Part shown: positions 1-64,000 of the stretch, in pieces
How the letters are laid out: every line of letters begins with the position of its first letter
Position numbering within the stretch: the stretch's first letter is position 1
DNA from: Leucoraja ocellata
Lineage: Eukaryota
Reading direction: 5' to 3'
Assembly: GCA_036785375.1 (NCBI GenBank)
Contig: JAWMAR010000038.1
Coordinates: 3,596,001 to 3,660,000, forward strand
DNA: 64,000 nucleotides
Translations under genes and position numbers: made by a program
The notes under the pieces: generated by a model
What the model was told of the DNA's origin: nothing
Seen by the model: only the letters and a program-made list of their open reading frames with translations
Databases searched by the model: none

Positions 1-1109
1 CACTGGTTGTTGCATTCTCCGATGCCAGGTGAAGCAGCAGTGGCCTCCAGTGGCTCTAATTGAGCTGTAACTGCTCGGTTTACACACAGAACAATTTCCA
101 ATTCCATTGTAATTGATATTTTCCATAATGCCTTTGAACGGTGTCTATCAAAAACATAGAAAGGAAATGATACGTGCAAAACATATACAGACTTATTCAC
201 AACAGATAAAGTGAATGCGAGGAGCTACCAATCACAATGATCTTTGACCAGTCACAAGACTGTGTGGAATGTTTGGGAAATTGCTTAAAATTGTATTAAA
301 TAGGATTAAATTATAAAGTTTGAACCAGTCAGAAATATCTGGAACAATGAAAGCATTATGAGTCGGGAAGCCGCTAAACTACTGAGTCAACAGAACAGGA
401 AGACACAAGGAACAGCAGATGCTGAAATCCTCAGCAAAACACAAAGTGCTGGAAGCAGGTCAGGCAACATCTGTGGAGGGAATGGACAGGCAATAATTTG
501 GGTCTAAGGGAGGGTCTCGTCCTGAAACATTGTCTGTCCAATCCCTCTACAGATGATGCCTGACTCGTTGAGTTCCTCCAACATTTTGTCTTTTGCAACA
601 GAAGAGGAAGTCCGGCACATTTACACGTCATTGTTGACCATGAGTGTGAAAGGAGAATTATTTCAATTACAGCACGTACGACCGTCATGTGATGTATAAA
701 CACAAAACAACTTTCTGAAATGTTTTTTTTAATAATTTAATTTAGAAATCTAAAGTTACTTGTTTGACTCCAGTTTCTTAAGCTGCACTAACGAATTCTG
801 TATGAGCAAGAAGGCAAACATATTGCTGTCTCGCTGTGTAACTGCATTGTAGAGAGTGTCCATAGATAAAATGTTTTTATGTCTCGATGAGGAAGTGGTT
901 TGCTTTTACACTCCTACTTCCTCAGTTACATGTTAAACCCAGTTATTGTTGGCAATAAACATCTCCCCTAATAACCTGTAGCACATCGCTAAACCTGTGT
1001 CCAAATTTCTTCCCAGAATAGCCTTCGTCCTGAATCAAACTAATTTGGATGGAATAGGAAAGATTCTAAAATCTGTAGCTGAATACAGCTGAGATTTGCA
1101 ATTTAATAG

Positions 1110-1630
1110 GACTTTAGGTAGGCCACGTTTGGAGTATTATGTGCAGTTTCAGTCACCCCAATACAGAAAGAATGTGGAGGCTTTAGAGAGGGTACAGTTT
1201 TACCAGAATGATGCTTGGATTAAAGGATATTGATTGCAAGGAGAGGTTGAACAGACTTGGATTGTTTTCCTAGGAGCTTCAGAGGCTGGGGGAAGATGTG
1301 ATGGAAGTTTATAAAATTATGAGAGGCATAGTTAGGGTAGAGAGTGAGTGGAAATGTTAGAGAATAGAGGGCATAACTTTAAGGTGAGATGGGCAACATT
1401 TAAAGGAGATATACGAGGGAGGGTGGTGGGTGCCTGAAACACGCTGCCAACGGTAGTGGTGGAGCCAGACACAATAGTGGCATTTAAGAGGCTTTTAGAA
1501 AGGCTCATGGATGTGCAGGAAATGGAGGGATGTGGGTCACATACAGACAGAGGAGATTATTTTAATTTGGTATCACATTTGGCACAGACATTGTGGTCTG
1601 TTCCTGTACTGCACTGTTCTATGTTCTATG
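1110..1630 (+). mobile_element. Old CR1 3' remnant
   Basis: Degenerate match to the other CR1 copies; (tgttcta) tail. Confidence 0.7.
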
Positions 1631-2426
1631 TTTGTTTGTTTTGGTAAATGCAATCCTTCCGCCAGTGGGAATCTTTTTTCTGAATGAGACACAGAGAAAG
1701 AACAGTACGTAAAATGTTCTAATTTTTTGATAGACCTGCATTTCCATTTCAATGAGTCTTGGAATTAGATCCATAATTCAGTTATAAATCAGAATTCTCA
1801 AATGTGGGCTCACAAACAATATCACAGATTTCAATTCAATGATTTTTCCCATGCTATAATTATTTCAATTTTCGGGATCTGAACACCGCTGGTGAAGCTA
1901 GCATTTATTGTCCATCCCTAATTGTCCTGAGGAAAGTGTGTGTGATCTTTTATCTTAAACCATCCCAGTCCCTCTGTTGTAGGTACTACCACAGTGATTG
2001 AATACAACAAAGATACAGCATGCAACCAGGCTCTCGAGCCCACCTAGTACACAATGATCATCAATCACCCATTCCCACTAGTTCTAGGTTATCCCACCTT
2101 CTCACCCATTCACTACACATTTGGGCCAATTAACCTACAAACCCGCATATGATTGAGATGTGGAAGGAAACCCATGCGGCCACAGATTGCATGTGTAACT
2201 TCATACAGACAACACCCGAGGACAGGACAGAGTATTATCATTTTCTTTCTTTGTTGTAATAGTGGAATGAGGTGGACATTGGACCATAAAGGGTGTTTAG
2301 TTGAGTTGAGTTTAGAGATACAGCATGGGCATGCATTGCACTGAGACAAGATATGTTGCATGAACTTCACTGATTCCCCATTTTGTAAAGAGATGGCTTT
2401 GACAATCTCCTGTGGAAAATGGGTGA

Positions 2427-2642
<216 letters not shown>

Positions 2643-4382
2643 GGACCCACCCAGCCTGAAAATCAGGACACTCTGAACAGTGATGTTGAGTTTCACCAAC
2701 GTGGGCACATTATTGTCCGCAGAATTTGTAACAAAGCCTGGAAGCTGCAGGGATGTGCATGTGTAAAGAATCTTGTCACCTAATTGGTAATGGAAGCAGA
2801 AGAACTACCTTGAGAAAATAGAGATTCTAAAACAGCTTAGAATGAAACTGTGTAGAGATGTCATCATTTTTTTGCTCCTGCAAAGACCGTAAATTATGAT
2901 TCATAGTTTGATGTCCACAAGTATGACAGTCATTCAAAGAAAGGTAAATACTGAGGAGGATGTATAATTTTATTGGAATTATAATTGTTGTTTCTCAATA
3001 TAATTTTTTATTTAATTTAAATAGACAAGTAAAGCAAACAAACAAGATCTGTGGTGTTGTATTTTGAGATTTGGTTATGTGTTTTTTGCATTAGAGTAGC
3101 GCAGTAATATGCTGGTCTTCGCTTTGACAGCTGGCTTTCATTGAAGAGAAATGTTACTAATAAGATTTTCGCAAATGGAATGTCAATTTCAAGACATAAA
3201 AGCCAGCAGCTTTGCATTTTCTTAGATTCTTCTTAGTATTCCTCTAACACGTGTAAAGTAGTTTAAAATTTCAGATAGTATCGGTCATTCATCAGCGGTG
3301 TTTAGTGATGCTGATATTTGTGGTAGCAACAGAATAATTGCATGGAAGTATTTCAGTCTTTTTCCCTTTCATTGAATTTGTTTAACCGAACTGAAGTGAT
3401 ATTGATATACAAAAGACAAAACGTTAACATCAACCACTAATGAAGCACAGCCAGTTTCTTAATGGCCCTATTTTCTCACTAATGCTTGTGAACACTATGA
3501 GAAATATTTGTCATTTATAAAGATTTCTACCAACTTGCATATTGTAAAATAACAGGTAAAATTTGCATGCGAACAATAGTACATAGACATACATGCCAAT
3601 GTTTGTAAAACAGTATCAATTGTCAAAAAGTAGCTTTTTCAAAAAGCCCTCGACTAAAGAACATTGCAAACACTTCTCTTAATTGATTGGTTGAACAAAA
3701 CATTTTTAAAGACCAAAAAGAGTCCATTCCTGGATGCGGTCTCTCGGTAACGTCTTTTCATACCCACATGAAACTGCGGAAATGGCTTTTGAACAGTGTA
3801 ATATGCAGATGAACAAATAGGTCTCAACTTTGTGAATGATCAAATGATTTTACCTCAGACTATTACACCGCCTTTTAACAAATCTTTTTTATATTTTCAG
3901 ATATGTATTTTTACTCAATTGATAATTTTCTTAGATCTGCATGTGTTTTCATCTGCCACTACACTGGCAAACCAGCCCTCTGCACCATATCCAATTCAAT
4001 ATAAGGAGTGGTTTACCATTGTATTAGACCCACATTAGCACAGAAAAGTAGATCACCATCAACCAACAGCACATCAACCAAATCAGATGCATTGGAAGCA
4101 TTGCAAAGAAAGAATGACATGTATGACTATGGCTTGTTGAATCTAATTTTTATGTACATTTGTGTTCATGGCAGCAGTGAGTTTTAATGCCTGTATGGGA
4201 CAACAGGAATGCTACGTGTGGCAGCAAGAGGAAAGGGATGTGTGAATTATTTTAATGAGAATAATATAAACATATGTATTGTATTTCTGGTTGTAAACCT
4301 TTGTCAGCTTTGTATAAGGAAACTTGAACAAATGATGATGTAGTGCGCATTTCCACACCATGTGAACGATGTATCAGTTTTA

Positions 4383-4388
4383 AATAAA
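4383..4388 (+). promoter_or_regulatory. Candidate polyadenylation signal of GNG2 (3' UTR about 2643-4410)
   Basis: AATAAA at the end of a ~1.7 kb AT-rich stretch after the stop codon with no recognisable repeats. Confidence 0.5.
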
Positions 4389-4744
4389 AACTTTAAAACA
4401 TTTCACTTACATGCATCTTAAACTGCTTAATCATGCATAATATTATCCATTACGATTAATCATTGTGTGAATATTTTAAAAAAAATTCTTAAGTTTTTTC
4501 TTAATTTGCAGGCTGTTCAGGAAAGTCATACGATCAAACAGCTTTGTTTTCACCAGGTGGGAAATTTCCTAAAGACGCCAATGGCAGTCTTTCAATTAAC
4601 AAAGTTTGCAGAATGGATCTTAAATAAAAAGAGAAGCAGTCACTGCATTCCTGTCAGGCCCATCATTGTCTGGTTGTAGAGTAGCAGCAAGCAGAAAGGC
4701 CTTTGTGGGTGTTTGTTAATGATCCACTACGACATGCATGGTAA

Positions 4745-5135
4745 AACATTCGGCCCTTCGAGCCAGCATCGCCATTCAATGTGATCATGGCTGATCATCC
4801 CCAATCAGTACCCCATTCCTGCCTTTTCCCTATATCCCCTGACTCCGTTATCTTTAAGAGTCCTATCCAGCTCTCTCTTGAAAGCATCCAGCGAGCCTGC
4901 CTCCACCGCCCTCTGAGGCTGAGAATTCCACACACACAACTCTCTGTGAGAAAAAGTGTTTCCTCGTCTCCGTTCTAAATGGCTTACCCCTTATTCTTAA
5001 ACTGTGGCCCCTGGTTCTGGACTCCCCCAACATCGGGAACATGTTTCCTGCCTCCAGCGTGTCCAAACCCTTAATAATCTTATATGTTTCAATAAGATTC
5101 CCTCTCATCCTTCTAAACTCTAGAGTGTACAAGTC
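4745..5135 (-). mobile_element. CR1 3' fragment
   Basis: LEFRRMRGNLIETYKIIKGLD...RTRGHSLRI. Confidence 0.85.
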
Positions 5136-6205
5136 TCAGCATTTCGCGAAATCCTTGAAGAGCTGACTGGAGAATTGAGTTCCATTTTCTGAGAGTGGCT
5201 TGAGGGGTACTCTGTGGACAGAGAAGTGGCGAGTGAGTTTTTGAATGACCATGGCTGAGGTTGGGCTACTGAGCAGGTCTATTTCGAACCATCCTGAGTA
5301 GGAATCGACTAGAACTAGGTATTGTTTGCCGTGCCACTCGAAGATGTCGGCCACCACTGTGGACCAGGGTAAGCCCGGTGTGGGATGCGGGAGAAGTGGT
5401 TGTTTAGGTTGGTGCGGAGTCAGCCTGTTGCAAATCGGGCAGATAGTGACTTTCACGCGAATGTAGTCAGCCATGTCAGGCCAGAGGAACAAACCTTTTG
5501 CATGTAGGGTTATTTCTGCAGCCGGATGGCCCCCAAGGACGATACCAAAGTACTTGTTGCCAAGAGACGTCGGGATGACTGGCTTACGTCCTTTCATTAT
5601 AATGCCATCTTGAATGACCAGTTTATCGCGAACAGGGTAAAACGGGCGGATAGGGGGCGGCAGGTGGTGCTGTTTGTCTGGCCAGCCATGGTGGATGACA
5701 GTGGCCAGCGATTGTAGCGTTTCGTCTGCAGCTGTTTGTACCACTAGGATGACTAAACCTGCGGATGGAAGGCAGGAGACCATCATAACCGTGTATCCCT
5801 CGTCATCTGACAGGTGTTTTTCGCAGGTGGGGCGAGGTACCCATGAGAGGGTGTCAGCTAAGTATATGTCCTTGCTGCGTTTGTAGGTTAGTTTGATGTC
5901 ATACCCCTGTAGTTCCATCATCATGCATATTAAACGTGCTGGTACCGTGTGGATCGGTTTACTGAGGATACTGACCAGATCTGATCATCGGTTTTAACCA
6001 TGATCGGGTTGCCAAAGATAAAGTCCTTGAATTTCTTGCAGGCAAAACTTACCGCGAGTAGCTTCTTCTCGATTTGAGCGTAGCGCTGTTCCGTGTCGGT
6101 CATGGTGTGGGAGGCATAGGCAACCGGTCTGGGACCCTTCCCGTCCTCTTGCAGGCAGGCGGCACCCAGTCCATACTGGGAGGCATCACAGGCTAGGGTG
6201 AAAGG
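5136..6205 (-). mobile_element. Ty3/Gypsy pol fragment (RNase H + integrase), frameshifted
   Basis: RNase H motifs CDASQYGLGA...RYAQIEK; zinc-finger remnant (GHP...CPIC); integrase core PWSTVVADIF...VDSYSGW...SENGTQF. No LTRs seen. Confidence 0.88.
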
Positions 6206-7494
6206 CAGAAGGGAGAATAACTTTCCCTGCAGAAATGATAAGACTACTTCAACGTCTGGTCCCACAAACATCACGTGCTGTAATTTTAACTCTTTCTAGT
6301 TTTGCTCATTCAATGGGGACACAAGAAACTGCAGATGCTGCAATCTTCCGCAAACGACAAAGTGCTGGAGTTTGAAGAAGGTTCCCAACCTGAAATGTCA
6401 CCTATCCATGTTCTCCAGAGATGCTGCCTAACTTGCTGAGTTACAAAGCACTGTATGTTTCTTTTAGTAAACCAACGTCTGCAGATCCTTGTTTCTGCTG
6501 AATTAACTCAACGGGTCAGGCAGCATCTCAGGAGGGAATGGACATACCCCGACCATTCCCTACACAGACTCTTCCTAACCTGTTGGTTACTCTGGCACTT
6601 TTGTTTATTGATCATTCAATGCTAGTTTGAGGTCTTCTAGAAAATAAATGATTGCGAGTTTAAAGCAAAAACTGATTTCTTACATTTATACAGAACAATA
6701 GTTTAGTTCTGTATACAACAAAAATGTATTTGTAAAACAAATCATGGATCTGATCTGACTGGCAAATCCTGGTGCTTCTGAATTGTAACAGCAACAATTA
6801 ATCATTTCAATCACAGCATGTGCCAGACTGTGGAAGTTTTCTCTACTGCAGAAGACAAAACTTCATTAACATCAATTGGTGACCAAAACAAAGTGCTGGA
6901 GGAACTCAGCAGGCGAGGAAGCATCTATGGAGGGAGTGGACAGATGATGTTTTGGGTTGGAACCATTCTTCAGACATGATGCCCAGTCACAGTCATAGAA
7001 CACCACCCCCCTTGAGCCTAATTCGTCCATGCCGACAAAAACACCACAACTAAGTTAGTCCCACATTTGGCCCATATCCCTCCAAACCTTTCCTCTCCAA
7101 GTAATGTCCAAATAGCTTTTTGATGTTATTATAATACCTACATTGACGACTTTGTCTGGCAGTATCTTCCATATACCCATCGTATTCTGTGCGAAGAAAT
7201 TGTCACTCACATTCCTATTAAAACGTCCCCTCACACCTTAAACTGATGTCCTCTAACTCTTCATTCCCTTACTCTAGGAAAAATTCTCTGTGCATTCACC
7301 CTTCTATTCCCCTCATGATTTAATACATCACTATTAGGTCACCCCATAGACTCCTGCACTCCGAGCTTGTCTAATCTCCCTCTGTATCTCAGGTAGACAT
7401 AAAATGCTGGAGCAACTCAGCGGCATCTCTGGAGAGAATAGGTGATGTTTCAGGTCGAGACCCTTCTTCAGACTGATGTCAGGGGATACATAGA

Positions 7495-8058
7495 TACATA
7501 GATAATAGGTGCAGGATTAGGTCCTTCGAGCCAGCATCGCCATTCAATGTGATCATGGCTGATCATCCACAATCAGTAGAGCGTTCCTGCCTTCTCCCCA
7601 TATCCCCTGATTCCGCTAGGCCTATGAGCTCTATCTTTTGAATGCATTCAGTGAATCGGCCCCCATTTCCTTCTGAGGCAGAGTATTCCACAAATTCACA
7701 CCCATCTGGGAGAAAATGTTTTTCCTCATCTCAGTTCTAAATGGCCTACCTCTTATTCTTAAACTGTGGTCCCTGGTTCTAGACTCCCCCAACATCGGAA
7801 ACATGTTTCCTGCATCAAGCGTGTCCAATCCCTTAATAATGTTATATGTTTCTATAAGATTCCCTCTCATCCTTCTAAATTCCAGTGAATACAAGCACAG
7901 TCGCTCCATTCTTTCATCATATGACAGTCCTGCCATCCTGGGAATTAACCTCGTGAATCTCAATAGCAAGAATGTCCTTCCTCAAATTAGGAGATCAAAA
8001 CTGCACACAATACTCCAGATGTGGTCTCACCAGGGCCCTGTACAACTGCAGAAGGACC
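7495..8058 (-). mobile_element. CR1 3' fragment
   Basis: RFTRLIPRMAGLSYDERMERLCLYSLEFRRMRG. Confidence 0.85.
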
Positions 8059-8059
8059 T

Positions 8060-9945
8060 GCAGGGGAATGGGTGGGACAGAGATAGAATGTAGTTGGAGA
8101 CAGTAAGACTGGTGGGGGAACTGGGATACAGCGAGAAGGAAAGCAAGGGCTATTTGAAGTTAGCGAAGTCAATGTTCATACCGTTGGGGTGTAAGCTACC
8201 CGTGAAATATGAGCTGCTGTTCCTCTAATTTGCGCTGGGCCTCACTCTGACAATGGAGGAGGCCCAGGACAGAATGGGAGGGGGATTAAAGTGCTCAGCA
8301 ACAGGGAGATCAGTTAGGTTAAGGCGCACTGGGCGAAGGTGTTCAGCGAAACGATCACCGAGCCTGCGCTTGGTCTCGCCGATATACAGTTGACACCTGG
8401 AACAGCAGATATGGTAGATGAGGTTGGAGGAGGTGCAAGTGAACCACTGCCTCACCTGAAAGGACTGTTGGGTCCTTGGATGGAGTCGAGGGGGCAAGTA
8501 AAGGGACAGGTGTTGCATCTCCTGTGGTTGCAGGGGAAAGTACCTGGGGAGGGGGTAGTTTGGGTGGAAAGGGACAAGTTCACCAGGGAGTCGCAGAGGG
8601 AACGGTCTCTGCGGAAAGCAGAAAGGGGTGGAGATGGGAAGATGCCAGTAGTGGGATCCCGTTGGAGATAGCGAAAATGTTGGAGGATTATATGCTGTAT
8701 GTGACGGCTGATGGGGTGGATGGTGAGGACAAAGGGGACTCTGTCCTTGTTAGGAATGGGGGGAGGGGGAGCAAGAATGGAACTCACTATCAAAACATGG
8801 AGGGGACGGGGGACACAATTTTTTGGCGGCAACGCGCGCATGCGCACACTCACACACACACGCGTGAGGCTTCGGAGGCTCAATCCAGTGCTAAAAACGG
8901 CGATTTTAAAATCGGGATGACAAAAACTTGGGGGTTGTCCCCCACCTCTCAAAACATGGAGGGGATGTGTCCCCTTTGGCCCCCCCGGGTTTTCCGCCCC
9001 TGAGGGGGAGCAAGAACAGAGCTGTGGGGTATCGAGGAGGCCCTTGTGAGAGCCTCATCTATAATGAAAGAGGGGAACCCCCCGTTCCTTAAAGAATGAA
9101 GACATCTCCGATGAGCTAGTATGGAAAACCTCATCCTGAGTGCAGATACGGTGTAGACGGAGGAATTGGGAGTAGGGAATAGAGTAGTGGATAAGCAGGG
9201 TGGGAAGAAGTGTAGTCTCGATAGCTATGGGAGTCAGTGGGTTTGTAATAGATGTCGGACAATAGTCTGTCTCCTGTGATCCAGAAACGGTGAGATCCAG
9301 AAAACAGTAGGGAGATGTCGGAGATGGTCCAAGTCAATTTCAGTGCAGGATGGAAATAATCGTAGAGTTGATGAAGTCAGTGAGTTCTGCATGGTTGCAG
9401 GAGGTAGCACCGATGCAGTCGTTAATGTAGTGGAGGTGGAGTTTGGGGGATAGGGCTAGTGTATGCCTGGAACAGTGATTGTTCAACGTACCCTACAAAG
9501 AGGCAGGCATAGCTGGGGGCAATGCAAGTGCCCATAGCTACGCCTTGGATTTGGAGGAAGTGGGAGTAGTCGAAGGAGAAGTTGTTTAGGGTAAGGACCA
9601 GCTTTGCTAGGTGGAAGAGAGTATTAGTAGATGGAAATTGGTTGGTTCTGCGGTGAGGAAGAAACGGAGGGCTTTAAGACCTTCCTGGTGAAGGATGGAG
9701 GTGTAGAGTGACTGGACATCCATAGTAGAGATGAGGGAGTGGAAAACGGAAGTAATTGAAGAGACGAAGTGCATGTAAGGTGTCTTGGACATAGGTAGGG
9801 AGGGATTGGAACAGTGGGAGGCGGTGGGGAACAAGGTGAGGCCTCCGTTGAGGACAGACCGTTCCGTATCAGAAAGGGGAAGGGCAGGGAGGATTGTGAA
9901 CACATGGCAAGGGTGTTGGTTGGGGTCGGAGGAAGGCAGGTCAGT
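8060..9945 (-). mobile_element. Degenerate Penelope-like element (RT + GIY-YIG)
   Basis: Fragments MDVQSLYTSI, QGVAMGT, HYINDCIG, YYKPTDSH and GIY-YIG LIYHICCSRCQLYIGETKRRLGDRFAEH. Interrupted near 8790-9002. Confidence 0.85.
8790..9002. mobile_element. Probable DNA-transposon end (hAT-like) inside the Penelope copy
   Basis: Non-Penelope insert with an internal repeat caaaacatggagggga, ending ...gggttttccgcccctg. Partner TIR not found. Confidence 0.4.
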
Positions 9946-10164
9946 ATCTCAGGCCCTGGCAACATCCTCGTAAATCCTGCCTGCTCTCTTTCCAGCTTAA
10001 TGGCATCTTTCCACAGCAGGGTGACCAAACTGAACACTGGATGTAATTTCTGATGTGCCTCTCAAAACTTATGCCAGGTTAGGCCTTGCACATGTTTCGT
10101 GCTCTTTGATTGCAATGTAGGGTACCTTTTTATTGCAACATTAAAGAAATGGTAAATATCAGAG

Positions 10165-10560
10165 ACATAGAAACATAGAAAATAGGTGTAGGAGTAGGCC
10201 ATTCGGCCCTTGGAGCCTACACCGGCATTCAATATGATCAAGGCTGATCATCCAACTCAGTATCCTGTACCTGCCATCTCTCCATACCCCCTGATACATT
10301 TAGTCACAAGGGCCACATCTAACTACCTCTTAAATATAGCCAATGAACTTGCCTCAACTACCTTCTGTGGGCTAAGAATTCCAGAGATTCACCAGTCTCT
10401 GTGTGAAAAATGTTTTTCTCATCTCGATCCTAAAAGATTTCCCCCTTATCCTTAAACTGTGACCCCTTGTCTGGACTTCCCCAACATCGGGAACAATCTT
10501 CCTGCATCTAGCCTGTCTAACCCCTTAAGAATTTTGTACGTTTCTATAAGATCCCCCTCA
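10165..10560 (-). mobile_element. CR1 3' fragment
   Basis: catagaaa tail (tttctatg on the minus strand) plus CR1 3' sequence. Confidence 0.8.
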
Positions 10561-10758
10561 CCCGTGAAAACGATTAATAATTTCTCCAGAACTTTATCCC
10601 AGGAGGGAAATTGATCAAGTGTGACGTTCTTTATAGAGTTTACATGACAGGAACTAATGAGGAGTTATGACATGGTCTTCATAATCTGTTGGGTAAATGA
10701 TCATATGCTATAAATCTGAATATAAAAGGACCTCTGAACCAACAGAGTAGGGCGGGAA

Positions 10759-11820
10759 GGTACACAAATTGCTGGAGAAACTCAGCGGGGTGCAGCAGCA
10801 TCTATGGAGCGAATGGAAATAGGCGACGTTTCGGGCCGAAACCCTTCTTCAGACTGATGGGGTGGGGGGGGGGGGGGGGAGGAGGAGCCCGAGGGCGGGC
10901 GGATAGGAGGGTGGGAGGAGACAGCTAGAGGTTAAGGAAGGGGAGGAGACAGCAAGGGCTAGCAAAATTGGGAGAATTCAATGTTAATGCCATCCGGACG
11001 CAAGGTCCCTAGGCGGAATATGAGGTGCTGTTCCTCCAATTTCCGCTGTTGCTCACTCTGGCAATGGAGGAGACCCAGGACAGAGAGGTCGGATTGGGAA
11101 TGGGAGGGGGAGTTGAAGTGCTGAGCCACCGGGAGGTCAGGTTGGTTATTGCGGACTGAGCGGAGGTGTTCGGCGAAACATCGCCAACCTACGCTTAGTC
11201 TCCCCGATTGTAAATCAGCTGACACCTAGAGCAGAGGATGCAGTAGATGAGGTTGGAGGAGATGCAGGTGAACCTTTGTCGCACCTGGAACGATTGCTTG
11301 GGTCCTTGAATGGAGTCGAGGGGGGAGGTGAAGGGACAGGTGTTGCATTTCTTTGCGGTTGCAACGGAAAGTACCCGGGGAGGGGGTGGTGGCGGGAGGG
11401 AAGGGAAGAATTGACAAGGGAGTTGCGGAAGGGAGCGGTCTTTGCGGAAGGCAGACATGGGGGGAGATGGGAAGATGTGGGAGTGGTGGGGCCACGTTGG
11501 AGGTGGCGGAAAAGGCGGAGGATTATGTGTTGTATTTGCCGGCTGGTGGGGTGAAAGGTGAGGACCAGAGGGACTCTGCCCTTGTTGCGAGTGCGGGATG
11601 GGGAGAGAGAGCAGTGTTACGGGGTATGGATGAGACCCTGTTGTGAGCTTCATCTATGGTGGCAGAGGGGAATCCCCGTTCCCTGAAGAACGAGGACATT
11701 TCCGATGCCCTGGTATGGAATGTCTCATCCTGGGAACAGATGCGGCGTAGGCGGAGGAGGAATTGGGAGTAGGGATGGAGTCTTTACAGGGGCAGGGTGG
11801 GAAGACGTGTAGTCCAGATT
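10759..11820 (-). mobile_element. 5'-truncated Penelope-like element with 3' pseudo-LTR
   Basis: GIY-YIG region (LIYCILCSRCQL...FAEHLRSVR...LEEQHLIFRLGTLRPDGINIEF) followed by the terminal repeat found many times in the window. Confidence 0.85.
10825..10852 (-). ncRNA. Minimal type I hammerhead ribozyme core in the Penelope pseudo-LTR
   Basis: Minus strand CUGAAGA-A-GGGU(UUCG)GCCC-GAAACGUC. Penelope pLTRs are known to carry minimal hammerheads. Stem I pairing is weak. Confidence 0.6.
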
Positions 11821-11961
11821 AAGTAGGGCGGCCAAGTAGGGCGGGCCAAGTGTAGCGTGATGGGCAGCAGGGCAGGGCGGGCACTGCGACGTCACGCCAG
11901 AGGGGAGGCGCCATGGCGTCACACCCAGGGGCGGCGAGGCGCGTCCGGGGAAAGGCTTAGT

Positions 11962-11998
11962 CAAAGATCTTATAGCAAAATCTGCTATAGGATCTTTG
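11962..11998. mobile_element. 37-bp palindromic micro-MITE, hAT-type
   Basis: CAAAGATCTTATAGC...GCTATAGGATCTTTG flanked by the exact 8-bp TSD GGCTTAGT. Confidence 0.8.
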
Positions 11999-12060
11999 GG
12001 CTTAGTGAGCCGACGGGTGTGCGTTGCGCGGTGACGTCACGCCGGAGGAAATGTCATCAT

Positions 12061-12092
12061 CAAAGATCCTATAGCAGAGCAAAGGATCTTTG
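12061..12092. mobile_element. 32-bp palindromic micro-MITE of the same family
   Basis: CAAAGATCCT...AGGATCTTTG flanked by the exact 8-bp TSD GTCATCAT. Confidence 0.8.
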
Positions 12093-12122
12093 GTCATCAT
12101 GTGCCGCGAGGTGACATACGGC

Positions 12123-12233
12123 CAGGCCGCGTGTGCGGACGTGTTGACGTCAGGCCGCGTGTGCGGACGTGTTGACGTCAGGCCGCGTGTGCAGACGTGT
12201 GACGTCGGGCCGCGTGTGCGGACGTGTTGACGT
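12123..12233. repeat. 28-bp tandem repeat, 4 copies (CAGGCCGCGTGTGCGGACGTGTTGACGT)
   Basis: Units read directly, starting at 12123, 12151, 12179 and 12206. Confidence 0.92.
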
Positions 12234-12293
12234 AGGGCCAGCCAGGCTGGTGAGGCGACGCCGGTTGCGCTGAGTGTGCGTGGACGCTGCAGG

Positions 12294-12354
12294 ATGTTTC
12301 GGAGGAAGCTGGCCGCCTTAGAGTACCACAACAGCGGCGTGTTTGACTGCAAAG
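12294..12354 (+). CDS. RTRAF: RNA transcription, translation and transport factor (C14orf166/CLE), exon 1
   Basis: MFRRKLAALEYHNSGVFDCK+G then donor gtacgg; lies in a CpG island. Confidence 0.95.
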
Positions 12355-13169
12355 GTACGGGCCGCCGAATGGTGGCCGGACCCGGGTCTATGCCGTTGCT
12401 ACTGATGCACGGGGGGGAGAAGGGTAGGAGCAGGGCCTGGGCAGCAGGGCGCCCAACAGCAGGGCATGCGGTGGCGTGGAGACGCGAATGTTTAATTGTC
12501 ATGTGTACCGGCAACGATGATATCCCTACTCGCTGCACCCTTAACAGGCCTGTAAATACAATAATACCGATTAATGTATGATAATCATAATATAATAATG
12601 AATAACCTCAGTCATAGTGTAAAGTCTACTTCTGTAGTGCAACCAAAGACAAAGTTCACAGGAGATCATAATTGTTGAGGTTAGTTCTGTGCAGTGTTCA
12701 GGAACCTGATGGTTGCTGGGAAGAAGCTGTTCTTGAACCTGGAGATCAGTTTCCAGGCTCCTGTATCTTGTTCCCTGTGGTAGTACCGGGATGAGTGAAT
12801 GGCCTGGGTGTTGTTGGTGTTTAATAATAATGGTTGTCTTTTTAGGGCAGTGCCTCCTGTAGATGCCATGACGGCGGGGAGGTCAGTATCTGTGATGGAC
12901 CGTGCAAGGCACGCAGGACAGGGGTGTGTGTGGGTGTGCGTAAGACTCGCGGGATGAGGGGTGTCTTGGGCTCGTGGGACAGAAGGAGAGGATACAGGGC
13001 CTGTGGGATGGGTGGAGGGGGCTGGACCATTGTAGCCAGTACAGGGGCTTTGCCTGACCTCTAACTGCTTCTGCCCACCATGTTTTGCGTAATGTATTCA
13101 CACAATTTGCGGGTGCATTATTTATCTCAGAAACCACCAAAATGCAGCATGAATCACCAAAGTCTCTGG

Positions 13170-13570
13170 AACTGTTCAGTTTAGAGATACAGTGCAGAAA
13201 CAAGCCCTTCAGCCTACCGATTCTGTGGCAACCAGCGATCCCCACAAACACGAGGGACAATTTGTAATTATACCGTCAATTAACCTACGAACCTGAGGTA
13301 GACACAAAATGCTGGAGTAACTCAGCGGATCAGGCAGCATCTCTGGAGAGAAGGAATGGGTGACGCTACGGGTTGACACCCTTCTTCAGACTGATTCAAA
13401 CCTACAAACCTGTATGTCTTTAGAGTGTGGGAGGAAACTGGAAATCCTGGAGAAAACCCACGCAGGTCAAGGGGAGAACATACAAACTATGTACAGCCAA
13501 GTACCCATAATCAGGATCGAACATGGGTCTCTGGCGCTGTAAGGCATCGACTCATCCGCTGTGCCGCCGT
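13170..13570 (-). mobile_element. tRNA-derived SINE interrupted by a Penelope terminal repeat (~13297-13395)
   Basis: SINE halves flank an agacacaaaatgctggagtaactcagc...cccttcttcagactg insert. Confidence 0.75.
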
Positions 13571-13897
13571 TATACGCTAAAATGCTGAGAACTATATTCT
13601 ACCCTCAGCATCTTCCCCTTTGCTGTACCTATGAACCTATGGTGTGACTTGGTTGTATGTATGTATTGTATGATCTGATTCCATTCCATAACGCACACTA
13701 CCAAAATTTTCACAGTGCCTCAGTAACAATAATAAACCTAAACCGGGTGGTGCATTGTTATTTATTTTAATATATAGTGGTAAAATAAACGTTGAGGAGT
13801 CTAATTGTGGTTGTGAATAGAAACATAGAAAATAGGTGCAGGAGTAGGCCATTCGGCCCTTCGAGCCTGATATGATCATAGCTGATCATCCAACTCA

Positions 13898-14275
13898 CTT
13901 ACAAAATTCTTAAGGGGTTGGACAGGCTAGATGGAGGAAGATTGCTCCCGATGTTGGGGAAGTCCAGGACAAGGGGTCACAGCTTAAGGATAAGGGGGAA
14001 ATCCTTTAAAACCAAGATGAGAAGAACTTTTTTCACACAGAGAGTGGTGAATCTCTGGAACTCTCTGCCACAGAGGGTAGTTGAGGCCAGTTCATTGGCT
14101 ATATTTAAGAGGGAGTTAGATGTGGCCCTTGTGGCTAAGGGGATCAGGGGGTATGGAGAGAAGGCAGGTACGGGATACTGAGTTGGATGATCAGCCATGA
14201 TCATATTGAATGGCGGTGCAGGCTCGAAGGACCGAATGGCCTACTCCTGCACCTAATTTCTATTTTTCTATGTTT
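13898..14275 (+). mobile_element. CR1 3' fragment inserted into an oppositely oriented CR1 tail
   Basis: SRTRGHSLRIRG...FFTQRVVNLWNSLP; aactca on both sides. Confidence 0.82.
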
Positions 14276-14449
14276 AACTCAGTATCCCACCCCTGCCCTC
14301 TCCATACCCCCTGATCCCTTTAGCCACAAGGGCCACATCTAACACCCTCTTAAATATAGCTCGTCATTAACTCGTCATTAAATATAGCTCTTAAAATTCT
14401 CGTCATTTAAATATAGAATGACGAGAATCTTTTCAAATCATCCCATTTC

Positions 14450-14780
14450 CAAATCGTTATACTGGATTTTTTTGCCTCGCCTTTTGCTCATAATTCGCTT
14501 GGGTAGCTTACACCTCAGTGGTTTGAACATGGACTTCTCTAACTTCAAATACCCCTTGCTTTCCCTCTCTCTCTATCCTTTCCCAGTTCTCCCACTAGTC
14601 TTACTGTCTCCGACTACATTCTATCTCTGTCATGCCCATTCCCGTGACATCAGTCTGTAGAAGGGTCTTGACCCAAAACGTCACCCATTCCTTCTCTCCA
14701 GAGATGCTGCCCGTCCCGCTGAGTTACTTCACCATTTTGAGTTTACCTTTGATTTAAACCAGCATCTGCAGTTCTTTCCT
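14450..14780 (+). mobile_element. Penelope 3' fragment with pseudo-LTR
   Basis: LIIRLGSLHLSGLNMDFSNF followed by the terminal repeat. Confidence 0.75.
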
Positions 14781-16709
14781 ACACTTTATGGGATAGATCT
14801 TCTTTATGGAGGGAAAATGTTCTTTCAAACTACCGCTGCCCTTAATTTTCCCACCATACACTTGCTTTATTTTACGTGATCTTTTGTTTTGCCAAAATGA
14901 TTTTATTGCAAAACTAACTACTAGCATCACTGATGTCATAAGAAGGGTCTTGACCTATCACATCACCTATCCATGTTCTCCAGGGATGCTACCTGACCTG
15001 CTAAAGTACTCCAGCAATTTTTGTCCTCTGCCACAGAAGGCTGTGGAGGCCAAGTCAATGGATATTTTGAAGGCAGAGATAGATAGATTATTGACCTGTA
15101 TAGGTGTCAGGGGTTATAGGGAGAAGGCAGGAGAATGGGATTAAGAGGGAAAGATAGATCAGCCACGGTTGAATGGCGGAGTTGGTGATGGGCCGACTGG
15201 CCTAATTCTGCTCCTATCACATGAACTTTTGTGTATTAACCAGCATCTGCAGATCTTTCTACAGTTTGGAATTTGTTATTTACCCTTGAAATAGATGTTA
15301 AGATGTAAGCTGCTCCATTAATTTATTTACATGTTTACAGAAATGGAAATCTATTGCACATGGCAAAATCTGAAACGAACATGCGATAATTTATTATTTT
15401 GAGCCACTTGGTCAATTCCTAATGCAGGATTTGAATACGCAAACTTTTCCAATTAGTGTCTCCAATAGCACAAAATGTCCCTTCAGAATAGCAAATAACT
15501 AAACCATTAAAAATGTTGAGGTGATAAGGCCCTTAATAATGGAAAAATTAAAAATAAATGTTGATGGTATTTATTATAGAACTAAATTCAAATTGTTTTT
15601 CAAAATCCTTTCCCAGTTCTGCTGAAGAATCTCGGACCAGAAACATTAACTATGTTTGTCTTTCCACAGATGCTGCCTGACTTGCTGAGTAATCCCAGCA
15701 TTTTCTGTTATTATTTCAGATTTCCAGCATCTGCAGTCTTTTGATTTTCAAAGCTAATTAATACTTTAGTTACAGTGCACAATGTGATGGTAGTTTTAAT
15801 TCTTAAAATGACAATTACAGTGAACTTTCAAAGTATACTTTAATAATTACAATCTTAACTGCAGTAAGTTGAGTAAATTTGAGCCATACATCCAGGCATC
15901 TAATTCCTCTTGGGGTTGTGATTTGTTAAGCAAAATACTGCACATGCAGAAAAATTGAGATAAATATAAATACTGAACATACTCACGAGATCGGCTACCT
16001 ATGGAGATATACATAGAACAGCACAAGAACAGGCCTTTCGGCCCAAGTTTCTGTGTTGAACAATATGTTAGATAAACTAATCTCAAGACACAAAATGTTG
16101 GAGTAACTCAGCGAGTCGGAGAGCATCTCTGGAGAACATGGATGGGTGACTTTTCGGGTCAGGACCTTTCTTCAGACTTCTCTATAAACTAATCTCAACT
16201 GCCTGCACACTATCCATTATCCGTCCTTTCCCTGCATGTCCATGTGCCTATCTGAAGCCTCTTAAACACCAGTAATACATCTGTCTCTGTCTCCACTGCA
16301 ACAGTGTGCTCCAGGCACCCACTACTCTGTGTAACAAGACTTGCCCCACACATCTCCTTTAAACTTTGCCCCTCTCACCTTAAAGCTATGCCCTGCAGTG
16401 TGACATTTTCATCCTGAGTAAATGGTTCTGACCGTCTATCCTATACACCTTGCTTGTATCAGGTCTCCCTTCAACCTCCGGCACTCCAGAGATGAATCAG
16501 AATTTAAAAATTTTAGCCACTTTCACCAGAATTGCTCTTAGTTATGTGAGAAATTTTAATCAGGAAATGAGCGTTGTAGTTAAAATCAGGAAAGAAGCTG
16601 TTCTTTTGTATACTGCAGTGGTACTATTTGTCAACACATTTAATCGGCCTTGAACCAACCGTTTGCCTTTTTCTCAATAGGCATCTAAAGAGGTTACTTT
16701 TATTTTTAG

Positions 16710-16834
16710 ATGAGGTGGGCTTCAGGAATTTAATAGTGTGGCTTGAAGATCAGAAGATAAGGCATTATAAAATTGAAGAGAGAGGCACCCTCAGAAATGT
16801 GCAGAATAATGAATGGCCCAAACACTATGAAAAG
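16710..16834 (+). CDS. RTRAF: RTRAF exon 2
   Basis: tttttag|(D)EVGFRNLIVWLEDQKIRHYKIEERGTLRNVQNNEWPKHYEK|gtgagc. Confidence 0.96.
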
Positions 16835-18416
16835 GTGAGCATTGCATTGGATAAAGAACTTTTGGTGTTTATTTCTGGTCTGAGATGAATCATTTAAGCT
16901 GTTTACAAATGAATCGTGGGGGGAGGGGGGAGGAGGGGAGATAGAGTGTGAGTGCTCACTTTTCCTTTCCCCTCATTATCTTGTACATCTAATAAAACAC
17001 TTAAACAAAGTTTACTGATAGATTTGTGATTGGAGCCTGACAGCACACTGGGAACCTTCACGTTTGGATATGAATGCAAAGTCCTGAACTTGCTGCGATT
17101 CATGCAGCTTGAGTCCGTGGCTGTGCCTTCAGTCCCTTGGCCCCAAGTTGCAAATGTCCTTTCCTGAACCAATGCTCAGGCACTCTTTGAAAGTAGCTCT
17201 TTGGGTAGCCTTTACTGATATTTTCTATTGCAAATTTGGTTTGCTTGTGCTTCTGTTCAGGTTTACTATTTTACTATTTTATAAGCACTATATAAATAGA
17301 AAGAATTCATGTAATTTTGCCAAAGATTTTACTGATTTTCGGCCAACAACAATACAGGTGACATTGATTGGCGCTGTAAATATTAGTACAAATTTTAATG
17401 ATATGTTTAAATTATGCAAGATTTCCCAGGCTCATTATTTTGTTTTCTTGCATCTCATTACCTCGCAGTCTATGAACAGCAGGTATCTTGTCGCACTGAA
17501 TGGTTACTTACGATCAACGTGTCTCCACAAAATCTTCCAAATCCATTTACAGGATAAATAATCCAACATTGTGCCCTTTCCCAGGCCAAACATTAATGTT
17601 ATAATCATTGCTCATTTGGTTCTGTTGGAAAGGCTGTTTTATTTCCTTTGCCCATCACTTGTCTGGGCACACTATCCTTAATTATCTCAGAGCAAAAGAT
17701 TCAACAATGTTTTTTATAGTTTCTTTGCTAAAATGCATAATCTTCAATGGTCTCTGGCAATCGCCAGAGCATGACAACTCAAAAGTGGAGGCAAAGCATT
17801 CAGTATGGCACGGAGAGGCTTCATTTGGAGCACAGAAATCCAGCTTAAACGCCATGGGTGCACTACCACAAACCACGCACCCACCTGTAGTGTCAGGCAC
17901 TCCTGCCACAGCTCGACAGGAATTCTACCGAACTAGACTGGAGGCAAATCATCTTAGATTTTGATGGGATTTCTAAGAAGAATCTTCTCACAATGCATTA
18001 GAGAGTGAGTGTGTTTATTTGTCATATGTACTGACAACCGTAATTACATTCCTTCTTAACAGGCCTGTAAACACAATACATATGGATGAGATATAATAAA
18101 TAAATAATAAACTGACAACCACAATATAGTGGGGGAAACCCCCAAAGTCCTTGGTGCAACCAATAATATTTTAAATTATGGTTAGATATTTATTATATTT
18201 ACTTATATTTTTGTGTACCAATAAATATACTTGCTGCTGGAATATTCACAGTCCAATGTATTTCATGATGTAGGATTCTCTATCAACCATTATTACCACT
18301 GAAATGCTCTATTGAAAGTTTATATTATAGCCTATTCACCTATTATGTGGAATGTTTTAAATGGTTAATTCTTGAAGCCTGAAATTCTAATGGATTTGTG
18401 ATTTATTTGCCTTCAG

Positions 18417-18516
18417 TACCTCGCAGATGTAAACTGCCCATTCAAGGCTGAAGAAAGACAGGAAAACCTTGACTGGCTTCTGGGCTTGGCAGTGAGACTT
18501 GAATATGCTGATAATG
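18417..18516 (+). CDS. RTRAF: RTRAF exon 3
   Basis: cttcag|YLADVNCPFKAEERQENLDWLLGLAVRLEYADN+G|gtatgt. Confidence 0.96.
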
Positions 18517-18924
18517 GTATGTTCCTTTACAGCACTAGATATAGCCGGGTTATTTATTGCTTGCATTATGAAGCTTTCCATCTTGTGTACCGTTTAACTT
18601 TATGAATTAACCTGCGTTATGCTTGTGCTCTGTGATTTTTTTTTTTAAAAGCAGAATTTTTCACATTCATTAAATGTAACATTGGGATTGGATAAAGCTA
18701 TAAGATGCTTGAATGTTGTCGCCGCATGGGTGGAGGGAATGTTCAGACAACATGTCAAAAGAAAGTCCTGGCACGAAACGTTGCCTGTCTATTCACTCCA
18801 CAAATGCTGCCTGACCTACTGGGTTTCTCCAGCCCTTTGTTTTTTGTTCAAGATTCCAGCTTCTGCAGTTTCTTGTGTCTCCACATGAATGATATTATCA
18901 GCTTTCCTTAAATTTCTTTTTTGG

Positions 18925-19262
18925 TTAGTTTAGAGATACAGCTCAGAACAAGCCCTTCGGCCCACTGGGTCTACGATCCCTACACACTAACACTTTCCTA
19001 CATACACTAGGGATATTTTTTACATTTACCAAGCCAATTTACCTACATACCTGTATGTCTTTGGAGTGCGGGAGGAAACCGAACATCTCGGAGAAAATTC
19101 ACGCAGGTCACGGGGAGAACGTTTAAAATCCGTACAGACAGCACCCGTGGTCAGGATTGAACCTGGGTCTCCGGTGCTGCAAGCGCTGTAAGGCAGCAAC
19201 TCTACTGCTGCACGCGCTGTAAGGCAGCAACTCTACCGCTGCCGCTGCACCACCGTGCTGCC
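18925..19262 (-). mobile_element. tRNA-derived SINE
   Basis: Reverse-complement match to the 47559 copy; internal 23-bp duplication. Confidence 0.82.
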
Positions 19263-21393
19263 CTTGACAACTTTCAAAATATATGATTGTTTGTAATTGG
19301 AATTTAGTGGCCTACTTTTAAAATAGACTATCCCAGCTTTCCTCTTTAATCTATTGAATTTTTAAGGTTAAAATGGGAGCAATAGATTGAAAAAATATTT
19401 TCTCCCTTTCACTCTCATTGTCACGTTTCATCTTTATTTTTTTCAGTCCGAGGATGCGATCCATATTTCAGCTATAATTCTTTTGATTATATGTGTCATC
19501 GGTGTACAGCAGGTTCTCAGAAGGCATTTCTTACTTGTGTCAATGATGCTATCGACAGTTTAATTAAAATGTGCATTCGAATACACATTCTAATCCCCTT
19601 CCACCTATGTTCCTTCATATAGCTTCACAATTCACATTTCTATTCTTATTTAATTTCAGGCCTTTGGCCAAACATCTGCCTATCACACACAACCCCCTCA
19701 CCTGTATCCACCTATTTCTTGCCAGGTTTTGTTCTGCCAACATTCTACTCCCTCTTCCCCCACCCTCTCCCCACCACAATCAGTATGAAGGAGGTTCCCA
19801 ATCCGAAACATCACTTGTCCATGTTCTTCAAAGATGTTGCCTGACCCGCTGAGATACTCTAGCACTTTGTGCCTCATTTTGTAAACCTGCATCTACAGTT
19901 CCTTGCATCTCCATTTACCAGAATGCTGCCTGGATTAGGGAATATTAGCTGTAAGAAGAGTTTGGACAAACTTCGGTTGTTATCTCTGGAGCTTCGGAAG
20001 CCTAGGTGAACCCTGATTGAAATATTAAAATTTCAAGAGGCATAGATAGGGAAGTCAACCTTTTCCCCAGGTGGAGATGCCAGAGACTAGAGAGCATAGT
20101 TTTAAGTTAAAAGGGGGGTCTATTAAAGATGATATGTGAGGCAAGTATTTTTTTCATAGAGGGTTGGTTTCTGGAACATGGTGCCAAGCGGGGTGGTAAA
20201 AGCAGCTATGATAGTGAAAACACACGTGAACATGCAGCGAATGAGGGGATATGGCTCTTGTGCAGGTAGATGGGTTTATCATGGATGGCACAGATGTGGG
20301 CTGAAGGGCAAGTTCCCATGCTGTAAAGTTCTATGTTCTAAGATAGACACAAAATGCTGGAGTAACTCAGCGGGTCAGGCAGCATCTCTGGAGAAAAGGA
20401 ATAGGTGTTTCGGGTCAGAACCCTTCTTCAGACGTGTTCTAAGTGTTCATTTGTTTTTCAGATTTAATTTAAATGTTTTGAAGAGGTAACTAAGTACATT
20501 GAGAGCAATGTAGCTGCATGAATTTTAGCGAGACCCTTGAAAGGTCCAGCATCATAGGCTGGTCCAAAACATGAGAACTCATGGGATCCATGGCAGGCAA
20601 ATAAATTACGTCCAAAATTGGCTTGATTATAGAAGGAAAGAGGGTGATTGTGGAGGGTTGGCCAGTGGAGCACTTCAAGGATTGATACTGGACCCTTGAT
20701 CTTTGTGCAATGTGAATATAACAGATTGATTTGTAAGTCTGCAGATGACAGAATCCTATTATTTCAACTCTTCATCCATTCCCACTCTGGCATTTCCAAA
20801 GTGGAATGTGTTTTCTGGGATGAACGTCTCCCCAGACCAAACGGTTCTAGATGTTTTTAAAAGAAAGTCTCAAAGGGCTGGAGTAAGTGATCGGCAGGCA
20901 ACAGGGATAGGTGTCATTATGGGTTAGAATGCTTCTTCAGGCAGTTGTTCCAGCACTTTGTCTTTTTTTGCAAGCCAGCATCTGCAATTCCATGTGTCTA
21001 GGTCTAGATGTACATTGTGCTTATGACAGAGATGCCAATGAAATAATGTTGCTGGTTTGCAATATACTTTTAGTGAACCTTCCCAATGCCAAGAACTAGG
21101 CACTCATCTCTCAAGAGGCTCTTTACATAATCTTAAATCATGACAATGAATCTGTAACCAAATTCCCAAATCATACTTTGTTCCTCGTGCCTTATCAATC
21201 AATCAATCACAGGTATAACATCAACTCTAGCGATTGTCTAGGCAAGTAGACATTTTACAATTTCAAGCCTGAGAAAATCTCTTCAAAATTTGTATCCTAT
21301 GCCTTCTAGATTCCTCAATCATCAGAAATAATGTTCCTGCAGAGAAATCTGTGAACATTATTAATAGTAATTGATTTTTTGTTGTCTCCACAG

Positions 21394-21474
21394 TGGATAA
21401 ATACAAGAATTGTACAGCAGACAATGTAAAGAATGATGCCACTAAAGGCACAGATCCACTTATCAACTTGGATG
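21394..21474 (+). CDS. RTRAF: RTRAF exon 4
   Basis: ccacag|(V)DKYKNCTADNVKNDATKGTDPLINLD+G|gtaagt. Confidence 0.93.
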
Positions 21475-21836
21475 GTAAGTAAGAGGTATATTGGCCCACT
21501 GTTTTGTCATTAAAGATGTAATGAAAGTAGTTTTACAGATTGTGGATATTGATTGAAAAGTTGTAGATACATATTTCTGTTAATATACTTGAGGTATTGC
21601 TGAACAAATACCACAGCAACTTGTCAACATTCAGAAACTTTAATCTTTAAGTGGTTACTCGCTAGATCATGGATACAATACATGTGTGGTTCAAACTGCC
21701 GTAGGAAGTAGTGGGTGGGAAGTGTAGATTGGAATTTATCATTGGAGTTCTGAGCGTGCATTTTAATGCATCAGCTGGATATGCAAAACATTCGTCCATT
21801 TTGTACTGTCATCTAGGATTGATTAGGAAATTGTTT

Positions 21837-22019
21837 AAGAAGGAACTGCAGATGCTGGAAAATCAAAGGTGCACAAAAATGCTGGAGAAACTCAGCGGGT
21901 GCAGCAGGATCTATGGAGCGAAGGAAATAGGCAACGTTTTGGGCCAAAACGTTGCCTATTTCCTTCGCTCCATAGATGCTGCTGCACCCGCTGAGTTTCT
22001 CCAGCATTTTTGTGTACCT
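21837..22019. mobile_element. Hairpin insertion built from inverted Penelope terminal repeat
   Basis: ~75-bp near-perfect inverted arms; 18-bp direct repeat ttgattaggaaattgttt on both sides. Confidence 0.8.
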
Positions 22020-23537
22020 TTGATTAGGAAATTGTTTTGGTTGCTTACAAACAGCAAAATAACAGTATAAATTACGAGTTGGGCTTTAATCCTACTCCGA
22101 CATATTTAAATCAAGAAATACTTGCACGGCATCAGCGGAAACTGGGTCAGTTCCTGAAAACTTTTAAAACTTTGAATAAAATGTTCATAAAGCTGACAAG
22201 CGTCCTGTGGCTTATTATTAAAAATCAACTTAAAATTATATACCCAACCCTCGTGTTGGAGAACCCACACTGAGCACAACAATGGCATATTGTTACACAA
22301 AGCAGTGAAGTTGGCGTTATAACTGATCTACTAATTATACACTCTGATCCTGACTACAGTCTATAAGCATTGAATTCTCTAATTTTATGTAATAGACCCC
22401 CTTTTCCTCCCCTCCCACCCCGTCCCTTTCCTGTGTCTCCATCCCACCCAGGCGAGCACCCATTTCTCCTGTCTGCGCCCCATCCTTTCTTTGTTCCTTT
22501 CCCCTTCCCTTCCACATCCCCATGGTTTTACATTTAATTTACCCTCCCCCCCCTTATGAGTCCCTTTTGTCTCAGTTTCATCTCTCTTTGCTCGCCCATC
22601 TGCCAACCAAAACCCCCCTTACTTTTAGTTTCGATATACTGTGCAACTCCTCAGCCCAACGAGTCCACGCCGACCAGCTGTCTCTGCATATTAACACTAT
22701 CCTACACACACGAGGGACAATTTTTACATTTACCAAGCCAATTTACCTACATACCTGTACGCCTTTGGAGTGTATCCATCTATCACTCGCCAGGCTCTGT
22801 CCCACCCCCACCTCCCTTCCAGCTTTCTCCCACCCCGAGCTGTTAAGATCAGTGAATGTTATTGTTGTTGTCGGGTATATTACCATTTGGGCTGAGCTTT
22901 CTGAAAGCTTGCAGATATTGGCGTAACATAATGGCATTGCATGAACACCAGAAGATGCCATTATAGCTGACATGCAGGAATAATTGGCTGATGGCATGGA
23001 TTTGCTCAGCAAGGAAAAGTTAAATAGCAAATAATCCAAAAGATTAAAATCAAAGGAAAGATCTGTGATCACACCACTGTAGAATAGTGTTTTAAAAAGT
23101 CCAATATTAATTGTTTAGCAGGTTGAGGCTACTTCCTTTACTGCCATTCAAATTCAAATTCACACATGCACTGACTACACCGCCCAACACGGACTTCCAT
23201 CTGTATATATGTATGTAGCGCCGCAGAATTTGTGCACCTATTCCCCCCCCCCCCCCCATCTCCCTTCTGTTTTTTGTTTTTTCTGTTTCTTGTTTTTTGT
23301 GCTAAATTGTATGTATGCACTGAGTACGAGCAGCTTTCAGTTTCACTGTACATGTATAGTGACAATAAATGGCATATCTCTTATATATCTATATCTCATT
23401 CCAAGAATATCAAAATCTCCTCTATATCATTAGTCGGGCATACTACTGGTTTCATGTTCATATTTATTGAGCTTATGAATTAATAACACATTACAAATGC
23501 TATTGAAATATTTGGTTGATACGACAACTTCAGACAG

Positions 23538-23701
23538 ACACAAAATGCTGGAATAACTCAGTGAGCCAGGCATCATCTCTGGAGAGAAGGAATGGGTGAA
23601 ACATCACCCATTCCTTCTCTCCAGAGATGCTGCCTGACCCGCTGAGTTATTCCAGCATTTTGTGTCTATCTTTGATTTAAACCAGCATCTGCAGTTCATT
23701 C
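23538..23701. mobile_element. Hairpin insertion built from inverted Penelope terminal repeat
   Basis: Inverted arms; 16-bp direct repeat cgacaacttcagacag on both sides. Confidence 0.8.
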
Positions 23702-24257
23702 CGACAACTTCAGACAGTGCTGGTTATTTCTTGAGGTTAATTTCTGCATGTAGTTTCAGTTTGTCCGCAAACTGAAACCGTCCTTGACGTTTTGTTAATA
23801 CTTACAGCACAGCCACAGATTTACTGGATAAAAGTCACTGGTCTCAGTATTCTGTGTTTTCGATTTTTGTATAGGGCTCTGGGGCTTTGAATTTGTATCA
23901 GCTATCTGCTTAATTATAGCACATTGGTTTTCCAGCGTTAGAGTGTGATTTTGCTACGAGGATTGGGAAGCCCAGTACCTTTATTTGAACTGTTCATCAG
24001 TATTCCTATTGCATCACATTTCAGGCCTTTATGTACTGTTTTTACAGAAGCAAATGGCCTCTAGAGGGTGCAGTTTACAGCCTCTGATGCATTCTCCCAC
24101 ACAACCCCAGAGATTGTATTGGGAGTACAAGGAGGGGCAAGATAAATAGTTTTCCCCCCCATTCTTTATACTTGTATTAAGGATCTAAGTGTAGCTTTTT
24201 CAAAGTTGAAGTAAATGGACACTTCTATTCATATATTATCTGGTCCACAACCATTAT

Positions 24258-24545
24258 GGACGGCACAGTGGCACGCTGCCTTGCAGTGCCAGAGGCCCGG
24301 GTTCGATCCTGACTACAGGTGCTGTTTGTACGAAGTTTGTACGTTCTCCCTGTGACCGCGTGAGTTTTCTCCTCGTTCTCTCTTATCCTCCCACACTCCA
24401 AAGATGTGCAGGTTTGTAGGTTAATTGGCTTTGGTAAAAATTGTAAATTGTTCCCAATGTGCTAGTGCATGGGGATCACTGGTTGGTGCGGACCCGGTGG
24501 GTCGAAGGGCCTGTTTCAGCGCTATATCTCTAAACTAAACTAAAC
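24258..24545 (+). mobile_element. tRNA-derived SINE ending ~30 nt before RTRAF exon 5
   Basis: Same family as the 47559 copy. Confidence 0.82.
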
Positions 24546-24573
24546 AAAAATGTCTTGATTACTTTTCATGCAG

Positions 24574-24662
24574 TGAACAACCCCGACTTTAAGGCTGGTG
24601 TGATGGCATTAGCTAACCTCTTGCAAATCCAGCGGCATGACGATTACCTGATAATGTTGAAG
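24574..24662 (+). CDS. RTRAF: RTRAF exon 5
   Basis: atgcag|(V)NNPDFKAGVMALANLLQIQRHDDYLIMLK|gtaagc. Confidence 0.96.
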
Positions 24663-24839
24663 GTAAGCCAAACTAGCTTCACCACTGAGCTGTAAACATC
24701 CCATCCACTTGTGTAAGATCATTCCCTCTACACTACATTGCTGATGAAAAGTTTTCATGGTTACTAAATTAAAGCATATTCAAACACTTTATAATGAGTC
24801 TGGATTCATCTGGATTTCGTAAACAAATGTAAAATACAA

Positions 24840-25272
24840 CCCTGTAATAAAGATGTAACTCCTGTCCCTATACCGCATCCCTCATCTCCATCCAGTACCC
24901 CAGCAGTCCTTCCAGGTGAGACTGAGGTTCACCTACTCTAACCCCATCTACTACATCCTCATCTACTATCGCTGTTCTCGATGTGGCCTCCTTTACATCG
25001 GCGAGACCAAGCGTAGACTGGCATTGTTTTACTGTACACGCGCTCGGTCCAGCAAGGCCTGCTGGATCTCCTGGTTGCTGACCATTTTCATTCCTCTTCC
25101 TATTCCCATACTGTCATTTCTGCCCTGGGTCTCCTCCATTGCCAGAGTGAGACCACATACAAACTGGAAGAACAGTATCTCTTATTCAGCTTGGGTAGCT
25201 TACAACCCAATGGTATAAATATTGAAATCTTCAATTTTAAGTAACTAACCAACAACATTCCTTTTCACCCCC
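24840..25272 (+). mobile_element. Penelope GIY-YIG fragment in RTRAF intron 5
   Basis: LIYYRCSRCGLLYIGETKRRL; flanked by a ~140-bp direct repeat. Confidence 0.8.
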
Positions 25273-26807
25273 TTACTGAGCTGTAAACGAGTCTGCTTGT
25301 GTAAGATTATTCCCACTACACTACATTGCTGACGAAAAGTTTTCATGGCTACTAACTTAAAGCATATACAAACACTTTATAATGTCTGGATTTCGTAAAC
25401 AAATGTAAAATTGCATAAAGCAGACAAAATATTGGCGTAGAAAATGCTGGAAGTATAAAGGCAGCGGGTGGAGAGAGAAAACAGGTTAACACAGCTGGTG
25501 GGAGCTTTTTTCAGTTTAAAGAGAAGAAAAGTGTGGAAGGAAAAGCACAGGTAAAAATAGGGCCTATTTTAAAATTATATTTGGTGTATAAAAAAACAAA
25601 GCTCCAGAAATGCTTGGCAATCAGGCATCTTCTGTGGAGATTCAAGGTGAGTTATTGGTTCGTATTGATGACCTTTCATTCAACATATCGTGATAGAATT
25701 GTTGTTCAAAGAGGTGGGTTTATGATGTCTGTTAGAGGAAGAAACATGAAGCGATACAGGACTAACTTAGACTGCTAACAGTGGTGATACAGTTTAAACT
25801 TGTGGTCTCAGAGGTGTGGACATGCTGGAGCAGTTCATTAACATAGGCAGAGACAAGGCAGGTTAACGATTTAAAGTAAGCATGAAAATTATAAAGTTGA
25901 AATATTGCTTAAATGTAGTTGAGCAAGCAGAGGTTTGGGTGAATAAGTTTTGGTGAGAGTTAGATAATGGTCAACTAACTGATGTCTTCATGTTATGGGA
26001 AGCCAGCTGGGCGAGCACTGAAATAGACTTGTCCAGTGAATGATGATTTCAACAGCACAGGGGTTGAGATAGTCAGGCTTATTGATATGTAAAAATATGG
26101 CAGATGGGTCAACTTTACATAGTGCAAGTGTTCTATACTGGCCTTGGACTCCTCTCCTGGGTGAGAGTTGGTTTTGGAGTCTTGGGAAAGATGTTTGTGG
26201 CTTCCAGTACTTAGCTGGATGAAATTTCAGCGACATCAACCAAACGACATGACAGTTCAAAGACAGCAGAAGCATCAAGAGGCCTGGTGGAGGTGTGAGC
26301 CAATAAATGCAGGAGTAGGCCATTCGGCCCTTCAAGCCAGCACCGTCATTCAATGTGATCTTGGCAGATCATCCCCAATCAGTACCCGTTCCTGCCTTCT
26401 CCCCAAATAGAAATAGGACCATTTTCATGCCACCAGGTGCATTTGGAAACCAATGGTATGATTTCAGATGGTGCCGTTGACGGAAATAGCAAGGGATCAG
26501 GGGAGGAAAATTATCAGGAAGAGATTATCTGGCTTTGACCAGAAAGATAAAAGCTTAATTTCCAGAGTTCAAAAATAAATCATTGAATGCTTCATAGACT
26601 TCCTTCCAGAAAACATTTCCTGAAATTAATTTTGTATTTTGGTCTTCAAATGTCTTGTTTTTAATTAAGTGAATTGAGTTGTCACAGACTATACATATAG
26701 CTACATAGTTATTTTATCATTGTTGATCTATTGCCATTTGAGTCTGTGCGGTTTTAATTTCATTATACTGAGGCAGATTGACTTATCAGTAATGATTTTG
26801 ATTTTAG

Positions 26808-26876
26808 GCAATTCGAATATTGGTGCAAGAGAGATTAAGCCCAGAAGCCATTGCAAACGCAAACCGTGCAAAGGAG
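26808..26876 (+). CDS. RTRAF: RTRAF exon 6
   Basis: ttttag|AIRILVQERLSPEAIANANRAKE|gtaaat. Confidence 0.95.
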
Positions 26877-27964
26877 GTAAATTGTTTTTCATAAAAAGTT
26901 AAGAATATAAATGTATTTTTTAATGTGATTAAGTTGGATCGTGCATACAACTGAGTGGAACGTCTTTGATCTTTGTATTCCATTTTATTTGTCAGATAAC
27001 AATCTCGCTTGTTCTGTTAGCACAGAGCAATAATCTAACATAGCTGTAGCGTAATAAAGTGTCTATCTCTTGATATAGAGTGTTTCTTCGATGCTATGCC
27101 CATAACTTTTAAGGTGGTCAACCTTGTAAGCTTATTGTGTCAGCATTGTTGATTTAACTTGCTATCTTGCAAAAAGTGGAGACATTTCTGAAACTGATTA
27201 TGGTTTAACTTTACTTCCTCTCCTTGCTGTGAAATTATTACGATACTATTTTGGAATTTAAATACAGTCTGATCGTTAGTGTTGGAGATCAAGGTGTAAA
27301 TTCTTAGTTTAACATTTTTTTTGCAAATGTTTTCAAGAGTTAATACTTTAACACTATTTTTAAACTGAGGTAGGCGAGGGGGAAAGTGGACATGGCCCTG
27401 GTTAGACCCATTTACTGCTTCCGGTTCCATACTGGATACACTTCAGGAAGACCTTTGACTTCTTTCCAAGGAGCTGTTGAGGCTGAGTCAACCTTTCAGA
27501 TTATTAATTGTTAATTTGTCAGGCAGGTGCATTAAGGGATTTTAACCCAAAACGGGCTACTCTGGCATTTTGTGTCCATCCAAGATGGGTAGATTAAGAT
27601 ATAGCCTTAATATACAGCCATGATATAATTTTTGTAAACACCATATTTCTGTTCTTAAACTAACAGGCTAAAATTACTTTCACCATATTTCTGCATATCA
27701 CCAACTCGCATCCAACATTTTGGCTATGAATTGTAAAGGTTTGTGGCTGTTACTCTACAGACAATGCAACTTTTATTCATAGGGAAACATGGAACTAACC
27801 AGGTTCTACTGGAATTATCTGCACTTTAAATGTGAAATATCTTTGTACACTTATCTAGTGGCAAATCTTGCCTTGTGGATTTTGAGGACTGGATATAATT
27901 GCTCAAAGACAGAAGCAAAATGTTAACTATATTTTCAGGCTTTTTTTTGCTCACTTTTTTCCAG

Positions 27965-28013
27965 GGTTTTACTGTAAGCTTAGAAAAGCATCTACTTGGC
28001 TTTGATACGGGAG
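27965..28013 (+). CDS. RTRAF: RTRAF exon 7
   Basis: tttccag|GFTVSLEKHLLGFDTG+G|gtaagt. Confidence 0.94.
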
Positions 28014-28486
28014 GTAAGTAGATTTACATTGAATTAATAATCTTTTGGGAACATCCTACAGTTGGCATGTACAGGAAAGTGGCCCTTTGGTTCAACTTGT
28101 CTGTGCTGCCCCCATCTCAACCTTTCCTATCCATTCACCTGTCTTAATTGTCTGTTAAATCTTCTTATTGAACCTGCCTCCACTTCCTCCTCTGGCACCT
28201 CATTCCATATACCCATGTCCTCTGTGTGAAAATGTTTCCTCTCGCACCTTAAACTCATACCCTCTAGTGCTTGATTTCCCTACCCTGAGAAAAAGACGCA
28301 CTCACCCTATCTATTCCCCTCATGATTTTGTACACCTCTAAGATAATCTCTCTGCCTCATGCACTCCAAGGAATAAAGTCTTAGCCTGCAACTCAGATAT
28401 TTTAAATCTTAGCACAGTAAGACCATAGGTCATTGTACCTCTGGTGTTTTGACGTAAACAATGAGATGTATATGTTGCTTTCATAG

Positions 28487-28641
28487 ATGCCACTTTGAAT
28501 GAAGCTGCAAGAGTTCTCCGACTGCTGCATATTGAGGAATTACGAGACCTTCAGACCAGGATTAATGAAGCTATTGTAGCTGTTCAATCAATTATAGCAG
28601 ATCCCAAAACTGATCACAGGCTTGGAAAAGTTGGAAGATGA
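28487..28641 (+). CDS. RTRAF: RTRAF exon 8 (last coding exon)
   Basis: tcatag|(D)ATLNEAARVLRLLHIEELRDLQTRINEAIVAVQSIIADPKTDHRLGKVGR*. The eight exons sum to 729 nt in frame (242 aa). AATAAA at 28749. Confidence 0.96.
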
Positions 28642-31551
28642 TCAAAAGCTGTAAATTTGACAACTTTTCGATACCGATTTTGAAACTCTGTAGACAATAT
28701 AGATGCTGGACTCATGTTTTGAATCTGAGTAAACTGTTTACTAAATAGAATAAATGCTAAAATATCGCAAATTACAAGATTTGAGTTTATTGTCAAGTTG
28801 GAACAAAGTACAACAGGGTGATTAAAATTATTTTTCCCAATTAATCAAGTATCAGATGATGTATATACATTACAATAGGGAATAGACAAAGTATAAAATT
28901 AAACTTTAGATTCTGTCAATTACATGTTATGCCTTAAAGAAAAGTAGTTAGCAAAGAGCAAACTTGAAGCGTGCACTCGAAAATGAAACAGATACAAAAT
29001 AATACGGAACAGGTTTATTTTGTCAAACGTTTATTGATGCAAACCATTTGAGGATCTGTGCTAATCAACATGTTGCAGTGACTACTACAGCCAGAAAGAC
29101 TCAATTTATTTTCTGTATTAGAAGGTGACAATATGCACAGATTTTTCAATGTCCACTGCCAAGCTATAATTAATGTTTAAACATAACTTATGTAAAAGCT
29201 ACAATGGCTAACGTAACAGACTGCCGTAATATATATTATCCAGATTTTGCAGCAATATAACTTTATAAATCAGGCTAATGGTGTCCCTGTACGTAAAGAT
29301 AGAGAGAGGGTGATATGCCTGGCTCTTTTTAGCTTTGCTGCATTTGTAACCTGAGGGTGGCTGGGTAGATGTGAAGTTGGGAAAACATACCTGAAAGCGA
29401 GTGGAATTTTGTCTCCATTAATATCAAACCGCCTCTCTGGCATTGAATATTCGCCTATGGTCCTCCTCCAGATAATTGTTATTGTAATTACCTTTAAATA
29501 TTTTTATATTAAGGGAATCCAGAATTTGATATTTATCAGATCAATTCCACAAAGTTCAAATATAAAGCAAACTGAAGAGATTTATGGATTGAAAGAAAAT
29601 ATTGCCAGGTAATGCTTTTTTTCAAACCTTTAACATTTTTACAATGTGAATGGTCCTTTTGTAGATTTACAACAATTTAAAAATAGGTCAAATATCACTT
29701 CCATCCTTGCTTCTCAAGTTAGATGCCGGTAACAAACTATTTTGGTCATATCCTTCAATTGTGTGCCCACTGTGCAATAATGATGGAAAAAATTGTTAAT
29801 ATGTGGCTGCTTATCCTGTCAATTGATATTATTTTCTTTATAGCATTTTGATTTTGTGTGCAGTTCTGGTCACCCCATTACATGAAGGATGTGACTGCTT
29901 TGGAGACGGTGCAGAGAAGTTTTACCAGAAATGCTGTCTGCATTAGGAGAGGTTGGACAAACTTGGGTTGTTTTCTCTGGAACATTGAAAGAAAACCTGA
30001 CAGAAGTATATAAAATAATGAGAGATTAGACAGAGAACATTTGTTTCCCCACAGTGGAAATGTCAAGGATTAGAGGACATTGCCTTTTGGTGAGAAGGGA
30101 AAAGTTTAAGAAGAAGTGTGATGGAAGTTTCCCCTGCCCACAGTTGTCGGTGCCTGAAACACACTGCCAGGGTTGGTGGTGGAGGCAGATACGATAGTGA
30201 CATTGGAGGCTTTTGGATAGGCGCATGGAGGGAATGGGTGAATATGGATCATGTGCAGGCAGACGAGATTAGTTTAACTTGGCCTCCGCTCAGGGCTGAA
30301 ACCTCTTTTCCTGCACTGCTGAATGTTCTAAACTGCCATGCCATAAATTTGACGATACCACTTGTCAGAATTTCAGTGGAGAAATGTGTTCAGAGATTGA
30401 AAACCACATTGCAGAATCAGTTGGATATCTTTTACTCAACTCCTTAATTTATCCTAATGACATAAATACAGCATTCTACATGTTATAGAACCATACTTGG
30501 CATTACTGACATTTAACCATTGAATTACTTATTAAATGACCCAATTTAAAATAAAACTGCAATAATGGTTTCCCTATCTGAACAAATTAAAACTTTGCAA
30601 GGATTTAGTCCAGATCTTTTTATCTATTTGAAAATTAAAGACAATAAACTTTGGATGCTTCTTATTCAGATCTTTGGCAGAAATTTTAAACTTAAAACAT
30701 TGTTTTGTAATTTCAAAGCAATGTCAAAACTTTGGTGGAATAAATACTCAAGTACAATTTGAATTGCTATAAACTGTCCACAGTAACATGACTTTCTGGT
30801 TTTAGTTTGTACGTGTGTTGAGTCAGCTAAATATACCCAACTAAAATCCAGTTGTTGCTATTTATTTCAGATTGTCTCTAGCAAATTTTGTCTCGATTCA
30901 TAACTGCTTGAGGCAATGTTAGTGCAGCAGAAATGTTCAACTCGAGCAGCAACTGATCTTGTGAACTTTAACTAGGTCAACAATTATGAATGACATCTGG
31001 GTTATTAACTAAAGGGGACGATAAAATTTAAGATGCACGTTTCAAGATCTAAAACTGCTGTCTTTAAGGTGATCAAGAATAGCATAGAAATGAAATGGGA
31101 AGGAAAATTAGAGCTTTTTACATAAACATAGAAAAATATGACTTCCCTTAATCTGCCTCTAAAGTGCTGTACTATATATTTTGGTGTTTATGCTCCTGGT
31201 TTCTGAATCTCATACTTCTGTATTTATCTTACAAAGAACCACAGCTTTTGTTACTGTGTTATAACAGTTAAAATTAGAGGCCTGTTAGGCTGGTATTTTT
31301 ATGAGGCAGTGATTGTCTACAATTTACCAGTCAATCAAAAGGCAGCACGGTAGTGGTTTTTTAAAAAAGAAATGAGGTATGAAAATTCTTACAAAAATAG
31401 TTCTGTAATACACTTTCAGTTTAATTCTTACTAAACAGAAGGGGATTTTGGGGGGGGGGAATTCACTTCTGTCTGCAGCACCCTGCTCCAAATAAAGTCT
31501 TCCTTTTCCTCCAGAAATGTATGGCATGGTTGTCATGACCAATAGTGATGT

Positions 31552-31562
31552 TTATTTTCTTC
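31552..31562 (-). CDS. NID2: Nidogen-2 last coding exon ((G)RK*)
   Basis: Minus strand ctttggcag|GA AGA AAA TAA; human NID2 ends ...CPTGRK*. Confidence 0.88.
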
Positions 31563-32558
31563 CTGCCAAAGAAAAGTGAAAAATGTTCGTAAATTCAGTT
31601 GCTTTGATATTTAAACAATATAAATTGTGCAATTTCCCGGGAAGCTTACTGATGAAAGTGTAGGAAGGAATTGCAGATGCAGGTTTGAACCGATGAAAGA
31701 CGCAAAAGCTGGAGTAACTCAGCTGGTCTGGAGAAAAGGAATAGGTTACATTTTGGGTCGAAACCCTTCTTCAGACTGATCAGGTAGAGGCGTACTCATC
31801 AATAGTCTGAAGAAGGGCCTCAATCCAAAACGTCACCTATTCCTTTTCTCCAGATGCTGTCTGTCCTGCCTCAATCTTCCCTAAAGTAGACACACAATGC
31901 TGGAGTAATTTAGCGGTAGATTTATCAATTTTCCCCAATGTGGATATTGTTCTTTCCTGGAGTTTTTTGCCATACTGCTGGCCATTGTATCCTCCAACAG
32001 TGGCATCAAGCAGGCTGTGCATTTAATCACACGGAATAACTTGAACAGAAACCATGCGGGTACAAATAACAAAGTTCTTACCAACGCAGCATTTTACAGA
32101 GCGTAAAGAGACAATTGTAGTGAGTGCACAGGAGATTACAAGGTATTGTCACATTTACAGATACAGTGAAAAGCTTTTGTTTGTGTGTCATCAAGTCACA
32201 TCAAATCATACTGGATTTGACTGGATAGCATGCATTACATTAGGTTTATACACTATCGAATCAAGTCAGACTCAAGTATAATAAGTAGAGCAAAGAGGAA
32301 GATACAGAGTGCAGAATATAGTTCTCCGCATTGTGGCGCATTAGGTATGTTTAAGCGTCAGACACAGACCACTTCTGAAATTATTCTAAGGTAAATTTAA
32401 ATTAAATACAGGAGACAGCAATAAAACTATCAAACCCTAAATTCAGCATGATTGTAACTATATATTGGGCATTGGAGTCATTAGTATCTACTTTTAGCAC
32501 TGAGTTCTGAAGATCAACAAAATCATATTTCTTAAGAAATGTCATATTTTATCCTTAC

Positions 32559-32689
32559 CATATGGGCAAGAAGGATAAGCCACGGTTATTCCATATAGAT
32601 GTGATCGCTGATCAGGTAGGTACTCATCAAGAATCTGATTCCCATATTGATTCTGCCTCCCAACTTTAGGTAGAACAATAATTCCATCT
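32559..32689 (-). CDS. NID2: Nidogen-2 G3 exon (end of the beta-propeller)
   Basis: (R)[43 protein letters not shown]+G with AG/GT boundaries. Confidence 0.93.
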
Positions 32690-34241
32690 CTGAAAATAAA
32701 AAAAACATCATATGAAGTGTGTGCACCAGCTGGAATGAAGAATTAAGACCAGATTCATTGTCCATTTTGGTCTAATCAAACGGTTTAAATAAGTGAATAG
32801 ACGGGATATGGGCCAAATGCAGGTAGGTGGGATATGTTGGACTGAAGAGTGTGTTTTCACATTGTAAGACTATGTGAATCTACTGTTGTAGAACACAAGA
32901 ATGCTCTTGGTTCCCCTGGATCATTGTTGTACATTTTCTGTTATCCTCTATTTGAGCTTGTGAAGGCAGCCAAAGCTCTCCCTCCCCTGCCTATTTGGAA
33001 AGATTTTTGTACATTTAGCCACAAGCACAAAACCCTTTGCCTTAAGTTTCTCTTTTCGCAGCTTGCAGCTCTTCTCACTCACCATCCTGCTGTTATGCTC
33101 AATGTTCTAATCAGCCTTGTGATGCCATGAATGTCCATTGAAGTACACATGTGCAGGACACCTCAAAGTGGATTAAACAGTCTCACGCTAATGTTTTGAT
33201 ACTCCTGATTCAGAAGCATGCAAGCAGTAGCAATTCACTTGACATTTGTTGCTGCCTCTATGCTTCTGGATCATGAGTATCAAAACATTGGTATCAAAGA
33301 TTAGAGAGCATAGCTTTAACGTGAGAGGAGCAAGTTTTTTTTAAACAGCGTGGTGAGCGCCTGGAAGGCACAGCCAGGGGTGGTGGTATATGTAGATACG
33401 ATAGTAGCACTTGAGGTTTTTAGATCGGCATATGAATATGTAGAGAATGAGGAGAAATAAATCACGTGTAGCCAGAGGAGATTTGTTTAACTTGGCAGTG
33501 TGTTCAGCCCATATTGTGTGTAGAACATGAGCCAGTTCATCTAATTACATGGGAATTAGTGTGTTCTGGGTTTATATCATCACCAAACTTTCTATGTAAC
33601 ACATAGAACCACTGTCATGTTTAAGGTGACGTCTTTCCTTGGGAAACATGGATTTAAAAAAAGGATTTTGCCAGATATAACCCGCAATGAATCTAAAAAT
33701 TAAACCATTGATTGTTCCTTTACCAGGTAATACAATTGATACATGGCATTACTAATGCCTAATGGTCACGGAATTCACATGCTTTTTGATTGGGATTGTA
33801 ACTGAGTGAGTGGAGGGCTATGTGTTTGGAGAGGATGAGATGGGAGTGAAGAAGTCAAGATGGTAGTTGGAGATGAAAAGGCCCAGAGAGGGGTGGGCAG
33901 GGAGTAGTCGAGGAGGAGTGTTGGAGACGGGGTTTTTAAATGACAAAATAATTCCTAGATCAGTGACAATGAATTAATACACCACTGTTGTATCTCCCTC
34001 ACCATTTTAGGCAATCATCACTGTACGAATAAAACCTGTCCCATACAGGTGTTTTAACCTCTCACCTCAAAGCAATGCTCTCTAGTCTTTGATATTTGTA
34101 GGATACTATTGATTGAGAGATATAAACAAACATTTAAAAATAACTTTCCCCTGTTTTGGGGTCTGACAAATATCCAGTTATACATTAGAGGCAGCTCTCA
34201 AGACATCTTTGCATTTATCCCCAACAATTCTGTTTACGTAC

Positions 34242-34365
34242 CTCTTCCAATCTGTGTAGTAAAAATGATTTGAGTAAGCAACAATGCTGAAGGGATAATT
34301 CAGGCCACTCTGTATTACACGCCTCCCTGACCCGTCTGGGTTTACGCACTCCAGATCTTTGGTTC
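34242..34365 (-). CDS. NID2: Nidogen-2 G3 YWTD exon
   Basis: (G)[40 protein letters not shown](R). Confidence 0.95.
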
Positions 34366-34481
34366 CTATTCATCACAGAGAAAGTGCAACAAGTTAGTGC
34401 CAGACATGGAATGACACAACTTCATTCTAAGAATGTGTTTTAAACAGGATTCTTTCCGCCAACTAATTCCATGAAACCTAC

Positions 34482-34639
34482 CAGCGTCAGCCCAGCAGAG
34501 TTGTGAGAAATACCGGTCGAATGTCAACCCATTGGGCAATCCAATGTCTTTATTGATCAATATCCTTCGGTTTGTTCCATCCACACGAGAAGTCTCAATT
34601 TTAGGAGCTTCACGATTCCAGTCTGTCCAGTAAAGATTG
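34482..34639 (-). CDS. NID2: Nidogen-2 G3 YWTD exon
   Basis: [52 protein letters not shown]. Confidence 0.96.
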
Positions 34640-35310
34640 CTGGAAGGAAACCAGAAGAACATAAGATTCAATCCAAACCAGTCCAAGTATCTAATCTGGC
34701 GACTGTGTGAGCCTGTCATTTAGCATTTGTAAAACCAACCATTATCTGGTGAGCTTATCTTAAAAGGAAACATTTGTCGGCCCCAGGCTTTTAGTTCCAT
34801 TGGAACATTACTGCTGGAACGGTGCACTGTAATGGAAATGCTCGCAATCCTTAAAAACAGTGCATGGATTTCAGATTATAATATTGAGGGGTAACAACAT
34901 CTCTACAAAATTATTCTAATCATGTAATTTAGATTGCAATAGCAATTTGTGGAAAACCTGCTGCTTGCATGACAACTTTGAAAAGGTGTAATCAGGCTGT
35001 CTACACAGGTGATGCAAGCTAAATATCTAAATGGAAATAAATAAATTGAGATCTTTGTATTTTCTGGAAAAAAATTCTGTGGAACGAGTTGCCAGTGGAA
35101 GGTGTAATAACAAGATTTAAAAGACATTTGGACAGGTCCATGAGTAAGAACGGTTTAGAGGGATATGGGCCAGGTGGGACTGGCTTAGATGGGGCATTTT
35201 GGACAAATTGAGCCAAAGGGTCTGTTTCCATGCTGTATGACTGGCAATATAGACAAGCTAATGTCCATTATTTTAAATCGGTAAACATTTTGGCTCCACG
35301 CAAAACTTAC

Positions 35311-35482
35311 CCATGAGCAGAATCCACTACAATTGCTCTGGGGTTTACCAGATCAGTGTCTACAAGAACTCGCCGTTCAGAACCATCAAATGCAGCAGTT
35401 TCTATTTTATCTGATCCACTGTCAGTCCAAAACATCCTTCTGTGATGGTAGTCCAGGGTTAGACCTTCAGGACTAGTTAATC
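35311..35482 (-). CDS. NID2: Nidogen-2 G3 YWTD exon
   Basis: (G)[56 protein letters not shown](G). Confidence 0.95.
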
Positions 35483-36361
35483 CTAAAATAAAAGCAGGTA
35501 AAAAAATAAAATATTACATATTTTTATAGTTTAACGGGTATGTGCCAACTAATCTCAGGTAGAGTGTGAGATATGTCATTGATTGGTGAAGCAGGCTCAA
35601 AGACTGCTCCTACTCTCTGTGTTTCTACAAAACATTTTTAGACCTTGACATTAATGAAATGCTTTGTCCCTGCCAGATAACACACTAGCGCACTAGGTTT
35701 CCTGTTTGCATTTTTTGCAACAATGAACTTGCAATCTGTTTTACATCTTAGTAGAACAGTGTTTCCAAGTTAAAATGGCAGTGAAGTGCAAAAGAAAACA
35801 TGATTATCTTTCCTGCTCTCCTAAAGTCAGTGAATGGTGTTGACTAAAAATCCACACCATTGGGCAGCTTTTAATTTGAAGATCCTTGTCCTCAGCAAAT
35901 ATTCATCCGAGGTCTGATTGTATTTACTTCTTATGCGCAATTCTGCAGGGCCCCATTGAAAGTCGAGTACAGGAAGGAGATCAGAAACCATCTACATCTG
36001 TAATGTAGGCGCTTTCCTTTCTCTTCCTCTTTGCAGACAAATTACTCGGGGCCCCACAGATCTGGGGAAATGTGGGATAAATTAAGGTACTGTGGACAAA
36101 TGAATACACGTAATGAACATTACCTCAAATGAGGCAAGGAGGGACAACTAGCACAATGTAATATTTAGCGCTCCACTTTCAGTCCAATCCTTCAAAAAGT
36201 AGTAATATCCCTAATATTCATTATGTCTGTTAAACTCTTTTACACAATTTTCTTTTCAAAAAATGCTTACAGCGTTGTTTTTTTACTTGCACTCATGGTT
36301 TTTCTACTTGTGTAATGTAAAAACGTATTAATCTTCACGTCCTGAATGACTGAGAACTTAC

Positions 36362-36491
36362 CAGAATCAATGATTGTTTCCGGTTCTGCACCAGCTTCCA
36401 GGCTAACTCGATTAATAGTTCGGCCTGCGACATCAGTCCAATAAACCATCTTATCCCTGCAGTCATAATCAATACCAATAATAATTGAACC
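36362..36491 (-). CDS. NID2: Nidogen-2 G3 YWTD exon
   Basis: [43 protein letters not shown]. Confidence 0.95.
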
Positions 36492-37071
36492 CTTGGAAGG
36501 GAAAGATAAAGCAAAATAAAAGTTAATTGTCTCACAGACCAGAACCTGGCAAGTTAAAATGGACTCTGGGCAGACATACAGATCTGTAAAATAATTAGAG
36601 AACCTCACATCGAGACAAGTTTGTATTAAACAATAATGAATTCCACGTGTGAATTCACTTGTGAAAATGCTGCCAGTTTCTTTCCAAGGCTGTACATGTA
36701 ATTTTACTGGAGTTTTGATTATTTAGATCAAGAGTGATGCATGTTTAATTGTCATATGTATTGGCTACAGAGCAATGAAATTCTTACATGTTGTAGCGGA
36801 ACAAGCTCATGAATGTAATAACAAACACATAATATATAATAATACAATAAATTAACAATCAGTAGTACTAAGCACCATAATAGTGCAAAACGGATATCAA
36901 AAGTGCAACCAAAGATACATTCACAGAAGATGATAATTGCTGAGGTTAGTGTTGTGCAGTGTTCAGAAGCCTGTGGATTGTTGGGAAGCAGCTGTTCTTG
37001 AGCCTGGAAGTCTAAGTTGTCCAATTATGAAACACAACTCGTATTTATATAATATATAATAAAACATAACT

Positions 37072-37560
37072 ATACAAAATCCTGGTCTTCACCTACAAAG
37101 CCCTCCACCATCTGCCCCCCCCATATCTCACTGACCTCCTCTCCCCTTACCAACCCTCATGGTCCCTCAGATCCACATCAGCCGGTCTCCTCTCCATCCA
37201 CAAGTCCAACCTCCGCAGTTTTGGGGACAGAGCCTTCTCCAGGGCAGCTCCCAGGCTCTGGAACTCCCTCCCCCAACTGATCCGCAATTCCGTGTCCCTC
37301 ACCATCTTCCAGTCCTGCCTCAAGACCCATCTCTTCACCTCTGCCTATCCTTAGCCCCACGTCCCCCTCCCTTTTCATCTGTGCATGAATTTCCTCATGT
37401 TGTGTTTTGAATTGAATTCTGTCTTTAATTTGTGTACTAGTCATGTCTCTACTATTTATTTCATTCCCCTTACATGTTTTTCCTCTACCTGCTAAATTTT
37501 TGTAAGGTGTCCTTGAGACTCTTGAAAGGCGCCCATAAATAAAATTTATTATTATTATTA
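37072..37560 (+). mobile_element. L2-like LINE 3' end
   Basis: KILVFTYKALHHL...RAFSRAAPRLWNSLP-type C-terminus; aataaa followed by a (tta)n tail. Confidence 0.75.
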
Positions 37561-40427
37561 TATTTAAATGATTAAATTAATCAAAAAACATGTATATAAA
37601 ATTGAGGTAGTAATGTTTTAAAAAAGCATAAGTTGCCAATGTGCAGTCATAGAAAGAAAATGACTGGTTACACAAGATGTCTGATCACTTTGTCGTATAT
37701 GGTTGCCCACAGATATCAACAGTGGCTATAGTCATTCCTCTCATTTTCCTGTATCTTGAATCTCTGCAATGACCTTAATGAAACCAGATTAGATGCTCAT
37801 TAATTACTAACATCAAAGCTACCAAAAATTATCAATTCCAAATTCCTGGGATTGGGAATAACAACTTGTTCAGAGATAGTCTGAGTCACCCCCAATACAG
37901 GTTGCATTAGAATTATGCATAATTTCAGCTGAATTCTAAATGTTGGCGTGGGGGACAGGGGATGTTGCTTTTCCTAGGGAAATTGTATCTTTTACACTGT
38001 GGGAAATATTGGTATTTTGCCCAGTAGGGTCAAGATAGCATTCTTCTTGAAGGCCGCAAGTGAACCAGAATAGGAGTCATGGGGTATAGAAACAGGCCCT
38101 TCAGCCCGCCACGTCCATGCTAACCCCCAAATACCCATCTATATTAATTCAATTTACAATCACTTGGTCATAGCCATAACCTCATAGATCCTGTCCGTCC
38201 AGGCGCTGTTACATTTTATAAGAGTACCTGCGTCCACCACCTGTTGAGACAATGTTGTCCAGATTGCCGTCACCCTTATGGATGAATAGCACAGGAACAG
38301 GCCCTTCAGGCCACAATGTTAACGCTGAACATGATGCCAATTTAAACCTATCCCTTCTACCTGCATTTGATCCATATTCCTCCAAAAGAAAATGATAAAA
38401 TAAAATGGTCAGCTCACCACTACCTCGCTACTCCTTATCTTAAACCTTTGCTCTCAGGCTCTTGTTATGGAGAACAGTTACTTTCTATCAGTGCCACTCA
38501 TAATTCTGTACCCCTCTATCACAACTCCTGTCAGCTTCCTCTTCCACGATAAACAAGTCCACCCTATTCTATCTTTCCTCGTAACTGAAACATTCCAGCC
38601 CAGGCAACATCCTGGTGAATCCACTCTGCACTGTCTCCAGCGCAAATTCACAGAATACCATAAGTAGTTAGAAGAGCAGATCATTCAACTCCATCAACCA
38701 TCTCCTCTGAGCAATAGGATCTTAGCTGGTTTGACATAGTTCAAGTTTACTTCCTTGCCTTTATCCCTTAATGCTCAATTTCCTTACTATATTCAGGAAC
38801 AGCATCTTCCCCTCCACCAGATTCAGGGATAGCTTCTTTCCATCTATTATCAGACCGCTGAACAGTCCTCCATAATCTAGGTTGTAGTTCCAAGCTGCTT
38901 CATTGCAGACCTTGGGCTTTTTCTTTCACTGTAACACTTCAATATTGTAACACTGTAGGCTTTAGAGATTCAGCATTTGGATTACACGGTGTACAAATCT
39001 GATATGGCAACTCTCTACGTGGCCCCTGTTACTATCTTATGTAATATATATGCCTTAGCCTTAAATTCGTCTTTAAGTTGCTCAACTTAATCTGTAACCA
39101 CTGAAGCACTTTACTTTGGACTTTAGAGACACAGCGTGGAAACAGGCCCTTTGGCCCACCGAGTCTGCACCGACCAGCGATCACCCTGTCCACTAGCACT
39201 ATTCTGCACACTAGGGACAATTTATAATTTTACCAAAGCCAATTAGCCTACAAACCTGTACGTCTGGAGTGTAGGAGGAATCCGGAGAAAACCCACTATA
39301 TTCTGCACTCTGGTGTTTTTCTCTTTGCATTAACAGTTGTACATGTGTGCTTGACTCATGTATTGTATAATCTGATTTGACTGGATAGCACAGACACAAA
39401 CTTTGCATTGTATCTCAGTACACATGACAATAACAAATACCAATACCAGCCTTTAAGATGCCCCAAGACACTGCCCTCACAGCTCTAAGTGCCACAACCT
39501 AAGGCTTTATCGTGAAGTTTGGAAGCTCAATTGGGACTTGGAGATCCTCAGCCGGAACAGCAACGTGCTGCCTCACTGATGGAGGCTGTAACAGATGAAC
39601 CTGGAGCAGGTCCAGCCACTGTAATCTGCAGCCTGCCTTGGCCTTCTTTGAGGGTGCAGGTTTAAGGCAAGAGGGGAAAGATTTAATAGGAACCTGAGGG
39701 ACAACTTTTTCCACACAGAATATAGGGTATATGGGACGAGATGACAGATGGGGTAGTTGAGCAGGTACAATAACACATTTAAAAGACATTTGGATGGGAT
39801 AACTGGATAGGAAAGTTTTCGAGGGATATGGGACAAAGGTTGGTGGGTGGGATTAGTTCAGCTCGGGCAATTTGGTCGGCATGGACGAGTTGGGCTGAAG
39901 GGCCTGTTTCCATTCTGTATAACTAAGTGATTCTGCCTCAAAAACCTGGCTGGGTGGGTTTCACTCAGCTGGCAGCAGACACTCGCAGAAATTCAGGGCA
40001 CTTACAATGCAGGCTTCATAGAAATAACAAGATAATTAAAAATGGATAAAAATATATTCAACCATTTGTACAACATGAAAGGTGGATCCTACACCTCAAA
40101 TCCATTTCCCCTGCTGTGGACAAGTCTCCTTCACATACGAACATCTGTTGATAAGTCGCGAAGTGGGATTAATGAGTTGACTCTGAAATTGGCATAGAAT
40201 CAATGGGCCTAACAGCCGCTATGCCGTAAGGAAATCTGAAACATATGGCCTCAGCCTTCACTATCAAGACATCCATCTCTTTTTCCAAGTTATAAACATT
40301 TCCCATTCCAGTGCTTTTGAATAAGCTTGAGTGCAATTTAATAAACCATTTACATTACATCAGCCGCACTCTCCATTCCCCCGTGGAGAGTTTCTGATGG
40401 AGAAAGTTATTGAAGTAGATACTTTAC

Positions 40428-40597
40428 ATGAAGAGCTAACAGGCTCCTGGCTTCGTCCTTGTTCAGCCGAGTACCATTCAGGGGCAGGTACCCAATGTGT
40501 TGTCCCTGAGCGTACAGAAGGAAGGCTCCTGCGGGTGGTACAGTCACAACTGATGCTGTAGTTGGCTGGGTAACGGGAGGTGGAACAGTGGGTATAC
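40428..40597 (-). CDS. NID2: Nidogen-2 Pro/Thr linker and start of G3
   Basis: (C)[56 protein letters not shown]. Confidence 0.94.
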
Positions 40598-40953
40598 CTG
40601 GTGAACACAGAAACAATATCATCAGCTTGTGTGTTTATTAAAGGCACCATGGTTACCATGCTATTTTATCCATTTTTGCTGCTATTAATTAAGAATATTT
40701 TTGTGAGTATTGAATTGAACATTAAGTAACTAACCTACAAACAACCCCCCTCCCCATCCACCACTTCTCTTCCCTATTCTTATAAACTCACACTAAGTAA
40801 ATGCAAACTTTTTATTTCTAGAAAATAAACTGGCCTATCTTCTGAAAAGCAAATAGTAAAATCTTTACTAGATATCATGCTTCTTTATTGTTTTTTCCTC
40901 GACCATTAAAAAGCTATTGCTTTGCAACCAAAGTAAGAGATGCAAGTTCTCAC

Positions 40954-41175
40954 ATGCAGGTGGAGTGCCCGGTTCCGTCCTGGTTCCTGGCATTTCGCGA
41001 CCTTCCTGGTCCACACACCAACAGTAACCACTGTTCCCATGGCATTGCAGAGGACTAAACTCTCCAAACTCAGTGCACCGAGGTACGTACTGATCATCAG
41101 CTGGACTACCTCCGTAGTGCTCCAGGAGGCTGGAGCGCCAACGTTCGCACACTGTTTGTGGTCGCTGGAGGGGCT
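40954..41175 (-). CDS. NID2: Nidogen-2 TY domain exon A (counterpart of human second TY)
   Basis: (E)[73 protein letters not shown]; 222 nt, phase 1-1. Confidence 0.95.
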
Positions 41176-42984
41176 CTGCAACGCATCACACAGCAACTTG
41201 GTTAAAATGTGCAATCTCCTTTTACTGATCAATGTTTCCTTATAATGAACAAATTCACTGCATGGAATGCATACTTCATCCAGCCTTTATTTTTTTCAAA
41301 TATAAAACTTGAAGTATTTTAAGTGTTCTGTTTCAGTCACCTTACTACAGGAAATATGTCATCCAGCTGGATACAGTGCAGAGAAGATTTATGTGGATGT
41401 TGCCAGGACTAGAGGGCCTGAGCTATAGGGAGATTTTGGGCAGGCTAGGATGTTATTCCTTGGAGCGCAGGAGGCTGAGGGTTGATCTTACGGAGTAGTA
41501 TGAAATCATGAGGGAAATAGAATGAATGCACTTGAATGTGAATGAATGTCTTTTTCCATGGAATCAAGAACTAGAGTGTATATGGTGAGAGGAGAAAGAT
41601 TTAGCGGAAATCCGAGGGGCAAGTTTTACCACACAGGTGGGTATATGGAATGAGCTGCCAGAGAAAGTAGTTGAGACAGGTACCATAAGAACATTTAAAA
41701 GACATTTGGACAAGTACATGGATAGGAGAGCTTTAGATGGATGTGGACCAAACATGGGCATGTGGGATGAGATTAGATGGGGCATCCAATGTTTTTGTTT
41801 CATCTGTGTATGTAAATACTCAGTTAAAATGACATTAAAGTAAATACTGAATACATCTTGGTCGGCACAGATGTGTTGGACCATGTGGGTTCGCCCTGTG
41901 ACCACGTGGGTTTTCTCCAGGTGCTCCAGTTTCCTCCCACATTCAAAACACGTGCTGGGTTGTATGTTAATTGGCTTCTGTAAAATTGCTCCTCGTGTAT
42001 AAGATGCAAAAGTGGGATAATGTGAAACTAGTGTACGGGTTATCGATGGTTCGCATGGACTCGGTGGGCCGAAGGGCCAGTTTCTATGCTGTGTCTCTAA
42101 ACTAAATTGTGCAATGGATAAAATTTAGGATCACTTTTAATTACATAATCTGATCAGGAATAGCTTAAAATTTAAAAGGGAAGTTCAAAGTCGTCTTATT
42201 TAAGGGATACTTTTTGAAGAGGGTACATATGGGGTGTGGTTGATTTTGGGAACATGTTTGATAAAGACTCGATGAAAAGGTTTTTGCACAAATCAATTTG
42301 AACAAAAAAACGGTATAGGAACAGGCAAGTTTGAAATTGTTTTGTGTTGGAAATAATGCATAAGTAAATTCAGAGCCAAAAGCCTTAACAGAAAAAACCC
42401 CAATTAAAATTGAGAGGCACAGGGAACTACAGATGCTGGAATCTTGAGCCAAAGACAAAGTGTTGGAGGAACTCTGGGGTCAGACAGCATTTGCAGCGAA
42501 TGGGCAGGCAATGTTTCAGTTTGGAACTCATCAGAAATTAAGAGATCTGTGTCAACCCTCTTTCTTCATAAACTATTGCTCAAATTATATGACTTTTGAC
42601 TTCTCATTTCAAATGTGCAGAGAAACCACTGAGTTGTTGCCATTTTTGGATTAGTAAATCAGTGATCTGTGCTGTAACCAAATTGGGGAGTTGTATACAA
42701 AATCAAGTAGAAGGAACAATTTGTAACTTGACCTGCCAAGTGTTTCCAGCGTTTTCTGGTTTCATTATCAAAGATCAGCAGAGTTTCTCAAGACAGAATT
42801 TAAGGCAACCTGGCCCCAATTCACATCCCCTCAAGGCAAGAATTCTGTTTGCCAATAAAACCATCATGGGAGAGTACAACGTTTAAATAAACATCATATC
42901 CACAAGTTATAAGGATTGAGTCACAACTTGAGAGGTTGGATAGGCTGGGACGTTTGTTCTTTGGAGTGCAGCAGACCGAGGGTG

Positions 42985-44695
42985 ACCTTATTGGTAATGG
43001 CAGAACAATTAAATGAGTACTTTGGTTCTGTTTTCACTAAGGAAGACACAAACAATCTCCCAGAAATACTAGGGGACCAAAAATCTAGTGGGAGGGAGGA
43101 ACTGAAGGGAATCCACATTAGTCAGGAAATGGTGTTAGGTAAACTGTTGGGACTGAAGGCAGATAAATCCCCGGGGCCTGATGGTCGGAATCCAAGAGTA
43201 CTCAAGGAGGTAGCCCCTAGAAATCGTGGATGCATTGGTGATCATTTTCCAATGTTCTCTCGACTCTGGATCACTTCCTGTGGACTGGAGGATAGCCAAT
43301 GTAACTCCACTTTTTAAGAAAGGAGGAAGAGAAAAAACAGGGAATCATGGACAGTTAGCCTTACATCAGTAGTGGGGAAGATGCTCGAGTCGATTATGAA
43401 AGATGTTATAGCAACGCATTTGGAAAGCAGTGACAGGATTGGTCAAAGTCAGCATGGATTTATGAAGGGGAAATCATGCTTGACTCGTTTTCTGGAATTA
43501 TTTGAGGATGTAACAAGTAGAATGGATAAGGGAGAGCCAGTGGATGTGGTGTATCTGGACTTTCAAAAAGCCTTTGACAAGGTCCCACGCAAGAGATTAG
43601 TGTGCAAAATTAGAGCACATGGTATTGGTGGTAGAGTAATGACATGGATAAAGAACTGGTTGCCAGACAGGAAGCAAAGAGTAGGAATTAATGGGTCTGT
43701 TTCAGAATGGCAGGCAGTGACTAGTGGGGTGCCACAAGGCTCGGTGCTGGGACCCCACTTATGTACAATATATATTAACGATTTAGACGAGGGAATTAAA
43801 TGTAACATCTCCAGGTTTGTGGATGAAACAAAGCTGGGTGGCAGTGTGAGCTGCGACGAGGATGCTATGAGAATGCAGGGTGGCTTGGATAGGTTGGGTG
43901 AGTGGGCAGGTACAGTATAATGTGGATAAATGTGAGGTTATCCACTTTAGTGGCAAGAACAGGAAAGCCAATTATTATCTGAATGGTGTCAGATTAGGAA
44001 GGGGGGTGCAACGAGACCTGGGTGCGCTTGTACATCAGTCACTGAAAGTAAGCATGCAGGTACATCAGGCAGTGAAGAAAGCTAATGGCATGTTGGCCTT
44101 CATTGCGAGAGGATTTGAGTTTAGGAGCAAGGAGGTCCCACTCAAATTTTACAGGGCTCTGGAGTATTGTGTGCAATTTTGGTCTCCTAATTTGAGGAAG
44201 GACAATATCGCTATTGATGGAGTGCAGCGTAAGTTCACCAGGTTAAATCTCGGGATGGCGGAACTGACATATGATCAAAGAATGTGTCGACTGGGCTTCT
44301 ATTCACTGGAATTTAGAAGGATGAGAGGGTTTCATAGAAACATATAACATTCTTAAAGGATTGGACAGGCTAGATGCAGGAAAAATGTTCCCGATGTCGG
44401 GGGAGTCCAGAACCAGGGGTCACAGTTTAAGAATAGGGGTAGGCCATTTAGGACTGAGATGAGGAAAAACGTTTTCACCCAGAGGGTTATGAATATGTGG
44501 AATTCTCTGCCACAGATGGAAGTGGAGTCCAATTCACTGGATGTTATCAAGAGTTATAGGTAGAGGAATCAAGGGTTATGGGTGAAAAGCGTATGGGGTA
44601 CTAATTTTTGATGATCAGCCATGATCATATTGAATGGCAGTGCTGGCTCGAAGGGCCGAATGGCCTACTCCTGCAACTATTTTTCTATGTTTCTA
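42985..44695 (+). mobile_element. CR1/HER1-like LINE, degenerate 3' 1.7 kb
   Basis: RT motifs QHGFMKGKSCLT, VVYLDFQKAFDKV, SGVPQGSVLGP; frameshifts; tttctatg tail. Confidence 0.92.
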
Positions 44696-45179
44696 CTGAA
44701 GTGTAAAAGATCATGAGGGGCATGGATAAAGTAAATGCTCACAGTCTTTTTTTCCCCAGTGTAGAGGATGAAAAAACTAGATGACATAAGCGTAAGTTTA
44801 GAAGGGAGAGATTTAAGAAGGTCTTCGGAGACTATTTTCTCATTGACAAGATAGTCCGTATCTGGAATGAGCTGTCAGAGGAAGTAAATAATTATGACTT
44901 GGACAGATATATGGATAGGAAGGGTTTAGAGGACATGGGGCCAAATGCAGGCAAATGGGTCTTACTGAATACGCCAACTTGACCAGCATGGACAAAGTGG
45001 ACCAAAGTGTCCAAGTGTACAGCTCTGTTTATGGAATTTCAAATCATACATGCTTTAGTATCGGATTCCCTTTGTTGCCAAATCATACAAAGCACCAATG
45101 GAGTTATTCTTAACGCAATGACATACTTCCCAAAATAAATAATTCCAACATGCTCCAAAATTGAAGTGCACCAACTGAC

Positions 45180-45425
45180 CTGGCAGCCCACATCTTGGCT
45201 GGTCGCTGCCAGGAAGGGTCCTGGTCCCAGGGATTTCTCGGCCCAGTTCATCCACACACCAGCACTGGCTGGTGCTGTCATGGCACTGCAGAGGTTTGAA
45301 GTTGCCAAGAGCATCACACTGAGGGACGTACACTCCCACAGCGGGGCGAGCTCTGTAGATGCTGAGCTCCTCTTGCAGCTGATCCCGCTGCTCGGCACAA
45401 GGCGCTTTTGGAGCCTCCGTCGGTG
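45180..45425 (-). CDS. NID2: Nidogen-2 TY domain exon B
   Basis: [81 protein letters not shown]; 246 nt, donor gtcagt. Confidence 0.9.
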
Positions 45426-46221
45426 CTGATTAATTGAAAAAAAAACGCCATGCATTTCTAACCAGCAGAAATAAAAATCTTCAGCATGACATTTCTACAT
45501 CCACAATGATAGAGTCTTATAACACAGACACATGTTCTTCAGTCCAACTTGTCCCTATCAAGCAAGACGTCCCATCTAGGCTAGTCCCATTTGCCTGAGT
45601 TTGGTCTATATCCCTCTAAACCTTTCCTATCCATTTACTTGTCCAAGTGTCTGTTAAATATAACATAGAACATAAAAAAGTACAGACAAGGAACTGGCCC
45701 ACAATGTCTGCCCTGATCACGATGCTAAGTTAAACTAATCACCTCTTCCTGCCGTGATCCATATCCCTCTATTCCCTGCATATCCCTGTGCCCATCCCAA
45801 AAGCCTCTTAAATGCCATTTTTGTGTTTGCCTCCACTACCGGCTCTGGCAGCGCATTCCAAGGCACTGACCACTCTCCATGTAAAGAATCTTTGCCCCTC
45901 TCTGAATATTTTTTATTCTTCCAAAACCACAAAATGTAAACTTTTGCTTCTGTTCCTTAAGTCCTGGCAACGTCATCATAAATCTTCATGACCGAAACTG
46001 AACACAATACTCCAAATGCGGCCTCACCAACGCTTTGTTCAACTCACATAATGTCCCATCTTCTATACTTCTATACTCAGCTTTAATATTTAAATATTTG
46101 TTATAATAAAAATTCGAAAGTTTTGAAAATTTAGTTTTTAACCATTAGATGCACCAATATGCCGTCGCAATGAAAGCACCGGTAACGCAACATCAGTGAA
46201 TTAATTCTAACTCTGACTGAC

Positions 46222-46467
46222 CAGTCTGCCCACAGCGTGGTTGACCCCTGCCAGGACCTCTGCTGGTCCCAGGAACTTCCAGCCCCTCTACGTCCACACA
46301 CCAGCAGTAACCGGTGCTGCTATGGCATTGCATTTCCTGGTAGTTCCCTTCTTCATCACACTGGGGAATGTAGACCCCAACGGGAGGATCAGATCCATGC
46401 GCGCTCAATTCCCTTTGCACTTGCTCATGGTGTCGAGCACAGGCATTCTTGGGCTGTTCAATTTGTT
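46222..46467 (-). CDS. NID2: Nidogen-2 TY domain exon C
   Basis: [81 protein letters not shown]; 246 nt, donor gtcagt. Confidence 0.9.
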
Positions 46468-46884
46468 CTAATCAGGAAAGAAAGGGCACAATCAAGAGTG
46501 CTTAATCATCATATATACGCTGACAACAGAACAATGAAACGCTCACTTGCTGCAGTTTACGCAAGTTGGCCCGTAAACGCATAACACAGATATTATACAA
46601 TACAATGAATTAAAAATCAACAATACTAGTGCAAAACCTAAATTCAAGGTGCAAACAAAATCAAGTCCATAGCAGATCATCATAAGATCATGTGATAGGA
46701 GCAGAATTCGGCCCATCAAGTCTACTCCGCCAATCAATCATGGTGGATTTATCTCGTGGAGTCTATCTAGATCATAGTTGCTGAGGTAAGAAACTGGGTC
46801 GAAACATTTATGTAAAAATCATTCCGTTTGGTTCACTGCAGAATCATAGCAATGTCAGCAAATCATCCTGCCGCGCACGTGATG

Positions 46885-46994
46885 CACGCATGGTGCACAT
46901 TACACACGCATGGTGCACATTACACACGCATGGTGCACATTACACACGCATGGTGAACATTACGCGAGCATGGTGCACATTACACACGCATGGT
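46885..46994. repeat. 20-bp minisatellite (cacgcatggtgcacattaca), about 5.5 copies, within a Harbinger-like MITE remnant ending ~47101
   Basis: Units read directly; downstream end aagtggggcaggccct-taa resembles the TIR of the 56584 element. Confidence 0.8.
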
Positions 46995-47558
46995 TCATGG
47001 TGACGTAGGCAGTGACGCGTGGTGCCCAGGATTTTGGTATGTACAAAATCTTCACGCGCTATCTGCGTAACGTGCAAATGATGCCCAAGTGGGGCAGGCC
47101 CTTAAGGAACAAGTTGTGAATTCACATTAAAAAAGTTCAAAGAAGAGAGAAACAGCAGTGGAGAAAAGAGATCAGTATAATTTCCTAAACATTCTGAAAT
47201 AGGTGGGAGTCATTCAGCACAGAAACAGGTTCTTCAGCCCAATTTGTCCATGCTGACCATGATGCCCACCCTAAGCTATTCCCATTAGCCTGAATCTGGC
47301 CAATATCCTTCCTATCCACAAACCTGTCCGTGTCTTTTAAATAGTTTAATTGGATCTGCCTCAACTACAATCTACAATCTATGACAGCTTGTTCCATCTG
47401 TGTGAAAAAGCTAGCCTTCAGGTTTCTATTAAAATTTTCCCCTCTTATCTTAAACCTATGCACTCTAGTTCCTGATTCCTCTATCCTGGGAAAAAAGAGT
47501 CTCTGCATTCACCCTATCTATTCCCCTCATGATTTAAAAAAGTCATGAATGGAACCAA

Positions 47559-47853
47559 GGGCAGCACAGTGGCGCAGCAGTAGAGTTGCTGCCTTACAGC
47601 ACCAGAGACCCAGGTTCGATCCTGACTAAGGGTGCTGTCTGTACAGAGTTTGTACGTTCTCCCCATGCCTGCGTGGGTTTTCCCCGGGTGCTCCAGTTTC
47701 CTCCCACACTCCAAAGACGTACAGGTTTGTAGGTTAATTGGCTTCGGTAAAGATTGTAAGTTGTCCCTGGTGGGTAGGATAGTGTTAGTGTAGGGGGATC
47801 ACTTGTCAGCGTGGACTCGGTGGGCTGAAGGGCCTGTGTCCGCACTAAACTAA
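47559..47853 (+). mobile_element. tRNA-derived SINE (HE1/V-SINE type)
   Basis: A box gtggcgcagcagt, B box ggttcgatcc, V-domain-like core gtttgtacgttctcccc...ttcctcccacactccaaagac, (ctaaa)n tail. Confidence 0.85.
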
Positions 47854-48219
47854 ACCAGATGGTGGGAGGTCATTACGACTGACAGACTACACTCTACCAT
47901 ACATCTACCACTAACAACCAATTTTGCTGAATTAAACCTTTACGAGGATGTTGCCAGGACTAGAGGGTGTGAGATATAGGGAGAGGATGAGTAGGCTGGG
48001 TCTCTATTCCTCGGAGAGCAGGGGTCTCTTGCCCACAGTAGGGGAATCAAGGACCAGGGGTGAAGGGGAAAAGAATTAATAGGAATTTGAGGGATAACTT
48101 TTTCTCACAAAGGGTGGTGGGTGTATGGAACAAGCTGCCAGAAGAGGTAGTTGAGGCTGGGACTATCCCAATGTTTAAGAAACAGACATGTACATGGATA
48201 AGAAAGGTTTAGAGGGATA

Positions 48220-48636
48220 CTAGACCAAGTGCAGACCCGTTGGGTCTGCTCCCCCAATGCAGCCGTTCCCTACCCGTAGCCCCCACGGGAGACGTGGTCC
48301 TCCAACTCAAGCAGCTCAGGAATCAGCAATGCGGCTGTTTTTAAATGGCGTCTTTGAGGTGAGATGCGGGCGCCAGCAGCCGTTATGGTCGCTGGCCAGC
48401 AGGAGGCGACAAAATGAGTGAGTGGGGGGAGTAGGATTTTATTAAAAATGTGTACATAAACACAACAAAATTTAATCAGGAGTGGATACTTGGAATGAAA
48501 AGTGAAATCTCTACTGAAATGGAAAAAAATCAGGGCGTTTGTGGGTGGGGTGTTGGCGTAGCAACGAATCAAAGGCTGCCAGCCACAAGTCAGAAACACA
48601 CACAGCCAGACACACAGAGTTTTAAATATAGATGGA
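48220..48636 (-). mobile_element. Non-autonomous Helitron
   Basis: Minus strand 5' TC, 3' hairpin GCAGACCC-AAC-GGGTCTGC then ACTTGGTCTAG. Inserted between A and T of a CR1 remnant with no TSD. Confidence 0.85.
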
Positions 48637-48758
48637 TGGATCAAGCGCAGGCAGGTGGGACTAGTGTAGCTGGGACATGTTGGCCGATGTGGGCAAGTTG
48701 GACTGAAGGACCTGTTTCCACACTGTATCACTCTTTGACTATGAAAGTACCGACTGAC

Positions 48759-49001
48759 CTGCTGACCCACAGCGTATTTGACCAGTTCCTGGTGGGGTCC
48801 TGGTTCCTGGAATCTCACGCCCATTTTCGTTCACACACCAGCAGTGGCCTGTGCTGCCGTGACATTGGATAGTCCTGAACCTCCCTGCTTCATCACACTG
48901 AGGGATGTGGAGTCCCAGTCGCTGAGATCCATGCCGGCTCATCTCTGCTTGCAGTCTCTCTCGCTGCTCCTCACAATCAGTCTGGGGACGTTCATTGGTT
49001 G
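48759..49001 (-). CDS. NID2: Nidogen-2 TY domain exon D
   Basis: [80 protein letters not shown]; 243 nt, donor gtcagt. Confidence 0.9.
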
Positions 49002-52000
49002 CTGATCATTCAAAATAAGATTGATTAATAAAGCAGACTGACTGGTCACATCACAGCCTAACCTCCCCACGATCAAAATGATCTATAGAAGATGTGTCTG
49101 AAGAAGGGTCTCAATCTGAAACGTCACCTATTCCTTTGCTCCAGAGATGCTGGACCCGTTGAGTTACTATAGCTTTTTGTGTCTATCTTTGATCTATAGG
49201 AGACCCCGACTCAAAACAGTAGCCAGCTCAAAGACCCACACCACCCTGGGCACACTCTCATCTCAGGAAGCAGGTACAGGAGCCTGAAAACCGTGACCTC
49301 TTCGTTCACGAACTTCTTCCCAACAACCATCAGACTCTTGCAAACTACAAAACATTAACATCAGCAACTCTGATCTATGGACTGTTTCTTTGGTTGTTCA
49401 ATGGACTAGTTTTGCACTATTACGATCACCTCATATTATGGTTATTAATTTATTGTGTCATTGATCATTCAGGGGGCAGTTATAATGCTGCAACTAAACA
49501 TTTAATTGTTCAGTTGCCGGTACATATGACAAGGAAACACTCTTGATGTCTCACTCTATATAAATTGTCATCAGTCCATTTATTAGGGAAGGACAAGGTA
49601 ATTCGCCTAAGCACAACATGCTTTTATATGACTATTCATCTGATATTCTTGACAAATCCATTTAGTTTGATCCAAATTATATAATTACTTATTCTCATCA
49701 AAGGTTAGTACCTTCAACTGCTACATGGCTTCTGAAAATATTTAACATTATATCTGCAATTTATTTTCCACCAAATGATACTTTGGAGATATTTTGAGGA
49801 AGTATTACGGAATTAGTTTTTTAGTTGTAGTTTTAAAGGGTGTGCATGAGTCCGCACCAACCAGATATCACCCGTGCACTAATTCTATCCTACACACTAG
49901 AGGCAATTTACAGAAGGCCATTAATCTTCAAATTAACCTATAGTTCTTTGTAGTGTGGGAGGGCACCGGGACATCCAAACTCTGTACTCCATAGTCAGGC
50001 TTGAACCCGGGTCTCTGGCACTGTAAGGCAGTAACTCTACCACTTTGCCACCCAGGATCAGCCAGTTTTTAACTAATTTGAGATACATAGAGTTCAATAA
50101 AAGTTGCGATCCAAATGGGCTCACCTCCATTTCCATCTGTTTTTGGTACACTGTTAGGCTGATTTGAGGGATCTGTTGGCTATGGATCAATGAATAAATA
50201 AACTGGCTTTGAAAGTATTACAAAGATTTGCAGGTCTGGTGGATCAGTTGTGTTTCATCTCGAGCACACTGTGCATGGACTCTGAACAGTCCGAAAGCAT
50301 TGACTTCAAAACGCAATACAACTTGAGTCAGATACTTAGCACATTATCTCCAACTGATTGGTATTCTTTCATGATTACATATACAAATGTATGAAACAGT
50401 GTTCATGTTTTCAACACTTAATAAAGTTCATATTTAGGATGTGTTCGCAGATTAATTTAACTTTGAGAAATATTTGTAGGGACTGTTACAGCAACAGAAC
50501 CCTGCAGAAGTTTATCCTGCTTCGTAACTGGATCTTGTTTAGTGAAATGTGATTTATGAAGGACATTTACATATTATAATGTGATTAGAGTAAGTTTGAA
50601 TTGTAATTAGTTTTTACGCAAAAGGATTACAGAATACGAATAATGCAAGGAAGGTAATATTCAATAAGGTTAATATCATGGAACTCACGAAAAAATAAAG
50701 TTGGTCTCATTTTCTGATGACATTTAAAAAAATGTTTTATCCATTACTCAGTGTGCCCACTGATGCAATATAAAAATTAAATCAAAGAATCAAGAGTGTT
50801 TAATAATTATATGTAACAGTGACAGAATAATGACATTCTTACTTGCTGCAGCCTAACAGGCCCATAAATGCAAACACACACAGATAGTAAATAATAATCA
50901 GTAATACCAGATAACCATTCCAGTGTAAAACCAAAGTGTCTCATAGTGAAACAGAAGACACAGTCTATTGAAGATCATAGTTGCTGTGGTTCGTGCTATG
51001 TAGCGTTCAAGGACTGAATCAGTTTTCAAGAGCTTGAACACTCTTTCCAAGGTTGATATTCTTAGTAAATACCTACTTCATTGATAACAAGAAAGACAAA
51101 CAGCGGTGGATCAGTATATGAGAAGTATTCTGAGCTGATCGACAAAATGAGACACTGTGTAGTTTAGCAAAATATCTAATGGGAACTGGATATTTGGAGG
51201 CAGAAAAGTTAAGAATGTCACAACTCAAATCCAATGACAGGGACAAGCACTTCATAGTCACAAGAGTACAAATGAACAGTTTCGCTGAACAGCTTCCCTC
51301 AAACACACATGGGTTTAAAAAGTTCAGTGACATAGGTGTAATTTAACAAACCTGGAAATCACTTTGAACTTTTCTCAGAGTCAGCGTCATGCAGCATGGT
51401 AACAGGCGCCCTCGCTCAACTCCTCCCTGACAACCAAAATGCCCCATAAACTAGTCCCATTTGCCTGTGTTTGGCCTAAATGCCTTTTTCGTCCCATTTA
51501 CCCCTGGCAACTTTAAAGTACGACAATGTTATTTCACTTATTTATGAACAACTAATGATGAACAGATACCGGTATACCAGAACCAAACACAGTCAGTCAA
51601 TGAGAAAAAATATGTACAAATCCAGAATCAACAAATGTACGCCCTGGGTAGGCGAAATTGGGGTAAATTTACCCCCAGGTTGAGAACCCTTCCTCTAAAC
51701 CTTTCCTATCTTTCCAAGTGTATTTTAAATGTTGTTATTGTACCTACTTCAACTACATCCTCTAGCAGCTCGTTCCATATACCACCACCCTCTGTACAGA
51801 AACGTTGCTCCTGGGGTTCCTATTCAACCTTCCCCTCTCACCTTAAACCTATGATCCTACCCTGGCATTCATCTTATCTATTCCTCTCATGACTTTATAC
51901 ACCTCTATACATAACCCTCAGCCTCTTGCACTCCAAGGAACATATTTCTAGCCTGCTCAACTTCTCATCCCCTCAAGTCCTGGCAACATCCTCATAAAAT

Positions 52001-52069
52001 AATACCACAACATCTTCTGTTTTTCTAAAATACACGATGCATTGGTTGAATGGAGTATTGACTAGTCAC

Positions 52070-52315
52070 CTGACAAGTCACAGTGCGGTTGAGCTGTTCC
52101 AGGTGGTGTCCTGGTGTTTGGGACTTCCTGTCCGTTTTCGTACACACACCAGCAGTGGCCTGTGCTGCTGTGGCATTGCATCAGCCTGAAGTTCCCTTCT
52201 TCGTCACACTGAGGGATGTGGTGTCCCAGCAATGGTTCAGGTCCATATGCCCTCATCTCCATTTGCAATCTCTGTTGTTGCTCTTCACACGCAGTTTTAG
52301 GGCGTTCATTGCTTT
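52070..52315 (-). CDS. NID2: Nidogen-2 TY domain exon E
   Basis: [81 protein letters not shown]; 246 nt, donor gtgact. Confidence 0.9.
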
Positions 52316-53906
52316 CTGAAATGTAAGAATTGAAACTAGTTGTGAAATGATTCAAAGCCAAAAACAATTGCTAAAATTAGCCCTTGTAATGCTCTTTCTT
52401 TATACCCCCCTCCCAATGCAATCCATGTAATTCACTAATTTATCGATTCAATCCATCTGAATCCCTGGAATAACCCTGCAGACATCACATATTCTGTTTT
52501 CAACTGATGGCCGTTCAGGACGCAATCCTTGATCATTTACGATTCTTTTTAATTACCGTAAAGACTTGAGGAATTATTAGAACAACAAAAACATGAATGA
52601 AAAAAACACATTTGAAACATTTGATGATTCAATTGGCAAGGAGGGAAATGAAGAATGGAATATTTAAACGGAAGGAATTTAAACAAAAATAACATTGGTC
52701 TTATCATCGATTCTCGATTTTTTATCCCTTCCACTGAGCATCTGCTGGTTGCGTCTGTTTATGAATTATTGTGGAAAAACAAAAACATTTACAAAGCAGA
52801 AACTTTATTTTAATGTTCAATTTAATTCAGAACAGAAAGAAACCAAGGAAACCACAGGGGAAAAGATATGGATATTGTTTGGCAGTAAAAGTAACCTTTG
52901 AGAGATGGGAAGGAGGTTGGATAGAGATATCATCTAGAAAGCACCAGAGCTTTGAGCAGCAAGCTAAGGTAGTTAAAGGAGTTATTTTAAACCAAGATTA
53001 CCTTCAGTTCAAAGCCAACTACTTGTAGGCCGTTTGTAATTAAATGTGATATTATATGCCAAAGCCAATTGCTTCCATGATAATCAGCTTTTATAGTCAT
53101 GGAGTCAAGGAGCAGTAGAACATGGAATCAGGCCCTTTGGCCCATCTTGTCCCCGCTAACCAAGTTGGTATATTGGACTCGTCCCATTTGCCTGCATTTG
53201 GCCCATAGCCGCTAAAAACTTCTTATCCACATTTCTGTCTAAATGTCTTCTAAAAATCCTAATTGTGTCCACTTGTATTACTTCCACTGGCAGGACATTC
53301 CAGATATGGACGACCCTCTGAGTGAAAGGTTGTCCCTGAGGTCCCTCTTAAATCTTACTCCTCTCAAGCCTATGCCCTCTTGTTTTAGAATCTTCTACTC
53401 AAGGAAAAAGACTGTGAGTATATACTTTAACCATATCATGCACAATCTATACACCTCAATACAGTAACTCCTCAGCTTCCTACGTTCCACAGAAAAATGT
53501 CCCATCCTTTCCCTATGTCAAGTCAAGTTTATTCGTCACATACACATATGAGATGTGCAGTGAAATGAAACGTGACAATGCTTGCGGATTGTGCAAAAAC
53601 ACTACAAAACGGAATGGAACAGAATCACATATTACATATTTGTGGGAGGAAAAAAATATAGTTTTTTTTAAGTCTGCAAGCCCAGGGAACATCCAGGTGA
53701 ATCTCTTCTGCATCCTTTCCAAATCAATGACTTCCATCCTATAGCTGGGCAACCAGAACTGTTCCCAGTACTCCAAGCATGGTCATACATTTATGTAAAA
53801 TGTTAAGGTGCTTCACCAAATTTTTGGTTAGATTTTCCAATGAACAAATATTTGAACTTTTCCTTTTTCCCCCCACAGTATTGAAAATTTACCCTCAAAT
53901 ACTGAC

Positions 53907-54146
53907 CTGTTGGCCCACAACGCGGTTGAGTGGTTCCAGGTGGTGTCCTGGTCCCTTGGACTTCCTGCCCATTTTCGTACACACACCAGCAGTGGCCTGT
54001 GCTGCTCTGGCATTGCATCGGCCTGAAGTTCCCTTCTTCGTCACACTGAGGGATGTGGAGTCCAACAATTGACCCACGCAGGCTCACCTCTGCTTCCATC
54101 CGCTCCCTGTGCTGCTCACAGGCTGACTTTGGCTGCTCATCAGCTG
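53907..54146 (-). CDS. NID2: Nidogen-2 TY domain exon F
   Basis: [79 protein letters not shown]; 240 nt, CAGCAG tandem acceptor, donor gtcagt. Confidence 0.9.
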
Positions 54147-54488
54147 CTGATGAAACAAAACGGTTTGGAAACAATCACCAAATAAAGTTTAAATCTCTCA
54201 AAGCGATTAATGAAACTTCTTGTATATCCAGAGTGGCCAAAGTTGGTTATTATTTCTAATGCAACTTCAGAGGTGTATTAAATGAATGCAGCAAAAGACA
54301 CCAAACATTTTAGTTCATATATTGCACATATTCTGCAGAGCACACCCCTTGGAACAGGACCTGTACTCGCTGGAGTTTAGGAGGATGAGGGGGAACCTCA
54401 TTGAAACTTACCGAATAGAGAAGAGTTTGGATAGAGTGGATGTGGAGAGGCTTTTTCCACTAGTGGGAGAGTCTAGGACTAGAGTTCA

Positions 54489-55537
54489 TTAGACAAAGTG
54501 GGACCCGTTGGGTCCCAGTCACACGGGAGGCCTGATCCCCCAACGCAACCCATTCCCCAACACAATATTCCACCACTCACCCATAGCCCCTAACTGCGCA
54601 TGCACAGCTCATTTCCCCTCATCCCCGAGCACTCACTTCCCCTCTTCATCTGTGGGAGTGGAGGAGGGGAGGGAAGTGGGATGTGTGGAGGGGGGTGGGG
54701 TGGGATGGGAGGAGGGGTGTGTGTGGATGGGGAGGTGTAGGGGGGGAGAGGGTGGTGTGGGGGGAGTGTGGCAGGGGCGGTGTGGGGTGGGGGTAGGTGT
54801 GTATGTGGGTGGGAGGAGTGTGGAAGGGGGTTGGCGGGATGTGGTGGGGGGGGTGTGGGCAGGGGGGGTTGTGAGGGGAGAGGGGTGTGTGGGCAGCAGG
54901 GAGTGAGCTTGGTGAAAAGACAGGGGAAGAGCCATGGGGGGGGAGGGGGGCTTCACGGGGGAGGGGGAGGAGCCAGCGAGGGGGACCAGAAGGGGTAGAG
55001 GCTGTAATTGGCGTTGCGATGGGGACTCACTGCGGGCGCTGGTCGCTGATTGTTCTCTTCCACCGGGATCAGAGTCTCCCCTTTACATTTGGCAACATCT
55101 CCGACCTTGGACTGGGCTAGGTTTCCCACGCTGGGCTGTGCTGGGCTGCTACTTGGGGCTGGGCTGCTGCTTGGGGCAGGGCAGGGTGGAGCTGCTTGGG
55201 TCCGGTTGGGAACCTCCACCGGCCATCCTCAGCTCCAGTAAAGACGTGATGGCGCAGGAAGGGGCGGACCGTCCCGGGGAGTGCGGGAAGAGACTAATCC
55301 GTGCGGTGCTGACTGGCAGGAGAAGAGATCGATCTGCGCATGCGCGGTTTTTAAGAATTTTAACCTCACTAACTTTTACAACATTCAACGGATCGGAACA
55401 AACCTTGACGCACTCGCAGCACAGAACATTGAGTGAACTGGTGAAAAATCACAGCGCCATCACAAACCGTTTTTTGCGCAAATAGAAAGACCGCCAAACC
55501 GGAAGATAACAAGATCAGAGCTTTAGTCATGTATAGA
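54489..55537 (-). mobile_element. Non-autonomous Helitron (related family)
   Basis: 5' TCTATAC; 3' hairpin TGGGACCC-AAC-GGGTCCCA then CTTTGTCTAA. A|T insertion into a CR1 remnant. Confidence 0.8.
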
Positions 55538-56583
55538 TAGCCTCGAAATTAAAGGACATTACTTTAGGAAGGCGATGAGGAGGAATTAGACAGATGGTGG
55601 TGAATCTGTGGAACTCTTTGTCATAGGAGGCTCTGGAGGCCAAGTTAATGGATATATTTAAGGCAGAGATAGATAGATACTTGATTAGTATGGGTGTCAG
55701 AGGTTATGGGTAGAAGGCAGGAAAATGGGATTAGGAGGGAGAGATAGATCAGTGATGATTGAATGGCGGAGTAGACGATGGCCCAATGGACTTACTCTGC
55801 TCCTCTCCCATGACAATTTCACACAATATTTGTAATTGTGCTACCCAGTAATGCTACTCAACAAAGATTATATTTTCAACCCATGGTCTACATTTGATTA
55901 CAAGCATCACTGCCACTACTTTAGATTTTAAGAAGGTCTTCTCGGTACAAAGTTTTTTTATTGAGTGTTCATTGTGAAGGGGATGTGGCAACATTTCCAT
56001 CCTGGTTTGTAAGTGAAAGGAATTTGTTTGGCAATGTGATTACACAGTACATTCTGTCCTTATCTTGTGACTGGGAAGACAATTTGAATTGAAATTCAAT
56101 GATTTTAAGTCATGGGTTCGTTGCCAGAGAAAAAATATAAGAAATACAGAAAATATTCAATTAGAAACAAGAGAAATACAGAAATGGGACCATTAAAATA
56201 AGAACAACAATTTATTTTGAGGGGTGTTCATTCTTTAAGATCTAAATGTTCCATCTGACAATTCTGACATGTTTTGCTACACCATTCACTGACCACAGAT
56301 ACATTTCTGACCCACGGGCTAAAGGAATATATCATTTTGTAACGTTTGAAACTTTGAGTAAGAGGTGAATTATTTTGATGAAAAAGTGCAAATCGGTGGA
56401 ACAGCAGTGGAAAAGGGCACTCTATAGATGCAAAGAATGCAAGAGGTATTCCAAAAGAGTTTACAATAGATCGCAGATAGGATAGGGGAAACCGTCAGAA
56501 GAACCAGATCTTTTCAATGTAGATGTAGACAAGTATCTGTCGTTCAACTTTAACCAGTAGTTAGAAGCACTTTGCAAGCGTAA

Positions 56584-57176
56584 AGGCCCTGTCCCACTTA
56601 CGTGTCCTTGGCATGCAAATTATTCGACCTCGTCGTCGGGTTGAGGCACACGGGCATCGTGTGGCCGAGTGGGGCCGGTCCCACTGAGAAGTGCCGGAGG
56701 GGTATGGAGTTGTGCGCAGTATCGCGCGGCGCTCCGAAATTTTGGAGCGAACAAAATCTTTGCGCGCCACCGGCCTATCGCGTAACTGACGGCCAAAGTG
56801 GGACAGGCCTAAGACCCTGGCACGACGCAACAAAAGGGGCCAAGAAAATTGAAGATAGACACAAAATGCAGGAGTAACTCAGCGGGACCAGCAGCATCTC
56901 TGGAGAGAAGGAATGGATGACTCTTCGGATCAAGACCCTTCTTTCAGACTGAAAAAGAGTCTCGACCCGAAACGTCACCCATTGCTTCTCTCCAGAGATG
57001 CTGCCGGACCGCTGAGTTACTCCTGCATTTTGTGTCCATCTTCAAATGATGTCACGCGCTCCAGACGGCTCTGCGGACGCATGGTCGCGCGCGACCTTCG
57101 CGGGACCATCGCGGCTCAATTCGACTACAAGGTCGTGTAATTAGCATGCCAGGGACACGTAAGTGGGACAGGGGCT
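56584..57176. mobile_element. PIF/Harbinger-like MITE
   Basis: ~50-bp TIRs (AGGCCCTGTCCCACTTACGTGTCC...) with TAA/TAT flanks; nested hairpin at 56851-57043. Confidence 0.8.
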
Positions 57177-57330
57177 TATGAGATAACTGCTGCCTGAATC
57201 ATTCATTATCATGCTAATCAACTTTTACGCAGAACACAGGAGCCTCACTACAACAATAATTAAAGTCTCTTTGAACTCCTCATGTTTGCCACAACAGTGG
57301 TCATTTCATTTAATTATAATGGTAACTGAC

Positions 57331-57576
57331 CTGTCGTCCCACAGCGTGGTTGAGCTGTCCCAGGTGGTGTCCGGCTCCCTGGGACTTCCTGCCCATTTTC
57401 GTACACACACCAGCAGTGGCCTGTGCTGCCGTGGCATTGGATCGGCCTGAAGTTCCCTTCTTCGTCACACTGAGGGATGTGGTGTTCCACAAGCGGCTGA
57501 GACCCACGCAGCCTCACCTCTGCTTCTAACCGATCCCTCTGCTGCTCACAGGCAGACCTTGGCTGCTCACTGGCTA
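57331..57576 (-). CDS. NID2: Nidogen-2 TY domain exon G
   Basis: [81 protein letters not shown]; 246 nt, CAGTAG tandem acceptor, donor gtcagt. Confidence 0.9.
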
Positions 57577-57950
57577 CTGAACAAACAAACACAAACCTGC
57601 TGTTGAAATAGTCAATAATACAAATGCAGTTTTTTTCAAAGTGGACATAATCTGCTGTTCTTAAATAAGTGCAATTTGAGGTGGCTTTGTGTGGGGAAAC
57701 GGACCCATTCCACTGGAGCCTGGTTTTCCATTGAGCATCTTTGCTACAGCATTGTGCTTTGATGGTGACTTCATTGAGGTGCCCAAGATGAGGGGCATGG
57801 ATAAAGTGAACAATCACTGACTTCCCCAGCAGGGTAGAGAAATCAACAACTAGAGGGCACAGGCTTAAGGTGAGAGGGAAAAGATTTAAGAGAAATCTCA
57901 GGGGCAAATTAGGGCAGGCATGGTGGCACAGTGGAAGAGTTGCTGCCTTA

Positions 57951-60900
57951 TCAATCAATCAATCAATCAATCAACCTTTATTGTCATCTTGCAAGCAACA
58001 GTTGTTACAGTGCAAAATGAAAAGACGTTTCCCAGTGAATAGCGGAGCATCGCACATGAAATTTAAACACTTCACACATAATAACACTAAAAACAATCCA
58101 GTCCCTGATGGAACAGTATAAATAGTTAAAAGCAGGTAAAAAAAACCCAATGTTAAAATTCAATAAACCAATCATAAAAATGTCCGGGGCCGCTGATTTG
58201 AGTGGCCAGTGCCAGTATTAAAGTGTCCGTGCCAGCCGCAGAGTCAAGTCAAGTGACTGTGAGTGCAGAGTGACTGTTTAGCAGCCTCACAGCCTGTGGT
58301 AGGAAGCTGTTTAGCAGCCTCGTAGTCCGGGCTTTGATGCTACGATATCTCTTGCCTGATGGCAGGAGATCCAGGTGTGCGTGGAGGGGGTGCAGTTTGT
58401 CCTTGGCAATTCTCTGTGCTTTCTTCAGACAGCGGCTCTGGAACAGTTCTTGTACCGAGGGTAGGGAGACGCCAATAATCCTCTCTGCTCCCCTCACTAC
58501 CCTCTGCAGAGCCTTCCTGTCCGAGCAGTTGCAGGTGGAGTACCACGTATTTATGCAGTACGTGAGTACAGACTCCACCGTGCCCCTGTAGAAAGTCCTG
58601 AGGATGTTGGTGGGGAGTGAGGCCTGTTTTAGTTTCCTCAGGAAGTGCAGTCGCTGATGGGCCCGTTTGACGGTCCCAGTGGTGTTCCTGGACCAGGTGA
58701 GGCTGTCCGTTATTTGCACACCGAGGAACTTTATGCTCTCCACTCTCTCCACTGCAGTGCCACTAATGTTGAGCGGTGTATGCTTTGGCTGCGCCCTCCT
58801 GAAGTCGACAACCATCTCCTTAGTTTTGTCGACATTCAATTCTAGGTTGTTTTTGCCGCACCAGTCCACCAGTTGTTCTACTTCCTCCCTGTACATTGTT
58901 TCGTCATCTCCACTGATGAGTCCCACCACTGTAGTGTCGTCCGCGAATTTTATGATTTTATTTTCCCTGAATCTGGCAGCACAGTCATGTGTGAGCAGTG
59001 TGAACAACAGCGGGCTGAGCACACAGCCTTGAGGGGAGCCGGTGCTCAGCGTGATCGAGCCTGAAGTGTTCTTGCCAACACGGACTGACTGCGGTCTCTC
59101 TGTCAGAAAGTCCAAGACCCAGTGACAAAGGGTGGTGTTGAGGCCCAGCAGGGTTAGTTTCTCCACAAGTCTCTGTGGGATGATGGTATTAAACGCTGAG
59201 CTGAAGTCAATGTACAGGATTCTGGCGTATGTGTTCTTGTGTTCCAGATGCGCGATTACTGTGTGCAGCGTGGTAGAGATGGCATCCTCTGTAGAGCGGT
59301 TGGGGCGATAGGCAAACTGTAGGGGGTCTAACGATGAGGGGAGGCTGGCAGTAATGTGGGGTTTCACCAGGCGTTCAAAACACTTCATTATTATTGGGGT
59401 CAGGGCGACAGGGCGGTAGTCATTTAGGCAGGCAACCACTGGTTTCTTCGCTATGGGGATTATCGTGGAAGTTTTGAGGCATGTGGGGACAATGGCCTGA
59501 CTAAGGGAGATGTTAAAGATGTCTGTTAGCACATCTGCTAACTCCTCAGCACATTCCTTTAGCACACGTCCTGGGATGTTGTCGGGTCCGACTGCTTTCC
59601 ACGGGTTGACCTTAGACAGGATTCTCCGTGTGTCCATTGTGTCTATGGTCAGGACTGGCTGGTCGGTTTGTAGGCAGGGGCTGGCTCTCCTCTTGGGTGT
59701 GGTGTTTGCTGCATCAAAACGTGCAAAGAAGTTGTTTAGTTTATCTGGGAGAGAAGTGTCCGTGTCGGTTACCTGCTGCCTTGCCTTGTACCCCGTCAGT
59801 GTTTCAATTCCCTTCCACATCCTCCTGGTGTCTCCTGTGTCGCAGAGGTGTCCCTGGATTTTCCCCGCGAAGGCACGTTTCGCTGCCCTGATTCCTTTTC
59901 CCAGTGCAGTCCTGGTGGATCGGAGAGCGGCTGTGTTACCGGCTCTGTAGGCTGCATCACGAGCCCTCAGCAGCGAGCGCACCTCTGCTGTCATCCATGG
60001 CTTTTCGTTACCACGTGCAGTGAAAGTTTTCATGATGGTGACATCCTCAGTGCACTTGGCAATGTAGCTGGTTACAGTCTCTGCGTACTCCTCGATGTTG
60101 ATGAGGTCATCATAGGATGCTGCTGTCCTGAACACATCCCAGTCAGTGTGCAGGAAGCAATCCTGCAGTACTGAGGCTGCTCCCTCTGGCCAGACCCTGG
60201 TGTGTTTTCTCTCCGCTCTGACTTGTTTTTGCAGAGGTCTGTAGGCTGGTGTTAAAAACACTGAAATGTGGTCCGAGTGGCCCAGGTGAGGGCGTGGGGC
60301 TGCCTTGTAAGCCTCTGGGGTGTTGGTGTAAACCAAGTCCAAGATGTTCTCTCCCCTGGTCTCAAAATCCACATATTGCTTGAATTTTGGGAGCACAGTC
60401 TTAAGGCTGGTGTGAGTAAAATCCCCGGCCACCACAATGAAGCTATCAGGATGTTTGGTCTGGAACTCACTGACGGCGTCATGCAGGGCTCCCAGTGCTT
60501 CGTTGGCCTTAGAATTTACATTTGCACTTGGAGCAACATATACAGCCACAACAAAAACAACGGAGAATTCCCTCGGCAGATAGAAAGGCCGACATTTCAC
60601 GATGAGGAATTCTATCAGCGGAGAGCAGTGTTTCCCGGCTATCGTAGCGTTCACACACCAGTCCTTGTTTATGTACAAGCACAGGCCTCCACCTCGGCTC
60701 TTACCAGAGCTAGCTGCCTCTCTGTCCGCACGGAATGATGTCATTCCCTCCAGCTGTATTGCCGTGTCCGGGATATTGCCGTGGAGCCATGATTCAGTGA
60801 AGACAAACACACAGCAGTCTCGTATATCCTTGTATGTTGTCCTGAGAAGACGCAGTTCGTCGAGTTTGTTGTCCAGGGAGCGGACATTAGAGAGGAGAAG

Positions 60901-61322
60901 CGAGGGCACTGCAGGTCGGGTGGGGTTGGCTGTTAGCCTAGCGTGAATGCCTGCTCTTTTCCCCCGTCTCCGCCTCACGTAAGAGCCTGCTCTTTTACCC
61001 TGTTTCTGCCTCCTCTCACACCGCTTGCGTCTCCTCCTCCTCCTCTCTCTCCTCTCTCGCCTCCTCTCTCCGGTCGTAGTCATATCTGCGGCCGATATGT
61101 TCGGCCTCGCAGCCGGTAGTAGAAGTCCATAGTGGCGTATTTGGTCTAAATCGCACCAAAACGCGCCTTTGCTACTACCGTGGTTTGCCCCGATGTTTAG
61201 GAGCATGTTCCTGCAGTACATATATCTTGGACAGACTGGACAAGACACACAACACTCACTTTTAAAAGCTCCGACTATCTCCCGAGGGGCCGCTGCGACT
61301 GTGCGCGCCGCCATCTTGGATT
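57951..61322 (-). mobile_element. Full-length Rex1/Babar-clade non-LTR retrotransposon
   Basis: Single intact APE+RT ORF. 3' AATAAA followed by a (TTGA)n tail. 5' end AATCCAAGATGGCGGC. Splits a tRNA-SINE and leaves CTTA on both sides. Confidence 0.88.
58249..61314 (-). CDS. APE endonuclease-reverse transcriptase of the Rex1/Babar LINE (1021 aa as called; true start uncertain)
   Basis: APE motifs SNVRSL, FTESWL, AGDF, HSDH. RT motifs [40 protein letters not shown]. Rex1-type C-terminus [30 protein letters not shown]. Confidence 0.93.
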
Positions 61323-61479
61323 CTTACTGCTAGAGACCCGGGTTCTATCCTGACTATGGGTACATACTGTACGGAGTTTGTATGTTCTCCACGAGACCTG
61401 CCTGGGCTTTCTCCGGGACCTCCGGTTTCCTCTCATACTCCAAAGACATATAGTTTTCCAGATTGATTGGCTTGACTGC

Positions 61480-62335
61480 CAAAAGATTCCGCTAGCGTTA
61501 CAGAGGATTGGGCCGTGGACACGGAGAGGAGGTCGGCTAGAGAGGAGAGGGGAGAGAAGGAGGGAGGAGGTGAGAAGAGGGCGGGGGGGGGGGGGGGGGG
61601 GCCGAGTGAGTGGCCTGCGAACAGCAGAGAGAGACAGCACCGGCTTGACTCTTTGGAAAACGGCAGCTGAGTGAGCGGGTGGGCGGGGGACGCCTTCATA
61701 AGCTGCACGGTCAGCGCAGACAAGCTTCAGCGCGTGAGTGCCTCTGACCCTGTGATTGAGCAGAACAAAGATCCTATAGCGGAGCGCAGTGTTGCTGCAG
61801 AACTTTCTCGATCCTTCTGCGCCTTTTGTAGAATGGGGGGGGGGGGGGGGGGGGGGGGGAGGGCTAACGTACCTCGTTGAAAACTGCGCATGCGCGTTGA
61901 CAGCAGCTGCATTAATCCAGAGCGGTGGGGGGGGGGGGGGGGGGCACGAGGAAAGGCATTGTGAGGTCAGCAGCTGGGCAACCTTAATATTTTTTTTAAA
62001 TGTCAGTTTGGTGATAAATTTTAGTAAATATTGGAATTATGGACCAAATTTATAGAGGATTGGATTTTTGAAATGTAAAAATGTCACTGTTATTGTAACG
62101 TCAGCACCTGGGCAGCGGTCAGATTTTTAAAAAAAGGTCAGATTAGTCAACAATTTTAATAAAATAGTCAGGAAAATGTACCAAATGCACAGAGGAGTGG
62201 ATTTCTAAAATCACAAGGAAAATTTCTACTCAAATATGTAAATATTTCCCCGTTTCGGCATTGGTTTATGAGGAGATATGTTTCACAGGCAAAATCACAC
62301 ACGCACGCACAGAGTTTTAAAAGTATATAGATAGA
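61480..62335 (-). mobile_element. 3'-truncated Helitron-like element
   Basis: Right end cacagagttttaaaagtatataga matches the 5' end of the 48220-48636 Helitron; hairpin/CTAG end not found. Confidence 0.55.
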
Positions 62336-62589
62336 GATGATAGATTTGGACAGAAGTATGGATACAATGGGTTTAGAGAGCTATGGGCCAAATGCAGGAA
62401 AATGCCGATCAGTCCACAAATTGATCAGTATGGACAAGGTAGTTGAACTCTCTCGTTTTCACCCAGCCCACAGCTAACAATGGACCGCTTCCTTGACCAT
62501 CGTTACTTTTTTGCATATCTTTCACTTCTTTGTTCTATATCTCTCTCTATAGTGCCGTCTATATCTCTCGTTTCTCTTTCCACTCTCTG

Positions 62590-62970
62590 GATGAAAACGT
62601 TTTGTTCTCATCTCAGTTTTAAACGGCCTCCCCTTTATTCATAGACTGTGGCCCCTGGTTCTGGACTCCCCCATCATTGGGAATATTTTTCCTGCATCTA
62701 GCTTGTCCAGTCCTTCTATAATTTAATACCTCTATAAGATTCCCTCTCATCCTTCTAAATTCCAGTGAACACAAGCCCACTCTTCCCAATCTTTCCTCAT
62801 ATGACAGTCCTACCATCCTGGGGATTAACCTTGTGAACGTACGCTGCACTGCCTTAATAGAAAGGATGTCCTTCCTCAAATTAGGAGACTAAAATTGCAC
62901 ACAATACTCCAGATCAGGTCCCACAAGGGTCCTGTAAAACAGCAGAAGGACCTCTTTACTCCTATACTCT
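62590..62970 (-). mobile_element. CR1 fragment
   Basis: FTRLIPRMVGLSYEERLGRVGLCSLEFRRMRG. Confidence 0.82.
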
Positions 62971-64000
62971 TCCTTCTGGTGGCATGGTTTAATAGATCTC
63001 AGAATAGTCAGAGAGCAGGGACTAGACTAGCAGGGACGAGACTGCCAGTGTATACAGTTCATTGTTGCTTTCCTGATAGATGAGGTATCCTCCTATCACT
63101 GACCCTCACCAGTCAATCTAGAGCAGGAATGATGCATCAGAGCAGGGTGAGGTCCCAGGAGCTATGCAGCACTCCACTCAGGAGGCCACTGTTAGTGCCG
63201 TAACTCTCAATTAGCATCTGAACATACCAGCATAACAAACACTTGCACGTCTAACTGCGGCCTCACACTGAGAGTACACACTTCAACAGACATCAAGAAG
63301 AGTCTCGACCCAAAACATCACACATCCTTTTTCTCCAGAGACCCGCTCAGTTACTCCAGCACATTGTGTCCATCTTCACCATTGCCATAATCGGTCGTCT
63401 TTTTGGAGTCACGGAATCATACACACGTTAACAGGCCCTTCCTTGGGCCCACCTCCTCCATGCCAACCAAGATGCCCCATCTAAGCTAGTTCCAGTAGCT
63501 ACCATTTTATTCATATCTCTCTAAATCCTTTACTACCCATCAAACTGTCCAAATGCATTTTAACTGTTGTTATTGTACCTGCCTCAACCACTTCCTCTGG
63601 CAACTCATTCCTTATACCCATGACCTATGTGTGAAAAAGTTGCCCCTCAGGTTCCTATAATTTTTTTCCCTTTGCATCTTAAACCTATACCTTCCAATTC
63701 TTGATTACCCTATCTTGGGAAAAGACTATGCATTCGCCCATCCAAATTATGCAAAATTCTGGTGCAACTCGGTGGGTCAGGCAGCATCACTGGAGGACAT
63801 GGACTGTTTGGGTCGACATTTTGGGTCGAGACCATTCTTCAAACTGTAGAAGCACAATTTTATAGACATCTCTAAGAACACCCATAAGCCTCCTGCACTC
63901 CAATGAATAAAGTCCCAGCTTGCCAACCTTTTCTTACACCTCAGGCCCTCGAGACAACAGCCTCCCCCGGATCACTAACACAGAAATCACTGTGGAGGCA

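Follow-up and report, generated by a model that had tools for sequence, protein, structure and literature searches.

Nidogen-2 (NID2), a linker protein of basement membranes, binds collagen IV and perlecan at its G2 end and laminin at its G3 end. Mammalian NID2 has the NIDO-G2F-EGF-TY-G3 plan, lacks a C-terminal EGF and retains a conserved thyroglobulin type-1 (TY) domain proximal to G3. It carries one or two TY domains, and its rod spans about 320-330 aa, compared with about 1,720 aa in the little skate. The rod of nidogen-1 has been described as flexible (PMC4227867). Zebrafish Nid2a likewise possesses extra TY modules in the rod, but fewer than the skate gene: six according to a remark in a figure legend (10.1101/2021.11.24.469833) and eight in the RefSeq isoforms X2/X3. 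These modules fall into a separate ray-finned clade (SH-aLRT 95). Related modules occur in the thyropins (MEROPS I31; saxiphilin, p41 invariant-chain fragment), which share the type-1A six-cysteine pattern and the QC and CWCV motifs with the skate modules.

The same gene with the same module order is annotated in Leucoraja erinacea (little skate; nid2a, XP_055496377.1, isoform X1, 2,723 aa) with 20 TY domains and in Amblyraja radiata (nidogen-2, XP_032883184.1) with 19. Compared with these, the Leucoraja ocellata locus holds one or two more copies in the youngest block of the array (T16-T19, counted from G3). Modules T01-T15 correspond rank for rank to those of both species, with 0-5 differences in 64 positions relative to the little skate. 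T07 diverges more from its counterparts in both species than its neighbours do, possibly as a result of gene conversion.

The TY exon array of skate NID2

Seven open frames bearing the CWCV motif are present on the minus strand of the 64,000 nucleotides analyzed here (the window). In the order of transcription, the exons lie at 57576-57331 (exon G or T07, seventh from G3, 246 nt), 54146-53907 (F, T06, 240 nt, of the type with a 24-residue first loop), 52315-52070 (E, T05, 246 nt), 49001-48759 (D, T04, 243 nt), 46467-46222 (C, T03, 246 nt), 45425-45180 (B, T02, 246 nt) and 41175-40954 (A, T01, 222 nt, the conserved G3-proximal TY). Every length is divisible by three, every exon is of phase 1-1, and GT..AG borders mark all seven introns between exon G and the first exon of G3. 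In a profile search of the genome each exon matched PF00086 with E <= 6.4e-18 (2.8e-22 for G and 3.6e-24 for B), so that the seven TY matches cannot be ascribed to chance. The first-pass annotation had described seven intact, in-frame TY exons with canonical splice sites, and open frames, splice sites and profile matches all confirm this description. In exon A, RC replaces QC, and the codon of the sixth cysteine is split by the splice junction and finished in the next exon.

Six exons encoding G3, a YWTD beta-propeller, follow in open frame on the same strand (40597-40428, 36491-36362, 35482-35311, 34639-34482, 34365-34242 and 32689-32559); two of the three that were scanned matched Ldl_recept_b. 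A likely terminal coding mini-exon ending in YGRK-stop lies at 31562-31552 on the minus strand; it was the only candidate found and matches the RefSeq C-terminus. From T01 through G3, 365 of 368 aa are identical to L. erinacea NID2 (XP_055496377). In the skate model the propeller is C-terminal, with the TY modules before it and no EGF after it; NID1 is reported to have an EGF6 after G3, which NID2 lacks (10.1101/2021.11.24.469833). The TY of exon A fell into one clade with the G3-proximal TY of tetrapod NID2. An RLL-family gene (RTRAF; window 16700-28638, plus strand) is arranged tail-to-tail with NID2, and a 7tm_1 exon lies on the far side (L013:6743-7807), its label as a prostanoid receptor being an interpretation. 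This agrees with the order RTRAF - NID2 - prostanoid receptor of the human genome. G3 identity, the C-terminus without EGF, the clade and the neighbours thus all support the earlier assignment to NID2, and we hold this identity, together with the origin of the array as explained below, with high confidence.

The seven exons of the window represent the 3' end of a larger array, as had been suspected. The intron upstream of exon G (57577..64000, minus strand) runs off the window edge, and 14 further intact TY exons (T08-T21; PF00086) follow on the same strand at 64047-102500 in continued window numbering (contig ~3,698,500), along with one broken copy near 80,900. This brings NID2 to 21 intact TY exons and one broken copy, and all 21 modules exceeded the Pfam cut-off for PF00086 in the genome profile search. 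EGF and G2 exons had also been expected past position 64000. One Ca-EGF exon was found there, upstream of the TY array (121833-121706 in continued numbering, L006:7706-7833, minus strand; 98% identical to the little skate); a second rod EGF exon of NID2 was sought upstream and not found. For the NIDO (G1) and G2F (G2) exons there was no orthologue-level match on the NID2 contig or elsewhere in the assembly, and the NID2 models of relatives do carry both domains. The best NIDO/G2F matches (contigs C170 and C95) were rejected as NID2 at an identity of at most 59% and are read as NID1. Three 200-N gaps lie upstream. T21 is followed by a 200-N gap. An inverted, frameshifted copy of a receptor exon lies ~3 kb from another assembly gap.

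Splicing, origin and constraint

Splicing of exons B-G into NID2 had been proposed from the window. We examined contigs of four runs whose source is a close relative (2-5 differences per exon); the RNA status of these runs was guessed without a DNA control, and none of the runs listed as matching the stretch is on record as RNA. The 796-nt GT..AG intron between B and C is skipped in contigs of three of the four runs (X1, X2 and X5, from three studies), and in contigs of three runs the 3' letters of exon D (48761-48799) are joined to exon C. The contigs end 92 nt past exon D, which equals the length of the 3' part of exon E whose 31-mers are all absent from other copies, and this length and break point suggest that E is spliced onto D. 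Beyond exon B they extend for 1,191-1,869 nt; in the model, 1,118 coding nt lie between B and the stop codon. The joints seen directly are D-C and C-B, and neither B-A nor T06-T21 within one mRNA; the proposal held for D-C-B. Run X17 covers neither exon B nor exon C, although other runs from its organism match best of all; it is uninformative either way. Depth over the TY core was ~7-9 times the single-exon figure, a value unsuitable as a copy number.

Most TY copies are 60-97% identical to one another. The youngest, T16-T19, are carried by a 1,718-bp tandem unit present in ~4 copies, which are 95-99.8% identical, intron included. The dN/dS of the TY copies is 0.24-0.31 (about 0.3), indicating purifying selection, and all six cysteines are retained in T02-T21. 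G3-proximal TY domains from 12 species form one clade (SH-aLRT 99) and the other copies group by lineage. The tree thus upholds exon A as the orthologue of the mammalian G3-proximal TY, with armadillo and mole-rat standing in for human. Exon B (T02) clusters with the TY domains that rank second in other elasmobranchs. Exons B-G had been read as a six-fold amplification of a TY1-like module: their derivation from the other TY stands, but the amplification is 20-fold. A single clade of all cartilaginous-fish repeats received a support of 0.91 in the listed part of a 286-row FastTree, was absent from a 91-row IQ-TREE (two changes, long branches meeting) and is not claimed.

The array likely arose through repeated tandem duplication of a phase-symmetric TY exon. 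Unequal crossing-over and gene conversion would then add, remove and homogenise the G3-distal copies, with the G3-proximal TY presumably staying fixed next to G3.

TY copy numbers across vertebrates

NID2 carries 11-27 TY domains in all 18 elasmobranch species retrieved. The long array is located between the rod EGFs and G3 in Scyliorhinus canicula (27 TY; XP_038634606.1), Narcine bancroftii (15; XP_069773131.1) and Heptranchias perlo (11). When G3 alone served as the query, so that length of the array gave no advantage, none of the 120 matches listed was a short elasmobranch NID2. T01 and T02 are positionally orthologous in most elasmobranchs, and past the first few the inner copies are lineage-specific. 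Elsewhere we counted seven TY domains in the chimaera, 2-7 in amphibians, 1-5 in amniotes and one or two in mammals; the 2-23 of ray-finned fishes are biased upward, the matches being ranked by score.

The idea that the expansion is a novelty did not survive this comparison, since similar arrays are present in 18/18 elasmobranchs and in many bony fishes. It is not special to L. ocellata and is already contained in public gene annotations. For this genome alone it has little significance because the annotated gene of a close relative has 20 copies. In print we found the zebrafish figure-legend remark but no account of the pattern across the clade; Novinec 2006 may treat TY numbers of fish nidogens. 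A single module, amplified again and again, takes the NID2 rod between G2 and G3 from ~320 residues in mammals to >2,200 in the catshark. This range represents a natural experiment on whether the length of the nidogen bridge matters and on what nidogen TY domains do.

Possible functions of the array

On balance we lean towards the view that skate NID2, with 21 TY exons likely generated by tandem duplication, forms a very long flexible tether between G2 and G3. Taken by itself, the tether role appears the most likely function of the array, at close to an even chance. The array would add about 1,600 residues in the form of disulfide-bonded beads on linkers of 12-15 residues, and its job might be the reach and extensibility of the cross-link more than a new binding activity. 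Inter-module linkers measure 12-15 residues at each of the 19 junctions in the model from the little skate. Location within the rod, which is described as flexible in nidogen-1, supports a tether. A zebrafish fragment in which only the final two TY domains out of six are present is reported to bind hemicentin-1 with a mouse-like KD of 30 nM (10.1101/2021.11.24.469833), which argues that the extra copies are unneeded for this interaction. Against a plain tether, it was the TY exon that was amplified in each lineage and not the rod EGF exons (~2 EGFs in skates compared with ~4 in armadillo by a rough motif count), a pattern that a TY-specific activity fits at least as well as length. Copy number also spreads widely, over 11-27 among elasmobranchs and 2-23 among ray-finned fishes, which one would not readily expect of a tuned spacer. 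Of the two functions suggested by the first-pass annotation, we would rank a longer bridge above a protease-binding array.

The latter could take the form of a multivalent thyropin, whose modules would bind and inhibit, or act as decoys for, cysteine cathepsins and so protect the basement membrane. We consider this unlikely, if credible. G-x3-P precedes the second cysteine in 18 of the 21 modules (absent in T01, T07 and T10), with the same spacing as the loop-1 Gly/Pro of thyropins that has been proposed to be important for protease recognition (PMC10889554). The motif is shared with frog saxiphilin-type proteins; it is present in the amplified copies of zebrafish and Xenopus and absent in armadillo, mole-rat and G3-proximal TY domains. 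Saxiphilin, reported as a nanomolar inhibitor of cathepsin L/B and papain (PMC6584486), also gave the highest-scoring match to a single domain when solved structures were searched (74.7 bits), and the restriction of the expansion to TY, sparing EGF, would fit. However, loop 1 between Cys1 and Cys2 comprises 24-26 residues in T02-T21, whereas frog saxiphilin-type proteins have 20-21 and p41 no more than 21, and binding is reported to be impeded when loop 1 is larger (PMC10889554). According to PMC3429489, entactin did not inhibit papain and cathepsin S cuts the TY region of human nidogen-1. The skate modules further differ from thyropins in being embedded in a matrix linker. In its widest form, this reading would make fish and amphibian NID2 a splice-tunable array of cathepsin-inhibiting thyropin modules, with 11-27 copies kept in sharks and rays, separate re-amplification in ray-finned fishes and frogs, and loss of copies and of the loop-1 glycine in mammals; we regard that as doubtful. 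If a thyropin array did exist, nidogen-2 would not only link the basement membrane but also shield it from proteases.

It is rather improbable that the array reflects near-neutral turnover, in which a symmetric exon drifts in number by unequal crossing-over and selection removes only misfolding copies. Close skates do vary in copy number (19, 20, 21 and 21), with changes in the youngest block, RefSeq isoforms differ by whole modules, and one or two TY domains suffice in mammals. Such drift is hard to align with the elasmobranch data, as none of the 18 species fell below 11 TY domains and the G3-only search listed no short form. Furthermore, 21 of 22 copies are intact, and every NID1-like locus in this genome gave a single TY match.

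We think it quite improbable that the array serves as a multivalent binding platform for some ligand in the matrix, for instance hemicentin or a fibulin. Domain swaps indicate that TY domains contribute to the affinity of nidogen for hemicentin-1, but the last two zebrafish TY domains plus G3 already reach mouse-like affinity (10.1101/2021.11.24.469833), and the literature consulted named no ligand for the distal copies.

That the array is an artefact of assembly, or consists of pseudo-exons that are never spliced, is extremely improbable and already largely refuted: the units of T17 and T18 share 99.8% identity and one may be a false duplication, a gap follows T21, 5' exons are missing and the aberrant receptor-exon copy lies near another gap, but most copies are far less alike (60-97%), 19-21 modules are also present in three further skates that were assembled independently, in matching order in the two checked, and D-C-B is spliced in contigs of the relative. 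The near-identity of T17 and T18 would at most lower the count from 21 to 20.

TY exons of NID2 and their splicing

Six-frame translation revealed seven frames with a CWCV motif on the minus strand between 40954 and 57576, and a genome search matched PF00086 to each of the seven thyroglobulin type-1 (TY) exons (E <= 6.4e-18). Exons A to G (41175-40954, 45425-45180, 46467-46222, 49001-48759, 52315-52070, 54146-53907 and 57576-57331), numbered T01-T07 from G3, the YWTD beta-propeller, are 222-246 nt long, all divisible by three and of phase 1-1, with GT..AG at 7/7 introns as far as the first G3 exon. The seven TY exons of the first-pass annotation are thus real. Downstream lie six G3 exons and then a likely stop-codon mini-exon, and the reading frame of the spliced model is uninterrupted from exon B to the last G3 exon. 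Skate RefSeq models start the module of exon E (acceptor at 52315) with two extra residues, and an upstream acceptor may have been lost in the window sequence. The C-D intron holds a 20-bp tandem repeat (5.5 copies, 46885-46994); elsewhere the introns abound in LINE, SINE and Penelope-like fragments.

From T01 to G3, 365/368 residues are identical to RefSeq nid2a of the little skate (Leucoraja erinacea), a match that assigns the genome to the rajid skates. The C-terminus lacks the additional EGF characteristic of NID1, a distinction drawn in the accessible text of 10.1101/2021.11.24.469833, and NID1-like loci on two other contigs (C170 and C95) have a single TY match apiece. An RLL-family gene (RTRAF/C14orf166; 16700-28638, plus strand, three exon matches) stands tail-to-tail with NID2, and a prostanoid-receptor-like 7tm_1 exon lies upstream (domain match at L013:6743-7807, plus strand). 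The human gene order around NID2 matches these neighbours. A frameshifted, inverted copy of the receptor exon (L012, about 6,200-7,000, minus strand) sits roughly 3 kb away from a gap in the assembly; the assembly holds many loci in two copies, which suggests duplications that are false or were left unpurged.

Splicing was followed in sequencing runs; among the 24 listed for the stretch, 0/24 are on record as RNA, and four with a guessed RNA origin were mapped to 45060-46700. In three of these (X1, X2 and X5, from three studies of a close relative whose exons each show 2-5 differences), a contig lacks the 796-nt intron between B and C, with the break at the intron's GT..AG ends, and the 39 letters adjoining exon C are identical to those at the 3' end of exon D (48761-48799). 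All three contigs stop 92 nt past exon D; since the last 92 nt of exon E are the part without a 31-mer in common with any other copy, we infer that E is spliced to D in the relative. The contigs run 1,191-1,869 nt past exon B, where coding to the stop needs 1,118 nt. A loose-end motif occurs in 10/21 TY exons, all T06 and above, and in none of T01-T05, showing that these runs also contain upstream-type copies. The fourth run gave zero exon cover within 45060-46700. Of the proposed splicing of exons B-G into NID2, the D-C-B joints were thus recovered and the B-to-A joint was not seen. The array is spliced, and it is larger than first noted.

Extent and origin of the array

TY matches in the whole-genome search numbered 39, of which 21 form a single run on the window's contig. 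In the 200 kb adjoining the window, also examined, lie 14 further intact exons (T08-T21), bearing out the earlier suspicion of copies past its edge. Between T11 and T12 sits a broken, T08-like copy with a frameshift and a stop (L002, about 80,913-80,753 in continued window numbering, minus strand); as the models of little skate and thorny skate (Amblyraja radiata) lack it, this exon is probably dead, and not the product of a local error. An assembly gap of 200 N begins about 430 bases past T21. Even so, the array is probably complete here, since T21 resembles the TY that comes first in both relatives' models and the sequence upstream of the gap holds a Ca-EGF exon sharing 98% identity with little skate. 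With 99.8% identity between the units of T17 and T18, the true count is 20 or 21. Searches of this assembly for the NID2 exons encoding NIDO and G2F found none.

The youngest copies, T16-T19, lie within a 1,718-bp tandem unit that is 95-99.8% identical including the intron. DNA identity is 76-99% among T06-T21, 60-75% among T02-T05 and 50-57% between T01 and the others; this fall toward G3 indicates that the oldest part of the array adjoins G3. In a tree of 91 domains from 12 species (74 columns, many forks open), the G3-proximal TY form a single clade (SH-aLRT 99), with the remaining copies clustering by lineage (ray-finned 95, amphibian 97), in broad agreement with a FastTree of 286 domains from 26 sources. 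Independent expansions and an old array homogenised by conversion would both fit the tree, which cannot tell between them. The probable mechanism is unequal crossing-over between the symmetric TY exons. Paralogous exons show a dN/dS of 0.24-0.31, and all six cysteines are retained in T02-T21.

Between T07 (57331-57576) and the corresponding little skate module 5/64 residues differ, against 0-2 for its neighbours; T07 is nearest in DNA to T21 (96%, 45 kb away), possibly through gene conversion. A 24-residue-loop subtype at every third module (T06, T09, T12) and in T08 hints at older multi-exon block duplications.

Occurrence across vertebrates

The expansion had been taken as possibly novel to this genome. 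It is not: NID2 has 11-27 TY in 18/18 elasmobranch species (median 20, longest model seen per species), with 20 in little skate, 19 in thorny skate, 21 in Rhinoraja, 15 in Narcine, 27 in catshark (Scyliorhinus canicula) and 11 in Heptranchias, all counts here and below coming from automated gene models in which repeats may be counted inaccurately. No short elasmobranch NID2 appeared among the 120 matches listed by a G3-only search, which gives long arrays no advantage. Rank by rank, T01-T15 correspond to the modules of little skate; differences between the skates fall in the youngest block. We found up to 7 TY in Callorhinchus, 3 in Latimeria, 2-7 in amphibians, 2-5 in birds, 1-2 in turtles and alligator and 1-2 in mammals; ray-finned NID2 has 2-11 among models of <=2,000 residues and 7-23 among the best 93 matches by score. 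A long array is the ordinary state of shark and ray NID2, already in RefSeq. For zebrafish Nid2a, six TY have been published (10.1101/2021.11.24.469833). The expansion goes unmentioned in the accessible portions of PMC3464141 and of a 2024 review (PMC10972974), the literature covered being mostly outside subscription journals; the interest lies in this under-described clade-wide pattern and in the putative function of the array.

Frog saxiphilin-like models hold 12-15 TY, and as many as 26 matched stretches occur in teleost 'thyroglobulin-like' models (P0001-P0003, P0122, P0123 and P0126, a frog and teleost set); by these models, TY exon amplification occurs in several unrelated vertebrate genes. 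Similar modules in teleost carboxylesterase and hemopexin models (P0090, P0193/P0307) may reflect exon shuffling.

Predicted role of the array

Nidogen attaches to collagen IV and perlecan through G2 and to laminin gamma-1 through G3, according to the accessible text of 10.1101/2021.11.24.469833 and PMC10972974. The skate rod between these two domains spans about 1,720 residues vs 320-330 in mammals, its modules being under constraint and joined by linkers of 12-15 residues. As the nidogen-1 rod appears flexible (PMC4227867, in part), and a zebrafish fragment with the last two TY alone matches mouse in hemicentin-1 binding (10.1101/2021.11.24.469833, in part), we rank first a long flexible G2-G3 tether, to which we give close to an even chance.

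The main rival, that the modules are thyropins inhibiting cathepsins, is rather unlikely: 18/21 modules keep the loop-1 G-x3-P (motif as in the accessible text of PMC10889554) and the best single-domain match is saxiphilin, a proven inhibitor (PMC6584486, in part), but loop 1 is 24-26 residues vs 20-21, and mammalian nidogen-1 is reported, in the part of PMC3429489 available, to be cut by cathepsin S and not to inhibit papain. Near-neutral turnover of TY copies ranks after this and is unlikely too. Least probable is a putative multivalent matrix-binding array, which we consider improbable.
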